Assembly: GCA_036398235.1 (NCBI GenBank) | Contig: DASWHI010000140.1 | Coordinates: 1-59,652 of the forward strand | Length of the DNA stretch: 59,652 nucleotides | Direction: 5' to 3' | Origin: Burkholderiales bacterium | GTDB lineage: Bacteria; Pseudomonadota; Gammaproteobacteria; Burkholderiales; SG8-41 | Shown: positions 1 to 59,652 of the stretch, in pieces | Position numbering within the stretch: position 1 is the first letter of the stretch | How the letters are laid out: every line of letters starts with the position of its first letter | Program-made: the position numbers and the translations under genes | The notes under the pieces: generated by a model | The model's database searches: none | Seen by the model: the letters and a program-made list of their open reading frames with translations, nothing else | Told to the model about the DNA's origin: nothing

Positions 1-602
1 AACCCGCCGAATAGCTGCAGCACCGCCCAGTAGATGAGCATCGCCCATGCCGGCAGTGCAAGCGACGTGAGATAGAAGCCCAGTGGCACCAAGGTGAATA
101 CCCGAACGCCCGGAAACAAGACCAGGTAGGCGCCCATCACCCCGCTGATTGCGCCTGAGGCGCCGACCATCGGCACCGTGGACGAGGGATCGGCGATCAC
201 CTGCGCGAGCGCAGCGGCGAGTCCGCTCAACAGATAGAACGCGACGAACCGGGGCCGCGTCATCGAGTCCTCGATATTGTTTCCGAAAAGCCACAGAAAC
301 CACATGTTTCCGAGCAGGTGCATCCAGGAACCGTGCAGGAACATGGAGGTGACGACGTTCTGGACCTGGCGGCCCGGGTCCGTGAGGCACACCAGTCCTT
401 CCCCCATGGGAAAGCGCGTGCCGGGAGAGACGGATGCGGTCAACTCCCCGGGAATGAGGCCGAGCTCGCACACGGAGCGCGCGAGCGAAAGCGTGGAGCC
501 TGCGCCCTGGACCAGCAGCCACACGAGCACGTTCGCTGCGATCAGGACGAACGTGACATACGGGGTTCGCCGGGTCTCGTTTTCGTCGTGATAGGGAAAC
601 AC
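1..602 (-). CDS. Rhomboid-family intramembrane serine protease (C-terminus cut by window edge)
   Basis: Own minus-strand translation from GTG at 600-602: VFPYHDENETRRTPYVTFVLIAANVLVWLL... Contains rhomboid motifs HLLGNMWFLWLFGNN and GASGAISGVMGAY. Absent from the ORF track because no stop lies in the window. Confidence 0.8.
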   Translation of the reverse strand, partial: MFPYHDENETRRTPYVTFVLIAANVLVWLLVQGAGSTLSLARSVCELGLIPGELTASVSPGTRFPMGEGLVCLTDPGRQVQNVVTSMFLHGSWMHLLGNMWFLWLFGNNIEDSMTRPRFVAFYLLSGLAAALAQVIADPSSTVPMVGASGAISGVMGAYLVLFPGVRVFTLVPLGFYLTSLALPAWAMLIYWAVLQLFGG

Positions 603-737
603 GGCTCAGCCGGTGGCGCCCTCCGATATGTCATCGCAAGCGATTGGCCTAATTGTGTCGGGCGCCCCGCGCGTCACCGGAGGTCAGATCCCCGGAGAAT
701 CACCGGGGCCCCTCTTCCGCCCCTCGACGCGCACCCG

Positions 738-1712
738 TCACCTGGTAATGGTAATTCCCGAAACCTTCACGATCTCGGTGACCCGCTTGCGCTCGGCGCT
801 CCGGAAGTCGTCCAGCTCCTTGCGCCCGCCGGCGATGATCTCGATGCCGAGCACCTTCAGCCGCTCGCCGAACGCCGGCGCGCGGGCGGCCTTGACGATC
901 TCTGCGCTCGCCTTGGCGAGCACGGCCTCCGGCGTGTCCTTGGGTGCCACGATGCTGTACCAGCCGAAGTTCACGAAGCCCGGCAATGTTTCCGCAATCG
1001 TAGGGACATTGGGCAGCCCCGGCGCGCGCTTCGCCGTGCTGACCCCGATCGCCCGCAGCCTGCCGGCGCTGACCTGGGGCCACGCGGCGGGATACACGGC
1101 GAATTGCATCTGGATCTCGTTGGCGATCGTGTCGAGGAGAGCCCCCGCGACGCCCTTGTAGGGCACGTGCAGCATGTCGATGCCGGCCGCTTGCGTGAAC
1201 ATGACCGTGGCGAAATGCTCGCCGCTGCCCGGGCCGCCGGAGCCGTAGCGAAGCCTGCCCGGCGATTTATTCGCCAGCGCGATCAGCTCGGCAACCGAGT
1301 TCGCCGGGAGCTGCGGGCTGATCGTCTGCACCCAAGGCACCAGCCCGACGAGCGAGACCGAGACGAAATCCCTGTCGAGGTTGAACGTGAGATTGGGATA
1401 GACCGAGGTCGCGACGAAGAGCTGGGAGGTCAGCATCATCCAGGTGTAGCCGTCCGGGTTCGCGCGAAGCGCCTGCTCCGCGCTGAGGATGCCGGCCACT
1501 CCGGGACGGGTATCGACGACGACCCGCTGGCCCCACACGCCGTAGAGGTGATCGGCAATGAGCCTGGCCATGATGTCCGGGCCCGACCCCGGAGCGCTGC
1601 CGATGATCAGCCGGATCGGCTTGTCCGGGAATGCGGGTTGAGCGGCGTATGCCGCCGAAGCTGCCAGGAGCGCCGGGATGGCGACCGTGGCCAACAGTCT
1701 TGTCGCACGCAT
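738..1712 (-). CDS. Bug/TctC-family tripartite tricarboxylate transporter substrate-binding protein
   Basis: ORF 738..1766. Start moved to the internal ATG (MRATRLLATVAIPALLAASAAYA signal peptide), which is preceded by GGAGGAGG. Family-typical PDKPIRLIIGSAPGSGPD and HVPYKG motifs. Confidence 0.85.
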   Translation of the reverse strand: MRATRLLATVAIPALLAASAAYAAQPAFPDKPIRLIIGSAPGSGPDIMARLIADHLYGVWGQRVVVDTRPGVAGILSAEQALRANPDGYTWMMLTSQLFVATSVYPNLTFNLDRDFVSVSLVGLVPWVQTISPQLPANSVAELIALANKSPGRLRYGSGGPGSGEHFATVMFTQAAGIDMLHVPYKGVAGALLDTIANEIQMQFAVYPAAWPQVSAGRLRAIGVSTAKRAPGLPNVPTIAETLPGFVNFGWYSIVAPKDTPEAVLAKASAEIVKAARAPAFGERLKVLGIEIIAGGRKELDDFRSAERKRVTEIVKVSGITITR

Positions 1713-1749
1713 GGAATCCTCCTCCTTGTTCTTGAATGATGTTGAGTCG

Positions 1750-2730
1750 CTATTCGATACGGGCACCCGAAAGCTTCACGACACTCTCGTACTTGTCGTA
1801 TTCGAACTTCAGCAGTCCGGCGAATTCCTCGACGGACATATGCATGGGATCGAGCGTCAGGGCCGAAAGCTTCGAGGCGACGTCGCGATCCGCCACCGCC
1901 TTCTTGAGCTCGGCGTTGAGCTTGTCGACGATCGGCTTCGGCGTGCCCGCCGGCACGAAAGTCCCCATCCACGAGGTAAATTCGTAGCCCTTCACGGTTT
2001 CGGCTATGGTCGGGATCTCCGGGAACTGGGTGGTCCGCTTGGCCGAAGACACCGCGATCGGCCGCACGCGGCGCGATTGGATGTGCGGGACCGTCTCCGA
2101 TGCCGGCGTGAGCATCATCTGTACCTCGCCGGACGCCATCGCGGCGGTCGCCGGAGCGCCCCCCTTGTAGGGGACATGGGTCAGGTTCAAGCCGGCCATA
2201 TTGGCGAAGAGGCTCGTCGAGAGATGCTGGAAGGCGCCGGGGCCGGCCGTGCCGTACATGATTTCACCGGGCCGCGTTTTCGCCAGGGCGATAAGTTCTT
2301 TCGTCGAGCGCACCGGCATCGAGGGATGCACGACGAGCATGCCCACCATCCGCGCGACCGGCGTCAACCCGATGAAGTCCTTCAGCGGGTCGTAGGGCAG
2401 CTTCTTGTAGATGTGCGAGTTGGCGAGGATCGTCGCCGAGTACACCATGACGGTATAGCCGTCGGGCGGACTCTTCGCCACGAGCGCGGCGCCGATTGTC
2501 CCGCTCGCGCCGGCCCGGTTGTCGATCACGAACTGCTGGCCCAGCTGCTCGCCCACTTTCCGGAACGCGAGCCGCCCGACGACATCGGTTGCGCCGCCCG
2601 GAGCAAACACGACGACGACCCGCACTGGCTTCGACGGGTACTGCTGCGCCAGCGCAGGGCTCGCAACGACTCCTGCCAGCACGAAGGCGGGAACCACGAA
2701 ATCCATGAGGGAAAGAGCAGACGTTTTCAT
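1750..2730 (-). CDS. Bug/TctC-family substrate-binding protein (second paralog)
   Basis: 326-aa ORF with a signal peptide, YPSKPVRVVVVFAPGGATD and HVPYKGGAPA motifs. Confidence 0.85.
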   Translation of the reverse strand: MKTSALSLMDFVVPAFVLAGVVASPALAQQYPSKPVRVVVVFAPGGATDVVGRLAFRKVGEQLGQQFVIDNRAGASGTIGAALVAKSPPDGYTVMVYSATILANSHIYKKLPYDPLKDFIGLTPVARMVGMLVVHPSMPVRSTKELIALAKTRPGEIMYGTAGPGAFQHLSTSLFANMAGLNLTHVPYKGGAPATAAMASGEVQMMLTPASETVPHIQSRRVRPIAVSSAKRTTQFPEIPTIAETVKGYEFTSWMGTFVPAGTPKPIVDKLNAELKKAVADRDVASKLSALTLDPMHMSVEEFAGLLKFEYDKYESVVKLSGARIE

Positions 2731-2871
2731 GACCGACCTCCTCCTTTTTTGTACGCAGGCACACGCTACGCCCGGCCCATGGCACCGTCAAGACACAGGC
2801 GCGCGCGGCGGGGCAGGGTGCGATAGCATTGGGTATCCACAAGGGGTAGCAGCCTCCGCAGGCCGCAAGGC

Positions 2872-4062
2872 ATGCACCATCTCCTGCTCGCCCTCGGGGC
2901 GACGTTTTTTCAGCAGACCTTTGTCGCGCTCGGCAGGGCTCTGCCTGCAGTGATCGCACCGGCGATCATCGCGGATTTGCGCCTCGATGCGGCCTGGATC
3001 GGCATCTATTTCGGCGTGATGGCCTTGTCGGCTCTCATCGCGCAGCTTGGGTGCGGGAGCTTTATCGTGCGCTATGGCGCCTTGCGAGTGAGCCAGATCG
3101 CCCTCGTCATGCTGAGCGCCGGAACTGCATTGGCGGCGCTGGGATCGCCCCTGCCGCTCGTCCTGTCGGCGATTATTGGCGGGGGTGGCGGGGCCGTGTC
3201 CACTCCGGCGAGCTCGCATCTGCTCAGCCGCTGCACCTCGCCGCGCTACCTGCCCCTGGTGTTCTCGATCAAGCAGACCGCGGTGCCGGCCGGCCTGCTT
3301 CTCGCCGGTGTGCTTGGGCCGCCGTTGACGGAATGGACGGGCTGGCGCGTGACGATGCTCCTGTGTGGGGCGGCGTGCGCCGTCCTGGCCCTGGTGCTGC
3401 AGCCCCTGCGCAGGACCTTCGATACCGACCGGGTGCCGACGCGCAGATTCCGGTTGTCGGATTTCAGGTCGACCTTGACCGTGGTGCTCGCCACGCCGGG
3501 CCTTCGCGCCTTGTCCTTCGCCTGCCTTGCCTTCAACGGGGTGCAGGCCGTCTTCACGGCCTATTTCGTCACCTATCTGACGACGATCGGCTACACGCCC
3601 GTGGCGGCGGGTTTCCTGTTTTCCGTGGCGGTGGCGGTCGCGGTGCCCGGGCGCATTCTCTGGGGCTGGATCGGTAGCACCTATGTCTCGCCCTCCCTGG
3701 TGATGGCGGGGCTTGCCCTCGGCATGGCGGGAAGTGCTGCGCTTCTTGCGCTTTCCAATGCGGGCTGGCCGGTGCTGCTGGTAGGCGTCGTCGCCTGCGT
3801 GCTCAGCGCCACGGCGCTCTCCTGGCACGGCGTTCTCCTGGCCGAAACCGCGCGCGCTTCACCGGAGGACATGCGCGGCGGAGTCACCGGTGGCGTGCTG
3901 TCATTCGGCCAGGTCGGCGCGCTGTCCCTGCCGCTCATTTATTCGGGTTTTCTCCAACTCACCGGCAGCTACGGCGCCGGCTTCATCGTGTGCGGCTTGC
4001 CGGCGCTGCTGGTCGGCGTCCAGCTGCTGCGCCGGAGGGCGTCCGCGCGAGCTGGAACGTAA
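2872..4062 (+). CDS. MFS transporter
   Basis: 396-aa highly hydrophobic ORF with about 12 predicted TM segments, divergent from the Bug genes. Confidence 0.75.
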   Translation: MHHLLLALGATFFQQTFVALGRALPAVIAPAIIADLRLDAAWIGIYFGVMALSALIAQLGCGSFIVRYGALRVSQIALVMLSAGTALAALGSPLPLVLSAIIGGGGGAVSTPASSHLLSRCTSPRYLPLVFSIKQTAVPAGLLLAGVLGPPLTEWTGWRVTMLLCGAACAVLALVLQPLRRTFDTDRVPTRRFRLSDFRSTLTVVLATPGLRALSFACLAFNGVQAVFTAYFVTYLTTIGYTPVAAGFLFSVAVAVAVPGRILWGWIGSTYVSPSLVMAGLALGMAGSAALLALSNAGWPVLLVGVVACVLSATALSWHGVLLAETARASPEDMRGGVTGGVLSFGQVGALSLPLIYSGFLQLTGSYGAGFIVCGLPALLVGVQLLRRRASARAGT

Positions 4063-4188
4063 CCGCGCGGATTTTGCGGCATTCCGGGATGTCGGTCGCC
4101 GGCAAAGTTTGATCCGCGTCAGTACGCCGTCTTGAAAAGCTTGGTTTAATCATTTATTGCCGAATCAAGACGGCAAAAGGAGGTAGCC

Positions 4189-4635
4189 ATGCTAGTCAAG
4201 GAAATCATGACACCCGGTGCGGACTCCGTAGCACCCGGTATGTCGCTGCAGGAGGCGGCGCACAAGATGCGCGACGTCAACATCGGCTCGCTGCCGGTCT
4301 GGGAAAACGGCCAGCTGCTCGGGATGATCACCGACCGCGACATCTGCTGCCGCGCCGTCGCCGAGGGCCGGGACGTGACACGGACCACGGTGCGCGAGAT
4401 CATGACCCGGGATGTGACGTGCTGCTTCAGCGATGACGATATCGCCGACGCGGCCCAGTTGATGGAGCGCAAGCACCTCCGTCGGCTCGCGGTGTTGAAC
4501 CGCGACCGCACGATGGCGGGCTTCCTGTCGGTGGACGATCTCGCCCATCACTCCCACCAGCTTGCGGGTTACGTGCTCGACTCCGCGCGTGCCACGCACC
4601 GTGATATGAGGACGGAGTCCTATATCTCGGCGTAA
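4189..4635 (+). CDS. CBS domain pair protein
   Basis: 148 aa with two CBS-like repeats (VKEIMTPG...LPVWENGQLLGMITDRDI and VREIMTRDV...LAVLNRDRTMAGFLSVDDL). AAAGGAGG RBS. Confidence 0.8.
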   Translation: MLVKEIMTPGADSVAPGMSLQEAAHKMRDVNIGSLPVWENGQLLGMITDRDICCRAVAEGRDVTRTTVREIMTRDVTCCFSDDDIADAAQLMERKHLRRLAVLNRDRTMAGFLSVDDLAHHSHQLAGYVLDSARATHRDMRTESYISA

Positions 4636-4646
4636 TAGAGTGTGAT

Positions 4647-4716
4647 ATGGGGACGGAGCCCTATTTCCCTTCCGCGCTCATCTAGCCACGGCGCGGAAAT
4701 AGGGCTCCGTTCCCAT
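4647..4716. repeat. 22-bp inverted repeat (hairpin) related to the GGAACGG-type elements
   Basis: atggggacggagccctatttcc (4647-4668) pairs with ggaaatagggctccgttcccat (4695-4716) with 1 mismatch. A solo half-copy, ggggacggagcccggtttcccc, lies at 6559-6580. Confidence 0.8.
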
Positions 4717-4888
4717 GTACTCGATTGACCCTCGTACCGATAGCGCGTATAAGTCATTCAGGCGTTTAGTTTCCTCTCCTTGGGCCCGCGGTCATTGCGG
4801 GCCGTACTTCCGGCCACGTCCTTCAGGGCTTGGGATTAAACATACCCCGGCTTGCCGCCGTGCGCAGTTTTGCGAAGGAGCGGGTACC

Positions 4889-5071
4889 ATGGATGAAATC
4901 GTCGGATTTGCCGAGTTGCGCTGGCTGCGGGAGCTTACGGTCACGACTCGGAAGCAGGCGATTCCCGAGCTCATCGGGGCGAGGCTCCTCAAGCGGAAAC
5001 TCGTCGAGCGGACGATCGGCGGCTTCGCGCTCACGACCCGGGGCCGGATCGCACTCCACAAGCTGGGTTAG
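4889..5071 (+). CDS. Hypothetical small protein (60 aa)
   Basis: Internal ATG of ORF 4715..5071, preceded by AAGGAG. No recognisable family. Confidence 0.4.
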   Translation: MDEIVGFAELRWLRELTVTTRKQAIPELIGARLLKRKLVERTIGGFALTTRGRIALHKLG

Positions 5072-5086
5072 CGGACCGGGCCTGCC

Positions 5087-5323
5087 ATGAAAGCGCAAAT
5101 GATGCACGTGGAGAGCGGCGCCGGCAGAGTCGTGATCGGCCCGAAAAAGCTGCGCAGCTGCTATGCCCGCATCGTTTCCCTGCGCGATGGCTCGGGGTGC
5201 ATCGAACGGTACGATCCGCGATCCGGGACCTGGTCTCCGGCCCACGAGAGCATCACGTTCAGCGAGGTCTGGAGCGCGCCGCACGCGCCGGCACTGATGA
5301 TGGCGCATACCGACGAGAGCTGA
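5087..5323 (+). CDS. Hypothetical protein (78 aa)
   Basis: ORF only. No recognisable family. Confidence 0.35.
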   Translation: MKAQMMHVESGAGRVVIGPKKLRSCYARIVSLRDGSGCIERYDPRSGTWSPAHESITFSEVWSAPHAPALMMAHTDES

Positions 5324-5332
5324 GCCGGGGCG

Positions 5333-5605
5333 TCAGCGGCGGCGGAGGTACGACGGCCGCGGCGCCATCACCGGCGGGGCGGTGGTGTCCTTGTGCCGGA
5401 AGTTGATGCGGCCCTTGGTGAGGTCGTAGGGCGAGATCTCCACGGTGACGCGGTCCCCGGCCAGGACGCGGATGCGGCGCATGCGCATCTTGCCGCAGGT
5501 GTAGGCGGTGATTGCGTGGCCGTTGTCGAGCGTCACCCGGCACTGCGTGTTGGGCAGCACCTCATCGACGACGCCCGCCAGCTCGATCAGTTCTTCTTTT
5601 GCCAT
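5333..5605 (-). CDS. infA: Translation initiation factor IF-1 with a C-terminal extension
   Basis: [72 protein letters not shown] matches the S1-fold IF-1 pattern. About 18 extra C-terminal residues. Confidence 0.9.
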
Positions 5606-5849
5606 GTTCGATTTCCGTCCTTGATTCGATGGGACGCGCGAGTATGGGGGCAGGCGTCTCTCCTGGCAAGCATTCTTTCGGACAGGGAAGGGAGCGCCGG
5701 CGTGCTACAATGCGCGCATCGAATTTGCTTTGGGTCTGTCCGCGGTCTCTTTCCGGATCTCTCCGGCCGGTCATTTCGGTTATCTCCCATCGGTGATTTG
5801 ATGCGCCGCGCGATATCGTGCGGGGCAACGCCATATTCGGAGGACTTCA

Positions 5850-6056
5850 ATGTCAACCGGCACAGTCAAGTTTTTCAATTCCATGAAGGGCTTCGGATTC
5901 ATCTCGCCCGACGACGGCTCGCGGGATGTTTTCGTGCACATCTCGGCCGTCGAACGCTCCGGCCTCGGCACGCTGAACGAGAAGCAGAAGATCTCGTTCG
6001 ACGTGGAGAAAGGCAACGACGGCAGGCTTTCCGCGGCCAATCTGAAGACCGCCTGA
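5850..6056 (+). CDS. cspA: Cold-shock protein (CspA family)
   Basis: [34 protein letters not shown] carries the RNP1 (KGFGFI) and RNP2 (VFVHI) motifs. Confidence 0.95.
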
Positions 6057-6077
6057 TCCCGGCGCCGTCCGGGCAAG

Positions 6078-6104
6078 AAACCCCGCTTCGGCGGGGTTTT
6101 TTTT
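6078..6104 (+). terminator. Rho-independent terminator of cspA
   Basis: ccccgc-ttcg-gcgggg stem-loop followed by T8. Confidence 0.9.
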
Positions 6105-6246
6105 AGCCGGTGCGCTCGGCGAGCGCGATGAGGGAGGCATCGGCGCAGTCGCAGGGGAGGCTCGCGTACTGAGTGCTAACATGTGCGGGAGCCGGTGATA
6201 CGGTATTTGTCTCCGGCTGGCGGCTGATAACGGACGGCTTTCCCGC

Positions 6247-6555
6247 TTGTACAAGAAGTGCCCCAAGTGCGGACACGAACGCGCGGCCAGCGAGACCGGG
6301 CCGGAGGATGTCTGCGGCGCGTGCGGGCTGATTTTCTCCAAATATCTGAAGTCGCGCCTCGCGCCGGCCGCTCCCGTCGCGGCGGCGCGCGCGGCTGACG
6401 ACGGAGAGGACGGCTGGTTCACGCGCGCGAAAGAGCTCGCGTTCCACGTGCCGGAGGGGGTCAGCGCGCTCCATGTCTACGCGCGGGCGGCGCTGTTTGC
6501 CGCGCTGGTCGTCTACGGCGTGAAGTTGGCCGCGATGGATGTGCCGTCGAAATAA
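6247..6555 (+). CDS. Zinc-ribbon membrane protein, hypothetical
   Basis: 102 aa with a TTG start. CPKCGH...CGACG zinc ribbon plus a C-terminal hydrophobic helix (AALFAALVVYGVKLAA). Confidence 0.5.
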   Translation: MYKKCPKCGHERAASETGPEDVCGACGLIFSKYLKSRLAPAAPVAAARAADDGEDGWFTRAKELAFHVPEGVSALHVYARAALFAALVVYGVKLAAMDVPSK

Positions 6556-6580
6556 TTTGGGGACGGAGCCCGGTTTCCCC

Positions 6581-7978
6581 ATGTATTCACGCGACCCCGA
6601 AACCGAACGATCGCTCCAATATTCCGTGCGCGACGGCGTTGCGTGGTCGCTGATGTTCGGAGCGGGTGAGTCCTACCTTCAGGCATTCGCGGTCTTTCTC
6701 AAGGCAACAACCGCCCAGATTACGGCGCTCAGCGCGGTGCCCTTGCTGCTCGGCTCGATCGCGCAGCTCGCATCGGCCTGGGTGGCGGGGTATGCCATCC
6801 GGCGCAAGACCCTGATCTTCGCCGGCGTGGCGCTGCAGTCGGTGGCGTGGCTGCCGATCATCGCTCTCGCGTTCGTCCCACTCGAGGCTTCGGTGACCCT
6901 GCTCATTGCGGCGGTCGTGCTCTATTACATCGGCGGCCAGTTCGCCGCGCCGCCGTGGAGCAGCTTGATCAGCGATCTCGTTCCGGAGCGCCGGCGCGGC
7001 CGCTTCTTCGGCCGGCGCACGCAGCTGATGAGCATCATGACCTTCGCGAGCCTGACCGCGGCGGGGCTCACCCTGGGATTCTTCGAGCAGCGGGCGCTGG
7101 CGCACTGGGGCTTTGCAGCGATTTTCGCGATTGCGCTATCGGCGCGCCTCTACTCGCTCGCCCAGTTGATGGGCATGCACGAGCCGCTCGCGCGCCTCGC
7201 GCCGCTCACGCTCCCGCCTCTCGCCGGGCTGCTCGAGCGCATGCGCGGCTCGGATTTCAGCCGCTTCGCGCTGTTTGTCGCCTTCATGAACCTGGCGGTT
7301 GCCATGGCCTCGCCGTTCTTCACGCTCTACATGCTGCGCGACCTGCGGTTTTCCTATGTGGAGTTCACCGTGGTCAACGCGTTCTACGTGCTGATGCAGT
7401 TTGCGGCGCTCAAGCTGTGGGGCCGGCTGTCGGACGTGTTCGGGAATCTCCGGGTGGTGCAGGTGACGAGCACCGTGTTCCCGACGCTGCCGATCCTATG
7501 GGTACTGTTTCCCAATTTCTGGGCGATCATGGTGTTGCAGGTCATCTCCGGCGTCGCCTGGGCGGGATTCAGCCTCGCGGCGGGGAACTTTCTGTACGAC
7601 GTCGTGCCGCCGGCGAAGCGTGCGGCCTACAGCGCCGTGCACCAGGCCCTCTCCAATACGGCGATCTTCGGCGGCGCACTGATCGGGGGCTTGCTCGCCA
7701 CGCACGCGCCGCGCGAGCTGCAGCTTGCCGGTTATACGGTCGTCTTTACCAGCGGCTTGTGGCTCGCGCTCTGCGCCTCGGGCGTCGCGCGCGCGGTGGT
7801 GATCGCGGTGTTCCTGCGGCGGCTGCGTGAGACGCGCCTGGTGCGGCCGATCTCCGCGACGGCGCTCGCCATCCGCGTCATTCGTGCCAACGTGGTGGCC
7901 GAGTGGCTGTTCGAGTTGCTGCCGGGGCGCAAGCGCACGCCGAAGGACCGTCCCCCGCCGCCCAGCGGGTCCGGTTAG
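6581..7978 (+). CDS. MFS transporter
   Basis: ORF 6539..7978. ATG at 6581 (MYSRDPETERSL...) chosen as start. Multi-TM with a GRRTQ-type loop. Confidence 0.75.
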   Translation: MYSRDPETERSLQYSVRDGVAWSLMFGAGESYLQAFAVFLKATTAQITALSAVPLLLGSIAQLASAWVAGYAIRRKTLIFAGVALQSVAWLPIIALAFVPLEASVTLLIAAVVLYYIGGQFAAPPWSSLISDLVPERRRGRFFGRRTQLMSIMTFASLTAAGLTLGFFEQRALAHWGFAAIFAIALSARLYSLAQLMGMHEPLARLAPLTLPPLAGLLERMRGSDFSRFALFVAFMNLAVAMASPFFTLYMLRDLRFSYVEFTVVNAFYVLMQFAALKLWGRLSDVFGNLRVVQVTSTVFPTLPILWVLFPNFWAIMVLQVISGVAWAGFSLAAGNFLYDVVPPAKRAAYSAVHQALSNTAIFGGALIGGLLATHAPRELQLAGYTVVFTSGLWLALCASGVARAVVIAVFLRRLRETRLVRPISATALAIRVIRANVVAEWLFELLPGRKRTPKDRPPPPSGSG

Positions 7979-8001
7979 CATCGGCTGGCCACGCGCGGTA
8001 A

Positions 8002-9081
8002 ATGTATACCCAGGCCGTTCCATCCAGTGCGCTCGCGCGCAAGCTCGGCGCGGTCGCTGCGGGCACCAAGATTCCGTTTCGCGTGGTGCTCGCGGACGGT
8101 ACTGTCATCGGGAACCGGGGCGCGAGCCCAGCGTTCACGCTGACGTTCCGGACCCGGAGCGCGGAGCTCCGCACGGTCGCGTACGGTTATGTCGGCCTGC
8201 TGGAGTCGTACATTGCCGGCGGCGTCGACATCGACGGTGACATCGCGCTCGCGGTTCGCGCCGGATCCGAGAGCGGCTACAACCGGGCGCCGAACCTGTT
8301 GCTGAGACTGCGCAACCGCTGGCACGAGTGGCGTTTCTCGAACCGCTCGATCGCGCAGGCGAAGGCGAACGCGCGTTACCACTACGGCCTGGGCGAGGCG
8401 TTCTACCGCTACTGGCTCGATACGGCGGGCATGATGTACACCTGCGCCTACTGGGCGGAGGGCACGAGTACGCTCGAGCAAGCGCAGAAGAACAAGATGG
8501 ATCACGTCTGCCGCAAGGTGCGGCTGGAGGCGGGCGAGACCTTCGTGGATGTCGGCTGCGGCTGGGGCGGCCTGCTGTTTCACGCCTGGGAGAATTACGG
8601 CGCGCTCGGCACCGGCATCAACACCACGACCGAGCAGGTGGCGGAGCTGCGCGCCGAGCTCGCGCGGCGCGGGCTCACGGACAAGATCGGGCTCGTCGGC
8701 ACTCGCGACACCGAGCTCTTCATCCGCAAGTACATTTTTCCCGGCGGCTGGATCCCGAGCCTGGCACAGGCGATCGACTGGATGGAGCGCTGCGGTCTCG
8801 AGGTGCTCGAAATCGAGAATTTGCGCCGGCACTACGCGCTGACGCTCGACGCCTGGGGCGAGCGCTTCGACCGGAACTGGAACGCGATCCACGCCCTCGA
8901 TCCGCACCGCTTCGACGAGGCCTTTCGGCGCAGTTGGCGTGCTTACTTGTGGTCCTGTGCCGATGTGTTCCGATCGACCCTGGACCTCAATCTGTTTCAG
9001 GTGACCGTCAGCAAGGGAAATGTCGGGACCGGCTATCCGATGAGCCGGTCGTTCCTCTATCGCCCGCCAGATAAACCTTAG
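8002..9081 (+). CDS. Cyclopropane-fatty-acyl-phospholipid synthase family methyltransferase (apparently internally shortened)
   Basis: YHYGLGEAFYRYWLD, MMYTCAYW, VDVGCGWGGL, RKYIFPGGWIPS and a C-terminal LWSCADVF...LFQVTVSK, all typical of the CFA-synthase fold. Confidence 0.8.
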   Translation: MYTQAVPSSALARKLGAVAAGTKIPFRVVLADGTVIGNRGASPAFTLTFRTRSAELRTVAYGYVGLLESYIAGGVDIDGDIALAVRAGSESGYNRAPNLLLRLRNRWHEWRFSNRSIAQAKANARYHYGLGEAFYRYWLDTAGMMYTCAYWAEGTSTLEQAQKNKMDHVCRKVRLEAGETFVDVGCGWGGLLFHAWENYGALGTGINTTTEQVAELRAELARRGLTDKIGLVGTRDTELFIRKYIFPGGWIPSLAQAIDWMERCGLEVLEIENLRRHYALTLDAWGERFDRNWNAIHALDPHRFDEAFRRSWRAYLWSCADVFRSTLDLNLFQVTVSKGNVGTGYPMSRSFLYRPPDKP

Positions 9082-9196
9082 GGCGATGGCTTGCCAGCTC
9101 ACTTCTTCTTTTTGTGCGCCTCCGCCACGGCGCCATCGCCTGAAACCGCTGCGTCCGGCGTTGCTCGAGGAACCTCGCCCGATTTACGAGTGATGG

Positions 9197-9556
9197 GTGA
9201 TGTATACTGATTTGCCAGCGCGCCAGGTGCGCGGCATGCGGTGGCACAGAGGGCCCATGACCTACTTCGTGGAAGGATTGAGCGGGCACACCGAACCCGA
9301 AACCAGGGTGCGGCGGGTCGGCGAATACGATTCGCTGCCGGAGGCCGTTGCTGCCGCGAAGCGCCTGGTGGACGGCTACCTGCGGCGCGAGCATAAGCCC
9401 GGCATGGAGCCGCGGACGCTCCTCTCGAAGTACCAGGACCAGGGCGAGCATCCCTACATCTTCCGCGACGACGACGCGACCTTCAACGTGCCGGGATTCA
9501 ACCACCTTCACTACGCCACCTCGCGCAGCGGCGACATCTGCGCCGGGAAGAAATAA
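9197..9556 (+). CDS. Hypothetical protein
   Basis: ORF only. The start is uncertain (an ATG at 9257 is also possible). Confidence 0.35.
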   Translation: MMYTDLPARQVRGMRWHRGPMTYFVEGLSGHTEPETRVRRVGEYDSLPEAVAAAKRLVDGYLRREHKPGMEPRTLLSKYQDQGEHPYIFRDDDATFNVPGFNHLHYATSRSGDICAGKK

Positions 9557-9618
9557 CAGCACGCTTGCGTCCGGGAGGCGGCGCCGTCACCGGCGCCGTT
9601 TTTACGAGGGAAAGAGAA

Positions 9619-10596
9619 ATGCTGAATGCAGCAATTTACGGGCTGGGGCGGTGGGGCAACCGCCTGGTGGAATCGGTGCAGGGAAGCAGCAAGATCAAGT
9701 TCGTGAAGGGAATCTCCCGCGATCCGGCGAAGCACCAGGAATTTTCGCAGAAGACCGGCATCAAGGTCGTCTCGTCCTACGGCCGCGTGCTGAAGGATCC
9801 CGAAATCGGCGCGGTTATTCTCGCGACGCCGCATTCGCTGCACGTCAAGCAGATCCAGCAGGCGGCGAAGGCGGGCAAGCATGTGTTCTGCGAGAAGCCG
9901 CTGACGCTTACGCGCAAGACCGCCGAGAAGGCCGTCGAGGCCTGCCGCGCGGCGGGCGTCACGCTCTCCATCGGATTCAACCGCCGGCACGCGCCCTCGT
10001 TTGTAGAGATGATGAACCGCATCCGCGCCGGGGCGATCGGCGACGTGCTGCACGTCGAAGCGACGCATTCCGGTCCCACCGGCTACAACCTGGACGCGGC
10101 GAGCTGGCGCTCCACCCGCGCCGAGGCCCCGGCGGGGGGCATGACTGCGCGCGGCATCCACACGCTGGACGGCATGATCCAGATTGCGGGGCCGGTCGCG
10201 AGCGTCTACGCGTTCAGCGACAAGCGCAAGATTGCCCCCGAGGTGGACATGGACGACACGACTTCCATGCTGCTCAAGTTCGCGAGTGGCGCGACCGGAT
10301 CACTCAGCACCGTGTTTGTGACCGCCGACCTCTACCACATGCGGGTGTTCGGCTCGAAGGGCTGGATCGAGATGCGCGGCGACACCGAGCTCATCATGCG
10401 CGGGCTCCAGGGCCAGCCGGAGCGCATCACGCTGCCGGCGGCGGACAAGGAGAAGGCGGAGCTGGAGGCGTTCGCCGATGCCGTCGCGGAAAAGAAGAAC
10501 TTCGTCGTGCCGCCGGAGGAAGCGATCAACGGGGTCGCCGTGCTGGAAGCGATCGTTGCCTCGGCGGCGAAGGGCAAGCCCATACAAATCAAATAA
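9619..10596 (+). CDS. Gfo/Idh/MocA-family NAD(P)-dependent oxidoreductase
   Basis: MLNAAIYGLGRWG Rossmann N-terminus and the EKPL motif (HVFCEKPLTL). Confidence 0.8.
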   Translation: MLNAAIYGLGRWGNRLVESVQGSSKIKFVKGISRDPAKHQEFSQKTGIKVVSSYGRVLKDPEIGAVILATPHSLHVKQIQQAAKAGKHVFCEKPLTLTRKTAEKAVEACRAAGVTLSIGFNRRHAPSFVEMMNRIRAGAIGDVLHVEATHSGPTGYNLDAASWRSTRAEAPAGGMTARGIHTLDGMIQIAGPVASVYAFSDKRKIAPEVDMDDTTSMLLKFASGATGSLSTVFVTADLYHMRVFGSKGWIEMRGDTELIMRGLQGQPERITLPAADKEKAELEAFADAVAEKKNFVVPPEEAINGVAVLEAIVASAAKGKPIQIK

Positions 10597-10617
10597 GGCG
10601 TGATTCGTGAGTGGATC

Positions 10618-10664
10618 TACCCCTCACCCTAACCCTCTCCCCGCACGCGGGGCGAGGGGATTCC
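10618..10664. repeat. G/C-rich palindromic intergenic repeat (CCCTC...GAGGG type)
   Basis: ccctcaccctaaccctctccccgcacgcggggcgagggga. Member of a dispersed family (see findings). Confidence 0.8.
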
Positions 10665-10694
10665 GCTTACTCAGTCGATTCACGCTCTTCAGCA

Positions 10695-11615
10695 TTAGCC
10701 GCGGCTCAGGACCTCCTGAACCTTCGCCTCCGGCACCTTGATGTCGACGCCGGCGCGCTCCTCCTGCAGCAGCATGAAGACGCGCGAGTCGCGCTTCGGC
10801 CAGCCCTCGCGGTTCATCGCTTCCGTCATCTCCTGGAGCACCGTGTTCGCGATCTTCATCGGCACGTGAAATTCACGGCCGACCTCGGTTGCGAGCGTCA
10901 CGTCCTTGTGGGCGAGCTCGAGCGCGAATGCGGGCGGGTCGAACTTGGCGACCAGGAACTGCTCGGCGAGCCGGTCGAACGAGCGCCGGCGGCCGAACGC
11001 GCCCTGGCGAATGGCGGCCCACAGGGCGAGCGGCTCGACGCCCGCCTTCACGCCCATCGTCATGACCTCGGCGAGCGCGGCCAGGATCGCGTAGCCCGCG
11101 CAGTTGTGAACCAGCTTGGCGATGGTGCCGGCGCCGACCGGGCCGACGTAGATGACCTGGTCGCCGATCGCGTCGAGCACCGCCTTGTTCCGGTCGAACG
11201 CTCCGCGGTCGCCGCTCACATAAAGGGCGAGCTTGCCGCTCTTCGCGCCGGAAGGGCCGCCGGAGACCGGCGCGTCCAGCATCGCGATGCCCTTGCCGGC
11301 GAAGCGCTCGGAGAGCCGCCGCACCACGGTGGGCGAGTTGGTCGAGAGGTCGAACCACGCCGTGCCCTTGCGCATGCCGGCGAGGAGCTCTTCCGCGACC
11401 GCCTGGACCTCCTTCGGTCCCGGGAGCGAGGTGAACACGACGTCCGCCGCCTCGGCGACCTTGCGCGGCGAGTCCGCCCAGACGCCCCCGGCCTTGAGGT
11501 GCGGCGCGGCCGCCTCGCGCCGGATGTCGTTGACGACCAGGTCGTGGCCCTTGGCGCGGACGTTCAGCGCCATGCTCGCGCCCATGGTGCCGATACCGAT
11601 GAATCCCACTTTCAT
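10695..11615 (-). CDS. 3-hydroxyisobutyrate dehydrogenase-family NAD(P)-dependent oxidoreductase
   Basis: MKVGFIGIGTMGASMALN dinucleotide fold, about 300 aa, typical HIBADH/GarR length. Confidence 0.8.
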   Translation of the reverse strand: MKVGFIGIGTMGASMALNVRAKGHDLVVNDIRREAAAPHLKAGGVWADSPRKVAEAADVVFTSLPGPKEVQAVAEELLAGMRKGTAWFDLSTNSPTVVRRLSERFAGKGIAMLDAPVSGGPSGAKSGKLALYVSGDRGAFDRNKAVLDAIGDQVIYVGPVGAGTIAKLVHNCAGYAILAALAEVMTMGVKAGVEPLALWAAIRQGAFGRRRSFDRLAEQFLVAKFDPPAFALELAHKDVTLATEVGREFHVPMKIANTVLQEMTEAMNREGWPKRDSRVFMLLQEERAGVDIKVPEAKVQEVLSRG

Positions 11616-11636
11616 TCACATCTCCTTCAAGAAGTG

Positions 11637-11699
11637 ACTCGTTGCTCGTTACTCGTGACTCGATTGGCAGTAGACCAGTAACGAGAGACGAGAAACGAG
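11637..11699. repeat. Inverted blocks of ACTCGTT heptamer repeats forming a hairpin after metC
   Basis: actcgtt gctcgtt actcgtg actcgat (11637-11664) faces taacgag agacgag aaacgag (11679-11699). Likely acts as a terminator for the minus-strand metC. Confidence 0.7.
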
Positions 11700-12869
11700 T
11701 CACGCTTGTTGCATTTTGGCGAAGCCGCGCTCGAGATCGGCGATGAGGTCGTCCGGGTCCTCGAGGCCGACGTGGAGCCGGATCACCGGCTCGTCGCGGC
11801 TCCATCGCGTGATCGCCCGCGTCCTGAGGATCTCGGGGTGCGCGGCAATGGCGAGGCTCTCGAACCCGCCCCAGCTCGAGCCGATCCCGAAGATCTCCAG
11901 AGCGTCGATGAAAGCGGTTACCTGCGCCTCGGACACGGGTTTCAGCACGAAGGAAAACAATGAGGCTGCGCCGCTGAAATCGCGTTTCCATATTGCGTGC
12001 CCCGGATCGCCTTCGAGCGCCGGATAGAGTACGCGCCTGACTTGCTGTTGCGAGTGCAGCCAGCGCGCGATCCTGAGCGCGTTTTCCATCTGCTGTTTCA
12101 TGCGCACCCCGATCGTGCGGAAGCCGCGCAGCGCGAGGTAGCAGTCGTCGGGGCTGACGCCGTAGCCGTAGTCGGCGACCGCGCGGCGCACCGCGAGCCA
12201 GTGCTGCTCGTTGGTGACGATCACGCCCATGACGACGTCCGCATGCCCGGCGATGTACTTGGTTGCGGCGTGGATCGAGACGTCCACGCCCTTCTCGAAG
12301 GAGCGGAAGAAATAGGGCGTGCCCCAGGTCGTGTCGGCGAGGACCGGCAGCCCGCGCGCGTGCGCGGCCGCCGCGATGGCGGGGATGTCCTGCATCTCGA
12401 AGGTGAGTGAGCCGGGCGCCTCGCAGAACACCGCCCGCGTGTTCGGCCGCAGGAGCTTGCCGATACCGGCGCCGATCGACGGATCGTAGTACTCGATCTC
12501 GATGCCGTTGGGGCGCAGGCGCCGGTCGCAGAAGGTGCGCGTGGGGGAGTACACCGAATCGGGCACGAGCAGGTGGTCCCCGCTCTTGAGGAAGGCTGAT
12601 AGCGACGCCGCGATGGCGGCGAGCCCCGAGGGCAGCGCCACCGCGGCGTGCCCGCCTTCCATCTGCGCGACGGCCTCTTCCAGCGCGAAGGTGGTCGGGG
12701 TGCCCGACAGGCCGTAGCGGACCTTCTTGTAGTCGTCGCCGCCGCGCGCCTCGTACGTCGCGCGGTCGGGGAAGATCACGGTTGAGGTGCGGAACACGGG
12801 CGTGTTGACCATGCCCTGGTAGCGGGTCGGGTCGCGGCCGGTGTGGGCGAGGAGGGTGTCTTTCTTCAT
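11700..12869 (-). CDS. metC: Cystathionine beta-lyase / Cys-Met-metabolism PLP enzyme
   Basis: ORF 11700..13001. Start set at MKKDTLLAHTGRDP. PLP-lysine context SIHAATKYIAGHADV. Confidence 0.8.
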   Translation of the reverse strand: MKKDTLLAHTGRDPTRYQGMVNTPVFRTSTVIFPDRATYEARGGDDYKKVRYGLSGTPTTFALEEAVAQMEGGHAAVALPSGLAAIAASLSAFLKSGDHLLVPDSVYSPTRTFCDRRLRPNGIEIEYYDPSIGAGIGKLLRPNTRAVFCEAPGSLTFEMQDIPAIAAAAHARGLPVLADTTWGTPYFFRSFEKGVDVSIHAATKYIAGHADVVMGVIVTNEQHWLAVRRAVADYGYGVSPDDCYLALRGFRTIGVRMKQQMENALRIARWLHSQQQVRRVLYPALEGDPGHAIWKRDFSGAASLFSFVLKPVSEAQVTAFIDALEIFGIGSSWGGFESLAIAAHPEILRTRAITRWSRDEPVIRLHVGLEDPDDLIADLERGFAKMQQA

Positions 12870-13051
12870 GGGAACAAGGGATCGATTCGCGGGGTCCGGG
12901 GCCATTGTGCGGCGCGCACCCGGCCGGTGCAATATATGGACTGGCCGATTGCTGGCGGGCTCCGTATGCCGGATAATCTGCGCCCGGAGCCCTGCGCGCA
13001 AGGCGCGGGGCTTTTAATTCTAACGGTTGGACTTTTCCGGAAGGCTGCATC

Positions 13052-15340
13052 GTGGACACGCACGCGTCGCAACACGGCGGCAGGGTCGAAGACCGGCGCC
13101 TCGTCACCGGCAGCGGCAAATACGCCTCCGACTGGAGCCTGCCCGGCCAGCTTTACGCGGCGTTCGTGCGGTCGGACCGCGCCCACGCCGAGATCGTCTC
13201 GGTGAATACCGCCAAGGCGGCGCGGCACCCGGGCGTACGACGCGTCTATACCGGGGAGGATGCGATCGCCGCCGGCTACACGAAATATTTCGTGATCGTG
13301 AGCTACCCCGGCCGCGGCGGAAAGCACATCATCAAGCCGCCGCGCCCGATGCTGGCGGCGCGCAGGGTGCGCCACGTCGGCGACGCGGTGGCGATGGTGG
13401 TCGCCGACTCGCCAGTCGCGGCGCAGGACGCCGCCGAGCTGGTGGAAATCGAGTATCGCGACCTGCCCGCGGTGGTGTCGGCGGAGGAAGCGCTCGCGCC
13501 CGGCGCGCCGCAGCTCCACGAGGAGGCGCCGGGCAACCTTTCCTTCGATTACGAATCGGGCAACGAGGAAGCGGTCAACGCCGCGCTCGCGCAGGCCGCG
13601 CACGTGACGCGGTTGAAGCTCCAGGTGAGCCGCGTCGCGCCCAGCCCGATGGAGCCGCGCGGCTGCACCGTGCGCTACGACGCGCAAGAGGGCACCTACC
13701 ACGTCCACGTGTGCATCCAGGGCATCAACATGATGCGCAAGCAGCTCGCCGCGATCACCGACGTGCCGGAGGACAAGATCGTGGTGCACGCGCAGGACAT
13801 CGGCGGCAGCTTCGGGCAGAGGAGCGCCGCCTATCCCGAGTACTGCATGCAGATGCTGGCGGCGAAGGAGCTCGGCCGGCCGGTGCGGTGGATCTCCTCG
13901 CGCTCGGAGGGCTTCATGAGCGACACCCACGGGCGCGCCAACACGGTGACCGGGGAGCTCGCGCTCGACCGCGACGGAAAATTCCTCGCGTTGAAGCTCG
14001 ACTGGATCTCCGACATGGGCGGCTACCTCTCGGCGACCGGCTCGGCGAGCCACACGCGGAACCCCTCCACCTGCATGACCGGCGTCTACCGCATCCCGGC
14101 GCTCTACGGGCGCTTCCGGCTCGCGTTCACCAACACGGTACCGGTCGCGGCCTATCGCGGCGCCGGCCGGCCCGACATGGCGTACGTGATCGAGCGCCTG
14201 GTGAGCCAGGCCGCGGCGGAGCTGAAGATCGACCCGGCGGAGCTGCGGCGCCGCAATTTCATACCGAAGGAGGCGTTTCCCTACAAGACGCCCACCGGCT
14301 CGACCTACGAAGCGACCGACCTTCACGCCGTGCTCGATCGGGCGCTCGAATTCGCCGACTGGAAGGGGTTTCCCGCGCGCCGCCGGAAATCGGAGCAGGC
14401 GGGGAAGCTGCGCGGCCTCGGCATCTCCACCGTGATCGAGAATACGGGGGCGGGGCTGTTTCCCAAGGACCAGGTCGAGATCGAGGCGATGCCCAACGGA
14501 GACTTCAACGTCTACACGGTGTCGCAATCGCAGGGACAGGGCCACGAGACCACGTTCGGCATGGTCGTGGCGGAGGCGCTCGGCGTGCCGCTCGAGCGGG
14601 TGCACATCCGGCAGGGAGTGAAGCCGCTCATCGGCAATCACACGGGCGGCTCGCGCTCGACCGTGGGCGCCGGCAGCGCGTGCAAGCTCGCGGCGATGAA
14701 GTTGATCGAGCAGGCGCGCTCGGCTGCCGCGGAGCGGCTCGAAGTGGAGCCGTCGCAGGTGGAGTACGCCGGCGGCGCATTCCAGGCACGAGGCTCGAAG
14801 CGGAAGATCGGCTTTCGCGAGCTGGCGAAGTCCGGCGCCATCAACGTCCTGGCGGAAGGCACCTTCGGCTCGACTTTCCCCAATGGCTGCCACATCAGCG
14901 AGGTGGAGATCGACCCCGCGACCGGCGCCTCGCGCATCGTCGCCTACAACGCGGTGGATGACTGCGGCAACGTCATCAACCACACGGTGGTCGAGGGCCA
15001 GGTGCACGGCGCGGTCGCGCAGGGCGCCGGCCAGATCTTCGGCGAGCAGGTCGTCTACGACCGCCAGACCGGGCAGCTCGTGACCGGCAGCTTCATGGAC
15101 TACTGCATGCCGCGCGCCGGGCTGGTGCCGGCGATCCACATGCAGGATTCCCCGGTGCCGAGCGTCAACAACACGCTCGGCGTGAAGGGGGTGGGCGAAT
15201 CGGGCTGCACCGCCTCGATTCCGTCGCTCGCAAACGCCGTGGTGGACGCGCTGCGGCCGCTCGGCGTCGCGCATCTCGACATGCCGATGACGCCGGCGAA
15301 GCTGTGGCACGCCATCCATTCCGCGAAGAAGACACGATGA
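13052..15340 (+). CDS. Molybdopterin-binding large subunit, xanthine dehydrogenase/CoxL family (form-II-type AYRGAGR motif)
   Basis: 762 aa with RVEDRRLVTGSGKY at the N-terminus and PVAAYRGAGRP in the active-site loop. Confidence 0.85.
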   Translation: MDTHASQHGGRVEDRRLVTGSGKYASDWSLPGQLYAAFVRSDRAHAEIVSVNTAKAARHPGVRRVYTGEDAIAAGYTKYFVIVSYPGRGGKHIIKPPRPMLAARRVRHVGDAVAMVVADSPVAAQDAAELVEIEYRDLPAVVSAEEALAPGAPQLHEEAPGNLSFDYESGNEEAVNAALAQAAHVTRLKLQVSRVAPSPMEPRGCTVRYDAQEGTYHVHVCIQGINMMRKQLAAITDVPEDKIVVHAQDIGGSFGQRSAAYPEYCMQMLAAKELGRPVRWISSRSEGFMSDTHGRANTVTGELALDRDGKFLALKLDWISDMGGYLSATGSASHTRNPSTCMTGVYRIPALYGRFRLAFTNTVPVAAYRGAGRPDMAYVIERLVSQAAAELKIDPAELRRRNFIPKEAFPYKTPTGSTYEATDLHAVLDRALEFADWKGFPARRRKSEQAGKLRGLGISTVIENTGAGLFPKDQVEIEAMPNGDFNVYTVSQSQGQGHETTFGMVVAEALGVPLERVHIRQGVKPLIGNHTGGSRSTVGAGSACKLAAMKLIEQARSAAAERLEVEPSQVEYAGGAFQARGSKRKIGFRELAKSGAINVLAEGTFGSTFPNGCHISEVEIDPATGASRIVAYNAVDDCGNVINHTVVEGQVHGAVAQGAGQIFGEQVVYDRQTGQLVTGSFMDYCMPRAGLVPAIHMQDSPVPSVNNTLGVKGVGESGCTASIPSLANAVVDALRPLGVAHLDMPMTPAKLWHAIHSAKKTR

Positions 15341-15342
15341 AG

Positions 15343-15391
15343 CACCCCCTCCCCAACCCTCCCCCTCAGGGGGAGGGATAGGGTGGGGGTG
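15343..15391. repeat. G/C-rich palindromic repeat
   Basis: caccccctccccaaccctccccctcagggggagggatagggtgggggtg. Confidence 0.85.
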
Positions 15392-15408
15392 AAGCTGGGT
15401 GCACATAG

Positions 15409-17718
15409 ATGGGTACAGGACATACACGACACGATCACCATGATCCGATAGGGCGTGTGGAAGACACGCGCCTCGTCACCGGCGCCGGAACGTTTGCCGC
15501 CGACTGGAACGTGCCCGGGCAGTTCCACGGCTATTTCGTGCGCTCGGATCGGGCACACGCCGAGATCGTCGCGGTCAACGTGGAGCAGGCGTTGAAGCAC
15601 GCAGGGGTGAAGGCGGTCGTCACCGGCGCCGATGCCGTCCGCGCCGGCTACGTGAAGCCGCTGCACACGCTCAACTTTCCCGGGAAGGGCGGCATGCAGA
15701 CCCGGGCGCCCGAGCGTCCGGTGCTCGCGCACACCGGCGTGCACTTCGTGGGCGAGGCGGTGGCGCTGGTGGTCGCGGAGTCGGCCGAGGCGGCCCAGGA
15801 CGCCGCCGAGCTGGTGGAAGTCCGATATCGTGACTTGCCCGCGGTCGTCTCCCCTGAGGAAGCGCTCGCCCCGGGCGCGCCGCAGCTGCACGAGAACGTC
15901 CCGGGTAACCTCGCGCTGGAGGCGGAGGTGGGTGATGCTGCCGCGGTCGAAGCGGCGTTCGCCCGTGCGGCACATGTGACGCGCCTCAAGGTGGAGGTGA
16001 CCCGCGTCGCGCCCAATCCGATGGAGCCGCGCGCCTATATCGCCGCGTACGACGCGCGCGCGGACAGCTACATGCTGCACGTCTGCTGCCAGGGCATCAC
16101 AACGCTGCGCCGGCACCTCTCGGCGTACACCGGCGTGCCCGAGGAGAAGCTCCATTTCGAGGTGGGCGATGTCGGCGGCGGCTTCGGCCAGCGCACGCCC
16201 GCCTACCCTGAGCATGGCGCGCTGATGCTGGCGGCCAGGCAGACCGGCCGGCCGGTCAGATGGGTGTCGACCCGCGCCGAGGGCATCGCGTGCGACACGC
16301 ACGGGCGGGCCAATGTCATCGACGGCGCGCTCGCGCTCGACGGCGATGGCCGGTTTACCGCGATGCGGCTCGACTGGGTCAACGACATGGGAGCGTATCT
16401 GTCTCCGGCCTCCATGGGCCACATCCGCAACACCTCGACGTGCATGACCGGCGTCTACCGTATTCCCGCGCTCTATGCCACCTACCGGGTGGCGCTGACC
16501 AACACCAACCCGGTGTCGTCGTATCGGGGCGCGGGTCGTCCCGACATCGCCTACGCCGTGGAGCGCCTGGTAAGCCAGGCGGCGGTGGACCTCAAGATGG
16601 ACGCGGCGGAGCTGCGGCGGCGCAATTTCATTCCGCGCGAGGCGTTCCCGTATAAGACCCCGACCGGCTCCACCTACGAGAACGCCGATCTGCTTGGGCT
16701 CCTCGACAAGGCGCTGAAACTCGCGGACTGGAAGGGCTACACGAAACGCCGCGCGCAGACGGAGCGGGCAGGGAAGCTGCGCGGGATCGGCATCGCCACG
16801 GTGATCGAGAATACCGGCGCGGGCCAGGCGCCGAAGGACGAGGTCGAGCTCGAGCTGGACGCGCGCGGCACCGTCACCATCTACACGGTTTCCAAGTCGC
16901 AGGGCCACGGCCACGAGACGACGCTCGCGATGATCGTGGCTGACGCGCTGGAGCTGCCGCTCGAACGCGTGCGGGTGCGCCAGTGCGCGCTCGAAAAGCA
17001 GCAACTCGTGGGTGGCCATACGGGCGGCTCGCGCACGACCGTCGGCGCCGGCAGCGTGTGCCACCTCGCCGCGAAAAAGCTGATCGAGCACGGGCGACCG
17101 GCCGCCGCCCTCGAGCTCGGGGTCGAGCCCTCGCAGGTGGAATATGCGAAGGGGGAGTACCGCTCGAAGGAATCGAAGCGCGCGGTGAAGCTCGGCGACA
17201 TCGCCCGGGCCAAGCCGGTCTCGGTGATCGCGGAAGGCAAGTTCGGCTCGACTTTTCCCAACGGCTGCCACATTGCCGAGGTCGAGATCGACCCCGGCAC
17301 CGGCGCGGCAGCGATCGCCTCCTACTGCGCGGTGGACGACATCGGCACGGTGATCAATCACAGCGTCGTCGAGGGTCAGCTTCACGGTGGTGTCGCGCAG
17401 GGGGCGGGGCAGATACTGGGCGAGAAAGTGGTTTACGATCGCGGCTCCGGACAGCTTTTGACCGGCAGCTTCATGGATTACTACATGCCGCGCGCCGGGC
17501 TGCTGCCCCCGATCAGGGGCGCCGAGCACCCGACGCCGAGCACGGTGAGCCCGCTCGGCGTCAAGGGCGTGGGCGAATCGGGGTGCACCGGCTCGCTGCC
17601 CGCGGTCGCCAACGCGGTCATGGACGCGCTTGCGCCGCTCGGCGTCGGGCACATCGACATGCCGCTGACGCCCGCCAAGCTTTGGCATGCGATACATTCG
17701 GCAAGGAAGTCAGGATAG
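15409..17718 (+). CDS. Second tandem CoxL-like molybdopterin-binding large subunit
   Basis: 769 aa, collinear with the upstream paralog. Loop motif VSSYRGAGRP. Confidence 0.85.
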   Translation: MGTGHTRHDHHDPIGRVEDTRLVTGAGTFAADWNVPGQFHGYFVRSDRAHAEIVAVNVEQALKHAGVKAVVTGADAVRAGYVKPLHTLNFPGKGGMQTRAPERPVLAHTGVHFVGEAVALVVAESAEAAQDAAELVEVRYRDLPAVVSPEEALAPGAPQLHENVPGNLALEAEVGDAAAVEAAFARAAHVTRLKVEVTRVAPNPMEPRAYIAAYDARADSYMLHVCCQGITTLRRHLSAYTGVPEEKLHFEVGDVGGGFGQRTPAYPEHGALMLAARQTGRPVRWVSTRAEGIACDTHGRANVIDGALALDGDGRFTAMRLDWVNDMGAYLSPASMGHIRNTSTCMTGVYRIPALYATYRVALTNTNPVSSYRGAGRPDIAYAVERLVSQAAVDLKMDAAELRRRNFIPREAFPYKTPTGSTYENADLLGLLDKALKLADWKGYTKRRAQTERAGKLRGIGIATVIENTGAGQAPKDEVELELDARGTVTIYTVSKSQGHGHETTLAMIVADALELPLERVRVRQCALEKQQLVGGHTGGSRTTVGAGSVCHLAAKKLIEHGRPAAALELGVEPSQVEYAKGEYRSKESKRAVKLGDIARAKPVSVIAEGKFGSTFPNGCHIAEVEIDPGTGAAAIASYCAVDDIGTVINHSVVEGQLHGGVAQGAGQILGEKVVYDRGSGQLLTGSFMDYYMPRAGLLPPIRGAEHPTPSTVSPLGVKGVGESGCTGSLPAVANAVMDALAPLGVGHIDMPLTPAKLWHAIHSARKSG

Positions 17719-17722
17719 AAGC

Positions 17723-17770
17723 ACCCCCTCCCTATCCCTCCCCCTCAGGGGGAGGGTTGGGGTGGGGGTG
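17723..17770. repeat. G/C-rich palindromic repeat
   Basis: caccccctccctatccctccccctcagggggagggttggggtgggggtg, near-identical to the copy at 15343. Confidence 0.85.
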
Positions 17771-17808
17771 GTGCCCGCAATCTAGGCCGCAGGAAAGGGG
17801 AACAAGAG

Positions 17809-18612
17809 ATGTACTCACTAAGTTACGTGAAGGCGAAGTCGCTCAAGGAAGCGGCGGCATTTCTCGCGAAGAACCCCGAGGCGAAGCTCCTCGCGGGCGG
17901 CATGACGATGATCCCGACGCTGAAGCAGCGGCTGGCCCGCCCCACGCATATCGTGGACATTGCGGCCCTTCCGGAGCTGCGCGGCATCGCGGCGAAGGGC
18001 GGCCGGCTCGTCATCGGCGCCGGAACGAAGCACCACGACGTCGCAACCTCGGCAGTCGTCCGGAAAGCGATCCCGGCGCTGGCGGGCCTTGCCGCCCAGA
18101 TCGGCGATCCGCAGGTGCGCAACCGCGGCACGATCGGCGGCTCGCTCGCAAACAATGACCCCGCCGCGGACTATCCCGCCGCGGTGCTCGGCCTCGGCGC
18201 GACCGTGGTCACCACGCAGCGCTCGATCGCCGCGGACGATTTCTTCCAGGGGCTGTTCGCGACCGCGCTGGAAGAGGGCGAAGTCATCGTGCGCGTCGAG
18301 TTTCCGCTGCCGAAGCGCGCGGCCTATTCCAAGTTCCACCATCCCGCATCGGGCTATGCGATGGCGGGCGTCTTCATCGCGCAGACGGCGGGCGGCGTGC
18401 GCGTGGCGGTTACCGGCGCGGGTCCCGGCGTGTTTCGCTGGACGGCCGCGGAGGCGGCGCTCGCGGAGTCGTTCAAGCCCGCAGCGCTCGAGGGCCTGCC
18501 GCTCGACGCGAGTGGGCTCAACGACGACATCCACGCCGACCGCGAGTACCGCGCCAACCTGGTGCGGGTAATGGCGAAGCGGGCGCTGGCAAAGATTTCC
18601 GGCAAGAAGTGA
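17809..18612 (+). CDS. FAD-binding medium subunit (CoxM-like) of a molybdo-hydroxylase
   Basis: 267 aa with LLAGGMTMIPTLK and GTIGGSLANNDPAAD motifs. Confidence 0.85.
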   Translation: MYSLSYVKAKSLKEAAAFLAKNPEAKLLAGGMTMIPTLKQRLARPTHIVDIAALPELRGIAAKGGRLVIGAGTKHHDVATSAVVRKAIPALAGLAAQIGDPQVRNRGTIGGSLANNDPAADYPAAVLGLGATVVTTQRSIAADDFFQGLFATALEEGEVIVRVEFPLPKRAAYSKFHHPASGYAMAGVFIAQTAGGVRVAVTGAGPGVFRWTAAEAALAESFKPAALEGLPLDASGLNDDIHADREYRANLVRVMAKRALAKISGKK

Positions 18613-18667
18613 TTGGCAACCGTAGTTAAACACATTGAGTTCACCACCGATAGATGCGGATAACGAT

Positions 18668-19144
18668 ATGGCGAAAGTGACGATCAAGGTCAACGGCAAG
18701 AACTACACAAAGGCAGTCGAGGACCGCATGCTGCTCGTGGATTTCCTGCGCGACGAACTGAAGCTCACCGGCACGCACGTCGGCTGCGATACCAGCCAGT
18801 GTGGCTGCTGCACCGTGCACATCGACGGGCGGGCGGTGAAATCGTGCTCGATGCTCGTGGCGCAGGCAAACGGGACGAGCATCGTGACGATCGAGGGCAT
18901 GGCGAAGGGGGGAAAGCTGCACCCGATCCAGCGCGCCTTCTCCGAGTGCCACGGGTTGCAGTGCGGCTTCTGCACGCCGGGCATGATCATGGCAACGGCC
19001 GGGCTCCTCAAGGACAACCCCAATCCGACCGACGAGCAGATCTACAAGGGCCTCGAGGGCAATCTCTGCCGCTGCACCGGCTACATCAACATCGTCAAGG
19101 CCGTGAAGATGAGCGCAAAGCTCCTGCGCGGCAAAGCGCGCTAG
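18668..19144 (+). CDS. [2Fe-2S]-binding small subunit (CoxS-like)
   Basis: [13 protein letters not shown]..., [12 protein letters not shown] and CGFCTPGM...CRCTGY cysteine clusters. Start moved to the internal ATG. Confidence 0.9.
19105..19133 (+). repeat. Direct repeat copy 1 (inside the coxS 3' end)
   Basis: gaagatgagcgcaaagctcctgcgcggca. 28/29 identical to 22051-22079. Confidence 0.9.
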
Positions 19145-19246
19145 CCCCGTTCCAGCTGGCGTTGGCGGACGCCAGAGCGCGGGATTAACCCGGCCAGTCT
19201 ATCCACACCCCTTTTCTTGCCGCACCGAAAGCTGGAACGGGGCTAG
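19141..19246. mobile_element. MITE-like element with 17-bp perfect terminal inverted repeats
   Basis: ctagccccgttccagct (19141-19157) and agctggaacggggctag (19230-19246). Overlaps the coxS stop codon. Confidence 0.65.
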
Positions 19247-19375
19247 GCCCAAACTTCGGCACCAAGCCGCGGCTCTGGCGCGCCGGCTGGCCAAAGCGGA
19301 GCGGTCCCGCGCTTTGTAACAAGGAGTCCTGGTTTGAAAAAGCCCTGCTGCCGAAGAACGGCACCGGGAAATAAT

Positions 19376-20092
19376 TCAGGCCTTTGTCCGCGAAATCCCG
19401 TAACGGAACGGAAAAAACCACTGAATCTTGCATTGCGACAGCGGAATTCCCGCCTTGCCTAACATCGCCCGCCATTCGGCCGCGGTAAAGCCGCGAGTCA
19501 CGGAAACCGGACCGTCGTTACGGACCATCCCGTTCACGGGCGCGAGGAAAAGAAGGCATTTGGCAACCAAATAAGGCAGCGGATGGCGGTGCAGATCCAT
19601 GATGAACCATCCCCGCGCGGCGCGATCATCCAGCAGCCGCAATAACCGTACCACCTCTGCTACTTTCAGGTGGTGCGTCATATGTGAATTGATAATGAAG
19701 TCGGGTTTTTGCGAGAGAGCGGGCGCGAAGACGTCAGCGGTCCGGTAATCGATGCGCATGTAACCGGACGTTGATTTTTCCGCAGCCGGCTTTGACCAGG
19801 GATTGATGTCCACGCCCTGAAGCCGCAGGTCCATGTTCCTGCGCCGGGCCCGCTTCCAGATTGCGCGCAGAAGGGCGCCGCGGCCGCAGCCGACATCGAG
19901 AACGGTCAGTGGAAGTCCTGCCGGTGCCGCCGCAGCCTGCTGTTCCAGCCAGGCCAGCACGGGACGATAGCCAAGAGTCAGGCGGTTCACGGCTTCAATT
20001 TGGCGCAGGCTTTCATCAAAGCAGGCGAAAGACGTCATGCCTGCGTCCATGAGCTCCGCCTGCGCGCTGCGCTCGGCAAAATCCGGCAGCAT
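19376..20092 (-). CDS. Class I SAM-dependent methyltransferase
   Basis: 238 aa with the VLDVGCGRGALL motif. Its ATG overlaps the PKS stop (ATGA). Confidence 0.75.
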   Translation of the reverse strand: MLPDFAERSAQAELMDAGMTSFACFDESLRQIEAVNRLTLGYRPVLAWLEQQAAAAPAGLPLTVLDVGCGRGALLRAIWKRARRRNMDLRLQGVDINPWSKPAAEKSTSGYMRIDYRTADVFAPALSQKPDFIINSHMTHHLKVAEVVRLLRLLDDRAARGWFIMDLHRHPLPYLVAKCLLFLAPVNGMVRNDGPVSVTRGFTAAEWRAMLGKAGIPLSQCKIQWFFPFRYGISRTKA

Positions 20093-21153
20093 CAGGCCGC
20101 CTGCTGAAACAGCATGCTCTCGACGGTAAGCCCGGGGCCGAACGCCATGCCGCAGCCGCGTCCCTTGCCCTGCTCCATGATCTTCTTCAGCACGAACATG
20201 ATTGTGGCTGAAGACATGTTGCCGAACCGGCGCAGGATCTCGCGTGAGGCGCGAAGCGTGTCTTCCTCTATTCCCGCGCCTTCCCGGACGGCGTCGAGAA
20301 TGGTGCGTCCGCCTGGATGGACGGCCCAGTGGCGGAAATGATCGGTCCTGCCGCCCGCAAGGATGTCTGGCAGGCAGTCGGGCAGGCCCGCAGCGATGGT
20401 CCGGGGGACTTCTCCCGACAGCCGCATGTCGAAGCCGCTGCCGCCGATCGACCAGGTTATCTGATCGCCGCTGCTCGGCAGCACCGCTGAATGGAAACTC
20501 TGCAGTTCGATACCTGCGGGGTCCGCCGAGACGATGCTGGCGGAGCAGCCGTCCGCGAAGATGAGGAAGGACAGCATCTGCTCAAGGCTGCCGGTCTCTT
20601 TCAGATGCAGCGTGCACAGCTCCAGATTGAGGATGAGGACGCGCGCGCCCGGTTCCGAGCGCACGATGTGACGCGCGAGCTTCAGCGCGTTCATGCCCGC
20701 ATAGCAGCCCATGAACCCGACGATAGTGCGCTCGACAGAGGACTTCAGTCCGTAATGGCCGATAACCTCGATGTCGATGCCTGGCGCATAAAAGCCTGTG
20801 CAGGTGGTGATGATAAGGTGCGTGATCTCGTCCTTCATGTCGGCCAGCTTCAGCCCATCGAGCGCCTGGCGCGCGAGCGGAAAGGCATCCCGCTGGTAGA
20901 CCTGCATGCGGCGCTCCGTGTCGGGAAAGCGATTCCGCCGGTAAAAGCCGTCCACATCCAGTTGCGCGGGTTCGGGATGGGGCTTCAGCGAGGAGTAGCG
21001 GTGGTCGATCTGGCAGCGTTCAGCCATGCGCCGGAACAAGCCGCGGCTGCGGTCGTCCTCCAGCAGGGAAGGCGCGAAGTCGATGAATTTCCGATGGATG
21101 TCGTTCGCGGGAACCGCCAGAGAAATATCGTTCAGGTACGCGTCTTTTTTCAT
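20092..21153 (-). CDS. Type III polyketide synthase (chalcone/stilbene synthase family)
   Basis: Catalytic Cys in ITTCTGFYAPG, His in WAVHPGG, Asn in FGNMSSAT. Start set at the second ATG, 7 nt after GGAG. Confidence 0.9.
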   Translation of the reverse strand: MKKDAYLNDISLAVPANDIHRKFIDFAPSLLEDDRSRGLFRRMAERCQIDHRYSSLKPHPEPAQLDVDGFYRRNRFPDTERRMQVYQRDAFPLARQALDGLKLADMKDEITHLIITTCTGFYAPGIDIEVIGHYGLKSSVERTIVGFMGCYAGMNALKLARHIVRSEPGARVLILNLELCTLHLKETGSLEQMLSFLIFADGCSASIVSADPAGIELQSFHSAVLPSSGDQITWSIGGSGFDMRLSGEVPRTIAAGLPDCLPDILAGGRTDHFRHWAVHPGGRTILDAVREGAGIEEDTLRASREILRRFGNMSSATIMFVLKKIMEQGKGRGCGMAFGPGLTVESMLFQQAA

Positions 21154-21226
21154 ATGCATGCTCCACGCCGGGTTGCTGCCGTCATCACACAACGTCCCGG
21201 AGGCGTTATCGTTCCGATAATAGAAA

Positions 21227-21970
21227 TTATTGTGCAGCGATCTTCCTGACAACAATCATTTCAGTGATGCCGAAGAAATATCGGCGGGAGGTTACGATCA
21301 CAAAACCCTTGTCCCGGAACATGCGCCGCAACCGGTCCCGATCGGGAAAACATTGCAGGCTCTCGGCGATGTAACCGTAGACATCGGGATTCCGGTGCAG
21401 CAGCAGTCCCCAGAATCCTCCCCATCCCTTGAGAATCCAGTAATGCAGGCGCCGGGGCAGCCGCGCGGCGGGTTTCGAGAAATCCAGAAGGGCGGCGGCG
21501 CCGCCCGGCTTGAGCACGCGGCTGATCTCGTCGATCGCGGTTCCAAGATCCGGCGCGTTCCGCAGCGCATAGCCGCCGCTGATGATGTCCACGGACCCGC
21601 CTGCGAATCCTAGGCACCCCATGTCCTGGTTGACGAAGCGGACGTTGTGATATGTATTGCGGCTTCGCGCGAGATCGAGCATCCCCTCCGTGATGTCCAG
21701 GCCCACGACGCGGCCTGTCGGGTATTTTTCGGCGAGCAGAAACGCGATGTCGCCCGTTCCGCAGGCAAGATCCACGCAAAGCGGCGCCTCGCGTGGCGGC
21801 AGCGCAGCGATAAGGTCGCGCTTCCAGGACGCATCGCGCCAGAAGGAGAGGGCGCGCGTGATGAAGTCGTAGCGGGGCGCGATCTCGGCAAAGACTTTTT
21901 TGTTGTAATCTTTCTTGGCTTCCGCCGTCCTGAGGCAATCGCCGATTCTCAGCGTGAACCGCTGTGCCAT
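21227..21970 (-). CDS. UbiE/MenG-family SAM-dependent methyltransferase
   Basis: KVFAEIAPRYDFITRALSFWRDASWKR, VDLACGTGD, GGYALRN and LKPGG motifs. Start at MAQRF. Confidence 0.8.
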   Translation of the reverse strand: MAQRFTLRIGDCLRTAEAKKDYNKKVFAEIAPRYDFITRALSFWRDASWKRDLIAALPPREAPLCVDLACGTGDIAFLLAEKYPTGRVVGLDITEGMLDLARSRNTYHNVRFVNQDMGCLGFAGGSVDIISGGYALRNAPDLGTAIDEISRVLKPGGAAALLDFSKPAARLPRRLHYWILKGWGGFWGLLLHRNPDVYGYIAESLQCFPDRDRLRRMFRDKGFVIVTSRRYFFGITEMIVVRKIAAQ

Positions 21971-22050
21971 GACATGCATCTTACTACACGCCACATGGCG
22001 CCCCCAGATGCGATATATTGCATTCGCTGTCGGAACTGTTTTGCGGCGGA

Positions 22051-22079
22051 GAAGATGAGCGCGAAGCTCCTGCGCGGCA
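22051..22079 (+). repeat. Direct repeat copy 2 (duplicated coxS 3'-end fragment)
   Basis: gaagatgagcgcgaagctcctgcgcggca. In frame it reads KMSAKLLRG, as does the coxS C-terminus. Confidence 0.9.
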
Positions 22080-22089
22080 GGAAGACGTG

Positions 22090-23346
22090 ATGCCAACCCG
22101 GGACCCCACCACGGCAGCAGGCGCTGCCGGCAGATATTCCGCCATCACGTGGGCCGTCGTCGGGCTGGCGCTCGTACTCTATTACCCCGCGTTCAGCACC
22201 GGCTACGGCGGAACGGCCATATTCCTGCTGGCCGGGGACTGTATGTTGCAGGGGGAGCGGCTGGCGGCGTGCTCTCCCGGCTATTCGTACCCGCCGTTTT
22301 TCGCTTTTTTCCTGATCCCCCTCTCGCTCCTGCCGCTGTGGGCCGGGAAACTGGCCTGGTACGGGGTTGTTATCGCGACCACCTACGGCTGTTTCAGGAT
22401 ATGCGAAACGCTGACGATCGGGTCGTTCGCGTTGACGCGGAAGGAGCTCGTGTGGGTGAGGCTCTTCACGGTGATCCTGAGTTTCAAATTCGTGATGGCG
22501 GTATTCGCGAACCAGGCCTACGACAGCCTCGTCTTCTTCTTCCTTCTCCTGGGGCTATACGGCTTGTCGGAAAACAAGACTTTCCTGGGCGCATTCGGGA
22601 TGGCCGCCGCTGCGGCGCTTAAGGCGACACCGCTCCTGATGCTCCTCTATCCCCTGCTGCATCGGAAATGGAAGCTCTTCGCGCTGGGCGTCGCGCTGTG
22701 CGCGGTCCTTTCCCTCCTGCCGGACGTTTTCTTTCCGCCCAACCCTCCCAACGCCGGCTATCTGCGGACGTGGCTGGTGGGGTTCGCGGGCGGAGGGCTC
22801 CTGGGGACGCGCCCGGAGGAGGGATACTCCCATTTCTTTCAAGGCTCGGATAATCTCAACCAGTCACTGAAGACCTTCGTATACCGCCTGGTGGATCCAC
22901 GCAACCTGCCATGGGGCGATTTCACCGCTCAGGCGCAGGTGATCCTCTACGCCGTGTACTTTGTCTATTGCCTGACGGCGCTCGCGATCATCCTGCGATC
23001 GGTAAAGACGGAGGGCGCTCACCTGTGGGGCGCATCGGTCGTGGTCATCAGCATGCTGCTGCTCTCGCCAATTTCCAGCAAATCCCATTTCGTCGCCCTG
23101 CTGCTGCCTTACATGGCGATCGTCGCCTATCTGCTGAAGCACCGGGAGCTGTGGGCTCGCGCCGTTCCGCTCTTGTGTGCAAGCTTTGTCCTGAACGTGC
23201 TCGCCTCGCGGTGGCCGGCGGGACGCGGGCTGTCGGCCAAGATGCTGTCCCTGGGGAGCATCACGATCGCGACGCTGTTGCTGCTGGCCGTGGTGGCGGT
23301 GATCGTCTTCGGAAGACGGAAGGGACCAGGACCGGTCCCGGCGTAA
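22090..23346 (+). CDS. Polytopic membrane protein, DUF2029/GT87-like glycosyltransferase candidate
   Basis: About 418 aa with more than 10 TM segments. The family call rests on overall architecture and the N-terminal loop pattern only. Confidence 0.5.
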   Translation: MPTRDPTTAAGAAGRYSAITWAVVGLALVLYYPAFSTGYGGTAIFLLAGDCMLQGERLAACSPGYSYPPFFAFFLIPLSLLPLWAGKLAWYGVVIATTYGCFRICETLTIGSFALTRKELVWVRLFTVILSFKFVMAVFANQAYDSLVFFFLLLGLYGLSENKTFLGAFGMAAAAALKATPLLMLLYPLLHRKWKLFALGVALCAVLSLLPDVFFPPNPPNAGYLRTWLVGFAGGGLLGTRPEEGYSHFFQGSDNLNQSLKTFVYRLVDPRNLPWGDFTAQAQVILYAVYFVYCLTALAIILRSVKTEGAHLWGASVVVISMLLLSPISSKSHFVALLLPYMAIVAYLLKHRELWARAVPLLCASFVLNVLASRWPAGRGLSAKMLSLGSITIATLLLLAVVAVIVFGRRKGPGPVPA

Positions 23347-23462
23347 ACTGCCCTACCGGAACCGCGCGGATCGCGGCCGGACTCAATGTCCTATTGCAAG
23401 CGTGGTGGCACCGTAGTGAAATGGGTGCGGCGCCAGGCGCGGCGCGGGGGAGAGGGACTTCG

Positions 23463-24275
23463 ATGAGCGGTGAACCGGGCCCAGCGGGCAACCGGCCGAT
23501 GAACGATCCGGGAGAGGCGCGGCTGGTGGTCGAGAACGCGGTCGTGCGCTACGGCGATCTCCCCGTTCTGGCGGATGTCAGCCTCAAGGTCGGCAGCTCG
23601 GAGGTCGTCAGCATCGTCGGCCCGTCCGGCTGCGGCAAGACCACGCTGCTGCGCTGCGTTGGAGGGTTGACCCTGCTCAACGGCGGAATGGTCCGTATCG
23701 ACGGGCAGGTGGTCGACAGACCGTTGCCGAGCGTGTCGATGGTGTTCCAGCACTTCGGGCTCTTCCCGTGGAAGAATCTCTGGAATAACATCGCCTACGG
23801 CCTGAAGCTGCGGGGTGTGCCCAGAGACGAGATCGAACGCCGCGTCGCCGCGGCGATCGAGCTCGTCGGTCTCGGGGGGTTCGAGAAGTCGTACCCGCAC
23901 CAGCTCTCCGGCGGCATGCAGCAACGCGCGGGACTTGCGCGAGCGCTCGTGATGGAGCCCAAGCTTCTGCTCATGGACGAGCCCTTCAGCGCGGTCGATG
24001 CGCAAACGCGCGAGCAGCTCCAGTTCGAGCTGCTGCGAATCTGGGACCGCCGGCCGACCGCCATGCTGTTCGTCACGCATGCCATCGACGAGGCGGTGCT
24101 GATGGGTGACAGGGTCGTGGTACTGGCGGGGCGTCCGGCGCACATTCGATCGGTGCGCAAGGTCGATCTGCCGCGTCCACGCGACCGGACAGTGGTCTCG
24201 AGCCGGTCGTTCATCAACCTGCGGGACCAGGTCTGGCATGATTTGTTCAACCACCAAGGAGGAGAGGGAGCATGA
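23463..24275 (+). CDS. ABC transporter ATP-binding protein (NitT/TauT/SsuB-like)
   Basis: Walker A GPSGCGKTT, signature LSGGMQQR, Walker B LLLMDEPFSAVD. Confidence 0.9.
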   Translation: MSGEPGPAGNRPMNDPGEARLVVENAVVRYGDLPVLADVSLKVGSSEVVSIVGPSGCGKTTLLRCVGGLTLLNGGMVRIDGQVVDRPLPSVSMVFQHFGLFPWKNLWNNIAYGLKLRGVPRDEIERRVAAAIELVGLGGFEKSYPHQLSGGMQQRAGLARALVMEPKLLLMDEPFSAVDAQTREQLQFELLRIWDRRPTAMLFVTHAIDEAVLMGDRVVVLAGRPAHIRSVRKVDLPRPRDRTVVSSRSFINLRDQVWHDLFNHQGGEGA

Positions 24276-25339
24276 GTACAGTTAACCCAATCAGCTGCAT
24301 GCAGAGGAAATCGATGTCAGTGGCGCTCGCCGCCGTTGCGGCAATTGCGTTTGTCGTCCCCGGCGGCGCCTGGGCGCAGTCTGCCGTCAAACCAGTCCAG
24401 ATCGCGGCATCGGCCATCGGGCGTCCGCCCATCTTTTCCAACACGTTCGCCGATGTCGGCGAGGCGATGGGCTTCTGGAAGGCGGCGGGCGTCGACGTGA
24501 CCTTCCGCTGGTTTCAGCGTGGTGCCGACACCGCAAGGTCGGTCGTCACCGGCGATGTCGCAATCGGGTTCACCGCGACGCAGCCGGCTCTCAACCTGAT
24601 CGCGGGGGGAGCGCCGGTGGTGGTGATTGCCGGGATGCCCAACCAGGACTGGATCGTCGCGACGGATGATCCGGCCGTGAAGGACTGTAAGGACCTGAAA
24701 GGCAAGACGGTCGCCGCTGACGGGATCAACAACGCCCGGACTCTCTACATTGCGGCGGTGGTGGCGACGTGCGGGCTCAAACCAAGCGACTACACGATGA
24801 TCGACCTCGCCAATCAGCCCCTCGTAAGGGCCGGGATCGCCGGGCAGGTCCACTCGGGCGTGTGGCACGTCGACGAGCTCGCCCAGGTCGAGTTCAAAAC
24901 CGGCAAGAAGTGGCGCATGATCCCCGCGCCTGCGGCGATCACGAAAGGATTGCACTACGCAGTATTGCTCGCCAGCAAGAAGGCGATCGCGGAGAACCGG
25001 GAAGGACTCGTCCGCTATCTCGAGGGCTGGATCCTCACCCAGAACTTCATGTCCAGCAAGTCGCCCGCAAACAAGGTTGCGTTCGCGGCCGTGGCGGCCA
25101 ATGCGAGCCAGATCGACCTCCAGGTGGCCCTGGCATCGGTCGACGGCTACCAGGCGATCCCGTACTGGGTGAATAACGACGGCCTCGACGAGAAGCAGAT
25201 GATGAGCCAGCTGGCGCAGCTGGTGATGATCGGCTCGGTCAAGGCCGACAAGAAGCCCACCTACAAGCAGATCGTCGACAAGTCGCTCTACGCCGAGGCG
25301 ATGAAGCGGGTGACGAAGAAATACGGCAAGGTGCGGTGA
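24272..25339 (+). CDS. ABC transporter substrate-binding protein (NMT1/SsuA-like)
   Basis: Signal peptide ...AFVVPGGAWAQ. Position between the ATPase and the permeases. Start uncertain. Confidence 0.65.
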   Translation: MSTVNPISCMQRKSMSVALAAVAAIAFVVPGGAWAQSAVKPVQIAASAIGRPPIFSNTFADVGEAMGFWKAAGVDVTFRWFQRGADTARSVVTGDVAIGFTATQPALNLIAGGAPVVVIAGMPNQDWIVATDDPAVKDCKDLKGKTVAADGINNARTLYIAAVVATCGLKPSDYTMIDLANQPLVRAGIAGQVHSGVWHVDELAQVEFKTGKKWRMIPAPAAITKGLHYAVLLASKKAIAENREGLVRYLEGWILTQNFMSSKSPANKVAFAAVAANASQIDLQVALASVDGYQAIPYWVNNDGLDEKQMMSQLAQLVMIGSVKADKKPTYKQIVDKSLYAEAMKRVTKKYGKVR

Positions 25340-25374
25340 CCGGGCTCCGCTAGGCGAGGCGCGCGGGTGAGCGG

Positions 25375-26190
25375 ATGACGGCCGCCGACGGGACCGGTAC
25401 GTTCTGGCAGCGCGTCAGGCAGTTCCGGTCCGCCCGCGCGGGATGGATCCGGGTGGCCTGCTACGCGGCGAGCATCGCGCTCGTGCTCGGCGTGTGGCAG
25501 GCCTTCGGCCGCAGCTTTGGCGTGCTGTTCGTCCCCTTCACGACGACCATGAGCCAGCTCTGGGAGATGCTCCAGAGCGGCCCGCTGGTGCCGGCGCTGG
25601 GCGTGTCGGCGAAGCTCTACGGCGTCACGCTCGTCATCGATATCGTCGTCGGGGTTACGGTGGGGCTCGTGCTCGCCCGGATGAAACTGATCGCGGCCGC
25701 GCTGGAACCGTACGTCTACGTGCTCTATGCGACTCCGACGATCTCGCTCGTCCCCTTCATATCCGTGATGTTCGGTTTCGAATTCTGGTCGCGGGTGCTC
25801 GTCGCCGTGGTGATTTCGATCTTCCCGATCCTGCTGGGCACGCTGGAGGGCGCACGCAGCATTCCGCGACAGCATCTCGACGTGGCCGCGATATTCGGCT
25901 CGAACGAGCGGCAGATCTGGCGCGACGTGATCCTGCCGTACGTCGCGCCCTACGCGATGACGGGCATCAAGCAATCGATCGCACTCGCGATGGTGGGAAC
26001 GCTCGTCGCCGAGTTCTTCCTCAATCCCGACGGGGTCGCGGCGGTGCTCCTGCAGGGCACCACCATCATCGACACGGCCTGGGTGCTCGCCGTCACCATT
26101 TTCGTGGCCGCGATGGCGGTGGCGCTGGTGGGCATCGGCGAGTTGATCGAGCGGTATCTGGTCCGATGGCGGCGCACGGCGGTCGGATAG
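25375..26190 (+). CDS. ABC transporter permease
   Basis: 271 aa, 6 TM segments, with an EAA-like loop (LEGARSIPRQHLDVAAIFG). Confidence 0.8.
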   Translation: MTAADGTGTFWQRVRQFRSARAGWIRVACYAASIALVLGVWQAFGRSFGVLFVPFTTTMSQLWEMLQSGPLVPALGVSAKLYGVTLVIDIVVGVTVGLVLARMKLIAAALEPYVYVLYATPTISLVPFISVMFGFEFWSRVLVAVVISIFPILLGTLEGARSIPRQHLDVAAIFGSNERQIWRDVILPYVAPYAMTGIKQSIALAMVGTLVAEFFLNPDGVAAVLLQGTTIIDTAWVLAVTIFVAAMAVALVGIGELIERYLVRWRRTAVG

Positions 26191-26975
26191 GGCTCTCCGC
26201 TGCCCGCCCGCCGGGCTGGTGGAAACGCGTGCTTACGCCCGAGCGCATCGCGCCCGTGGTTGCGGGGGCGTTCCTGCTCGCCGTCTGGGAACTCTACGTG
26301 CGCACCCAGCTCCCGGACTTTGTCGCGACGCCGAGCGGGATCGTGATGGCAATCCCCGCCACCCTCGCCGCTCCGTCATTCTGGTCTGACACCTTCGTGA
26401 GCCTCGGCGCGATCGTGCAGGGCGTCGCGATCGGCACCGTGGCCGGTATCCTCGTCGGGGTCGCGATGGGCCGGGTGCGGGAGGTCGACTGGTTCCTGTC
26501 CACCTACCTCCGCGCGCTCTATGCCCTGCCGCTGATCGCGCTCGTGCCGATCGTCATCATCTGGGTCGGCTATCAGCCCGCGGCCCGGCTGACGATCGTC
26601 GTGATCTCGGCATTCCTGCCCGTCGCCGTCACGACGGCGGACGGCACCCGGGCGATTCCCAAGGAATACCTGGACGTCGGCAGGATGTTCGGCGCGAAGG
26701 CGCGCCACGTATGGTTCGGCATCGCGCTGCCGACGGCGTTGCCGCACATCGTGGCGGGGATCGAGCTGGGATTCGCGCGCGGAATCACGAATGCCATCGC
26801 CGTCGAGGTCCTGGCAAGCGTCCGGGGCATGGGGATGTCGGTGTTCGAAAAATCCGGCCAGTTGAACGAGAACGCCTCCCTGGTCTACGTGCTCGCTCTG
26901 GCGATATTCGCTGTCGGCATCCGGACGCTCATGGTGCGCTCCCGGCAGCGGCTCGCGCCCTGGTACAGCCGCTGA
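26166..26975 (+). CDS. ABC transporter permease (second)
   Basis: Internal ATG of ORF 25443..26975. The loop TADGTRAIPKEYLDVGRMFG parallels the first permease. Confidence 0.8.
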   Translation: MAAHGGRIGLSAARPPGWWKRVLTPERIAPVVAGAFLLAVWELYVRTQLPDFVATPSGIVMAIPATLAAPSFWSDTFVSLGAIVQGVAIGTVAGILVGVAMGRVREVDWFLSTYLRALYALPLIALVPIVIIWVGYQPAARLTIVVISAFLPVAVTTADGTRAIPKEYLDVGRMFGAKARHVWFGIALPTALPHIVAGIELGFARGITNAIAVEVLASVRGMGMSVFEKSGQLNENASLVYVLALAIFAVGIRTLMVRSRQRLAPWYSR

Positions 26976-26982
26976 TCCGATC

Positions 26983-27453
26983 CTAGTCCGCGAGCTCGAA
27001 GATCGCGTCCACCGCGACCGGGACGTTGCCGCGCAGCGCGGCGACGCCGAGGGCGGAGCGCGAGTGCCGGCCCGCCTCGCCCAGCGCCTGCACCATCAGG
27101 TCGGAGCAGCCGTCGAGGACCTTCGGCTGCTCGAAGAAGCCGGGCGCCGAGCTCACGTAGCCGCAGATCCGCACGCAGCGCTTCACGCGCGACCAGTCGC
27201 CGCCGACCGCGGCTTTTACCTGCGCCAGGATGTTGAGCCCGCACAGCCGGGCGGCCGCCTGCGCGTCTTCGAGCGCAACCTCGGTTCCGACGCGTCCGGT
27301 AAACGCGTACTTGCCGTCGCGCACCGGCGCCTGCCCGGCGATGAAGACCAGCCCTTTCGCGATCACGGAGGGCACGTAGTTCGCAGCCGGCGACGGCGCA
27401 CCGGGAAGGGTAAGGCCCAGCTTGGCCAAGCGGCCGTCGACATCATGGTTCAT
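26983..27453 (-). CDS. RidA/YjgF-family protein
   Basis: Start at MNHDVDGRLAKLGLTLP. LVFIAGQ and a C-terminal VAVDAIFEL typical of the RutC/RidA fold. The upstream part of the ORF is repeat-encoded. Confidence 0.7.
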   Translation of the reverse strand: MNHDVDGRLAKLGLTLPGAPSPAANYVPSVIAKGLVFIAGQAPVRDGKYAFTGRVGTEVALEDAQAAARLCGLNILAQVKAAVGGDWSRVKRCVRICGYVSSAPGFFEQPKVLDGCSDLMVQALGEAGRHSRSALGVAALRGNVPVAVDAIFELAD

Positions 27454-27489
27454 GGGGGTTCCCCGGTGCGTTGGCAGACTACGAATGCT

Positions 27490-27593
27490 CTCCTTCCCCC
27501 TGGATGGGGGAAGGTTGGGATGGGGGTGAAAACGTTGCCAATCATGACCCTGCTCACCCCCACCCTGGCCCTCCCCCGTCAAGGGGGAGGGAG
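27490..27593. repeat. Two adjacent G/C-rich palindromic repeats
   Basis: ctccttccccctggatgggggaaggttgggatgggggtga and ctcacccccaccctggccctcccccgtcaagggggagggag. Confidence 0.8.
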
Positions 27594-27616
27594 ATGGTCC
27601 TCATAACACGATACGT

Positions 27617-28015
27617 TTAAACGTCCTCGTCCGGGGAACGGAAGCGCGCGGCGCTGAAGTCCACGGTCAAGGCGGCAAGCGCAAGCACGAGTATCGCGCC
27701 GGTCACGGTGAGGATCTGCTCGTTCGCCAAGTCCTTGATGTCGATCGTGAGCATGCGCGTCAGCGCCGTGATCGCGACGTAGATCAGGAAGCGCACCGGC
27801 AGGCGATGGGTCTTGAAGTAGATCCCGACCATCGCACCGATCTCGAGGTAGATGAACAGCAGCAGGATATCGTGGAGCTCGGCGTATCCGCGCTGCATGG
27901 TGTCGACGTAGAAGTGGGCGGCAGACCACACGACGGTGCCGCCGATCACGAACAACGCGAGCAGGTGGAAGCACTTGACCAGTGTTTCGCCAAAAGCCTC
28001 GATCTTGGCAATCAT
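27617..28015 (-). CDS. psiE: PsiE-family (phosphate-starvation-inducible) membrane protein
   Basis: 132 aa, 4 TM segments. The FIYLEIGAMVGIYF...PVRFLIYVAITALTRMLTID pattern resembles E. coli PsiE as recalled. Confidence 0.65.
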   Translation of the reverse strand: MIAKIEAFGETLVKCFHLLALFVIGGTVVWSAAHFYVDTMQRGYAELHDILLLFIYLEIGAMVGIYFKTHRLPVRFLIYVAITALTRMLTIDIKDLANEQILTVTGAILVLALAALTVDFSAARFRSPDEDV

Positions 28016-28104
28016 CGCTGTTCCTCTCTATTGGCATGATACATACGGTGCGGGCGCTGCACGGCACTTGCCGAGCATTCTCCCTTTCGCCGCCGGTGCT
28101 CGGC

Positions 28105-28140
28105 CCCTCACCCCTTCCCCCTCTCCCGAGGGGCGAGGGG
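28105..28140. repeat. G/C-rich palindromic repeat
   Basis: ccctcaccccttccccctctcccgaggggcgagggg. Confidence 0.8.
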
Positions 28141-28239
28141 AAATGAACAGCGGTCAACGGTCTTGCAACCGTCGCCCGCAAGAATGATGGGCTCGCGCGG
28201 CTGCTTGGCGCCGCAGCGCGGGCAGAATATGTCCTTCTT

Positions 28240-28342
28240 GTGCCGTTCCAACTTATCGGGCCAATCCGATGAAATGGCGGGGGCAGGAAGCGAGATCAGT
28301 GGCATGCGGTAATCGTTTCTTCGATTTAAGTTGGAACGGCAC
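28240..28342. mobile_element. MITE-like element (15-bp perfect TIRs)
   Basis: gtgccgttccaactt (28240-28254) and aagttggaacggcac (28328-28342). An internal tcggattgg motif is shared with the 39.8-kb copy in the opposite orientation. Confidence 0.65.
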
Positions 28343-28502
28343 TTGCCGAGCGGCTGGCCGCATTCGAAGCATCTCCGCAGGAAAAGCATGAGGCGTGAGA
28401 ACTGACAGGTGATGATGGTAGCGCAGGGCCGGCGCGGTCTCAATGCGGTAAACTCCGCTCTCTCCGCTTCAACACCAACAGCCGACCCCGACGAGGAGCG
28501 AC

Positions 28503-29435
28503 ATGCCCGCAAAGAGCAGGAAAGCCGTGGCACGGGTTGCGCCCAGGGCCCCCGCGCAGTCCACCACCCGGAATTACCGGGACATCCTGTACGAGGTGAA
28601 AGACCAGGTCGCCTGGGTCACGATCAACCGTCCGCGCGTGCTCAATGCTTTCCGCGAGCAGACGCTCGACGAGATGATCGACGCGCTCAAGTCCACCCGC
28701 GAAGACCCGTCGATCGCGTGCGCGGTGGTGACTGGCGCGGGCGATAAGGCGTTCTCCGCGGGCGGCGACTTCTACGCCATGAAGCGGTTAAATTTTGCGA
28801 ACGCCACTATGTGGAACGACCGCATGCTCGGGCTCGCCATGACCATCCGCGGGCTGCCGGTCCCGGTGATCGCCATGGTGAACGGCTGGTGCATGGGCGG
28901 CGGCCACGAGCTCGCGTTGTGGTGCGATCTCGTGATCGCATCCGAGAACGCAGTGCTGGGCCAGACCGGCGCCCGGGTCGGCGCCTGCCCGACGGTGGGC
29001 GCGACCCAGTACCTCCCGCGCCTGATCGGGGAGCGGCTCGCACGCGAGATGATCTTTTGCGCGCGCCGCTTCACGGCGAAGGAGGCGGTCGAGGTCGGGC
29101 TCATCAACAAGTGCGTGCCGCAGAAGGACCTGCGGAAGGAAACGCTCAAATGGTGCGAGACCATGAAGGGCCACAGCGCACTCACCCTCCGCATGACCAA
29201 GAAATCGCTCAATTTCGAGTCGGATAACCTCTATTCGTCGTGGCAGCACGGCATGGAGCTGCTCGCGCACGTATGGGGCTCGGAAGAGGCTAAGGAGGGG
29301 ATGAATGCGTTCCTCGCGGGGCGGCCGCCCGACTTCCAGAAGTTCCGCCTGCGCGCGAAGCGCGAGCTCGACGGCTACCTGCGCGGGCTGGATAAGAATC
29401 TGAACGAGCCGCCCGCCATGCGCAAGAAGGCGTGA
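28503..29435 (+). CDS. Enoyl-CoA hydratase/isomerase (crotonase) family protein
   Basis: VAWVTINRPRVLNAF, VVTGAGDKAFSAGGD and NGWCMGGGHELALWCD motifs. Confidence 0.85.
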   Translation: MPAKSRKAVARVAPRAPAQSTTRNYRDILYEVKDQVAWVTINRPRVLNAFREQTLDEMIDALKSTREDPSIACAVVTGAGDKAFSAGGDFYAMKRLNFANATMWNDRMLGLAMTIRGLPVPVIAMVNGWCMGGGHELALWCDLVIASENAVLGQTGARVGACPTVGATQYLPRLIGERLAREMIFCARRFTAKEAVEVGLINKCVPQKDLRKETLKWCETMKGHSALTLRMTKKSLNFESDNLYSSWQHGMELLAHVWGSEEAKEGMNAFLAGRPPDFQKFRLRAKRELDGYLRGLDKNLNEPPAMRKKA

Positions 29436-29462
29436 CCGGTGACCGGTGACCAGTGAGCGGTG
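29432..29462. repeat. Heptanucleotide tandem repeat (GTGACCG x4)
   Basis: gtgaccg gtgaccg gtgacca gtgagcg, spanning the crotonase stop codon. Confidence 0.85.
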
Positions 29463-29467
29463 TTCCG

Positions 29468-30673
29468 ATGGCTACTGACCGTTCAGCGGGCGCCCTCGAG
29501 GGACTTCGTGTTCTCGATCTGACGCGCATCCTCGCGGGGCCGCTGTGCACGCAGATGCTCGGCGACATGGGCGCCGACGTGATCAAGGTCGAGCCGCCCG
29601 GCGCGGGCGACGACACCCGCACCTGGGGTCCGCCTTTCGTCAATGGCGAGTCGGCGTACTTTCTCGGCGTCAACCGCAACAAGCGCTCGCTGACGCTCAA
29701 CATGGGGGTGAAGGCGGGCCAGGAAGTTCTCGCGCAGCTCGTGAAGAAGGCCGACGTGCTGGTGGAGAACTTCAAGCTCGGCACGCTCGAGAAGTGGGGC
29801 ATCACGAACGCGTGGCTGGAGAAAAACGCGCCGCGCGTCATCCGCTGCTCGATCACCGGCTACGGGTCGAGCGGGCCCGACGCGGCGCTGCCCGGCTACG
29901 ACTTCATCCTGCAGGCCGAGTCCGGGCTGATGAGCATTTGCGGCGAGCCGGACGGCACGCCCACCAAGTACGGGGTCGCCATCGTCGACGTGGTGACCGG
30001 CCTCTACTCCTGCAACGCGATCCTCGCCGCGCTCGCCGCGCGCAGCCGCACGGGCCGCGGCCAGCACGTCGAGTTGTGCCTCTACGATTCGGGCATCGCG
30101 ATGCTGATCAACGTCGCCTCGAATTACCTGGTCACCGGCCGGGACGCGCGCCGCTACGGCAACGGCCATCCCAGCATCGTTCCCTACACGACCTACCCGA
30201 CCGCCGACGGCCTGATCGCGGTGGCGGTGGGGAACGACGGGCAGTTCGCGCGGTTCGCGGAGACCGTCGGGCGCGCCGAATGGGGGCGCGATCCCCGTTT
30301 CGCGAAGAACCCGGATCGCGTGACGAACCGCGAGGCGCTCGACGCCTCGATCGCGCAGGCATTGAAGCGCGAGCCGTCCGCGGCGTGGATCGGGAAGTTG
30401 CGCGCGGCCGGCGTGCCGTGCGGCCCGATCAACAGCGTCGCCGAGGCGCTCACCGACCCGCACACGTTGGCGCGCGGGATGGTGCGCTCCGTGAAGCATC
30501 CGAAGGTGGGCGATCTCAAGATGGTCGGCATGCCGTTTCGCTTCAGCGGCACGCCCGAGGCGATCCGGCGCGCGCCGCCGCTCCTCGGGCAGCACACCGA
30601 GGAGGTGCTCGGCGCGGAGCTGGGACTCTCCGCCGAGCGCATCGCGCAGCTGCGTGCCGAGAAAGTCGTCTAA
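29468..30673 (+). CDS. Family III CoA-transferase (CaiB/BaiF)
   Basis: LEGLRVLDLTRILAGPLCTQMLGDMGADVIKVE signature. The GTG at 29453 is an alternative start. Confidence 0.85.
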   Translation: MATDRSAGALEGLRVLDLTRILAGPLCTQMLGDMGADVIKVEPPGAGDDTRTWGPPFVNGESAYFLGVNRNKRSLTLNMGVKAGQEVLAQLVKKADVLVENFKLGTLEKWGITNAWLEKNAPRVIRCSITGYGSSGPDAALPGYDFILQAESGLMSICGEPDGTPTKYGVAIVDVVTGLYSCNAILAALAARSRTGRGQHVELCLYDSGIAMLINVASNYLVTGRDARRYGNGHPSIVPYTTYPTADGLIAVAVGNDGQFARFAETVGRAEWGRDPRFAKNPDRVTNREALDASIAQALKREPSAAWIGKLRAAGVPCGPINSVAEALTDPHTLARGMVRSVKHPKVGDLKMVGMPFRFSGTPEAIRRAPPLLGQHTEEVLGAELGLSAERIAQLRAEKVV

Positions 30674-30688
30674 TCCCCCGCTCCGCTG

Positions 30689-30785
30689 CCCCCTTTGTCA
30701 AAGGGGGCGACGAGGTGAGGGGGTCGACGAAGGCGGGGAAAACACCACCCCCTTTAGCAAAGGGGGTCGACGAAGGCGGGGGGAT
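30689..30785. repeat. Two tandem CCCCCTTTG/AGCAAAGGGGG hairpin units
   Basis: ccccctttgtcaaagggggcgacgaggtgagggg and ccccctttagcaaagggggtcgacgaaggcgggggg. Confidence 0.8.
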
Positions 30786-30787
30786 TT

Positions 30788-31216
30788 ATGATTACCGGAC
30801 TGTCGCACGTATCCATCGCCGTGCCGAGCCTGGAAGCGGCGGCGCAGCGGCTGAAAGAGATCTACGGCCTCGAGGCCGGCGCCGTGAAAGTGAACGAGGA
30901 GCAGGGCGTACGAATGGCCTACGTCGAGCTCCCGAACGCGCGCATCGAATTGATGGAGCCGTTGCGCCCGGACTCGCCGATATCGAAGTTCCTCGAGAGA
31001 AACCCCGCGGGCGGCATCCACCACATTTGCGTCAATGTCAACGACGTCGCCGCGGCCGGCGCCGGGCTCGCGCGGAAGGGAGTCCGGATCCTCGGGGAGG
31101 GCAAGGAGAGCCGCAACGTGCACGGCGAGCGCATCGCGTTCGTGCATCCCAAGGACTTCCTGGGCGCCCTCCTCGAGCTGGAGGAGAAGCGGCTAGGAAC
31201 TGGCAGGGCGCTGTAG
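30788..31216 (+). CDS. Methylmalonyl-CoA epimerase / VOC-family protein
   Basis: LSHVSIAVPSLEAA...IELMEP...SPISKFLERNPAGGIHHICVNV...FVHPKD pattern. Confidence 0.75.
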   Translation: MITGLSHVSIAVPSLEAAAQRLKEIYGLEAGAVKVNEEQGVRMAYVELPNARIELMEPLRPDSPISKFLERNPAGGIHHICVNVNDVAAAGAGLARKGVRILGEGKESRNVHGERIAFVHPKDFLGALLELEEKRLGTGRAL

Positions 31217-32056
31217 CGCCGCGCGCGCGCACGGGAAATCGTCCGCGCGCTCCCGGAACGGCAGCGCGAGCATGGGCAAGAACCGGGCGCAAACGGCCGG
31301 ATCGCGCGTGTCGCGGACGCCGATCGTGATCGCTTCGTGGCCGGCCCGCGGCGCCGCCCGGTAGGTGCCGAACAGGCGGTCCCACCACGACAGGAAAAAT
31401 CCGAAGTTGCTGTTGATCTCCTCGGGCACGATCGAATGATGCACGCGGTGCATGTCGGGGGTCACGACGAGGAGCCGCAGCGCCCGATCGACCGCTCCCG
31501 GCATGCGGACGTTGCCGTGGTTGAACAGCGACCCCAGGTTGAGCGCGAGCTCGAACGCCAGGACCGCCGCGGCCGGCGCGCCCAGGGCGAGGACCGCGGC
31601 GAACTTGATCATCAGTGACAGGACGATCTCGACGGGGTGGAAGCGCAGCCCGGTGGTGACGTCGAAATCGAGATCGACGTGGTGCATGCGGTGCAGGCGA
31701 GCGAGCACGGGCACGCGGTGGAAAGCGACGTGCTGGATCCAGATCACCAGGTCGAGCGCGAGGAATGACGCCACGAACGCGAGCGGCGCCGGCACGGCGA
31801 GGGCATTGAACAGGCCCCACTGGCGCTCGCCCGCCGCGAGCGCCATGCCCACGGTCGCAGTCGGGAAGAGCACGCGCACCAACCCCACGTTGAGCAGCGT
31901 GACGCCGAGGTTCGCCACCCAGCGCTGGGCCTTCGGCAGGCTGAGCGCCCGGCGCGGCGCCGCGACCTCCCACGCCGCCATCAGCGCGAACACCCCCGCG
32001 AACGCGGCAAAGCGGATCGTAGCTTCGTGCTCGACGAGAGAAAGACCGATATCCAT
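31193..32056 (-). CDS. Fatty acid hydroxylase / sterol desaturase superfamily membrane protein
   Basis: Histidine boxes HVAFHR, HRMHHVD and HRVHHS. Multi-TM. Confidence 0.8.
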   Translation of the reverse strand: MDIGLSLVEHEATIRFAAFAGVFALMAAWEVAAPRRALSLPKAQRWVANLGVTLLNVGLVRVLFPTATVGMALAAGERQWGLFNALAVPAPLAFVASFLALDLVIWIQHVAFHRVPVLARLHRMHHVDLDFDVTTGLRFHPVEIVLSLMIKFAAVLALGAPAAAVLAFELALNLGSLFNHGNVRMPGAVDRALRLLVVTPDMHRVHHSIVPEEINSNFGFFLSWWDRLFGTYRAAPRAGHEAITIGVRDTRDPAVCARFLPMLALPFRERADDFPCARAALQRPASS

Positions 32057-32156
32057 ATTTCGTGCAGGCCGGTTAGTATGACACGTGCGCGCAGCCGGGC
32101 GTTCGATTGATCACCTTTGTGGAAATGGTTGACACTCCATTTCCGCACTGTACTTT

Positions 32157-32193
32157 TCCCCTCGCCCCCTGGGAGAGGGGGAAGGGGTGAGGG
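32157..32193. repeat. G/C-rich palindromic repeat
   Basis: ttcccctcgccccctgggagagggggaaggggtgagg. Confidence 0.8.
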
Positions 32194-33290
32194 TCGCGCG
32201 GCGAATTGATTACCAGGACGAGGAACCCGTGGTCGACACCCCCACAGCAAACCGCATCCCGGCAGCACGGCTCGAGGCCTTCATCGCACGCGCGTTCGAG
32301 GCGGTGGGCATCTCGGCAGCGGAATCCACAATCATCGCCACGCTCATGACGCGCGCCGACCTGCAGGGCTCCGAGGGGCACGGCGTGTTCCGGCTGCCCC
32401 AGTATATCCGCCGCATCCGGGGCGGGGCGGTCAACGTGAAGCCCGCGATCCGCGTCGAGCAGGAGGCGGCCGGCATGGCGCTGGTGAACGGCGACAACGG
32501 CATGGGGCACCTCGTGATGCGCTTCGCGACGGAGAAGGCGATCGAGAAGGCGAAGACCGCCGGCGTCGCCTGGGTCGGCGTGAAATGGAGCAACCATGCG
32601 GGACCGGCCTCGCTCTACGCCGCGATGCCGCTCGAGCACGACATGATCGGGCTTTACCTCGCGGTGGGAAACGCCAACCATCTGCCGCCGTGGGGCGGGC
32701 TCGACATGCTGCTTTCCACCAACCCGGTCTCGGTCGCGGTGCCGGCCGGCGCGGAACCCGCGATCGTGCTCGACATGGCGACCACGGTCGCCGCCTACGG
32801 CAAGGTCAAGACCAAGGCGCAGCGCGGGGAAACGATGCCCGAGGGCTGGATGATGGACCGGCAGGGCCGGCCGCTCACCGATCCGGGCCGCGCGAACGAA
32901 GGCTTCCTGCTGCCCATCGGCGGCTACAAGGGCTACGGCCTCGCGCTCGTCTTCGGCCTGCTCGCGGGGACGCTGAACGGCGCGGCGATGGGGAAAGACG
33001 TGGTGGACTTCAACGCCGACGATACGACCGCCACCAACACCGGGCACGCCATCGTGGCGATCAACGTGGAGGCCTTTCAGCCGGTCGCGGAATTCAAGAA
33101 GAGCGTCGACACGCTGGTCCGCGACCTGCGCAACTCGGAGCGCCTGCCGGGCGTGGACCGCATCCGCCTGCCGGGGGAGGGCAGCCATGCCGCGCGCGCC
33201 GACCGGGAGAAGAACGGCATTCCGCTGCCCGCGCCCCTTGCCGCAAGCCTGCAGGCGCTCGCCCAGGACTTGAAGATCGCTCCGCTCTGA
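32187..33290 (+). CDS. Ldh_2-family (malate/L-lactate/ureidoglycolate type 2) dehydrogenase
   Basis: GHGVFRLPQYI, NHAGPASLYA and GYKGYGLALVFGLLAG motifs. The listed GTG start lies inside the repeat, so the true start may be downstream. Confidence 0.75.
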   Translation: MRVARRIDYQDEEPVVDTPTANRIPAARLEAFIARAFEAVGISAAESTIIATLMTRADLQGSEGHGVFRLPQYIRRIRGGAVNVKPAIRVEQEAAGMALVNGDNGMGHLVMRFATEKAIEKAKTAGVAWVGVKWSNHAGPASLYAAMPLEHDMIGLYLAVGNANHLPPWGGLDMLLSTNPVSVAVPAGAEPAIVLDMATTVAAYGKVKTKAQRGETMPEGWMMDRQGRPLTDPGRANEGFLLPIGGYKGYGLALVFGLLAGTLNGAAMGKDVVDFNADDTTATNTGHAIVAINVEAFQPVAEFKKSVDTLVRDLRNSERLPGVDRIRLPGEGSHAARADREKNGIPLPAPLAASLQALAQDLKIAPL

Positions 33291-33364
33291 CGCCAGTGAC
33301 CGGTGACCGGTCTCCGACCCGCCAGCCACGAACCACCGTCCACGGAATCTCCTGGAAGGTCCGC

Positions 33365-34357
33365 ATGATCTTCTGGCTCGCTCTTGCTGCCGCGACCGCC
33401 TGGCTGCTGTGGTACATGGTCAAGGTCCCGGGCGCTTCCTACGCCGGTGCGCTGAAGCCGCTCACCGGTGAGGAGCAGCTCATCGCCGCCAATGTGCGCC
33501 GCCACATCGCGGCGATCGCGAGCCGCGAGCACAACGTATTCCACGCTGCCGAGCTCGAAGCCTCGGCTCTATACATCGAGAAGACTCTAACCGGCCTGGG
33601 GTATGCGACCGCGGCGCAGCGCTACACGGTGCCGGAAAGCCAGCTGGTGTCGAGACCGGCCGAGGTGCGCAACATCGAGGTGGAGGTGCGGGGAGGCGCG
33701 CGGGCATCCGAAATCGTGATCGTTGGCGCCCATTATGATTCGGTGCTCGGCGCACCCGGGGCGAACGACAACGGCTCGGGGGTAGCCGCGGTGCTGGAGC
33801 TTGCGCGCCTGCTCAAGGATGCGAAGCCGGCACGCACGCTGCGCTGCGTGCTGTTCGTCAACGAGGAACCGCCGTTCGACCAGACCGCCGCAATGGGCAG
33901 CCGCGTCTACGCGCGGCGCTCGCGCGAGCGGGGCGAGAACATCGTCGCGATGCTCTCTCTGGAGACGATCGGCTACTACTCCGACGCTTCGGGCAGCCAG
34001 CGCTATCCCTTCCCGTTCAGCCTGTTCTATCCGTCGACCGGCAATTTCATCGCCTTCGTCTCGAACCTGTCGTCGCGCGCGCTGTTGCACGAGTCGCTCG
34101 CGTCCTTCCGCCGCCATGCGGCGTTTCCGTCCGAGGGCGTGGCGGCGCCCGCCTTCATCCCGGGCGTGGACTGGTCCGACCACTGGTCGTTCTGGCAGGA
34201 GGGCTGGCCGGCGCTGATGGTGACCGACACCGCACCTTACCGCTACCCCCATTACCACACGGCCGGGGACACGCCGGACAAGGTGGACCACGAGCAGCTC
34301 GCGCGGGTGGTCAGCGGGTTGCACCGGATGCTGCTGGACCTCGCTCAGGCTCCGTGA
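33365..34357 (+). CDS. M28-family metallopeptidase with N-terminal anchor
   Basis: Internal ATG (MIFWLALAAATAWLL). VGAHYDSV and GANDNGSGVAAVLELAR zinc-ligand motifs. Confidence 0.8.
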   Translation: MIFWLALAAATAWLLWYMVKVPGASYAGALKPLTGEEQLIAANVRRHIAAIASREHNVFHAAELEASALYIEKTLTGLGYATAAQRYTVPESQLVSRPAEVRNIEVEVRGGARASEIVIVGAHYDSVLGAPGANDNGSGVAAVLELARLLKDAKPARTLRCVLFVNEEPPFDQTAAMGSRVYARRSRERGENIVAMLSLETIGYYSDASGSQRYPFPFSLFYPSTGNFIAFVSNLSSRALLHESLASFRRHAAFPSEGVAAPAFIPGVDWSDHWSFWQEGWPALMVTDTAPYRYPHYHTAGDTPDKVDHEQLARVVSGLHRMLLDLAQAP

Positions 34358-34446
34358 CGAGCGATCGCGGCATCCGCCCCCGTGACGCAGGTCACGGCGG
34401 GTACCGCGGGTTGCCTCGGTCTGCACGCTGGGGCTAATCTTCCGCC

Positions 34447-35892
34447 ATGCAGGTCTTCTACCCGCGCTCCTTCCCGAGGCTGCTGGCGGTCGGGTTCACG
34501 TTGGTTGCATTGCCGCTGGTGTTCGCGCTCGTCAACAACGCTGTTTCGGTGGACCGCCTCGCCAATCGCAGCCAGAACGCAGTCTACCGGGCCGCGCAGG
34601 CCACTCAGAGCGGGCGCCGCCTTGCGCAGCAGTTGACCGCGCTCGAGCGCACCGCGCGCCAGATCGTGATCCTCCACGACCGCTCGCTGCTCGACACCTA
34701 CGCGGCGAATCGCCGGCAGTTCGAGCAGGCGGTGGCGGAGTTCGCGAACCTGCCGCTTGACCCGGAGCAGAAGCTGGCGCTCGAGCGCATTGTGCGCGGC
34801 GAGGCGGCGGTCTTCACCGCGCTTTCCGGGGCCGGCCCGAAGAGCCCGGAGGCGGGCGCCGCGGTCGAAAGCTTTGCCGGGCTCGCCGAGCAAGCGCAAT
34901 TCCTGGTTGCGCGATCCAACGCGCTGATCGACCGCGAAGTCGAGGCGATGCGTGAAACCGCCGACCGCGCCCAGCGCATCACGTTCTGGCAGCTGCTCGC
35001 GCTGGTGCCGGTGGTGGTGTTCCTGGTGATCGGGTTCTCCATCCTCATCACGCGCCCGATCCGCCAGATCGACGCGGCGATCCGCCGTCTGGGCGGCGGC
35101 CAGCTCCAGGTGCCGGTCGCGGTCAACGGGCCGCAGGACCTGGAGCAGCTCGGCGAGCGGCTGGAGTGGATGCGGCGCGAGCTGCTCGATGTCGAGCAGC
35201 AGAAGAACCGCTTCCTGCGCCAGGTTTCGCACGAGCTGAAGACGCCGCTCACGGCGCTGCGCGAAGGCGCAGAACTTCTGTCCGAGGAAGCAGTCGGAAA
35301 GCTGACACCGGAGCAACGGGAGATCGCGGAGATCCTGCGCCACAACAGTGTAGAATTGCAGAAGCTGATCGAGGACCTGCTTTCGTTCGGCGCGAGCCAG
35401 TTCCGCAAGGTCACCGTGGACCTCGGGCCGGTGGATATCCGGGAGGTGATCGGGCGCGTGGCCGATGATCAGCGGCTCGCGATCAGGGCCCGGAACCTCA
35501 CCCTCGACATCGCTGCCGAAGACGTGATGATCCCCGCGGATTCCGAAAAATTGCGCGTCGTGCTCGACAACCTTCTCTCCAATGCCGTGAAATTCTCGCC
35601 GCCGGGGGGCGTCATCGGCGTCGCCGCGCGCTACGACGGGGATGCGCTCGAGCTCGACGTGACCGACCAGGGTCCGGGGATTCCGCCCACGGAGCGGACG
35701 CGCATCTTCGATCCCTTCTACCAGGGGGGCCACACCGGCGCGGGCCCGGTGCGCGGCACCGGCATCGGGCTTTCGGTCGTGAAGGAGTACGTGTTCGCCC
35801 ACGGCGGCAGCGTGGAAGTCGTGGACAGCGGGCGCGGCGCCCACCTGAGGATCCGGCTCCCGCTCATCCGCGCGGAGACCGCCGCGTCGTGA
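34447..35892 (+). CDS. Sensor histidine kinase (TM-periplasmic-TM-HAMP-HisKA-HATPase), QseE/GlrK-like by architecture and synteny
   Basis: H-box RFLRQVSHELKTPLTAL, N-box LDNLLSNAVKFSP, G-boxes DQGPGI and GTGIGLSVV. Confidence 0.85.
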   Translation: MQVFYPRSFPRLLAVGFTLVALPLVFALVNNAVSVDRLANRSQNAVYRAAQATQSGRRLAQQLTALERTARQIVILHDRSLLDTYAANRRQFEQAVAEFANLPLDPEQKLALERIVRGEAAVFTALSGAGPKSPEAGAAVESFAGLAEQAQFLVARSNALIDREVEAMRETADRAQRITFWQLLALVPVVVFLVIGFSILITRPIRQIDAAIRRLGGGQLQVPVAVNGPQDLEQLGERLEWMRRELLDVEQQKNRFLRQVSHELKTPLTALREGAELLSEEAVGKLTPEQREIAEILRHNSVELQKLIEDLLSFGASQFRKVTVDLGPVDIREVIGRVADDQRLAIRARNLTLDIAAEDVMIPADSEKLRVVLDNLLSNAVKFSPPGGVIGVAARYDGDALELDVTDQGPGIPPTERTRIFDPFYQGGHTGAGPVRGTGIGLSVVKEYVFAHGGSVEVVDSGRGAHLRIRLPLIRAETAAS

Positions 35893-35946
35893 CGAACCGC
35901 ATCTCAGTTCCCGTGCAAATGACTGACAGCATATTTGCACCTCGGC

Positions 35947-36054
35947 CCCCTCATCCCATGCCCTTCTCCCAAGGGGAGAAGGGGATCTCGAGCCTCCCCT
36001 CTCCACTCGGGAGAGGGGCGGGGGTGAGGGATGGAGGGGCGGGGGTGAGGGATG
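35947..36054. repeat. Cluster of G/C-rich palindromic repeats
   Basis: cccttctcccaaggggagaagggg, cctcccctctccactcgggagaggggcgggggtgaggg, and a duplicated ggggcgggggtgagggatgg. Confidence 0.8.
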
Positions 36055-36557
36055 GGCGTCGTCAAGCATTTCTACGACGCTCATTGATCCTGCTCGGATT
36101 CGGCTGCGTGGCGGTTCTCGCGGGTTGTGGCGTCGTGAAGATGGTCGAGCCCATGGAGCGGGCGCCGTGGGTGCGGCCGGGCTCGCCCCAGCCGGCCTCG
36201 GACGTCGAGAGCCTGCTGCTCTATTTCCAGCACATCAGGACGCTCACCGGCCCCGAAGCCGGCCGCGAGCACGAGGCGGCGCGCCAGGCCTACGCCCGCT
36301 CGCGCACGGATTTCAACCGCATCCGGCTCGCCATGATCCTGTCGCTTCCCGGCACGACATTCACCGACGAGGCGCGCGCGGTGAGTCTGCTAGAAACCGT
36401 GGCGAAGCACGATGGCGGGCGGCTGCAGGGGCTCGCCGCGGCGCTCGGCGCGAGCCTGAAGGAGCAGCAGCGGCTTGCCGCCAGCGCCCAGGAGCTGCAA
36501 CAGAAACTTGACGCCCTGAAATCGCTCGAACGCAACCTGATCGAAAGGAGCAAATGA
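36045..36557 (+). CDS. Small lipoprotein between kinase and regulator (QseG/YfhG-like by position)
   Basis: GTG start inside ORF 35889..36557. Lipobox LAGC and a C-terminal coiled coil (LKEQQRLAASAQELQQKLDALKSLERNL). The start is uncertain; the GTG at 36024 is also in frame. Confidence 0.55.
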   Translation: MRDGRRQAFLRRSLILLGFGCVAVLAGCGVVKMVEPMERAPWVRPGSPQPASDVESLLLYFQHIRTLTGPEAGREHEAARQAYARSRTDFNRIRLAMILSLPGTTFTDEARAVSLLETVAKHDGGRLQGLAAALGASLKEQQRLAASAQELQQKLDALKSLERNLIERSK

Positions 36558-37906
36558 GCGTCCCGCGCGCCAGCATACTGGTGGTCGACGACGATCCGGA
36601 TCTGCTGCGGCTCATGCAGATTCGGCTGACCTCCGCCGGCTACGCCGTTTCCACTGCCGAGAGCGCGGAGCGCGCGCTCGCGCAGGTGAGCGCCACGCGC
36701 CCGCAGCTGGTGGTGACCGATCTCCGGATGGGCGGCATGGACGGCATGGCGCTGTTCGAGGCGATCCGCAGCGGGCACCCCATGCTGCCGGTCATCATTC
36801 TGACGGCGCACGGCACGATTCCCGACGCGGTGTCCGCGGTGCAGCGCGGCGTGGCGGGCTACCTGGCGAAGCCCTTCGACCCCAAGGCGTTGCTGACGGT
36901 AGTGGAGCGCGCCTTGGCGACGACAGGCGGCCCCCGGGCACCCGGCGAAGACGGGGAGGAATGGCGCCGCGAGATCATCACGCGCAACCACGCCATGGAG
37001 GACGTGCTGGGGAAAGCGCGGCTGGTTGCCGAGAGCGCCGCGAGCGTGCTCATCTACGGGGAGTCGGGGAGCGGGAAGGAGATGGTGGCGCGCGCCATCC
37101 ACAAGGCGAGCCCGCGGCGCGACCGCCCCTTCGTCGCGATCAACTGCGGCGCGATCCCCGAGCAGCTGCTCGAGTCGGAGCTCTTCGGGCACGTGCGGGG
37201 CGCCTTTACCGGGGCCGTGCGCGACCACAAGGGGCTGTTTCTGACCGCCAACCAGGGGACGCTGTTTCTCGATGAGATCGGCGACATGCCGGTCTCGCTG
37301 CAGGTGAAGCTGCTGCGCGTGCTGCAGGAGAGAAAGGTGCGGCCGGTCGGCTCCACCGACACGCATGACGTGGACGTGCGCGTGATCTCGGCGACCCACC
37401 GCAACCTCGAGGCGGAGATGGCGGCGGGAAACTTCCGCGAGGACCTCTATTACCGGCTGAACGTGGTGGCGCTCTCGATCCCGCCGCTCGGCGAGCGGCG
37501 CGAGGACATCCCGCTGCTCGCCGGCCACTTCCTCGGCCTGCTCGCCGCGAAGTACCACAAGACCGTCAACGGATTCGCCCCGGAAGCGATGGAGCTCCTG
37601 GTCGCGGCCGCCTGGCCCGGCAACGTTCGCCAGCTCTACAACGTCGTCGAGCAGTCGGTCGCGCTTGCGACGACGCCCATCATCCCGGTGTCGCTCGCGC
37701 AGCAGGCGATCCAGAACCAGCAGGCGGAATTCTCCTCGTTCGAGGAGGCGCGGCGCCGCTTCGAGCGCGAGTACCTGACCCAGCTCCTTAAGATCACCGA
37801 GGGCAACGTCACGCAGGCGGCGCGGCTCGCCAAGCGCAACCGCACCGAGTTCTACAAGCTGCTCGGGCGGCACCAGCTCGATCCCAAATTGTTCAAGTCG
37901 AAGTAA
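36554..37906 (+). CDS. Sigma54-dependent response regulator (REC-AAA+-HTH), GlrR/QseF-like
   Basis: REC domain (ILVVDDDPDL...VVTDLRMGGMDG), Walker A GESGSGKE, GAFTGA loop, C-terminal HTH NVTQAARLAKRNRTEFYKLL. Confidence 0.9.
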   Translation: MSVPRASILVVDDDPDLLRLMQIRLTSAGYAVSTAESAERALAQVSATRPQLVVTDLRMGGMDGMALFEAIRSGHPMLPVIILTAHGTIPDAVSAVQRGVAGYLAKPFDPKALLTVVERALATTGGPRAPGEDGEEWRREIITRNHAMEDVLGKARLVAESAASVLIYGESGSGKEMVARAIHKASPRRDRPFVAINCGAIPEQLLESELFGHVRGAFTGAVRDHKGLFLTANQGTLFLDEIGDMPVSLQVKLLRVLQERKVRPVGSTDTHDVDVRVISATHRNLEAEMAAGNFREDLYYRLNVVALSIPPLGERREDIPLLAGHFLGLLAAKYHKTVNGFAPEAMELLVAAAWPGNVRQLYNVVEQSVALATTPIIPVSLAQQAIQNQQAEFSSFEEARRRFEREYLTQLLKITEGNVTQAARLAKRNRTEFYKLLGRHQLDPKLFKSK

Positions 37907-37922
37907 GACGGATTTCGGCTCC

Positions 37923-37940
37923 TGTCGCTGCGCCGCGACA
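37923..37940 (+). promoter_or_regulatory. Candidate enhancer (UAS) palindrome TGTC-N10-GACA
   Basis: tgtcgctgcgccgcgaca, a perfect TGTCGC/GCGACA dyad about 130 bp upstream of the sigma54 promoter. It matches the GlrR-site consensus as I recall it. Confidence 0.5.
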
Positions 37941-38027
37941 GAAAAACCCCTGCCGAATCACCCCGCTAGGCCTGTCGTAGCGGGCCGCGTTACCTGGGGG
38001 CGACACTCGGGCCCGCATCGGCTGCGC

Positions 38028-38040
38028 TAACTGATTGATA
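38028..38040 (-). promoter_or_regulatory. Candidate IHF site
   Basis: The minus strand reads TATCAATCAGTTA, which fits WATCAANNNNTTR. It lies between the UAS and the promoter. Confidence 0.45.
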
Positions 38041-38058
38041 AGACGTAATAATGCTGCC

Positions 38059-38073
38059 TGGTACGGCCATTGC
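38059..38073 (+). promoter_or_regulatory. Sigma54 (-24/-12) promoter
   Basis: TGGTACGGCCATTGC fits TGGYAY-N5-TTGC with exact GG/GC spacing. The AAAGGAG RBS and the ATG at 38141 follow. Confidence 0.65.
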
Positions 38074-38140
38074 GCCTGACTCCGGAGCTCCCGTTCCGTG
38101 CGGGCTGTTCTTCGGTTGTGGCTTGAGAAAGGAGCGTTTG

Positions 38141-38293
38141 ATGGATGCTGCCGGTTTCACCCCGGGAAATGCAGGTGCCGTGGAGAAGCGGGCCAGGATC
38201 CTTTATTCCCTCCTGCTCGTCGCCGCGGTCGCTGTGATCGTTTTTAGCGTCGTCGGCATTGCCGCCATGATGGGCTGGATCGCCGCGGATTGA
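38141..38293 (+). CDS. Small single-TM membrane protein (50 aa)
   Basis: Internal ATG with an AAAGGAG RBS. TM segment ILYSLLLVAAVAVIVFSVVGIAAMMGWI. Confidence 0.5.
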   Translation: MDAAGFTPGNAGAVEKRARILYSLLLVAAVAVIVFSVVGIAAMMGWIAAD

Positions 38294-38376
38294 GCGGGGA
38301 GCGGCGAATGTCGAAGAAATGCGGTCCCGACCCGGGACTTGAGCGGTCAATAGCAATAGGGAGCCCTGCTTTGAAG

Positions 38377-39339
38377 ATGTATTGGGCGCTGTTGCTGACC
38401 GCGCTGCTCGGTGCAGGGGGCCTTGCAGCCGGTACGGACGCACAGGACGCTGCGACTTCCACGGCCCCGCGCGCTGCCGTATCCAGCGGCGAGCCGCAGG
38501 CCCAGGTTCGCCTCGTCGGCGAATTCTCCGCACTCGCGGGCTCGGAGGCCAACGCACACAGCCTCGTGACGGGATTGCGGCAGGCCACCGAGATCACGCT
38601 CACCGCACCTGGCGCCGGCGGCCGACCCGGCACGGCGACGCGGCTCGTCCCGCCCACCCGTCCCATGGATTACGGCAACGTCCGCGTCACGCTCGTGCTC
38701 GCGCGGGAACAGCTTGCCCAGCTCGGTGTCAACCAACCCACGCCCGGCCAGATCAAGGCGGTGCTTGCCGGCGGGGGGATCGCGAGCCGCACGAACGGGC
38801 GAGCCGCGAGTCCCTTCCTTCATCCAGGCTTGCTGCAGATGCGAGCGGGCGGCATGAGCTGGACGAAGATTGCCGGCACCATGGGTATCACGCTTGCGCA
38901 GGCCAAGCAGGCCAGGGCCCGCCAGGCCAGCACCGCAGCGTCGGCGGATTCAAGCCGTCCGGCCGCGGCGAAGCGGGGAGGGGGTATTGCGCCGCTGACG
39001 GTCGCAGGTTCCGATGTTCCGCCGCTCCGCCGCACGAGCGCCATCCCGGCGCCCATATCTTCGGCCTCGATCACGAAGAGCTCCGCGGGCGGTCCTAGGA
39101 CTGTGCCCGCTGCCAAGCCGGCCGTAGCGGCGCGACGTCCCGCCACGGTTAGGCCGGGACCGGGAGTCCGCCCTCCCCAGGCGAGTGTCGTGGCCGCAGC
39201 AGACACCGCGCCAAAGGTGGAGAAGGTCGCAATTCCCGCGCAGGACGGCACGTCAGGCGGCGCTGTCAGGTTAACGCCCGCAACGCCCGCCGCTTCCGAT
39301 GAGTCCACCGGATTCGAGGAAGGCCAGGCGGCGGAGTGA
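38377..39339 (+). CDS. Secreted Ala/Pro-rich protein of unknown function
   Basis: Start at MYWALLLTALLGAGGLAAGTDA (signal peptide). The C-terminal half is low-complexity A/P/S-rich. Confidence 0.5.
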   Translation: MYWALLLTALLGAGGLAAGTDAQDAATSTAPRAAVSSGEPQAQVRLVGEFSALAGSEANAHSLVTGLRQATEITLTAPGAGGRPGTATRLVPPTRPMDYGNVRVTLVLAREQLAQLGVNQPTPGQIKAVLAGGGIASRTNGRAASPFLHPGLLQMRAGGMSWTKIAGTMGITLAQAKQARARQASTAASADSSRPAAAKRGGGIAPLTVAGSDVPPLRRTSAIPAPISSASITKSSAGGPRTVPAAKPAVAARRPATVRPGPGVRPPQASVVAAADTAPKVEKVAIPAQDGTSGGAVRLTPATPAASDESTGFEEGQAAE

Positions 39340-39423
39340 GGCTGGCCGATTGACAACACGCGCGGCCCCGGGCAGGGACCCCTCGGGCCGCGGAGCATCC
39401 AGGTTCCACAGGGAGAGGCAAAC

Positions 39424-39723
39424 ATGGCGATACTCAATCATGGAAGGGTCAAGCGGATTCATGCGGAACTTCGTGGCGACGAGGCGGTGGAGCTCGAAAT
39501 ACTCGAAGTCATGCTGCGCATGGGGGAGGTCTCGCGCACGCGGTTCGACACCGACACCAGGATGGTGCGCCTCGCGTTCAAGGCGCTCGAGCGGATGATC
39601 GTCGACTACGCCGGCAGGACCGGTCAGCGCTACCCGACCTACCTGATGCTGTCCAAGTACCTCGACGAGCGGGAGGCGCCCGCACCGGCCGAGCCGACGC
39701 GCGTCGTCAGCATCCAAAAATGA
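39424..39723 (+). CDS. Hypothetical protein (99 aa)
   Basis: ORF only. Confidence 0.35.
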   Translation: MAILNHGRVKRIHAELRGDEAVELEILEVMLRMGEVSRTRFDTDTRMVRLAFKALERMIVDYAGRTGQRYPTYLMLSKYLDEREAPAPAEPTRVVSIQK

Positions 39724-39755
39724 TCGGTCTCGCGCCGTGCCTGCAGCCGCGGCCG

Positions 39756-39863
39756 CTAGTGCCGTTCCAACTTGTTTGTCCAAATTCCGGCGGCGCGTCT
39801 GGGGCGGACAATCGGCCATTGGAGAAACGGTCGGATTGGCAGGAATAGTTGGAACGGCACTAG
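39756..39863. mobile_element. MITE-like element (17-bp perfect TIRs)
   Basis: ctagtgccgttccaact (39756-39772) and agttggaacggcactag (39847-39863). Confidence 0.7.
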
Positions 39864-39869
39864 GCTGCT

Positions 39870-41987
39870 TCAGCCCTTGACGCGCGAGATCCGCACCACT
39901 TCGGGAATGCGCCGGAGCGCGCGCATGATGCGCGCGAGATGCAGGCGGTTGGAGACCTGCAGCGTGAAGAACATGTTGGTGTAGCTGCTGCCATCCTCGG
40001 GATCCACCGCCACGTTCTGGATGTTGGAGCCCGCCTCCGCGATCTCGGCGGCGACCTTGGCGAGCACGCCGCGCTGGTTGGCCGCCATCAGCTTGATGCT
40101 GACCTCGAACGGCTTGCGGGTCTCGGGGTCCCACGCCACGTCGAGCACCCGGTCCGGGTCGTGGCGCGCCTTGGTAATGACGGAGCAGTCGTGGGTGTGG
40201 ATCACCATGCCCTGCCCCTTGCTGATGACGCCGATGATCGGATCGCCCGGTATCGGCCGGCAGCACTGGGCGAACTGCACCGCCATGCCTTCCGAGCCGT
40301 GGATGATGACCGAGCCCCGCGCGGGCGCCTCGTTCGGGCCCGGCTCGCCCCGCGACAGCAACCGCCGCGCCACCACCGCCGAAAGCCGCTTGCCGAGCCC
40401 GATGTCGGCGAGGACCTCCTGGCGCGATTTCGCGCCGGCGTCGCGCACGAACTTTTCCCACTGGGCGTCTTTGATCTCGGCCGGACCGGCGCCGAGCGCG
40501 GTCAGCGCCTGGTTGAGCAGGCGCTCCCCGAGCTTCGCCGATTCGTGGAAGTGCATCGTCTTGAGGAAATGACGGATGCGCGAGCGTGCCTTGCCGGTCG
40601 CGACGAAATTGAGCCACATCGGGTTGGGCTTGGCGTGCGCCGCGGTGATGATCTCGACGCGGTCGCCGTTCTTCAATTCGGTGCGCAGCGGCATCAGCTC
40701 CTGGTTGATCTTTGCCGCCACGCAGCGGTTGCCGATGTCGGTGTGCACGGCGTAGGCGAAATCCACCGCGGTTGCCCCGCGCGGCAGCGACAGGATCCTC
40801 CCCTTGGGCGTGAACACGTAGACCTCGTCCGGAAACAGGTCCACCTTGAGGTGCTCGAGGAACTCGACGGAGTCGCCCGACTGTGACTGCATCTCGAGCA
40901 GGCTCTGCAGCCACTGGTGGGTCTTTTTTTGCAGCTCGGAGAGCGAAGTGTCCGAGTCCTTGTAGAGCCAGTGCGAGGCCACGCCCGCCTCCGCGATCTT
41001 GTGCATCTCGCGGGTGCGGATCTGCACTTCGATCGGGGTGCCGAAGGGGCCGAACAGCATGGTATGCAGCGACTGGTAACCGTTCGCCTTGGGGATCGCG
41101 ATGTAGTCCTTGAACTTGCCGGGGATCGGCTTGTAGAGGCCGTGCAGCGCCCCCAGCGCGAGGTAGCAGGCCGGCACGTCGTTGACGACGATGCGGAAAC
41201 CGTAAACGTCCTGCACCTGCGCGAAGGTGAGGTGCTTCTCGCGCATCTTGCTGTAGATCGAGTAGAGATGCTTCTCGCGCCCCTGCGCGAGCGCCTCCAC
41301 CCCGGCGTTCTTCAGCTTCTTCTTGATCGCGTCGAGCACCTTGCCCACGACCTCCCGGCGGTTGCCGCCGGCCGCCTTCACCGCCTTGGCGAGCACCCGG
41401 TAGCGGTCGGGGTAGAGATGCTTAAACGCGAGATCCTCGAGCTCCTGGTAGATGCTGTTCAATCCGAGGCGATTGGCGATCGGCGCGTAGATCTCGAGCG
41501 TCTCGCGCGCGATGCGGCGCCTTTGCTCGGAACTCACCGCTTCGAGCGTGCGCATGTTGTGCAGCCGATCGGCGAGCTTGATCAGGATGACGCGCACGTC
41601 GCGCGCCATCGCCAGCAGCATCTTGCGGAAATTCTCGGCCTGCGCCTCGGCGTGCGACTCGAACTCGATCTTGTCGAGCTTGGACACGCCGTCCACCAGC
41701 TCGGCCACCGGCCGTCCGAAAGTGCGCGAGATCTCGGTCTTGGTGACCGAGGTGTCCTCCATCACGTCATGGAGCAGCGCTGCAGTGAGCGCCTGGGGAT
41801 CGAGGTGCCACTGCGCGAGGATGTTGGCGACCGCGAGCGGGTGCGAAATGTAGGGCTCGCCCGACTTGCGGAACTGCCCTTCGTGAGCCTGCTCGCTGAA
41901 GTGGTAGGCCGACTGCAGCTGCGTGATGTCCTCCGGCTTGAGGTAGCCGGACCACTCCTTGAAGAGAGCGGGGGCGGCGGTGGACAC
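39870..41987 (-). CDS. spoT: Bifunctional (p)ppGpp synthetase/hydrolase
   Basis: 705 aa with an HD domain (ISHPLAV...LLHDVMEDT), a RelA/SpoT synthetase domain, TGS and ACT regions. Lies downstream of rpoZ. Confidence 0.9.
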   Translation of the reverse strand: MSTAAPALFKEWSGYLKPEDITQLQSAYHFSEQAHEGQFRKSGEPYISHPLAVANILAQWHLDPQALTAALLHDVMEDTSVTKTEISRTFGRPVAELVDGVSKLDKIEFESHAEAQAENFRKMLLAMARDVRVILIKLADRLHNMRTLEAVSSEQRRRIARETLEIYAPIANRLGLNSIYQELEDLAFKHLYPDRYRVLAKAVKAAGGNRREVVGKVLDAIKKKLKNAGVEALAQGREKHLYSIYSKMREKHLTFAQVQDVYGFRIVVNDVPACYLALGALHGLYKPIPGKFKDYIAIPKANGYQSLHTMLFGPFGTPIEVQIRTREMHKIAEAGVASHWLYKDSDTSLSELQKKTHQWLQSLLEMQSQSGDSVEFLEHLKVDLFPDEVYVFTPKGRILSLPRGATAVDFAYAVHTDIGNRCVAAKINQELMPLRTELKNGDRVEIITAAHAKPNPMWLNFVATGKARSRIRHFLKTMHFHESAKLGERLLNQALTALGAGPAEIKDAQWEKFVRDAGAKSRQEVLADIGLGKRLSAVVARRLLSRGEPGPNEAPARGSVIIHGSEGMAVQFAQCCRPIPGDPIIGVISKGQGMVIHTHDCSVITKARHDPDRVLDVAWDPETRKPFEVSIKLMAANQRGVLAKVAAEIAEAGSNIQNVAVDPEDGSSYTNMFFTLQVSNRLHLARIMRALRRIPEVVRISRVKG

Positions 41988-42085
41988 GGCTTACGAAGGA
42001 TGAAGGAGGAAGGATGAGGGATGACCGGGTCCTTGTTCCCGCGCTGCGGGGGTCATCCTTCCACGTTCATCCTTCATCCTTGCCT

Positions 42086-42292
42086 TTATGTCGGCGTCTT
42101 GTTGAGGATCTCGGGTCCGTACTTGCCAGCGGCGAGCTCGCGCAGCGCAATCACGGTGGGCTTGTCGCGGCTCGCCTCCATCATCGGCTGCGCGCCGTTG
42201 GCGATCTGGCGCGCGCGGTAGGTCGCGGCGAGCGACATCTCGAAGCGGTTGGGTATGACTTTCAAACAATCATCGACGGTAATGCGGGCCAC
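42086..42292 (-). CDS. rpoZ: RNA polymerase omega subunit
   Basis: [30 protein letters not shown]. Confidence 0.95.
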
Positions 42293-42304
42293 GGTTGGCT
42301 CCTG

Positions 42305-42916
42305 TCACTTGTAGTAGCGGTTGACCAGGTTGACGTTACGGGCGAGCTGGCGGGCAAGCTTGAGCCGTTCGGCCCGGATGATGCTGCGCAGATCCAGCGC
42401 CGCCCGGTTGAAATCCTCGTTAATAATAACATACTCGTACTCGCTCACGTGGCTGATTTCCTCGCGCGCGGAGGCGAGTCGCCGCGCGACGACGTCCTCG
42501 CTGTCCTGCCCGCGGGCCCGCAGGCGCGCTTCCAGCACCTCGGGCGAGGGCGGCAGTATGAAGACGCTCACCACCTGGCGCATCACGCGGCGAATCTGCT
42601 GCGCGCCCTGCCAGTCGATCTCCAGCACCACGTCGTGGCCCTGCGCCAGCTCGCGCTCGATCAACTTCTGGGAAGTGCCGTAGCGGTTGCCGTAGATCAC
42701 CGCGCTCTCCAGAAACTCCCCGGCTTCGAGCATGCGCTCGAACACCGGCAGCGTGACGAAGTGATAGTCGCGGCCGTCTGTCTCACCGGGGCGCGGGGGG
42801 CGCGTGGTATACGACACCGACAGCCGCAGCGCCGGCTCGGCCTCGAGCAGCGTCTTGACCAGGCTGGTCTTGCCGCCGCCCGAGGGCGAACTCACGATGA
42901 ACAGCACCCCGCTCAT
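42305..42916 (-). CDS. gmk: Guanylate kinase
   Basis: P-loop SSPSGGGKTS, plus YTTRPPRPGE and DGRDYHF motifs. Confidence 0.95.
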   Translation of the reverse strand: MSGVLFIVSSPSGGGKTSLVKTLLEAEPALRLSVSYTTRPPRPGETDGRDYHFVTLPVFERMLEAGEFLESAVIYGNRYGTSQKLIERELAQGHDVVLEIDWQGAQQIRRVMRQVVSVFILPPSPEVLEARLRARGQDSEDVVARRLASAREEISHVSEYEYVIINEDFNRAALDLRSIIRAERLKLARQLARNVNLVNRYYK

Positions 42917-43779
42917 TCGATGTTCTGCAACTGCTCGCGCATCTGCTCGATCACGATCTTCAGATCGAGCGCGGCGCGGGTCACGGCGAGGTTCACGGAC
43001 TTGGAGGCAAGGGTGTTCGCCTCGCGGTTGAGCTCCTGCATGAGGAAATCCAGCTTCTTGCCGACCGCGCCGCCGCCGGCAAGGGTCTGCCGCAACTCCG
43101 CCATATGGGCGGCGAGGCGTGTCAGCTCCTCATCCACGTCGATCTTGGTGGCGAACACGGCGACTTCCTGCTGGATGCGCTCCTCCTCGCCGCCGCCAAT
43201 CGCCTCCCTCAGCCGCGCGGCGAGCTTGTCCCGGTACGCCGAGACGACCTGCGGCAGGCGCGGGATGAGATCGCTGAGAACGCGCCCCATGGCGTCTGCG
43301 CGCTCCCGCAGCAAGGACGCAAGGCGATCGCCTTCCCGAGCGCGCGCCGCGTTGAACTCCTGCAGGACCTGCGCCAGCAGCTCGCGGCAGGCCGCCTGGA
43401 GCTCCTCAAGGGGCAGGGGTTCCGCGGCCAGCACCCCGGGCCACCGCAGGACATCGGCCGCGTTGAGCGGCGCGACCCCGGCGATCCGGGCGCGCACCTT
43501 GTGGTCCAGTGCCTCCAGCTGCTGCAGCAGGTCCTCATTGAGCTTCAACGTCTTGTGCGTGCCCGGCACCGTGGTGAACGACACGCGGCACTCTACTTTG
43601 CCGCGCGCGATATTTTCTGTGAGCCGCTCGCGGAGCCCGGGCTCGACCGCGCGCAGGTCATCGGGCAGGCGAAACTGGATATCGAGGTAGCGGTGGTTGA
43701 CCGAGCGCAGCTCGATGCTCAGGACGCCGAACGGGAATTCCCGCGCCGAGGACGCATATCCGGTCATGCTGTGAATCAT
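42913..43779 (-). CDS. yicC: YicC-family stress-induced protein
   Basis: MIHSMTGYA...SVNHRYLDI and a C-terminal EQMREQLQNIE. Confidence 0.9.
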   Translation of the reverse strand: MIHSMTGYASSAREFPFGVLSIELRSVNHRYLDIQFRLPDDLRAVEPGLRERLTENIARGKVECRVSFTTVPGTHKTLKLNEDLLQQLEALDHKVRARIAGVAPLNAADVLRWPGVLAAEPLPLEELQAACRELLAQVLQEFNAARAREGDRLASLLRERADAMGRVLSDLIPRLPQVVSAYRDKLAARLREAIGGGEEERIQQEVAVFATKIDVDEELTRLAAHMAELRQTLAGGGAVGKKLDFLMQELNREANTLASKSVNLAVTRAALDLKIVIEQMREQLQNIE

Positions 43780-43791
43780 CTAAAGTCCGTC

Positions 43792-43826
43792 ACTCGTTAC
43801 TCGTTTCTCGTTACCCGTTACTGGTT
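43792..43826. repeat. Heptanucleotide tandem repeat (ACTCGTT x5)
   Basis: actcgtt actcgtt tctcgtt acccgtt actggtt in the yicC/rph divergent intergenic region. Confidence 0.85.
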
Positions 43827-43926
43827 CACGGCTGGCTCGCGGTCGCGCGCGATTTACCGGCCATCGTTTACCCTATACCATTCACGCTGTGGTCCAGCCG
43901 GAAAGATAGCATACTCAGGAACTTAG

Positions 43927-44643
43927 ATGCGACCAAGCGGGCGAAAGCCGGAGCAATTGCGCGCGCTACGCATCACGCGCGGCTACACGCGGCATGCCGA
44001 GGGCTCGGTGCTGATCGAATGCGGCGACACCCGCGTGCTCTGCACCGCGAGCGTCCTCGAGCAGGTGCCGCCGCACCTGAAGGGCGCGGCGCGGGGCTGG
44101 GTCACCGCCGAGTACGGCATGCTGCCGCGCTCGACCAACACGCGCACCGACCGTGAGGCCGCGCGCGGCAGGCAGTCGGGCCGCACGCAGGAAATCCAGC
44201 GCCTGATCGGGCGGGCGCTGCGGGCGGCCATGGAACTCGAGAAGGTCGGCGAGCGCACGATCCAGGTCGACTGCGACGTCATCCAGGCCGACGGCGGCAC
44301 GCGCACCGCGGCCATCACCGGCGGCTTCGTCGCGCTGCACGACGCCGTCACGCACCTGCTCAGGGAGGGGCTGATCGGCTCCTCGCCGATCCGGGATTTC
44401 GTGGCCGCGGTCTCGGTCGGCGTGTTCGAAGGCATCCCCGTGCTCGATCTCGACTACGCGGAGGACGTGCGCTGCGACACCGACATGAACGTCGTCATGA
44501 CCGGGAGTGGCGGGCTGGTGGAAGTGCAGGGGACCGCCGAAGGGCGTCCGTTCACGCGCGCGCAGATGATCGCGATGCTCGATCTCGCCGAGCGCGGCAT
44601 CCGCGAGTTCATCGCCGCGCAGCACGCCGCGCTGAAAATCTGA
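43927..44643 (+). CDS. rph: Ribonuclease PH
   Basis: [39 protein letters not shown]. Confidence 0.95.
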
Positions 44644-44789
44644 ATCGAACCGCCAAGGCGCCAAGAAGCATTCAAAGGCTGGCAAAGTGCACAATGCCGG
44701 TCACGGGCATCCGATGTAGAAGAACGGGCAGCGCGTCCTTAGTCAGTATTGATCTTGAATGGTGTTTGGCGTCTTGGCGGTCAATCCTT

Positions 44790-45419
44790 ATGCGAAGGTT
44801 GGTTCTGGCGAGCGGCAATCCCGGGAAGCTGCGCGAGTTCCGCCAGATGCTTGCCCCGCTCGGCATCGAGGTCATGCCCCAGACCGAGCTCGGGGTTCCG
44901 GAAGCCGACGAACCGCATGGCACCTTTGTGGAGAACGCGCTCGCCAAGGCGCGTCTCGCGAGCCGCCATGCCGGGTTGCCGGCGCTCGCGGACGACTCCG
45001 GCATTTGCGCCGAGGCGCTCGGCGGCGAGCCCGGGGTCCATTCCGCGCGCTACGCGGACGGAGCGAAGGCGGGCGCGCAGGGCGAGCGCGCGGGCCAGGA
45101 CCGGCGCAACAACGAGAAGCTGGTGGCGGCCCTTCGCGGCCAGGCCAATCACAGGGCACACTACTACTGCGTGATCGTGCTGGTGCGCCATCCCGGCGAC
45201 CCCGAACCGCTGATCGCGGAAGGCCGCTGGCACGGCGAAGTCATCGCGTCACCACGGGGGGCCGGCGGATTCGGCTATGACGCGCATTTCCTGCTGCCTG
45301 AACTCGGTCGCACGGCGGCGGAACTCGTGCCTGAAGAGAAGAACGCCCTCAGCCACCGCGGCAAGGCATTGCGGCGGCTGGTCGAGATGCTGCGCAGCAC
45401 CGAATTTCCGGTGTCCTGA
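44790..45419 (+). CDS. rdgB: dITP/XTP pyrophosphatase (RdgB/HAM1)
   Basis: Internal ATG. MRRLVLASGNPGKLREF...FGYDAHF motifs. Confidence 0.9.
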   Translation: MRRLVLASGNPGKLREFRQMLAPLGIEVMPQTELGVPEADEPHGTFVENALAKARLASRHAGLPALADDSGICAEALGGEPGVHSARYADGAKAGAQGERAGQDRRNNEKLVAALRGQANHRAHYYCVIVLVRHPGDPEPLIAEGRWHGEVIASPRGAGGFGYDAHFLLPELGRTAAELVPEEKNALSHRGKALRRLVEMLRSTEFPVS

Positions 45420-45473
45420 CGGTCAGCGCGCTATGGGTCATGAGCAATGGGTAGCGGCAACTGCGGGACGGTG

Positions 45474-46718
45474 ATGGACTCGTCAATCATCACTCGTTAC
45501 TCATCACCGCAATTCAGGGCGCTGCCGCCGCTTTCACTGTATGTCCACATCCCGTGGTGCGCGCGCAAGTGCCCGTACTGCGATTTCAATTCGCATGAGG
45601 CGCGCGGCGCCGTGCCCGAGGAGCGCTACGTTGCCGCGCTCATCGCCGACCTCGAGCGGGCCCTGCCGGAGGTATGGGGGCGGCGGGTGCACAGCGTGTT
45701 CTTCGGCGGCGGAACGCCGAGTCTTTTCTCCGCTGCCGCGATCGATGCGGTCCTTGCGGCGGTGCGGGCGCGGCTCGCGCTCGCCCCCGACGCGGAGATC
45801 ACGCTCGAAGCCAATCCGGGAACCGTCGAGGCCGGGAAATTCCGGGACTTCCGCGCAGCCGGCATCAATCGGCTCTCGCTCGGCGTCCAGAGCTTCGATC
45901 CGCGCCACCTGAAGTCGCTCGGGCGCATCCACGACGGCGGCGAAGCGCGGCGCGCCATCGAAATCGCGCTGCGCAATTTCGAAAACGTGAACCTCGATCT
46001 CATGTATGGCCTCCCGGGCCAGAGCGTCGACGAGGCCGGTGCCGACATCGAGGGAGCGCTCGAATTCGCGCCACCGCACTTATCGTGCTACCACCTGACA
46101 ATCGAGCCGAACACTTATTTTCATCGTTTCCCGCCGACGCTCCCCGATGACGACACGACTGCCGCGATGCAGGACGCCATCGAAGCGCAGCTCGCCGCGG
46201 CGGGCTACGACCACTACGAGACTTCCGCCTACGCGAAGACCGTCAGCCGTCAGCCGTCAGTCGCCACCAGCGACGCGCGGTGTCGCCATAATTTGAATTA
46301 CTGGATGTTCGGCGACTACCTCGGCATCGGCGCGGGCGCGCACGGCAAGCTGTCGTTTCCGGGACGGATCGCGCGGCAGGCCCGGGTCAGGCATCCCGAG
46401 CGATACATGGCCGCCGCGGGAGCCGGCAATCCGATCCAGGAGCACCACGACGTGCGTTCCGAGGATATTTCCTTCGAGTTCATGATGAACGCCCTGCGGT
46501 TGAACGCCGGCTTTCCGGCCGCGCTGTTCGAGGAGCGCACCGGCTTGCCGCTCGCCGCCGTCCTGCGCGAGCTGGAAGACGCCGAGCGCCGCGGGCTGAT
46601 CGAGCGCGACCACGCGCGAATTGCACCGACGGCGCTTGGACGGCGGTTTCTTAACGACCTGCTGCAGCTATTCCTTGCGCCGGAAAAGCACGTCCCACAC
46701 CCGGTGGCCGAGTCGTAG
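45474..46718 (+). CDS. hemW: Radical SAM heme chaperone / coproporphyrinogen III oxidase-like
   Basis: [21 protein letters not shown] (CxxxCxxC) and CRHNLNYW. The start is uncertain because the first codons are heptamer-repeat encoded. Confidence 0.85.
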
Positions 46719-47345
46719 TCCGCGCGACTCGAACTTGGTCTGCGGCCGCCATTCGGGCCGCGGCGCGAATCCGCCGCAGGTGTTCTCGAGCAAGGGTTCC
46801 GCGGAAAATACTTCCAGGATCTGCTGCGCGTACTCCTCCCAGTCCGTTGCCGCGTGCGCGGTGGCGCCCGCTTTCATGCGTGAGGCGAGCAGCGCAACGA
46901 ATGGTGCCTGCAGCAGGCGCCGCTTGTGGTGGCGCTTCTTCGGCCACGGGTCCGGGAAGAAGACGTGCACGCCGTCGAGACTGGCGGAGGGAATCATGGC
47001 CTCGACGACCTCCGCCGCGTCGTGCTGGATGACGCGGACATTGGTCAGTCCCAGCTCCGCCACGCGCTTGAGCAGGCCGCCGACGCCGGGGCCGTGGACC
47101 TCGATGCCGAGATAGTCGTTCTCCGGGTGCTGCGCGGCGATGCGGGCGGTGGTCTCCCCCATGCCGAAGCCGATCTCGAGGATCCGCGGCGCCGCGCGCC
47201 CGAACACGCTGTCGAAGTCGAGCGGCGCGCGCGAGTAGGGTATCCCGAAGCGCGGCAGCAGCGTTTCGCGGGCCCGCCGCTGAGCGCCGGTGACCCGGCC
47301 CTGGCGCAGGACGTAGCTGCGGATCGGGCGTTGGGGCGCGTTCAT
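46668..47345 (-). CDS. trmB: tRNA (guanine46-N7)-methyltransferase
   Basis: [26 protein letters not shown] motifs. Confidence 0.9.
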
Positions 47346-47391
47346 AGGCGCGGTCGCGCGCGGAGCTGATGGTCGCCGTTGCGACCACCGG

Positions 47392-48204
47392 TTACTTCGA
47401 GGCGGGCGGCGTGATGAGGCCGGAGGTCGGCGAGCTCGGCGCGGCGGAGTAGAGCTTCTTCGGCATGCGGCCGGCGAGAAACGCGGCGCGCCCCGCCTCC
47501 ACGGCCAGCTTCATCGCGGAGGCCATGAGCACCGGGTTCTTCGCCGCGGCGACCGCGGTGTTCATCAGCACGCCGTTGCAGCCGAGCTCCATCGCGATGG
47601 CGGCATCGGAGGCGGTCCCCACGCCGGCGTCCACCAGCACCGGGACCTTGGCCTGCTCGATGATGATGCCCAGGTTCCAGGGATTGAGGATGCCCATCCC
47701 CGATCCGATCAAAGAGGCGAGCGGCATCACGGCCACGCAGCCGGCCTCCTCGAGCTGCTTGGCGATGATGGGGTCGTCCGAGGTATAGACCATCACCTTG
47801 AAGCCGTCCTTCACCAGCGTCTTCGCGGCGGCAAGCGTGTCCACCACGTTGGGGTAGAGCGTCGTCGGGTCGCCCAGCACTTCCAGCTTTACCAGGTCGT
47901 GGCCGTCGAGCAGTTCCCGGGCGAGCCGCAGCGTGCGCACGGCGTCGTCCGCCGTGTAGCAGCCGGCGGTGTTCGGCAGCAGCGTGTACTTCGACGGCGG
48001 CAGGAACTCGAGCAGGCTCGGCTGCTTCGGGTCCTGGCCGATGTTGGTGCGGCGGATCGCGACCGTGACGATCTCGGCGCCACTCGCCTCCACCGCCGCG
48101 CGTGTTTCCGCGAAGTCCTGGTACTTGCCGGTGCCGATCAGCAGCCGCGAGCGGTGCGGCTTGCCGGCGATCACCAGCGGGTCGAGGTTTTCATGCGGTT
48201 TCAT
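47392..48204 (-). CDS. thiG: Thiazole synthase
   Basis: Internal [22 protein letters not shown]...[13 protein letters not shown] motifs. Confidence 0.9.
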
Positions 48205-48205
48205 G

Positions 48206-48409
48206 CTATCCCCCGCCGACCGCGACCACGATTTCCAGCCGGTCGCCCTCGGCAAGCAGCTGCCCGGCAAACCGGCTGCGCGGCACGATCTCGCCGTTGC
48301 GCTCGAGCGCGACACGCTTGCCCGCAAGCTCGAGCCGCGTCAGCAACTCGGCGCAGTTGAGCGGCGCAGCGAGTTGGCGGCGTTCGCCATTGATGGTGAC
48401 CGATATCAT
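48206..48409 (-). CDS. thiS: Sulfur-carrier protein ThiS
   Basis: 67 aa ending in VGGG, immediately upstream of thiG. Confidence 0.85.
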
Positions 48410-48503
48410 GCAGGATGTTGCCGTAATGCGTTCCGGGAAGTTCGATTTTACGCGTCGCCCCGCCTTTGGCAACACGCCCTCAATCCCTTAAGATTGCAGC
48501 CGC

Positions 48504-48577
48504 GCGGGTGTAGTTCAATGGCAGAACATCAGCTTCCCAAGCTGAATACGTGGGTTCGATTCCCATCACCCGCTCCA
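48504..48577 (+). tRNA. tRNA-Gly (anticodon CCC)
   Basis: Hand-folded cloverleaf: acceptor GCGGGTG/CACCCGC, D stem GTTC/GAAC, anticodon stem TCAGC/GCTGA with loop TTCCCAA, T loop TTCGATT, and an encoded 3' CCA. Confidence 0.9.
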
Positions 48578-48579
48578 AA

Positions 48580-48613
48580 TCAGGAAGGCTCCACGATGGA
48601 GCCTTCCTGATTT
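48580..48613 (+). terminator. Hairpin/terminator after tRNA-Gly
   Basis: tcaggaaggctcca-cgat-ggagccttcctga followed by ttt. Confidence 0.7.
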
Positions 48614-48638
48614 GGAGCGTGATGGTCGAATCGAACCC
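48598..48638 (-). repeat. Inverted partial copy of the tRNA-Gly 3' half
   Basis: The reverse complement, gggttcgattcgaccatcacgctccaaatcaggaaggctcc, mirrors 48552-48593 (gggttcgattcccatcacccgctccaaatcaggaaggctcca). Confidence 0.8.
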
Positions 48639-48772
48639 GGGGTTCGACAACCCGAGGTCCGGGGGACGTCGGGTTGGACGCCGATTGCCTTCAGGCGAGC
48701 GGTGGTCCCGACGAGCCACTTAACGTGGCTCGGAGGGATGCCCGGATCGCGGATGCAACGCGATGCGGGCAC

Positions 48773-48791
48773 ATTCCCATCACCCGCTCCA
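48773..48791 (+). repeat. Direct repeat of the tRNA-Gly 3' end (att-like scar)
   Basis: attcccatcacccgctcca is identical to 48559-48577. Confidence 0.85.
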
Positions 48792-48799
48792 GTTCGCTT

Positions 48800-48841
48800 T
48801 CACCCCCATCCCAACCTTCCCCCATCAAGGGGGAAGGGGAT
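48800..48841. repeat. G/C-rich palindromic repeat
   Basis: tcacccccatcccaaccttcccccatcaagggggaaggggat. Confidence 0.8.
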
Positions 48842-48868
48842 CTTTCGCAATGTTGTGACATAGCAGAA

Positions 48869-49876
48869 TTACGGCTGAGTGGAATTCAGGCCCACGAAGG
48901 TGCCGCCGTTGTAGCGCGCGAGCTCGCGCATCAGCGTGGCGAAACGGACCCCGGTGTAGCTCGACTGCGCCGGCGGCCCGAAAGTCGTCGGAAAACCTAC
49001 GCCGTGGATCCGGACCGGCCGGTTGCCCGAGGCGTCGGGGCGGTTCAACTGATCGACCCTCCGCACCACGTCGTCGATGGAGGGGCCGGTGAACTCGTCG
49101 CCGAAGATGTAGAGGCTGATCTTGTGGTCCGGGTTGCGGTACATGCGGATCGCCGTCTCGATGCCTTCCGCGGGGCTGCTCTTGCTGAACGGCTTCCAGT
49201 CGCGCAGGCGCTCGACGATCGCGGCCCGGCGGGCGGTGCTGTCCGGAATCCACTGGCCGCCGTACTGCGAGAACATGAACTGCCCGATGTCGCTCATCAC
49301 CTGTATGCCCTTGACCCGGGGATAGACCTTGAGGGTTTCCTCCACCTTGCGTCGCATCGCCGACCAGGCGAGCGATTGCATGCTGCCCGAGGTGTCGATG
49401 ATGAATATGACGTACTCGCTGTCCACCGGAATTCCTGCGACGAATCGCTCCGGCGGCGGCGCCCGGCGCTGCGCGAGGAGCCGCTTCATTTCCTCGGTAA
49501 GCTCCTGCTGGGCCAGCGCCAGCTGATCGCGGATGCGGTTCTGCACCGTTGCGGTGTCGCGCGCGGCCCGGTAGCGGCCTTCGATGACGGTGAGTTCGTC
49601 CTGGTAGCGGGCCACCAGCCGCTCCGCCTTCGCGAGATCGGCGTGCTGCGCGGCGAGTTGCGCGCGCAGCGACTTCAGGCGCGCCTCGATCTCGGCGCGC
49701 TCTTCCTGCAGTACGCGCAGTTCGGCGCGCAGCGTCTCCGCGTCGCGTTCCGTCACCTGGGGCTCGGCGCCGCGCGCGATGACGAACAGCAGCAGGACGG
49801 CGCCGAAGCCGCAGAAGATGGCGTCGAGGAACGAGAGCGAGACGCCTTCGAACTCCCGCCTGCGCCGCCGGCTCAC
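48869..49876 (-). CDS. ExbD/TolR-like TM helix + coiled coil + VWA domain protein (paralog 2)
   Basis: GTG start overlapping the upstream stop (GTGA). The N-terminus VSRRRRREFEGVSLSFLDAIFCGFGAVLLLFVI aligns with paralog 1. Long heptad-like segment. MIDAS motif IFIIDTSGSM. Confidence 0.75.
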   Translation of the reverse strand: MSRRRRREFEGVSLSFLDAIFCGFGAVLLLFVIARGAEPQVTERDAETLRAELRVLQEERAEIEARLKSLRAQLAAQHADLAKAERLVARYQDELTVIEGRYRAARDTATVQNRIRDQLALAQQELTEEMKRLLAQRRAPPPERFVAGIPVDSEYVIFIIDTSGSMQSLAWSAMRRKVEETLKVYPRVKGIQVMSDIGQFMFSQYGGQWIPDSTARRAAIVERLRDWKPFSKSSPAEGIETAIRMYRNPDHKISLYIFGDEFTGPSIDDVVRRVDQLNRPDASGNRPVRIHGVGFPTTFGPPAQSSYTGVRFATLMRELARYNGGTFVGLNSTQP

Positions 49877-50967
49877 GGCCAATCCTCCGCGGGGCTGATG
49901 AACGAGCCGCGGCTCACCTGCGCGAGCCGCCAGAAGGCGGACGCCGCCATGGGGTCGCCCTCCAGGGGGAGGAGAATCACGTTGACCGGTATGCCCCGGG
50001 GAAAGCTTGCCAGCGCGTCGTCGAAGTAGCGCAGGCGCTCTCCGCCCGGGATCGTGTAGCGCTCGCCACGCTCGCGGTCGATCGTGGGGAGTCCATCGGT
50101 CACGAGGAACACGTTGTCGGGCCGGGGCTTCAACTCGCTCACGACCTTGAACGCGTGGTAGAGGCTCGTCCCGCCTGCGGGAACGATCTTCTTCGCGGCA
50201 TCGACCGCGCCGTTGAGTACCGCCGGATCGCCCGCGTCGAGCCAGCGCCCGGCGCTCTCGCGCACCACCGGCTCGGCGCGCTCGTTGAAGGCGTAGATCT
50301 GGAATCGCGAGCCGGGAGGGACCTGGGTTGCAATCCAGTCCAGCGTAGCGAGCGCCCGGCGCCATTTGGCCGCCTGGCGCTGCTCGGCCGCGGGAAGGTT
50401 GCGCAGCCGCACGATTTCGGCGATGCGCTCGGCCAGCATGCTCGCGGAGGTGTCGAACAGGATGAGGATGCGCTCGCCTCCGACCTTGAGGCCGGTGAGA
50501 TACTGGCGGTCGCCTTGCCCCCGGAAGGCCCGCAGGCGATCGCCCTCCTCGGCGCGTTGCAGGGCACCGCCTTCCAGGCGCTTCAACTCCTCATCGCGGG
50601 ACTTGAGGTCGGCCTTCAGGCGATTGACATGCGTCTCGCGGGCGATGCTGTTGGTTTCGAGCTGCGCGAGGTCGTAGCGCCGGCCCGCGATGCTCTCGGT
50701 CAGGGTCCGCGCCTGGGCGAACAGGCGCTGATTGCGGCCGCCCGCCCGCTCGACGTCCGCGCCGAGTGCGGCAGCCTGTTCCCGGCCGCTCAAGACCTGC
50801 CGCTCCAGCGCCTCCATTTCCAGTTTGAGGGCCTCGCTTGCCTCGCGCCGCTGGGCGACGGCGCTGTGGCTCAGTATGAGAAACAGCAGCACGAGGGCGC
50901 CAAAGCCGCAGCAGATCGCGTCGAGAAACGACAGGCTGAGGGTCGTGAGAGGGCGGCGGCGTTTCAT
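49873..50967 (-). CDS. ExbD/TolR-like TM helix + coiled coil + VWA domain protein (paralog 1)
   Basis: MKRRRPLTTLSLSFLDAICCGFGALVLLFLIL, a coiled coil, then MIDAS elements LILFDTSASM, GGTSL and LVTDG. Confidence 0.8.
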   Translation of the reverse strand: MKRRRPLTTLSLSFLDAICCGFGALVLLFLILSHSAVAQRREASEALKLEMEALERQVLSGREQAAALGADVERAGGRNQRLFAQARTLTESIAGRRYDLAQLETNSIARETHVNRLKADLKSRDEELKRLEGGALQRAEEGDRLRAFRGQGDRQYLTGLKVGGERILILFDTSASMLAERIAEIVRLRNLPAAEQRQAAKWRRALATLDWIATQVPPGSRFQIYAFNERAEPVVRESAGRWLDAGDPAVLNGAVDAAKKIVPAGGTSLYHAFKVVSELKPRPDNVFLVTDGLPTIDRERGERYTIPGGERLRYFDDALASFPRGIPVNVILLPLEGDPMAASAFWRLAQVSRGSFISPAEDWP

Positions 50968-50986
50968 GTAGTGAACACGACGCTCG

Positions 50987-51784
50987 CTAGCTGGTGCGCA
51001 TGTGCCGGATCAGGCGGTCGTTCACGTAGGTCTCGGTATCCAGCGCCAGGCGCTCCTGCGCGAGCTGGAGCTGATGGACCAGAAACATGAGGACAACGGC
51101 GAGCAGCAGGGCGACGAGCGTCGAGTTGAACGCAGTCCCGAGATTCTCCGTGACGCCGGTGATGTCGCCCTGCACCGCGCGATGGGCGAGCTCCATCGCG
51201 TTGCCGATGCCGCGCACCGTCCCGATGAAGCCGATGGAAGGGATCGCCCACGCGATATAGCGGATCTGCGCGAGCTCGGAATCGAGCCGGTCACCCTCGT
51301 TCTGGCACAGGGCGCTCGTGGCGGTGGCCGCGTCCTGCACGCTGCGTGACGTTTCGAACCGCGTGAGCGACTGGAACAGTGCCCGGGGCAGGAGCAGGTT
51401 GCGCAGGGAGGGCTTCAGCGCTTCCAGCGGCTTGGCATAGCGCCGCGCATCCTCCGGCAGGATCTTGATGCCCTCGGCGAGCGGCACCAGGTCGCTCTCG
51501 AGCAATCCGCGCTCGCGCACCACGTCCGCCCACTTGTAGCCGAGTATCGCCAGCGCCCACAGCATGAGTATGATTTCCGCCTCCTGCTCGTAATCCTTGA
51601 GGATGACGTAAATCGAGGTCTCGGCCACCGCGTCGGGCTGCTTGGCCACGAGCGCGCGCTGCTCCGCGAGGTGTGCCTCGGCGTTGGGCCGCACGACGCT
51701 GACGTAGGCGCCGTGGACGAGAATGACGGAGAAGATGAGGGCGAAGAACTGGTAGACGAACTCGGCGGGGAAATGCTTGAACAT
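50987..51784 (-). CDS. MotA/TolQ/ExbB-family proton-channel protein
   Basis: 265 aa. Family-like C-terminal helices IPSIGFIGTVRGIGNAM and LGTAFNSTLVALLLAVVLMFLV, with a large cytoplasmic loop between the TM segments. Confidence 0.7.
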   Translation of the reverse strand: MFKHFPAEFVYQFFALIFSVILVHGAYVSVVRPNAEAHLAEQRALVAKQPDAVAETSIYVILKDYEQEAEIILMLWALAILGYKWADVVRERGLLESDLVPLAEGIKILPEDARRYAKPLEALKPSLRNLLLPRALFQSLTRFETSRSVQDAATATSALCQNEGDRLDSELAQIRYIAWAIPSIGFIGTVRGIGNAMELAHRAVQGDITGVTENLGTAFNSTLVALLLAVVLMFLVHQLQLAQERLALDTETYVNDRLIRHMRTS

Positions 51785-51834
51785 GAGGGTCCTCGTGCGC
51801 GGACGGATGACGGCAGTTTAACGGTTGCGCCGGC

Positions 51835-52074
51835 TCAGATGTCCACCGGGAAGGAAACTGGGACATCCGATCTGGGCCGTTCCTCGCCGGCTCCCGTTCT
51901 CGGCGCTTTTCGCCGCGGAGCCGGCGGCGTTTCCGGTTTTCCCTGCTTCACCGGCGGTTTCGTCTCCGCGGCGGGCGGTGGCTTCGGGGGTTCGGTTTGC
52001 GGCGCGGCCGGGCTCGGAGCGGCGAGCCATGCCGCCGCCCAGATTGCAAGCGCGATGATTCTGACTGCAGTCAC
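51835..52074 (-). CDS. Small anchored Pro-rich (TonB-spacer-like) protein
   Basis: GTG start overlapping the upstream TGA. VTAVRIIALAIWAAAWLAAPSPAAPQTEPPKPPPAAETKPPVKQGKPETPPAPRRKAP. No globular C-terminal domain. Confidence 0.5.
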   Translation of the reverse strand: MTAVRIIALAIWAAAWLAAPSPAAPQTEPPKPPPAAETKPPVKQGKPETPPAPRRKAPRTGAGEERPRSDVPVSFPVDI

Positions 52075-54410
52075 GGCGCTTCCGTCACGTAGCGGGCGCA
52101 ACGAAACCCCACATCGGACCGCGGCTCCGTGCCGTAGTCCCGGTAGGTCCAGCGCAGCGCGCTCACGCTTGCCTGCATCCAGCTCGAGCCGCGTATGACG
52201 TGCTGCTTCCCCGCGGCCGGGCCGGTCGGGTCTTTCTCCGGCGCGGGGTTGGCCCGGATGTCGTAGAAGTCGTGGACCCATTCGGCGGCGTTGCCGGCGA
52301 GATCGAAGAACCCCGCGGGGCTCGCCGCGAAGCGGCCGATCGGCGCGGTACCCGCGTAGCCGTCGTCAAGGCTCTTCACCGTGTCGGCGAGCTCGCCGGA
52401 TGCCGAGCGGTCGGCGAAATTGCCGCTGCCCCGCGGCGGCGGCAGGTCATTGCCCCACGGAAAGCGGCTGTCCTTTGCGCCGCCGGCGCGGCGCGCTGCC
52501 CATTCCCATTCGGCCTCGGTGGGCAGGCGGAAGCCATTGCGCAGCGGCAGGACGGGTGTGAGCGCGCCCGGTCCGCCCGCATAGCTTGCCGGAAGTTTCG
52601 CCGCTTCGTTCAGCCAATTGCAGTAACCGGCCGCATCTTCCCACCGCACGTTCACGACCGGGTGAGACGGGACGTCGAGCCCCAGCGCGCCGAACCTGCC
52701 CGATTGGTGCTTGGGGCGGTACTTCTGGAATTGGGCGTTGGTCACTTCCGTCGCCCCGAGGTAGTAGGGGCGGACGAGGTCGACTTCGCGCAGTATCTCG
52801 TTGGCGCGCTGGCCCGGATCGCGGCGCGAGGCGCCCAAGGTGATGCGGCCGGGCCGCACGAGGATCATGACCGTGCCGTCCGGCGCCGCAATGCGCTCCG
52901 GCAGCGCGGCCTCCGCCCGCGCGCCGGCGGCGCGCAGCTTGACCGCCCGGGTCTGCTCGAAGCCGGGCTTGGGCGTCACCCAGAGCTGTACTGCCTGGAA
53001 GCCCTCCCGCGTGATCTCGAGGAGCGTCGGGGCAGCGAGAAGCGAATGTCGGCCGTTCGCCGGCCCGACCGCTCGCCCCTCGATGCTCAACACTGCGTCG
53101 CGCGGCTCGACTTCGAGCGTGACGTGACCCAGCTCGCTGCTCAAGGCGAGCTTCAGGTCACGCGCCTCGGCCGCTTCGAGGCGCACGGACCGGCTCGCCG
53201 TGCCGTAGCCGAGCCTGGAAACGGCAATTCGATGCTCGCGTCCCGGGCTGAGGGCGAGCGTGGTGGGGGTAGTTCCGGCGTAGCGGCCGTCCAAGGTGAT
53301 GCTCGCACCCGGAGGCGCGCTCTCCACCCGCAACTGGGCGTCAGCGGGGGAAAGCGCGACGGGCCCGATGGCTTGAGCCTGCCCGGCGGTGACGACGATG
53401 CTGCGCGTCCAGGACTTGTGTCGGGGAGCACGGATCTCGAGCGCCCGGGTTCCCGCGGGGAGGTCAATCGTTAAAGGCAAATCTCCGACCCGCTTGCCGT
53501 CCACCCAGAGCGCTGCGCCCGCGGTGCTCGCGCGAACGGTCACGGCGGCGGAGGCGGGGATGAGAGCCGCGACGATAGACTGGCGTTGCCCGAGTCCCTC
53601 GATCGAAACCGCCTGGGAAAACTCCGCGTAACCCTCGGCTCGAATGACGATCTCGTGATCACCCGCGGCGAGCTCGATGCCGGCGAGAGGCGTGTGCCCC
53701 TTGACCTCGCCGTCCGCAAGGACCGTGGCCTCCGCGATGCCGGGCGTCTCCACAACGAGAATGCCGGGCAGCTTGTCGAGAGCCAGTGACAGGCGTTGGT
53801 TATCCGCCCGGGTGACCTCCACGTCGCGGATGAGTTGCCGGTATCCGCTGCGCTCGGCCACCAGCCGGTATGCGCCGGGAAGCGCAAGGTAGCCTTCCCG
53901 AAGAGGCAGCGCCGGCAGCGTGCCGTGGAGGCTCATGCGGTCAGGTGCGGGCTGGAGCTCGACATAAAGCATGCGCGCGGAGAACACGAACCACAGGGCG
54001 CCCGCAAGCACCGCAAGCGCGAGCAGGACGTAGATCCCGCCGACGCGCCTGCCCCGGGGGGCTGGCGCGGGTAGGGGAGGAGTCAGCAGGATCGGCGGCG
54101 TGGGAGCCGCGAGATCGACATCGGCATCGGTCTGCAGCACGAGCCCGCCGTTCAGGACACGGACCACGAGAACGGCATCGCCGATCCGTGCGCGGTCGCC
54201 GTCACGCAGCCAGTGCGAGGCGGCAAGGCGATGGTCATTGAGAAATACCGCCACCCCGCCTTCGAGCGGCTGCAGGTACGGCGCACCGCCGGCGAGCGCC
54301 AGCGCGGCGCCGGGGCGCGCTCCGTCCGCACCCGGCGTCCTGATTAGCAGGGGCCCTGCGCCGAGATCCCCGTCGTCCACTCCCCGCGATCCGCGCACGC
54401 TGACTTTCAC
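52071..54410 (-). CDS. Cytoplasmic N-domain - TM - 5x PEGA - FGE-sulfatase (SUMF1-like) domain protein
   Basis: TM segment GGIYVLLALAVLAGALWFVF. Repeated PEGA-like units (e.g. VVETPGIAEATVLADGEVKGHTPL...). C-terminal RLPTEAEWEWAARR, GNAAEWV, VIRGSSW and VGFRCA motifs. Confidence 0.8.
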   Translation of the reverse strand: MKVSVRGSRGVDDGDLGAGPLLIRTPGADGARPGAALALAGGAPYLQPLEGGVAVFLNDHRLAASHWLRDGDRARIGDAVLVVRVLNGGLVLQTDADVDLAAPTPPILLTPPLPAPAPRGRRVGGIYVLLALAVLAGALWFVFSARMLYVELQPAPDRMSLHGTLPALPLREGYLALPGAYRLVAERSGYRQLIRDVEVTRADNQRLSLALDKLPGILVVETPGIAEATVLADGEVKGHTPLAGIELAAGDHEIVIRAEGYAEFSQAVSIEGLGQRQSIVAALIPASAAVTVRASTAGAALWVDGKRVGDLPLTIDLPAGTRALEIRAPRHKSWTRSIVVTAGQAQAIGPVALSPADAQLRVESAPPGASITLDGRYAGTTPTTLALSPGREHRIAVSRLGYGTASRSVRLEAAEARDLKLALSSELGHVTLEVEPRDAVLSIEGRAVGPANGRHSLLAAPTLLEITREGFQAVQLWVTPKPGFEQTRAVKLRAAGARAEAALPERIAAPDGTVMILVRPGRITLGASRRDPGQRANEILREVDLVRPYYLGATEVTNAQFQKYRPKHQSGRFGALGLDVPSHPVVNVRWEDAAGYCNWLNEAAKLPASYAGGPGALTPVLPLRNGFRLPTEAEWEWAARRAGGAKDSRFPWGNDLPPPRGSGNFADRSASGELADTVKSLDDGYAGTAPIGRFAASPAGFFDLAGNAAEWVHDFYDIRANPAPEKDPTGPAAGKQHVIRGSSWMQASVSALRWTYRDYGTEPRSDVGFRCARYVTEAP

Positions 54411-55531
54411 ACGCGTTCCTCGCAGGCGACGAAGACGCGCTGCGCCGGCGCATCGGGGTCTACGGTCACCTCGACGCGCACGTCCTTGTAGCCGGGCCGC
54501 GAGCCCACCAGCGTATAGGTCCCGGGCGTCAACGCGACTTCACGATCCTGAAAACGGCCCAGTGGCCCCACCCGCTGGAGCGTGACCTCGGTCGCATTGT
54601 CCGAAGTAAGACGGATCGTGACCTTGTTCGTCGCGCGCTTGAGGGCCGCGTCCAGCCGCTGGCGCTCCTGCGCGAGGCGAGGCCCGGCCCCCGCTTCGCG
54701 GTCGAGCGCGGCGAGAAACTGCTGGGCTTCCTCGCGCACGCGTGGAGAGTAGAGCCGCTCGGGGCTGGCGAGGTAGCGGTCGATCCGCGCGTGCAACCGG
54801 ATCATGCGCTCGCTGCGCGCGATGCCCTGCCGGGCAAAATCGACTGCCGGATCGATGGCCGCGGCGCGTTGATAGGCGGCAAGGGCTTCCTCCCAGCGCT
54901 CCGCCGATTCGAAGCCTTGAGCTTCACGCTGCAATCGGGAGAGCGCGTCGCGCTGCCCGCCCTCCTTCGCGCGCGCCAGCCCGTCCGCGGCCGGCCGATC
55001 GGCGGGGCGAAGCTTCAATGCGGCGCTGAACGATTGCTCGGCCCCCGGCCAGTCGGAGCGCTCCAGCTGACCGAGACCGCGCGTCATCAGCTTGTCGAAC
55101 TGCTGCTCGGCGAGGCGGCCTTCGGCGCGCGCCTGCTCCGGCTTGGCGGCCTTTCCCCCGGGGTCAGCCGCCGGAAGACGCGCGCGGACCTCATCCAGCG
55201 GCTCGACACGGGTGATCCCCTGCTGCGCCTTCCTCCGCTCCGCCTCCTCCGCCATCAGGCGCTGCCGTACCGCCTCCGCCGGGTCTGCGGTCGGGCTTGC
55301 CGCGCGGGGCGGCGAAGGAGGGGCTGCATCGGGGGGCTTGGTGCCGGTAGCGGGCGGCACCCGTGCCGGCAACATGAAGAAGATCACTGCCGTCAGGCCG
55401 AGTGCGGCAATCAGGGCTCCCGCCACCCAGCGGCCCGAAACCACCGCGTGGGTGCGGACACCGATCGGAACGGAGGGAGGCGGGGATGCGTCGCTGCGGG
55501 AATTTCCCGGTGCAGGTGGCGCGCTCGACAT
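54407..55531 (-). CDS. Single-TM TPR-repeat protein with C-terminal PEGA-like domain
   Basis: Start at MSSAPPAP. TM segment WVAGALIAALGLTAVIFFML. TPR-like WPGAEQSFSAALKLRP and WEEALAAYQRAAAIDP. The C-terminus LTPGTYTLVGSRPGYKDVRVEVTV is PEGA-like. Confidence 0.65.
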   Translation of the reverse strand: MSSAPPAPGNSRSDASPPPSVPIGVRTHAVVSGRWVAGALIAALGLTAVIFFMLPARVPPATGTKPPDAAPPSPPRAASPTADPAEAVRQRLMAEEAERRKAQQGITRVEPLDEVRARLPAADPGGKAAKPEQARAEGRLAEQQFDKLMTRGLGQLERSDWPGAEQSFSAALKLRPADRPAADGLARAKEGGQRDALSRLQREAQGFESAERWEEALAAYQRAAAIDPAVDFARQGIARSERMIRLHARIDRYLASPERLYSPRVREEAQQFLAALDREAGAGPRLAQERQRLDAALKRATNKVTIRLTSDNATEVTLQRVGPLGRFQDREVALTPGTYTLVGSRPGYKDVRVEVTVDPDAPAQRVFVACEERV

Positions 55532-55551
55532 GGAAGCCGCGCGGGTCGGGC

Positions 55552-56793
55552 TTATCGGTTCTGTCCCGGCTCCGGTGACGCGCCCGGCGCCGCCGCCGTC
55601 GTCGGCAGACCGGTCTCCGCGGTGAACAGCTCGCGCAGCGTCTTGCGCCACTCGGCGTACTGCGCGTCGACCGAGCCCGAAAGCTTGAGGGTGCGGCCTT
55701 CGACCTCGTCGAGGACCGGGGCGACATCGGCCTTGAACGACACGCCGAGCTCCTTCAGCGCCGCTTCGTGGACCCTCGCGTCGTTCGCGAACTGTCCGCT
55801 CGAGCGGATGAGCTCGTATCCGCCGATGATCAGCACGTTTGCGGCCGCCGCGCCCCCGCCCGAATTGCTATTGGAGCCGACCACGGCAGCGCCGACAATC
55901 GCCGCGGCACCGAGAATGCGCCGCTCCCAGGTCTTGCGCTCCAGCTCGCGCTTCTGGTTCAGTTCCTGCAGGTAGGACCGGCGCCATTGGCCGTAGGGCT
56001 GCCGCATGTCGTCATAGAGGTTCGCGTAATAGTTGTTCACGGTGTCGATGAACATGTTCTCCCGGGCGCGGATCCGGTTGACGCGCTCGAACATGGGGTC
56101 GCTGTCGGCAGGCAGCCGGTTGACCGTGAATACTCCTTCTCCATTCTGGACCAGGTAGGATGCGAAGGCGTAGGGAACCAGGCTCCGCGCGAACTTGAGC
56201 TGCGCGACCGGCCGGATCGCGGCGATTTCCTTCTCGCTCAACTGCTGGCGGAAGGCCAGCATGTCGTTCGCGACCTGGTTGTAGAGATCCTGGTAGGGAT
56301 CGCGGTCCAGTTTCTTGTCCAGCGCTTCGTAGCTCTTCTCCGTGACTGCCGCTGTGTACTCGTTGTGGAACCACTCGCGGCCGGTAGCATCCACGACCTT
56401 GACCTCGACCCTCAGCCTCTCGCCGTTCGACTCGAGCAGCTTGCCCGAGACGTTGACGTCCACTTCCTCGGCGCGCGCGGGAACGACGCGCACCGCGCCC
56501 CATTGGCCCGTTTGCTGCAGCGTCTTCTTGAGGTGGAACGGAATGAACCGGGCCTCGGCTTCGAGGATCTTGGGATCCGTCTTCTGTTCCCGCGCCGCCT
56601 CGGCGCTGATCTCGGCCGTCTCGAATACCTGAATGCCCACGTCGAGCAGGGCCGCGTCGGCCAGCGCCCGATCGGCGTGAATCGCTTCCGTCGGTTCTAC
56701 GGTGTACTTGACGGGCCCGCTCGCGCAGCCGGAAATGCCGGCTGCCGCGAGCGCCGCGGCGAGCCACCGGAATCCGCGCCGCGCCGCGCTCAC
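55552..56793 (-). CDS. Lipoprotein of unknown function with Gly-rich C-proximal hydrophobic segment
   Basis: GTG start overlapping the upstream TGA. Lipobox LAAAGISGC. Segment ILGAAAIVGAAVVGSNSNSGGGAAAANVLIIGGY. Confidence 0.6.
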   Translation of the reverse strand: MSAARRGFRWLAAALAAAGISGCASGPVKYTVEPTEAIHADRALADAALLDVGIQVFETAEISAEAAREQKTDPKILEAEARFIPFHLKKTLQQTGQWGAVRVVPARAEEVDVNVSGKLLESNGERLRVEVKVVDATGREWFHNEYTAAVTEKSYEALDKKLDRDPYQDLYNQVANDMLAFRQQLSEKEIAAIRPVAQLKFARSLVPYAFASYLVQNGEGVFTVNRLPADSDPMFERVNRIRARENMFIDTVNNYYANLYDDMRQPYGQWRRSYLQELNQKRELERKTWERRILGAAAIVGAAVVGSNSNSGGGAAAANVLIIGGYELIRSSGQFANDARVHEAALKELGVSFKADVAPVLDEVEGRTLKLSGSVDAQYAEWRKTLRELFTAETGLPTTAAAPGASPEPGQNR

Positions 56794-57698
56794 CCTTTGG
56801 TGCCCTGTTTGTACCTGCGGTACTCGTCCCACAGCTTTGCCCTCAGCTCCGGATCGGGTTCCGATTCGGCGAGCTTGCGAATCTGACGCGCGACGACGTC
56901 ATCGTCGGATCCGTCGCCCACATCGGGGGGCCTTGCCGCCGTGGCGCCCGTGGATCCGGGAGTGCCGCCTTCGATCCGGCCGCCCGGAGAACCCGGCTCG
57001 CCGGCCGATCCCTGCGTGGTCCCGCTGCCGCTGCCTGAGCGAGCCACATCAGGGGCCTTCGACCCGGCGCCGCCTCCCTTGGTCCGCCCCTCGGCTGCGG
57101 TGCTCCCGCCGGACCCTCCCGGGGATCCCGCCCCGCCGCTGGCTCCCCGCGTCCGGGCGCGGCGCGCCTCCTCGAGGAGAAGCTGGTCGAAATCCGCGAG
57201 GGAAACGCCCAGCCTGGTTTCGAGTGCCGCCACTTCTTCCGCCTGGGTGGCCGCGGGCGGTGCCTTGCCGTCCCCCGGCATTGCCTGCGGCGCGCTCCCA
57301 GACGCGGAATCTACCGCCTGGGAGAGATTCCGGACCCGCTCGCGGTTCGAAGCCACCATGTCCCGCACGCGCGCGACGTATTCGTCGAGGCGCTGGCGCT
57401 GCTCGGGTCCCGTCGCAGGATCCGAGCGTGCGACCTCCGCACGCTCGGTCACCCGTGCCAGCACCTGCTCGCTGATGGCGAGATCGTGACGCGCTTGGGC
57501 AAGCTCGCTTCGCGGATCGGCATGCGCCGGTGTTGCCAGGATCGCCAGCCATAGCAGTGTCCCGGCCACGTACCCCGCCGCCCGCCCCGGGCGCCCACGT
57601 TCGTGACAAAAGCCGCGACCGCCGCGCCGGCTTTGGCCGGTGGCTTGGCGAGCGCGGGTGCTGAATCGTGCCCCGTCAAATAACCTCTTGATGTGCAT
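56790..57698 (-). CDS. Secreted coiled-coil / Gly-Ser-rich protein with acidic C-terminal helix
   Basis: ATG at 57698 chosen (the longest ORF begins at a TTG at 57794). Hydrophobic LLWLAILATPAHA followed by DP. C-terminus DDDVVARQIRKLAESEPDPELRAKLWDEYRRYKQG. Start uncertain. Confidence 0.5.
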   Translation of the reverse strand: MHIKRLFDGARFSTRARQATGQSRRGGRGFCHERGRPGRAAGYVAGTLLWLAILATPAHADPRSELAQARHDLAISEQVLARVTERAEVARSDPATGPEQRQRLDEYVARVRDMVASNRERVRNLSQAVDSASGSAPQAMPGDGKAPPAATQAEEVAALETRLGVSLADFDQLLLEEARRARTRGASGGAGSPGGSGGSTAAEGRTKGGGAGSKAPDVARSGSGSGTTQGSAGEPGSPGGRIEGGTPGSTGATAARPPDVGDGSDDDVVARQIRKLAESEPDPELRAKLWDEYRRYKQGTKG

Positions 57699-57889
57699 GA
57701 CTATTTGCCCGGCTCTTGCAAGAAGCCGCGCCTGCCGGCTACCGCCTGTGTCCACGCAGAATGGTATTCGCGTGCCGGACAAAATCAAGGGCAAAAAAAA
57801 CCCCGCTTCCCGGCACGCGAATGTCCCGCCAGAGGGAAGACAAGGTTTCCGCGCGGAGATTCACGTCAGCCGCCGGTAAAATTCAGTTC

Positions 57890-59652
57890 ATGAAGATCCT
57901 CAAGTACGCATTGCTCGCCGTCGCGGGTCTCGTGATCGTGGCCGGCGCCATCCTCGCCTACATCGCCGCGACCTTCGATCCCAACCAGTACAAGCCGAGA
58001 ATCGTGCAGGCGGTGAAGGAGCGGACCCAGCGCACCCTCAGGCTCGAAGGCGACATCGGGCTCTCGTTCTGGCCCAGCATCGGCGCGAAGATCGGCAAGG
58101 TTTCGCTGTCCGAGCGCGGGAGCGAGCGGGAATTCGCGGCCGTGGACGAGCTGCGCGTCTCGCTGAAGCTGCTGCCGCTGCTGTCGAGACAGGCCGTCGT
58201 GGACACCGTGCGGGTGAGGGGGCTGCGCGCAAATCTCGTGAAGGCAAGGGATGGCCGCCTCAACGTGGACGATCTTGCCGGGGCGCCCGCCGCAAAGGCG
58301 GCGCCGGCCCCGAAAGACGCGGTGCAGGACTTCAAAGTGGATGTCGCGGGCCTGGACCTCGAGAACGCGACGATCGCCTACTCCGACGAGGCGGCGGGAA
58401 CGAAGGTGACGCTTTCGAAGGTGAATCTCAAAACCGCACGGATCGCGCCGGGGGTCCCGGGCCGCATCGAGCTTTCGTTCAACGTGCAGGGCGACAAGCC
58501 GAAGCTCGACTTACAGGCCGCGCTGAAAACGCGGCTCACCTTCAATCCCGGGCAGCGGTCCGTGGCGTTGGAGGACCTTGCGCTGGAGGCGAAGGGAGCG
58601 GCGGCGGAGTTCAAGAACCTTGCATTCAAGGCGACGGGCGGGGCGACCATCGACGGGGCCAAGGAGCGCGCGCAGGCGCAGCTCGCGGGCAAGTTTGCCG
58701 ACAGCAGCTTCAAGGCGCGCCTCGGTGTCGAAGGGTTTGCGGCGCCGGCGATTCGCTTCGACGTGGAGGTAGACCAGCTCGACGTGGATCGCTACCTTGC
58801 AGGCGCGCCGGCCGGGGGGAAGCAGAAGCCGGCGGCGGGCGCGCCGGAGCAGCGCTTCGACCTGTCCGGTCTGCGCGCGCTGCGCGCCGACGGCGCGCTC
58901 AAGATCGGCGCGCTCAAGGCGAACAACGTCAAGGGCACCAACGTCCAGCTCGCGGTCAAGGCGAACGGCGGGCGGGTCGTTCTCGACCCGGTCACGGCGG
59001 ATTTCTACCAGGGGAAGCTCGCGAGCGCGATCACCATCAATGCCGCGCCGGAGACGCCGACGTTTGCCGTGCGGCACCGCTTCAGCGGCATCAGCATCGG
59101 GCCGCTCGTCAAGGATCTCGCCGACAGCGACATCATCGAGGGCAGGGGCGACGTCACGGCCGATGTCACGTCGCAAGGCAATACCGTGAGCGCGCTCAAG
59201 AAGGCGCTCGCCGGCAGCGCCGCGCTCAAGCTCGCCGACGGCGCGCTGAAAGGCATCGATATCGCGGGCTCGATCCGGAGCGCCAAGGCAAGGCTCGGCA
59301 CCCTCCGCGGCGAGCAGACGCAGGCGGCCGACAGCAAGGCGCGGACGGATTTTTCCGAGCTCACCGCGACGTTCCGGATCGCGAACGGCGTCGCGCGCAA
59401 CAACGACCTGGACATCAAGTCGCCGCTGCTGCGCGTGGGCGGCGAGGGGGAGATCAACATCGGCGCGGACAGCCTCAACTACCTCGTCAAGGCTTCCATC
59501 GTCGGCACCACCAAGGGGCAGGGCGGGCGCGACGTCGAGGAACTGCGGGGCGTGACGGTCCCGGTGCGCATTTCCGGTCCGCTCGCGGCGCCGTCCTACA
59601 AGCTCGACTTCGGCAGGGCGGCGACCGATGCCGCGAAGCAGCGGCTGACCGA
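57890..59652 (+). CDS. AsmA-family outer-membrane biogenesis protein (3'-truncated by window edge)
   Basis: Own translation: MKILKYALLAVAGLVIVAGAILAYIAATFDPNQYKPRIVQAVKERTQRTLRLEGDIGLSFWPSIG... is a typical AsmA N-terminus. Open to the window end. Confidence 0.75.
   Translation, partial: MKILKYALLAVAGLVIVAGAILAYIAATFDPNQYKPRIVQAVKERTQRTLRLEGDIGLSFWPSIGAKIGKVSLSERGSEREFAAVDELRVSLKLLPLLSRQAVVDTVRVRGLRANLVKARDGRLNVDDLAGAPAAKAAPAPKDAVQDFKVDVAGLDLENATIAYSDEAAGTKVTLSKVNLKTARIAPGVPGRIELSFNVQGDKPKLDLQAALKTRLTFNPGQRSVALEDLALEAKGAAAEFKNLAFKATGGATIDGAKERAQAQLAGKFADSSFKARLGVEGFAAPAIRFDVEVDQLDVDRYLAGAPAGGKQKPAAGAPEQRFDLSGLRALRADGALKIGALKANNVKGTNVQLAVKANGGRVVLDPVTADFYQGKLASAITINAAPETPTFAVRHRFSGISIGPLVKDLADSDIIEGRGDVTADVTSQGNTVSALKKALAGSAALKLADGALKGIDIAGSIRSAKARLGTLRGEQTQAADSKARTDFSELTATFRIANGVARNNDLDIKSPLLRVGGEGEINIGADSLNYLVKASIVGTTKGQGGRDVEELRGVTVPVRISGPLAAPSYKLDFGRAATDAAKQRLT

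Follow-up and report, generated by a model that had tools for sequence, protein, structure and literature searches.

What might be the function of a block of eight co-directional, densely packed minus-strand genes, found by ORF reading at positions 48869-57698 of the 59,652-nucleotide stretch of Burkholderiales DNA analyzed here (the window), which a first-pass annotation had taken for a candidate Ton/Mot-like envelope system not described before? The layout itself is as first read, since the ORFs (g1 to g8, Table 1) and their junctions show only tiny gaps or overlaps: 4-nt overlaps (GTGA) occur at g1/g2, g3/g4, g4/g5, and g7/g8, the last of which appears, judging by this overlap, to couple the translation of the two genes, and the gaps measure 20 nt (g2/g3), 50 nt (g5/g6), and 19 nt (g6/g7). 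The start sites are supported by a relative of 83% identity, in which the lengths of the gene calls agree (279, 415, 376, 779, 79, 265, 364, and 335 aa). Housekeeping genes flank the block in the window (thiS/thiG, trmB, and tRNA-Gly), and asmA/mutY lie upstream of it in the 83%-identical relative. Searches of the block products with Pfam, NCBIfam, and PADLOC returned no ExbD/TolR/MotB, no TonB C-terminal domain, no MoxR, and no nuclease, in agreement with what the annotation had said of the last three.

Table 1. Genes of the block, with positions counted from the first letter of the window
Gene and product	Position	Strand	Basis
g1, secreted coiled-coil protein	56790-57698	-	ORF and translation
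g2, lipoprotein	55552-56793	-	GTG start overlapping g1 stop
g3, TM-TPR protein	54407-55531	-	ATG start 20 nt past g2 stop; Pfam TPR_2
g4, FHA-like, TM, PEGA, and FGE-like protein	52071-54410	-	Pfam PEGA and FGE-sulfatase
g5, 79-aa secreted peptide with Pro-rich linker	51835-52074	-	GTG start overlapping g4 stop; C-terminal motif
g6, predicted TolQ/ExbB/MotA-family channel subunit, 265 aa	50987-51784	-	Pfam MotA_ExbB
g7, VWA paralog 1	49873-50967	-	AF2 model, Foldseek, invariant columns
g8, VWA paralog 2	48869-49876	-	GTG start overlapping g7 stop; paralogy with g7

The channel protein had been placed in the MotA/ExbB family, and this assignment stands. g6 exceeds the cut-off of Pfam MotA_ExbB (PF01618; E 5.5e-12), its best PDB chains are all TolQ, and the alignment pairs the two threonines of the TolQ pore with T189 and T222 of g6. 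The latter two are invariant among 73 g6 orthologs, as are the motifs that contain them (W-A-I-P-S-I-G-F-I-G-T189-V-R-G-I and L-G-x-A-F-N-S-T222), and the score against NCBIfam TolQ (TIGR02796) is 26.7 bits (4e-6), for a cut-off of 221. Judged by sequence, g6 is a MotA/ExbB/TolQ-family protein with TolQ as its nearest solved relative, and it may have four hydrophobic segments instead of three.

The two proteins at what had been called the ExbD positions, g7 and g8, do carry a single N-terminal TM helix with an Asp (D16 and D18, respectively), located within the motif S-F-L-D-x3-C-G-F/L-G. Among the loci fetched, this residue is present in every g7 ORF (82/82) and in all the g8 ORFs that cover the motif, which are 65 of the 77; it is also found in the full-length 50%-cluster representatives covering the motif, and forms an invariant column in both the g7-family and the g8-family alignments. 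A basic N-terminus precedes the helix, which suggests an N-in topology like that of ExbD, TolR, and MotB, and no His is read in either helix, hence no SHLS motif. In g7, a conserved linker motif, G-x-G-D-R-Q-Y-L-T-G, separates the helix from the VWA domain at 166-357, whose MIDAS is complete (D172-x-S174-x-S176, T267, and D291, all invariant columns in the family alignment). The AlphaFold2 model (pLDDT 80.7) has residues 10-134 in a single helix, which a disordered linker connects to an alpha/beta domain modeled at pLDDT >90; for this domain, the best PDB matches by Foldseek are all VWA domains (probability 1.00). g8 shares the TM motif, followed by a coiled coil, and its VWA domain is divergent: D161-T-S163-G-S165 is invariant, S-S-P replaces G-T-S, and G-D260-E is found. 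Both proteins fall below the Pfam VWA_2 cut-off (6e-4 for g8), and they are paralogs of each other (BLASTP 1e-15; family profiles aligned at 99.6% probability, E 2e-24). The periplasmic parts are thus, as had been claimed, a coiled coil plus a VWA/MIDAS domain, by model and Foldseek for g7 and by paralogy for g8, rather than an ExbD/TolR fold or an OmpA-like domain; Pfam gave no PF02472 or OmpA match for either.

Proteins of this kind were recently reported as a class (PMC12204202; MBE, June 2025; section 8, Fig. 4c-d), in which TM-tethered vWA proteins are encoded as heterologous pairs beside tolQ-like genes, without tolR/exbD/motB, and have a transpore helix that contains a conserved Asp and no SHLS motif. 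The AlphaFold 3 (AF3) model in that work, built on Idiomarina proteins (Idiomarina loihiensis seed), places the paired helices inside the pentamer with the Asp ringed by conserved Thr, and the class was reported from Proteobacteria and Verrucomicrobia. The system can therefore no longer be called undescribed as far as its motor core is concerned; the companion statement, that no system of this composition has been characterized by experiment, holds, since PMC12204202 presents AF3 models and no experiments. The locus shares the following features of the class: the TolQ/ExbB/MotA-family gene adjoins the vWA genes (g6 to g7, 19 nt), the vWA proteins are a heterologous TM-tethered pair, the transpore Asp is conserved without SHLS, the Thr-ring positions T189/T222 are conserved in the alignment to TolQ, and tolR/exbD/motB are missing from the eight products (Pfam and NCBIfam). 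ExbD/TolR were also missing from the window and from 82 related loci in a phmmer search with E. coli ExbD and TolR as queries. By these features, rather than by the seed sequences, the locus is probably a member of the TPH-vWA/TolQ-like motor family.

It could be argued that there is no rotary motor at all, and that g7 and g8 are ordinary VWA scaffolds, with g6 acting alone or paired with an ExbD/TolR encoded elsewhere. On such an account, g6 alone would be a channel or a stress protein, and the TM Asp would serve oligomerization or metal binding. A profile of 24 N-termini found no PDB match at E up to 10, and hhalign against E. coli ExbD/TolR, while placing Asp on Asp, was weak (P 0.04, probability 1%), so profile searches give no detectable link between these helices and ExbD/TolR/MotB, a placement that the first-pass annotation had named as a test of its claim; the motif C-G-F-G-A, with its conserved Cys, also departs from the consensus of those proteins. 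Since TM homology is undetected by sequence, the proposed insertion of the helices into the pore is based on motif logic and on the published AF3 prediction. Nevertheless, we consider the absence of a motor quite unlikely, because both paralogs have an invariant acidic residue toward the cytoplasmic side of their only TM helix, the VWA genes adjoin a TolQ-family gene that retains the pore Thr residues wherever the contig of a fetched locus covers the spot, ExbD/TolR are absent from all the neighborhoods searched, and the AF3 model argues for pore insertion.

Among the remaining genes, g1 does encode the secreted coiled-coil/GS-rich protein proposed at first reading: its signal peptide (...ATPAHA|DP) leads into a helical/coiled-coil segment, after which come a lengthy disordered region rich in Gly and Ser and a C-terminus that is charged and conserved. 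Its orthologs head the block in most of the long loci; no credible match was found in Pfam, NCBIfam, or PADLOC, the best being a sub-threshold DUF1552 (19 bits for a cut-off of 30). The lipobox L-S-G-C likewise makes g2 the lipoprotein that it had been called, probably of the outer membrane given that the +2 residue is not Asp. Its N-terminal part is an alpha/beta domain, and a helical hairpin some 120 residues long carries a hydrophobic, Gly/Ala-rich stretch at its tip. The protein has more than 1300 homologs, none annotated. The AF2 model of g2 (pLDDT 79.6, pTM 0.75) gave only weak Foldseek matches, seven of the top eight of which hit the N-terminal domain of TolB (best E 8e-3), and the family profile had no match in the PDB. 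g3 begins in the cytoplasm and has a single TM helix; a linker rich in Pro then leads to TPR repeats and to a beta-sandwich at the C-terminus (PEGA/CarboxypepD_reg-like). For this gene, the TPR part of the earlier TM-TPR-PEGA description stands just over the cut-off (TPR_2, 28.6 bits for 27), but the PEGA match is weak (0.028; CarboxypepD_reg 5.6e-4).

The description of g4 as a TM-5xPEGA-FGE protein was right about the PEGA (2e-39) and FGE-sulfatase (3.8e-45) domains in Pfam, but it overlooked an FHA-like domain and the loss of the catalytic cysteines. The protein has an FHA-like region at about 1-100, a TM helix ending in a conserved WFVFTAR, approximately five PEGA repeats, and an FGE/C-type-lectin-like domain at 513-773. 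In the PDB, it matches SUMF1 (8e-26) and PorK (3e-21), and the positions of the catalytic Cys336/Cys341 of SUMF1 are replaced (M-Q-A-S-V-S-A); the FGE-like domain is predicted to be non-catalytic. FHA was the sole Pfam match of the N-terminus, a weak one, and jackhmmer ties the region to the FHA domains of a ninth gene found in relatives (gX, see below), so that the cytoplasmic N-terminal domain of g4 is, on these alignments, a degenerate FHA-like domain. A tonB-exbB-exbD1-exbD2 layout, as first supposed for the last four genes, did not survive the analysis of g5. This secreted peptide starts with a signal peptide and ends in the conserved motif D-V-P-V-S-F-P-V-D-I-COOH. ORFs ending in FPVDI-type motifs occupy the g5 position in 36 loci, many of them with clear cleavable signal peptides. 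Neither an SHLS/His in the hydrophobic segment nor a C-terminal domain was found in g5, and we rejected it as a TonB-like anchored protein; the TM helices of g3 and g4 have no conserved His/SHLS either.

Genes g1, g2, g3, g4, g6, g7, and g8 are all present in 40 of the 44 loci that have enough flank among the related loci fetched, and both VWA genes in 77/82, with most or all of the exceptions explained by a contig that stops before g8. The block spans Proteobacteria, Acidobacteriota, Desulfobacterota, and Myxococcota, the genes staying linked in a Myxococcales locus despite rearrangement, and its core extends to Verrucomicrobiota, where one locus retains the PEGA-FGE gene, the small gene, MotA, gX, and the two VWA genes. 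Gammaproteobacteria and Verrucomicrobia are both represented in the family, in line with the range given in PMC12204202. This conservation of the whole block across phyla, accessory genes included, is possibly a new result, and the conserved block points to a trans-envelope machine. In most relatives, gX, with an Hsp70-like ATPase fold and FHA, separates the motor gene from the VWA pair. The Burkholderiales lineage of the window is devoid of it, and for that reason the system may work differently there or be partly degenerate.

Across phyla, g7 retains 44-51% identity, no relatives were found among 2.9 million viral contigs, and PADLOC called no defense system at the block, which, together with its flanks, is housekeeping in character. 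These observations bear on whether the locus is a Zorya-type anti-phage or envelope-surveillance defense, in which a MotAB-like complex senses envelope perturbation and signals inward. The FHA-type modules suggest signaling, conflict systems repeatedly contain vWA, FGE-like, and PEGA domains, and g6 does match the ZorA profiles of PADLOC (E 0.0046-0.016). However, the ZorA matches are weak, g6 (265 aa) lacks the long ZorA tail, and the block encodes neither ZorB/C/D nor an effector such as a nuclease. Its sequences and gene order are strongly conserved across phyla, its surroundings are not a defense island, and the FGE-like domain, which scores about 500 bits across phyla, is not hypervariable but conserved, all of which, with the lack of viral relatives, makes defense very improbable.

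We favor, as rather probable, an envelope-spanning TPH-vWA/TolQ-like proton-driven motor with conserved accessory genes. In the inner membrane, g6 would assemble into a TolQ-like pentamer, with the N-terminal helices of g7 and g8 as a heterodimer in its pore; in this 5:1:1 assembly, the invariant Asp would face the Thr ring and proton flow would drive relative rotation, as in other 5:2 motors. No separate TolR and TolA (or ExbD and TonB) would be needed, each pore subunit itself extending into the periplasm as a coiled coil of about 100 residues (about 15 nm) that a short linker joins to a VWA head of MIDAS type. Because the pore subunit continues into stalk and head, force or torque could pass straight to a partner bound by the adhesive heads near the peptidoglycan or outer membrane. 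g2 would be an outer-membrane lipoprotein, g1 a periplasmic coiled-coil protein, and g3 (TPR) and g4 (PEGA rod, lectin-like FGE head, cytoplasmic FHA-like domain) inner-membrane-anchored periplasmic stalks, while the invariant acidic C-terminus of g5 is a plausible ligand of the MIDAS. By analogy with Tol-Pal, our guess is that the output is envelope maintenance or tethering. Weighed against the motor were the weak g6-TolQ score, the possible fourth hydrophobic segment of g6, the weak likeness of g2 to TolB, the absence of gX, and the undetected TM homology.

The same motor could instead power gliding, adhesion, or secretion as a surface machine of Agl-Glt or type IX kind, an alternative that differs from the favored envelope motor solely in the output. 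The FGE-like domain of g4 matches PorK/GldK (PDB 3e-21; NCBIfam GldK 3e-31), and the parts resemble those of Agl-Glt: TPR and VWA domains, an FHA that adjoins a TM helix, and an actin-fold ATPase, the last encoded in most relatives. Gliding is raised in PMC12204202 too, only for the other, SHLS-type vWA family. The GldK score, though, is 109 bits for a cut-off of 350 and SUMF1 matches better than PorK; GldL, GldM, and GldN have no NCBIfam matches in the block, which also contains no Glt outer-membrane barrels, secretion ATPase, or secretin. Unlike the surface lipoprotein CglB, the VWA proteins here are anchored in the inner membrane, and the hosts have many lifestyles, including that of anaerobic sediment Desulfobacterales. 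A surface machine is, in our judgment, unlikely.

Several known systems share parts of this arrangement. Like Zorya (ZorAB), the locus combines a MotAB-family complex of non-flagellar type with unusual partner genes, but it lacks the ZorA tail, the peptidoglycan-binding domain of ZorB, and the ZorC/D effectors, and PADLOC gave no match of note besides the weak ZorA ones. No AAA+ domain was found in the block, which sets it apart from MoxR-vWA/Bat-type systems. GldLM with GldK/PorK likewise combines a 5:2 motor with an FGE-sulfatase-fold protein without catalytic cysteines; however, GldK/PorK is an outer-membrane lipoprotein, whereas the FGE-like domain here is tethered to the inner membrane via PEGA repeats. 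The Agl-Glt machinery of Myxococcus xanthus has a TolQ/TolR-like motor, TPR proteins, the VWA protein CglB, the actin-fold cytoplasmic partner MreB, and GltG, which carries an FHA domain beside its TM helix; the docking of GltG on the TolQ-like pentamer has been predicted and is a precedent for the favored model. It differs in its outer-membrane barrels and TonB-like C-terminal domains, and in that the VWA domain is here proposed to be part of the motor pore subunit; sequence homology is limited to the shared domains. ExbB-ExbD-TonB resembles the locus in pairing a MotA/ExbB-family channel with single-pass partners bearing a TM Asp, and some Ton loci have two ExbD paralogs, but here there is no ExbD periplasmic fold or TonB-dependent receptor, and the secreted g5, which has a Pro-rich linker, has neither the uncleaved S-H-L-S anchor nor the C-terminal domain that flank the Pro-rich spacer of a TonB. 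Tol-Pal comes close in logic, with a proton-driven motor of the inner membrane, a long helical stalk in the periplasm that bears a globular head, a TPR protein, and a lipoprotein of the outer membrane; among solved structures TolQ is the nearest to g6, and the fold of g2 is weakly TolB-N-like. By sequence, however, TolR, TolA, TolB, and Pal are absent from the block: the roles of TolR and TolA are apparently fused in single polypeptides, of which there are two paralogs, the head is a VWA instead of TolA domain III, and there is no TolB beta-propeller, Pal OmpA-like domain, or SHLS-type peripheral helix. The motor core was predicted in 2025, and the conserved partner genes and the function have not yet been studied in the literature. 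PMC12204202 is silent on the PEGA-FGE-like, TPR, lipoprotein, FPVDI-ending peptide, and Hsp70-like/FHA genes found here, but the class that it defines has the same tolQ-like gene tightly linked to a vWA pair, the same lack of tolR/exbD/motB, and the same transpore Asp and pentamer Thr as the locus presented in this work.

With this locus the TPH-vWA family gains a new, slightly reduced member; the family, which is defined by computation alone, comprises 'transpore-helix' vWA proteins encoded beside tolQ-like genes. The first-pass annotation had taken the system to be a candidate undescribed one, a view that must be given up for the core, since the motor core found here was already described computationally (PMC12204202; Mol Biol Evol, June 2025). 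The vWA proteins of that study, mainly from Proteobacteria and Verrucomicrobia, have no SHLS motif; they share 'the conserved proton-binding aspartate' and are found 'predominantly in heterologous pairs'. AF3 models put the helices of these proteins inside a TolQ-like pentamer, with a Thr ring around the Asp; the paper reports no phenotypes. The window locus shows each defining feature of the TPH-vWA family that was tested: a tolQ-like gene beside the vWA genes, a neighborhood lacking tolR/exbD/motB, TM-tethered vWA proteins in a heterologous pair, a conserved helix Asp with no SHLS motif, and conserved threonines in the channel protein. An analysis of MotAB evolution (PMC12505986) samples paired A and B subunits only, and the TPH-vWA class is outside its scope. 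The addition of the present analysis over PMC12204202 is a conserved accessory block, as PEGA, FGE/sulfatase-fold, lipoprotein, small peptide and Hsp70-like protein are not mentioned in that paper, and full-text literature searches found no paper naming these accessory partners.

The eight genes, numbered from the first (g1) to the last (g8), are a tightly packed, co-directional block, as originally annotated, and that first observation was, as a whole, accurate and well above chance. Four junctions (g1/g2, g3/g4, g4/g5, and g7/g8) are 4-nt GTGA overlaps, and the remaining three are gaps of 20 nt (g2/g3), 50 nt (g5/g6), and 19 nt (g6/g7); matching gene lengths were called in a relative whose g7 is 83% identical. 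The flanks are housekeeping genes: on one side, in the window, a radical-SAM HemN-like gene, trmB, thiG, thiS, and tRNA-Gly, and on the other, as seen in the same relative, asmA and mutY. The nearest homologs come from uncultured Burkholderiales of soil and sediment. Immediately downstream of the operon stands a tRNA-Gly(CCC) and, about 195 bp off, in the interval that separates the tRNA from the stop codon of g8, there is a 19-nt exact copy of the tRNA 3' end (ATTCCCATCACCCGCTCCA), for which the chance expectation is none. This repeat looks like an att-site remnant from a past integration at the tRNA, and it does not bound the operon itself.

Features of the operon and its immediate surroundings in the window (all gene starts checked base by base)
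Feature	Position	Strand	Description
Operon	48869-57698	-	eight co-directional genes
g1	56790-57698	-	secreted coiled-coil protein
g2	55552-56793	-	lipoprotein, with helical hairpin
g3	54407-55531	-	TM-TPR protein
g4	52071-54410	-	TM-PEGA-FGE protein
g4 motif	53964-54030		periplasmic end of TM helix
g5	51835-52074	-	small protein
g5 motif	51835-51885		conserved C-terminus
g6	50987-51784	-	channel
g7	49873-50967	-	TM-coiled-coil-VWA protein
g7 motif	50476-50520		linker, residues 150-164
g8	48869-49876	-	TM-coiled-coil-VWA protein
Repeat	48773-48791		copy of tRNA-Gly(CCC) 3' end
tRNA-Gly(CCC)	48504-48577		

The channel protein g6 belongs, as had been proposed, to the MotA/ExbB/TolQ family (Pfam 5.5e-12), and the only solved structures that it matches are TolQ chains. 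Its T189 (I-G-T-V) and T222 (N-S-T) align with the two TolQ pore threonines and are invariant across 73 orthologs, and the protein may have four hydrophobic segments, not the three of TolQ. Because the VWA_2 matches of g7 and g8 fall below the Pfam cut-off, and because the VWA family profile returned mostly coiled-coil noise from PDB sequences, the VWA fold was established through structure prediction. The AlphaFold2 model of g7 (43 homologs, pLDDT 80.7) has residues 10-134 in one helix, which a disordered linker joins to an alpha/beta domain of pLDDT >90; the best PDB matches of this domain are all VWA domains (probability 1.00), and its MIDAS residues (D172, S174, S176, T267, and D291) are invariant. 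A clear paralog of g7 (BLASTP 1e-15; family profiles aligned with 99.6% probability, E 2e-24), g8 retains D-T-S-G-S and G-D-E, with the MIDAS Thr changed to Ser. Both N-termini carry an Arg/Lys cluster followed by S-F-L-D-x3-C-G-F/L-G-A; the Asp of this motif does not vary in either family alignment, and it is found in every sequence of the fetched loci that covers the motif (82/82 g7 ORFs and 65/77 g8 ORFs) and also in the full-length 50%-cluster representatives covering it. In the stretch of g7 modeled as disordered, between coiled coil and VWA domain, lies a nearly invariant motif, G-x-G-D-R-Q-Y-L-T-G-x-K-x-G-G, which is deleted in g8 and may serve in docking.

The reading of the locus as a Mot/Exb/Tol-type motor whose pore subunits bear VWA domains is reasonable, and it has been independently proposed. 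Sequence comparison cannot show that the transpore helix is homologous to ExbD/TolR/MotB: a profile of 24 N-termini had no match in the PDB, and hhalign against E. coli ExbD/TolR placed Asp on Asp at a non-significant 1% probability. For a better profile, natural ExbD/TolR sequences were sought by phmmer in the fetched loci, and none was found. The ExbD/TolR consensus differs from the TM motif of g7/g8, which has a conserved Cys-Gly-Phe-Gly. No product in the eight-gene block matched ExbD, TolR, MotB, TonB, MoxR, or a nuclease, in agreement with what had been noted from the sequence at first sight.

The g7 family is widespread, with 1347, 678, and 285 clusters of 50% identity at E <=1e-3, <=1e-10, and <=1e-30, respectively, at least ~5900 clusters of 90% identity at E <=1e-10 (8000 candidates scored), and relatives in at least 579 species genomes. 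The best 80 of these genomes are from Beta- and Gammaproteobacteria, Acidobacteriota, Desulfobacterota, and Myxococcota; one representative is verrucomicrobial, and one cultured carrier is Chromatocurvus halotolerans. The eight window proteins served as queries against ORFs called in every fetched locus, and the neighborhoods of the VWA relatives confirmed that the block is conserved: 40/44 loci with enough upstream flank hold g1, g2, g3, g4, g6, g7, and g8, nearly always in the same order. In a Myxococcales MAG (L016, 7353-19794) g4-g3-g2-g1 follow on the opposite strand downstream of g8, with the ninth gene described below between g6 and g7, and since the inverted genes are still linked, the linkage has outlived the rearrangement. 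The verrucomicrobial version, in Puniceicoccaceae K14 (L083), still has genes for PEGA-FGE and MotA_ExbB proteins and for two VWA proteins, along with a small gene and one of 499 aa. At 4323-7584 and 12252-13944 it also has additional genes (746, 338, and 229 aa) without Pfam matches and, adjoining the block, a CsgG-family gene.

Most relatives have a ninth gene (~460 aa) between g6 and g7, present in 70/82 loci, including 37/44 long loci (e.g., 8626-10005 of the related locus L021), and absent only from the window, which holds no copy elsewhere, and from its close Burkholderiales relatives. The N-terminal part of its family profile matches Hsp70 nucleotide-binding domains (SSB1 2.8e-5, DnaK 4e-3), and its C-terminus matches FHA domains (family profile 6e-7; Pfam FHA to 5e-13 in single sequences). 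Because a gene with these matches is present in most loci, the canonical system has an actin/Hsp70-fold plus FHA component in the cytoplasm, and what the window holds is a reduced variant of that system, with eight genes. We favor a constitutive envelope function over a role in defense because of the high conservation across phyla, the housekeeping flanks, and the absence from viruses, no relatives having been found in 2.9 million viral contigs. The defense reading is further opposed by the weakness of the ZorA matches that PADLOC reported on g6 and by the conflict-systems paper on vWA/FGS domains, which has no MotA-linked system.

Among the accessory proteins, g4 combines PEGA repeats with an FGE-sulfatase-fold domain (Pfam), which matches human SUMF1 (8e-26), PorK/GldK being slightly more distant (3e-21). 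Since both catalytic cysteine positions are substituted in comparison with SUMF1, this domain is non-catalytic. The first 100 residues of g4 form a degenerate FHA-like domain: FHA is their sole Pfam match (E 0.0035-0.13 across the window protein and three of its orthologs), and jackhmmer connects this N-terminus with bona fide FHA domains. Where the TM helix of g4 ends on the periplasmic side, it carries (A)-W-F-V-F-T-A-R-x-V, a motif conserved across phyla that suggests a specific contact in or beside the membrane, the TolQ-like pentamer being a possible partner. If any operon protein holds a TolA/GltG-like peripheral motor position, g4 would be a better candidate than g5, because its FHA-like domain adjoins a TM helix with the conserved W-F-V-F-T-A-R end, and a long periplasmic part comes after it. 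The likeness is to GltG of Agl-Glt, whose predicted docking on the AglR pentamer uses just such an FHA-plus-TM unit; the comparison is offered as analogy and not as a result. The g3 protein has a single TM helix, a Pro-rich linker, TPR repeats, and a beta-sandwich.

The lipobox protein g2 matched nothing in Pfam or NCBIfam, and its AF2 model (pLDDT 79.6, pTM 0.75) comprises an N-terminal alpha/beta domain, weakly like the TolB N-terminal domain (seven of the top eight Foldseek matches, best E 8e-3), and a helical hairpin of ~120 residues (234-353) with a hydrophobic, Gly/Ala-rich tip at ~295-325. The TolB-like reading of this model is only a lead, because the family profile found no sequence relative in the PDB. 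The hairpin has weak Foldseek matches to the alpha-pore-forming toxins SmhB, AhlB, and MakA and to Vipp1, which hint that it might insert in the membrane. In 36 loci, the ORFs at the g5 position have a variable acidic/Pro-rich linker and then a C-terminus strongly conserved across phyla (...F-x-P-S/T-E-K-...-D-...-V/I-S/D-F-P-V-D-I-COOH), a candidate ligand of the VWA MIDAS sites or of the TPR/PEGA proteins. The first-pass annotation had seen in g5 a TonB-like anchored Pro-rich protein; that identity, even in truncated form, is ruled out by the clear cleavable signal peptides with which many of these ORFs start and which mark secretion, by the conserved FPVDI C-terminus, and by the absence of a His/SHLS motif from the hydrophobic segment. 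The TM helices of g3 and g4 have no conserved His/SHLS either, and the His of g3 varies even between close relatives.

We infer the assembly, proton coupling, binding partners, and output of the motor from these observations, in a model that we hold to be moderately probable. In the model, g6 would assemble as a pentamer around a heterodimeric axle of the g7 and g8 N-terminal helices, in which D16 and D18 would bind the protons, and each axle subunit would run on into a coiled coil of ~100 residues (~15 nm) ending in a MIDAS VWA head. As axle helix, stalk, and head would lie on one chain, a single polypeptide would take on the roles of both TolR and TolA. Near the peptidoglycan or the outer membrane, the heads would engage a partner, for which the lipoprotein g2 and the acidic g5 C-terminus are the candidates within the operon. 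If the model is true, the pore subunit is itself the force transducer, and the system would be a simple one in which to study how membrane rotation is turned into outer-membrane work; the mapped partners (lipoprotein, lectin-like stalk, FPVDI peptide, and FHA modules) offer hypotheses and genetic handles in hosts that are in culture, for example Chromatocurvus halotolerans and Idiomarina. To our knowledge, all 5:2 ion-driven motors characterized so far (Mot, Exb, Tol, Agl, Gld, and Zor) power major envelope processes. Tentatively, the eight- or nine-gene block might do an envelope job, as an unrecognized trans-envelope machine of several phyla whose pore subunits would transduce force through a TolR-like helix, a TolA-like stalk, and a VWA/MIDAS head. 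Their partners would be a dedicated lipoprotein of the outer membrane, stalks of the PEGA/lectin-like and TPR types, and a peptide ligand that is secreted, to which most lineages would add an Hsp70-fold/FHA module in the cytoplasm; the block would then be a third relative beside Tol-Pal and Ton.

Follow-up and report, generated by a model that had tools for sequence, protein, structure and literature searches.

The locus and its gene products

The window, i.e. the whole 59.6-kb stretch of DNA that was analyzed, contains two tandem open reading frames, hereafter p1 (positions 49873–50967; 364 aa) and p2 (48869–49876; 335 aa), which had been singled out in a first-pass annotation and whose boundaries we recovered unchanged. 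Like all features for which positions are given here, they lie on the minus strand. The GTG start codon of p2 overlaps the TGA stop codon of p1 (GTGA, a 4-nt overlap), and the 335-aa length of p2 is that of its orthologues and of independent gene calls. The two genes come directly after a MotA/TolQ-like gene, with 19 nt separating it from p1. That gene (50987–51784) encodes a 265-aa channel protein of the MotA/TolQ/ExbB family, a putative pentameric A subunit, which matches Pfam PF01618 above cut-off (E 5.5e-12). Judging from its hydrophobic segments, it apparently has four transmembrane (TM) segments, as does MotA, yet its best sequence match is TolQ. In 76 orthologues, the stretches WAIPSIGFIGT189VRGIG and AFNST222 are near-invariant, including both threonines, and a weak alignment to TolQ structures (E 0.085) places their GTV and NST opposite the GTV and ATA of TolQ.

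The products of p1 and p2, which we read as paralogous B-type subunits, share a common architecture: a basic N-terminal end, a single Asp-bearing TM helix (SFLD-x3-CGFG), a stalk helix some 100 residues long and a head whose fold is of the von Willebrand factor A (VWA) type. More than 5600 homologues of p1 were found, and p2 is represented by at least 269 clusters (50% identity) spread over several Gram-negative phyla; roughly 1400 homologues are weaker matches. Neither p1 and p2 nor the unassigned proteins encoded around them have a family in NCBIfam, and scans of the region with Rfam and for promoters and terminators returned nothing informative except a tRNA-Gly.

Paralogy and pairing of the two genes

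Pairwise alignment confirms the paralogy proposed in the first-pass annotation. BLASTP aligns the two proteins with 33% identity over their N-terminal 184 aa (E 1e-15), profile-profile comparison with hhalign covers 320 columns (probability 99.9%, E 2.7e-31), and the N-terminal motif said to be common to both is present in each translation. The annotation had named a prevalence of homologous operons with a single VWA gene as evidence that would count against a heterodimer. This is not what the related loci look like: 77 of 80 carry both genes and the remaining 3 are truncated at the edge of a contig. In all 77 informative loci, drawn from Proteobacteria, Acidobacteriota, Desulfobacterota, Myxococcota and Kiritimatiellia (at least 5 phyla), p1 precedes p2 in the same order, and the distant lineage Porticoccaceae also has both genes in the same layout. 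Halieaceae are likewise among the carriers. The two clades are cleanly separated by bit scores, which are at least 327 (p1-type) and at least 308 (p2-type) against the own paralogue and at most 51 against the other. The start of p2 overlaps or abuts the stop of p1 in 41 of 68 loci, and a motA-like gene lies upstream of the pair wherever the related loci reach that far, either adjacent or with one gene for an FHA protein in between. These sequence comparisons show that p1 and p2 go back to an ancient duplication, and the two genes are always kept together, linked in translation, next to just one motA-like gene.

The transmembrane helix and the coiled-coil stalk

The putative transpore helix maps to 50866–50934 in p1 (residues 12–34, with the codon of Asp16 at 50920–50922) and to 49769–49837 in p2 (residues 14–36, with the codon of Asp18 at 49823–49825). 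Asp16 is invariant in the p1 alignment; Asp18 is invariant in the p2 alignment and occurs in 103 of the 106 non-gap sequences of a representative alignment. These conserved aspartates are placed as in ExbD, TolR and MotB. The stalks follow immediately, at 50566–50865 in p1 (residues 35–134; about 15 nm if helical) and at 49469–49768 in p2 (residues 37–136), and AF2 models predict an unbroken helix from residue 12 to 134 in p1 and from 16 to 136 in p2.

Several features of the two stalks are matched. Their hydrophobicity has the same periodicity of 3.5 residues, and the correlation between their hydrophobic profiles peaks at an offset of +2, with Asp16 of p1 on Asp18 of p2. A check of coiled-coil register and length, suggested along with the initial proposal of a heterodimer, came out in its favor, with the heptads in phase at the very offset that superposes the two aspartates. 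The spacing between the TM aspartate and the first aspartate of the metal ion-dependent adhesion site (MIDAS) in the head is fixed within each family, at 154–158 residues in p1 and 142–145 in p2, the difference being due to a 12-residue linker insertion in p1 according to hhalign.

These observations bear on whether p1 and p2 pair with each other or each with itself. Under the latter arrangement, two alternative homodimeric axles, (p1)2 and (p2)2, would use the same MotA-like pentamer, and the outcome would be two kinds of motor that differ in their heads and in what they target. The TM segments of p1 and p2 are almost identical, such that either could fit the pore. Scoring of g–e' charge pairs gave −4.0 for p1/p1, which is net repulsive, +1.6 for p2/p2 and +2.7 for p1/p2, a modest signal that derives from a crude register assignment and from phylogenetically related sequences. 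In 88% of pairs, p1/p2 scored above the mean of the homodimers, and among heptad shifts the in-register one came out best. Salt-bridge scoring hence weakly favors p1/p2 over p1/p1, whereas p2/p2 is not predicted to be unfavorable, its score being mildly positive. Side-chain volumes at aligned core positions showed no significant covariation between p1 and p2 (mean r −0.04, versus 0.00 ± 0.16 for non-aligned pairs), which also leaves room for homodimers. Against them, at some core a/d positions p1 has conserved Gly, Ser/Ala or Arg/Lys where p2 has Ile/Leu (Gly at stalk index 30 of p1, for instance, corresponds to Ile in p2), and elsewhere p1 has Leu where p2 has Thr; the energetic meaning of these asymmetries is ambiguous, and we therefore do not count them as strong evidence. 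The matching of stalk length and heptad phase, and the strict 1:1 co-occurrence in fixed order with frequent start/stop overlap, also speak against two separate axles, and we regard this arrangement as unlikely. The fixed pairing, the matched stalks and the in-register heptads together support a heterodimeric "2" in a 5:2-type motor.

The VWA heads and their predicted metal-binding sites

The head domains occupy positions 49876–50472 in p1 (residues 166–364) and 48872–49414 in p2 (residues 155–335), with a disordered linker between stalk and head in p1. In both proteins the Pfam VWA_2 match is sub-threshold (E 1e-4 for p1 and 6e-4 for p2), and the assignment comes from AF2 and Foldseek. The AF2 models of both heads have an alpha/beta fold with pLDDT of about 90, and Foldseek searches of the PDB matched VWA domains with probability 1.0, including those of ITIH1, CLCA1, ANTXR2, BatB and TFIIH p44; for the p1 head, the E-values against VWA domains ranged from 1e-6 to 1e-8. 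When the PDB was searched by sequence profile, p1 gave nothing but coiled-coil noise, and the VWA assignment therefore needed structure prediction.

In p1, the full MIDAS read from the sequence at the outset (DTSAS...GGTSL...TDG) is present, and its five positions, D172-x-S174-x-S176...T267...D291, are all invariant; the C-terminus of p1 also carries a conserved DWP. For p2, the first-pass annotation noted DTSGS, SSPAEG and FGDEF, all of which are present, and took the later T and D positions to look altered. This last point is not borne out. The hhalign comparison pairs T267 of p1 with S233 of p2, a Thr-to-Ser replacement, and D291 of p1 with D260 of p2, resulting in a MIDAS-like set D161-x-S163-x-S165...S233...D260, and in the AF2 models S233 and D260 lie in loops of the VWA fold equivalent to those bearing T267 and D291. 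In an alignment of 112 sequences, comprising p2 of the window and 111 representatives with mutual identity of at most 50%, D161 is retained in 110, S163 in 111, S165 in 111, S233 in 111 and D260 in 109. Retention of all five positions in at least 109 of 112 sequences amounts to purifying selection on each position of the predicted metal site of p2.

The annotation had gone on to propose that the heterodimer is obligate and that its MIDAS works in p1 only, the p2 head serving as a degenerate, non-binding scaffold. The absence from p2 of the canonical Thr and of the TDG motif, and its lower Pfam VWA_2 score relative to p1, agree with such a division. The replacement at S233 nonetheless keeps the hydroxyl of T267, D260 pairs with D291, and the five positions occupy the canonical loops of the predicted fold with the conservation just described, and we consider a non-binding p2 head very improbable; degeneracy of its MIDAS was rejected in view of the hhalign and conservation analyses. 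Thus, both heads carry a conserved predicted MIDAS-type site, of a T-type in p1 and an S-type in p2. As regards the original proposal of a heterodimeric "2", its foundation in the B-type appearance of the two proteins stands and is strengthened by their constant co-occurrence in 77 of 77 loci, while the split into one competent and one degenerate head is not upheld, the MIDAS-like set of p2 being complete.

The occurrence of BatB structures among the Foldseek matches of p1 raises a further alternative, in which p1 and p2 stay outside the pore as membrane-anchored VWA adhesins or sensors of the Bat kind, or as peripheral TonB/TolA-like transducers, sharing no more than an operon with a MotA-like channel whose true B subunit is encoded elsewhere. 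BatA and BatB, like p1 and p2, are membrane-anchored bacterial VWA domains, and such TM-anchored proteins exist without motors; moreover, the visible genome is limited to 59.6 kb, and a canonical ExbD/TolR could be encoded beyond it. However, Bat proteins are not known to have a coiled-coil stalk, an ExbD-like helix with an Asp or a partner of the MotA kind, and the gene cluster described below lacks the MoxR-type ATPase genes of Bat operons as well as other Bat genes. Both p1 and p2, by contrast, have the conserved membrane-embedded aspartate at an ExbD/TolR-like position. Searches with phmmer (E ≤ 10), with E. coli TolR and ExbD as queries and one spurious 14-bit match set aside, found no ExbD/TolR-like ORF either in the window or among the ORFs of the 80 loci (0/80, flanks of up to 10 kb on both sides included), and none of the scanned cluster proteins matched the ExbD, MotB or OmpA families of Pfam. 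In addition, Williams-Jones et al. (Mol Biol Evol 2025, PMC12204202) report that the SHLS motif is absent from the TPH-vWA family, to which p1 and p2 are compared below. A position of p1 and p2 outside the pore is accordingly, in our estimate, quite improbable.

The conserved gene cluster around the proposed motor

The putative motor genes are part of a conserved cluster of 8–9 genes, which encode a signal-peptide protein, a lipoprotein, a TPR protein, a PEGA/FGE-sulfatase protein, a small secreted protein, the MotA-like protein, p1 and p2, with an FHA protein between the MotA-like protein and p1 in most lineages. The first gene of the cluster (56790–57698; 302 aa by gene call) has a signal/TM segment, a coiled coil and a Gly/Ser-rich region, and has no assigned family. 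Upstream of it lies a divergent AsmA-family gene, conserved in the closest relative only. Next come a putative lipoprotein of 413 aa (55552–56793), with a lipobox (...ISGC) and no Pfam family, and a 374-aa protein (54407–55531; gene call) with a TM segment, TPRs and a CarboxypepD_reg-like domain, both conserved cluster members. The following gene (52071–54410) encodes a membrane protein of 779 aa with PEGA repeats (PF08308, E 2e-39) and a C-terminal FGE-sulfatase domain (PF03781, E 3.8e-45), and is kept upstream of motA wherever the related loci extend that far.

Between this gene and motA lies a small ORF (51835–52074) for a 79-aa protein with a signal peptide, a Pro-rich region and a conserved C-terminus (...VSFPVDI). 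The ORF begins with a GTG that overlaps the upstream gene's TGA, and the C-terminal motif of its product, F.PSE.I..D..V.FP.DI*, recurs in 56 of 68 loci. Gene callers missed the small ORF on the locus-carrying contigs (no call in the ENA contigs); in Porticoccaceae, a gene of 93–95 aa is called at this position. As for the product of the FHA gene, an Hsp70/actin-like N-terminal domain was considered, but sequence searches of Pfam and the PDB back a C-terminal FHA domain only.

Relationships to known systems

With the 5:2 motors ExbB-ExbD, TolQ-TolR and MotA-MotB, this locus shares a PF01618 A subunit with conserved TM Thr residues, and B subunits with a short, basic cytoplasmic N-terminus and one TM helix carrying an Asp of the essential type. 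Unlike in these systems, the periplasmic part is made up of a VWA head and a coiled coil some 100 residues long, instead of an ExbD/TolR fold or an OmpA-like peptidoglycan-binding domain, and two different B genes take the place of a single one. Systems with two B genes include Myxococcus AglR with AglQ/AglS and the exbB-exbD1-exbD2 operons. A tolQ with two heterologous tolR-like genes is also found in the PVC group (cited in PMC12204202). In all of these, as in the present locus, a single A gene is accompanied by two B genes that are paralogues of each other and encode the Asp, an arrangement that suggests a heteromeric axle; their B subunits are small and TolR/ExbD-like, while those described here bear a VWA head on a coiled-coil stalk.

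The machinery of type IX secretion and gliding has at its core GldLM/PorLM-PorKN, a 5:2-type motor in which the GldM/PorM dimer spans the periplasm and GldK/PorK belongs to the FGE-sulfatase family. The best NCBIfam match of the 779-aa protein is GldK (E 3e-31). Its membership in GldK/PorK (TIGR03525) was rejected, as the score of 109 bits compares with a cut-off of 350 and reflects the FGE-sulfatase domain only. The protein further differs from GldK/PorK in being TM-anchored, where a lipoprotein would be expected, and in having PEGA repeats, and no homologues of GldL, GldM or GldN were seen here. The resemblance to this machinery is one of architecture only. An anti-phage role of the Zorya (ZorAB) type, which would call for a ZorA with a long cytoplasmic tail, a ZorB and ZorC/D or ZorE as partners, was likewise set aside: with PADLOC, the A subunit matched ZorA no more than marginally (E 0.005, 14 bits), with no matches for p1, and for p2 only marginal matches of coiled-coil type (LmuB, LeoA; E 0.004–0.007).

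The closest parallel is the group of "TPH-vWA" proteins of Williams-Jones et al. (PMC12204202), which are TM-tethered, have a transpore helix with a conserved Asp and are tightly linked to tolQ homologues in loci without tolR or exbD. They are "predominantly found in heterologous pairs", for which AF3 models were presented, and occur in Proteobacteria and the Verrucomicrobia/PVC group, with a seed from Idiomarina loihiensis. Both they and p1/p2 show linkage to a tolQ homologue, absence of tolR/exbD, an Asp-bearing transpore-type helix, a C-terminal vWA fold and a heterologous pair, to which may be added conserved Thr residues of the A subunit and a disordered segment before the vWA domain. In the published AF3 complex, a Thr ring of the A-subunit pore surrounds the pair of Asp residues. 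The likeness is one of described features and gene layout. The idea of a heterodimeric 5:2 axle is, therefore, not new, having been published in silico by these authors. The text of that study is silent on the state of the MIDAS, on the register of the stalks and on the remaining conserved genes of the cluster (those for the FHA, TPR and FGE-sulfatase/PEGA proteins, the lipoprotein and the small secreted protein). What the present analysis adds is the universal pairing, the matched stalks, the conserved MIDAS sites in both heads and a gene cluster with candidate partners; the conserved cluster of 8–9 genes around the motor is new here.

A proposed motor and its implications

On balance, we think it probable that p1 and p2 are the two axle subunits (B-type, "stator-plug") of a proton-driven motor of the MotA/TolQ family, whose channel is encoded just upstream. 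We infer the 5:2 stoichiometry, the insertion into the pore and the heterodimerization. In such a motor, one p1 and one p2 helix would sit together in the pore of the MotA-like pentamer (5:1:1), and their stalks would pair, parallel and in register, as a heterodimeric coiled coil, keeping the two unlike VWA heads at a height of about 15 nm or more over the inner membrane. The flow of protons via both Asp residues would drive relative rotation, and force would be passed on by MIDAS-mediated binding of the heads to partners in the periplasm or the outer membrane. The most plausible partners would be products of the cluster itself, namely the lipoprotein, the TPR protein, the PEGA/FGE-sulfatase protein and the small secreted protein with its acidic C-terminus.

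We advance more tentatively, as a possibility that we would not yet favor, that p1 and p2 form the axle of an uncharacterized envelope-spanning machine made by the whole cluster, in which the two non-equivalent heads grip different partners. The acidic C-terminus of the small secreted protein (...FPVDI-COOH) may be a ligand of one of the heads. Alternatively, one head may bind the other via the invariant C-terminal DWP of p1, in a manner analogous to that of integrin alpha-I/beta-I domains. A machine of this kind would be analogous to PorLM-PorKN or Agl-Glt, though built from unrelated parts.

If the model is true, these proteins would represent a widespread class of ion-driven 5:2 motors across several Gram-negative phyla, the axle of which is a heterodimer with two different metal-dependent adhesion heads. 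With heads of this kind, torque or tension would be delivered via MIDAS-ligand bonds, and not by peptidoglycan binding or a TonB-like adaptor. This would widen the range of known outputs of MotA/ExbB-type motors, and would offer a natural test case of an asymmetric axle working within a five-fold ring.

A tandem pair of stalked, membrane-anchored VWA proteins

The two genes under study, p1 and p2, are tandem paralogues encoding putative B-type (axle) subunits: p1 occupies 49873-50967 (-) and encodes 364 aa from an ATG start, and p2 occupies 48869-49876 (-) and encodes 335 aa from a GTG at 49876-49874. This GTG overlaps the TGA of p1 (GTGA) and is preceded by a GGAGGA Shine-Dalgarno sequence. 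Orthologues of p2 are likewise 335 aa long at full coverage, and independent gene calls on contigs with an identical p1 give proteins of 364 and 335 aa from genes that overlap by 4 nt. A 498-aa ORF was rejected as the p2 gene, as it would overlap p1 by ~490 nt. BLASTP aligns p1 and p2 with 33% identity across the first 184 residues (E 1e-15), and profile-profile alignment of the two families extends over 320 columns (probability 99.9%, E 2.7e-31), similarity well above chance that marks them as paralogues. All sequence strings quoted in the first-pass annotation were found in the window proteins.

Both proteins begin with a short Arg/Lys-rich stretch followed by a hydrophobic helix with the signature S-F-L-D-x3-C-G-F-G. 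The Asp of this helix (D16 in p1, D18 in p2) is invariant in the orthologue alignments; in an alignment of p2 representatives with no more than 50% mutual identity it is kept in 103 of the 106 non-gap sequences. AlphaFold2 (AF2) models (mean pLDDT 78) contain a single unbroken helix (p1 residues 12-134, p2 residues 16-136), which is predicted to comprise the transmembrane (TM) segment and a stalk of ~100 residues, ~15 nm long if helical. A low-confidence linker (~30 residues in p1, ~18 in p2) then leads to a C-terminal alpha/beta domain with pLDDT ~90. Foldseek searches of the PDB matched both of these heads to VWA domains with probability 1.0, the common matches including ITIH1, CLCA1, ANTXR2/CMG2, TFIIH p44 and Cav alpha2delta; BatB was among the matches of the p1 head. 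The Pfam VWA_2 matches of both proteins fall under the gathering score and NCBIfam contains no family for either, in agreement with the naming of their homologues as 'hypothetical protein' by most sources and with the gene tables of contigs carrying the window locus, which list no Pfam match for p1 or p2.

Conservation of the pair

A scan with the p1 profile, using one genome per GTDB species, recovered 564 relatives, the best 80 loci of which come from Burkholderiales, many Gammaproteobacteria, Acidobacteriota, Desulfobacterales, Myxococcales and Kiritimatiellia. The first-pass annotation had regarded operons with a single VWA gene, were they the usual state, as evidence against a heterodimer; no such pattern was seen, both genes being present in 77 of these 80 loci and the other three running out of sequence no more than 273 nt from the p1 stop. 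For ORFs of the p1 type, scores are 327 bits or more to p1 and no higher than 49 bits to p2; for those of the p2 type they are 308 bits or more to p2 and no higher than 51 bits to p1. Given this clean split, the duplication is older than the spread of the cluster. Of 68 loci, 41 have a p2 start that overlaps or directly adjoins the p1 stop, and in 61 the two genes are no more than ~60 nt apart. The same cluster with the same pair recurs in a distant marine Porticoccaceae lineage, where p2 proteins P0392 and P0428 share 53% and 39% identity with the query representative P0384, whose own identity to the window p2 is only 33%. In all, the p2 family forms 269 clusters (50% identity) at E <= 1e-30 and 1418 at E <= 1e-3.

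One related locus (L015, CAMAXE010000004.1) bears the record title 'MAG: Klebsiella pneumoniae'. This label looks wrong, because its small ORF (described below) shares an identical C-terminus with the one in L013, which is from an uncultured water-sample gammaproteobacterium, and the two loci have nearly equal cluster scores.

MIDAS-type sites in both heads

The MIDAS of p1 is canonical (D172-x-S174-x-S176...T267...D291), with every position invariant. The p2 site had been taken for degenerate, giving a pair of unequal heads, a view that does not survive alignment. In the profile alignment S233 and D260 of p2 lie under T267 and D291 of p1. The AF2 models agree, with T267 (before helix 269-278) and S233/S234 (before helix 236-246) in the same loop, and with D291 and D260 at the end of the central strand, following strands 285-290 and 253-259, respectively. 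Conservation in p2 was measured over 112 sequences, namely the window p2 and 111 near-full-length representatives from an exhaustive HMMER search, which are 33-57% identical to it. S163, S165 and S233 are each kept in 111 of these, D161 and G238 in 110, and P235 and D260 in 109. Because D161, S163, S165, S233 and D260 are near-invariant, the p2 motif is best read as a conserved Thr-to-Ser variant, not as a decayed site. Candidates for its hydroxyl ligand are S233 and the neighbouring, less conserved S234. The two heads nonetheless differ from each other, as each has separate invariant surface motifs: RNLP...KW...DW, EGDP and a C-terminal DWP in p1, versus GIPVDSEY, W.PFS.SSP.EG, GDEF and RIH.VGFP in p2.

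Heterodimer or homodimers

The distance from the TM Asp to the MIDAS Asp is near-constant in each family, at 154-158 residues in p1 and 142-145 in p2. The gap between the two corresponds to a 12-residue linker insertion in p1, and the helical stalks are therefore equal in length. Hydrophobicity repeats every 3.5 residues in both stalks, and the correlation between the two family profiles peaks (r = 0.48) at an offset of +2, which superposes D16 and D18 exactly. In a crude count of g-e' charges over 77 pairs, p1/p1 scored -4.0, p2/p2 +1.6 and p1/p2 +2.7; the p1/p2 value lay above the homodimer mean in 88% of pairs, and the in-register alignment topped heptad-shifted controls. Several conserved a/d positions are asymmetric, with Gly in p1 versus Ile/Leu in p2, Leu versus Thr, Ser/Ala versus Leu/Ile, and Leu versus Arg/Gln/Lys. 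Volume covariation between p1 and p2 at a/d positions was not significant. By its sequence, p1 looks ill-suited to homodimerise, and a parallel, in-register p1/p2 coiled coil fits the data, which are suggestive of such an arrangement and do not prove it.

The channel gene and the conserved cluster

Immediately upstream of p1 lies a gene (motA) for a MotA/TolQ/ExbB-family protein (50987-51784 (-); PF01618, E 5.5e-12). Its motifs WAIPSIGFIGT189VRGIG and AFNST222 are near-invariant among 76 orthologues and align weakly to the GTV and ATA motifs of solved TolQ structures. Four apparent hydrophobic segments (~9-31, 67-84, 173-195 and 213-237) can be read from the sequence, a topology that resembles MotA; the best sequence match is to TolQ, yet TolQ is a three-TM protein. 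No ExbD/TolR-like ORF was detected by phmmer in the window and the 80 related loci, with flanks of up to 10 kb on each side and E. coli TolR and ExbD as queries.

Four more genes, conserved where related loci reach that far, lie upstream of motA within 52071-57698 (-). They encode a signal-peptide/coiled-coil protein (302 aa), a putative lipoprotein (413 aa, no Pfam family), a TM-TPR protein and a TM-PEGA-FGE-sulfatase protein (779 aa), the best NCBIfam match of which, far under the cut-off, is GldK/PorK of the T9SS. Comparison of the window proteins with six-frame ORFs of related loci by local phmmer revealed a common gene order wherever these reach far enough: signal-peptide protein, lipoprotein, TPR protein, PEGA/FGE-sulfatase protein, MotA-like protein, p1 and p2.

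Between the FGE-sulfatase gene and motA lies a small ORF (51835-52074 (-), 79 aa), whose GTG start overlaps the TGA of the upstream gene (GTGA). Its product carries a signal peptide, is Pro-rich in the middle and terminates in ...VSFPVDI; 56 of 68 related loci, from different phyla, share the C-terminal motif F.PSE.I..D..V.FP.DI*. Gene callers left the ORF uncalled on the ENA contigs with the window locus; in Porticoccaceae a gene of 93-95 aa has been called at the corresponding position.

In most other lineages motA and p1 are separated by a further gene, of 416-500 aa (e.g. L044:8590-10014 and L014:8620-10005, among loci L008-L080). Its product ends in an FHA domain (PF00498, matched by two of the four proteins scanned at E 1e-10 to 1e-12) and has an N-terminal part to which no family could be assigned. 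The gene is missing from this position in the window's Burkholderiales lineage (L001-L007) and in L069, and no homologue was found elsewhere in the window.

About 30 nt past the p2 stop, at 48815-48837 (-), is a perfect 9-bp G+C-rich inverted repeat, CCTTCCCCC-TTGAT-GGGGGAAGG, with no T-run after it and unreported by a consensus terminator scan; it may act as a terminator, or represent a REP-like element, at the operon end. A tRNA-Gly(CCC) gene (48504-48577 (+)) separates the cluster from thiS-thiG-trmB, and a divergent AsmA-family gene lies on the other flank. No mobile-element signs were found around the cluster, the context of which is ordinary chromosomal housekeeping.

A putative heterodimeric motor

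We consider the following mechanism, taken as a whole, moderately probable. A MotA-like pentamer would enclose a single helix from each of p1 and p2, cyclic protonation of D16 and D18 would drive relative rotation, and the heterodimeric coiled coil would hold two different MIDAS heads ~15 nm or more into the periplasm. The heads would transmit force by binding acidic ligands on cluster-encoded envelope proteins; it is speculation that the small ORF product might be one such ligand.

Williams-Jones et al. (Mol Biol Evol 2025, PMC12204202) described TPH-vWA proteins encoded beside tolQ homologues, in which a transpore helix with a conserved Asp is predicted to lie inside a TolQ-like pentamer. 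The authors report these proteins mostly from Proteobacteria and Verrucomicrobia and as 'predominantly found in heterologous pairs', and they offer AF3 models, with no phenotypes and no known function. The window locus shows each stated feature of this system that was testable, and the heterodimeric-axle interpretation is therefore a rediscovery of a hypothesis already published as an in-silico prediction. Other full-text literature searches found no further description of the p1/p2 system. New here are the universal pairing of p1 and p2 within the sampled loci, the matching of their stalks in length and register, the conservation of a MIDAS-type site in both heads, the membership of the putative motor in a conserved cluster that includes the small ORF, and the additional FHA-domain gene that most other lineages have between motA and p1. 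The system is real and conserved.
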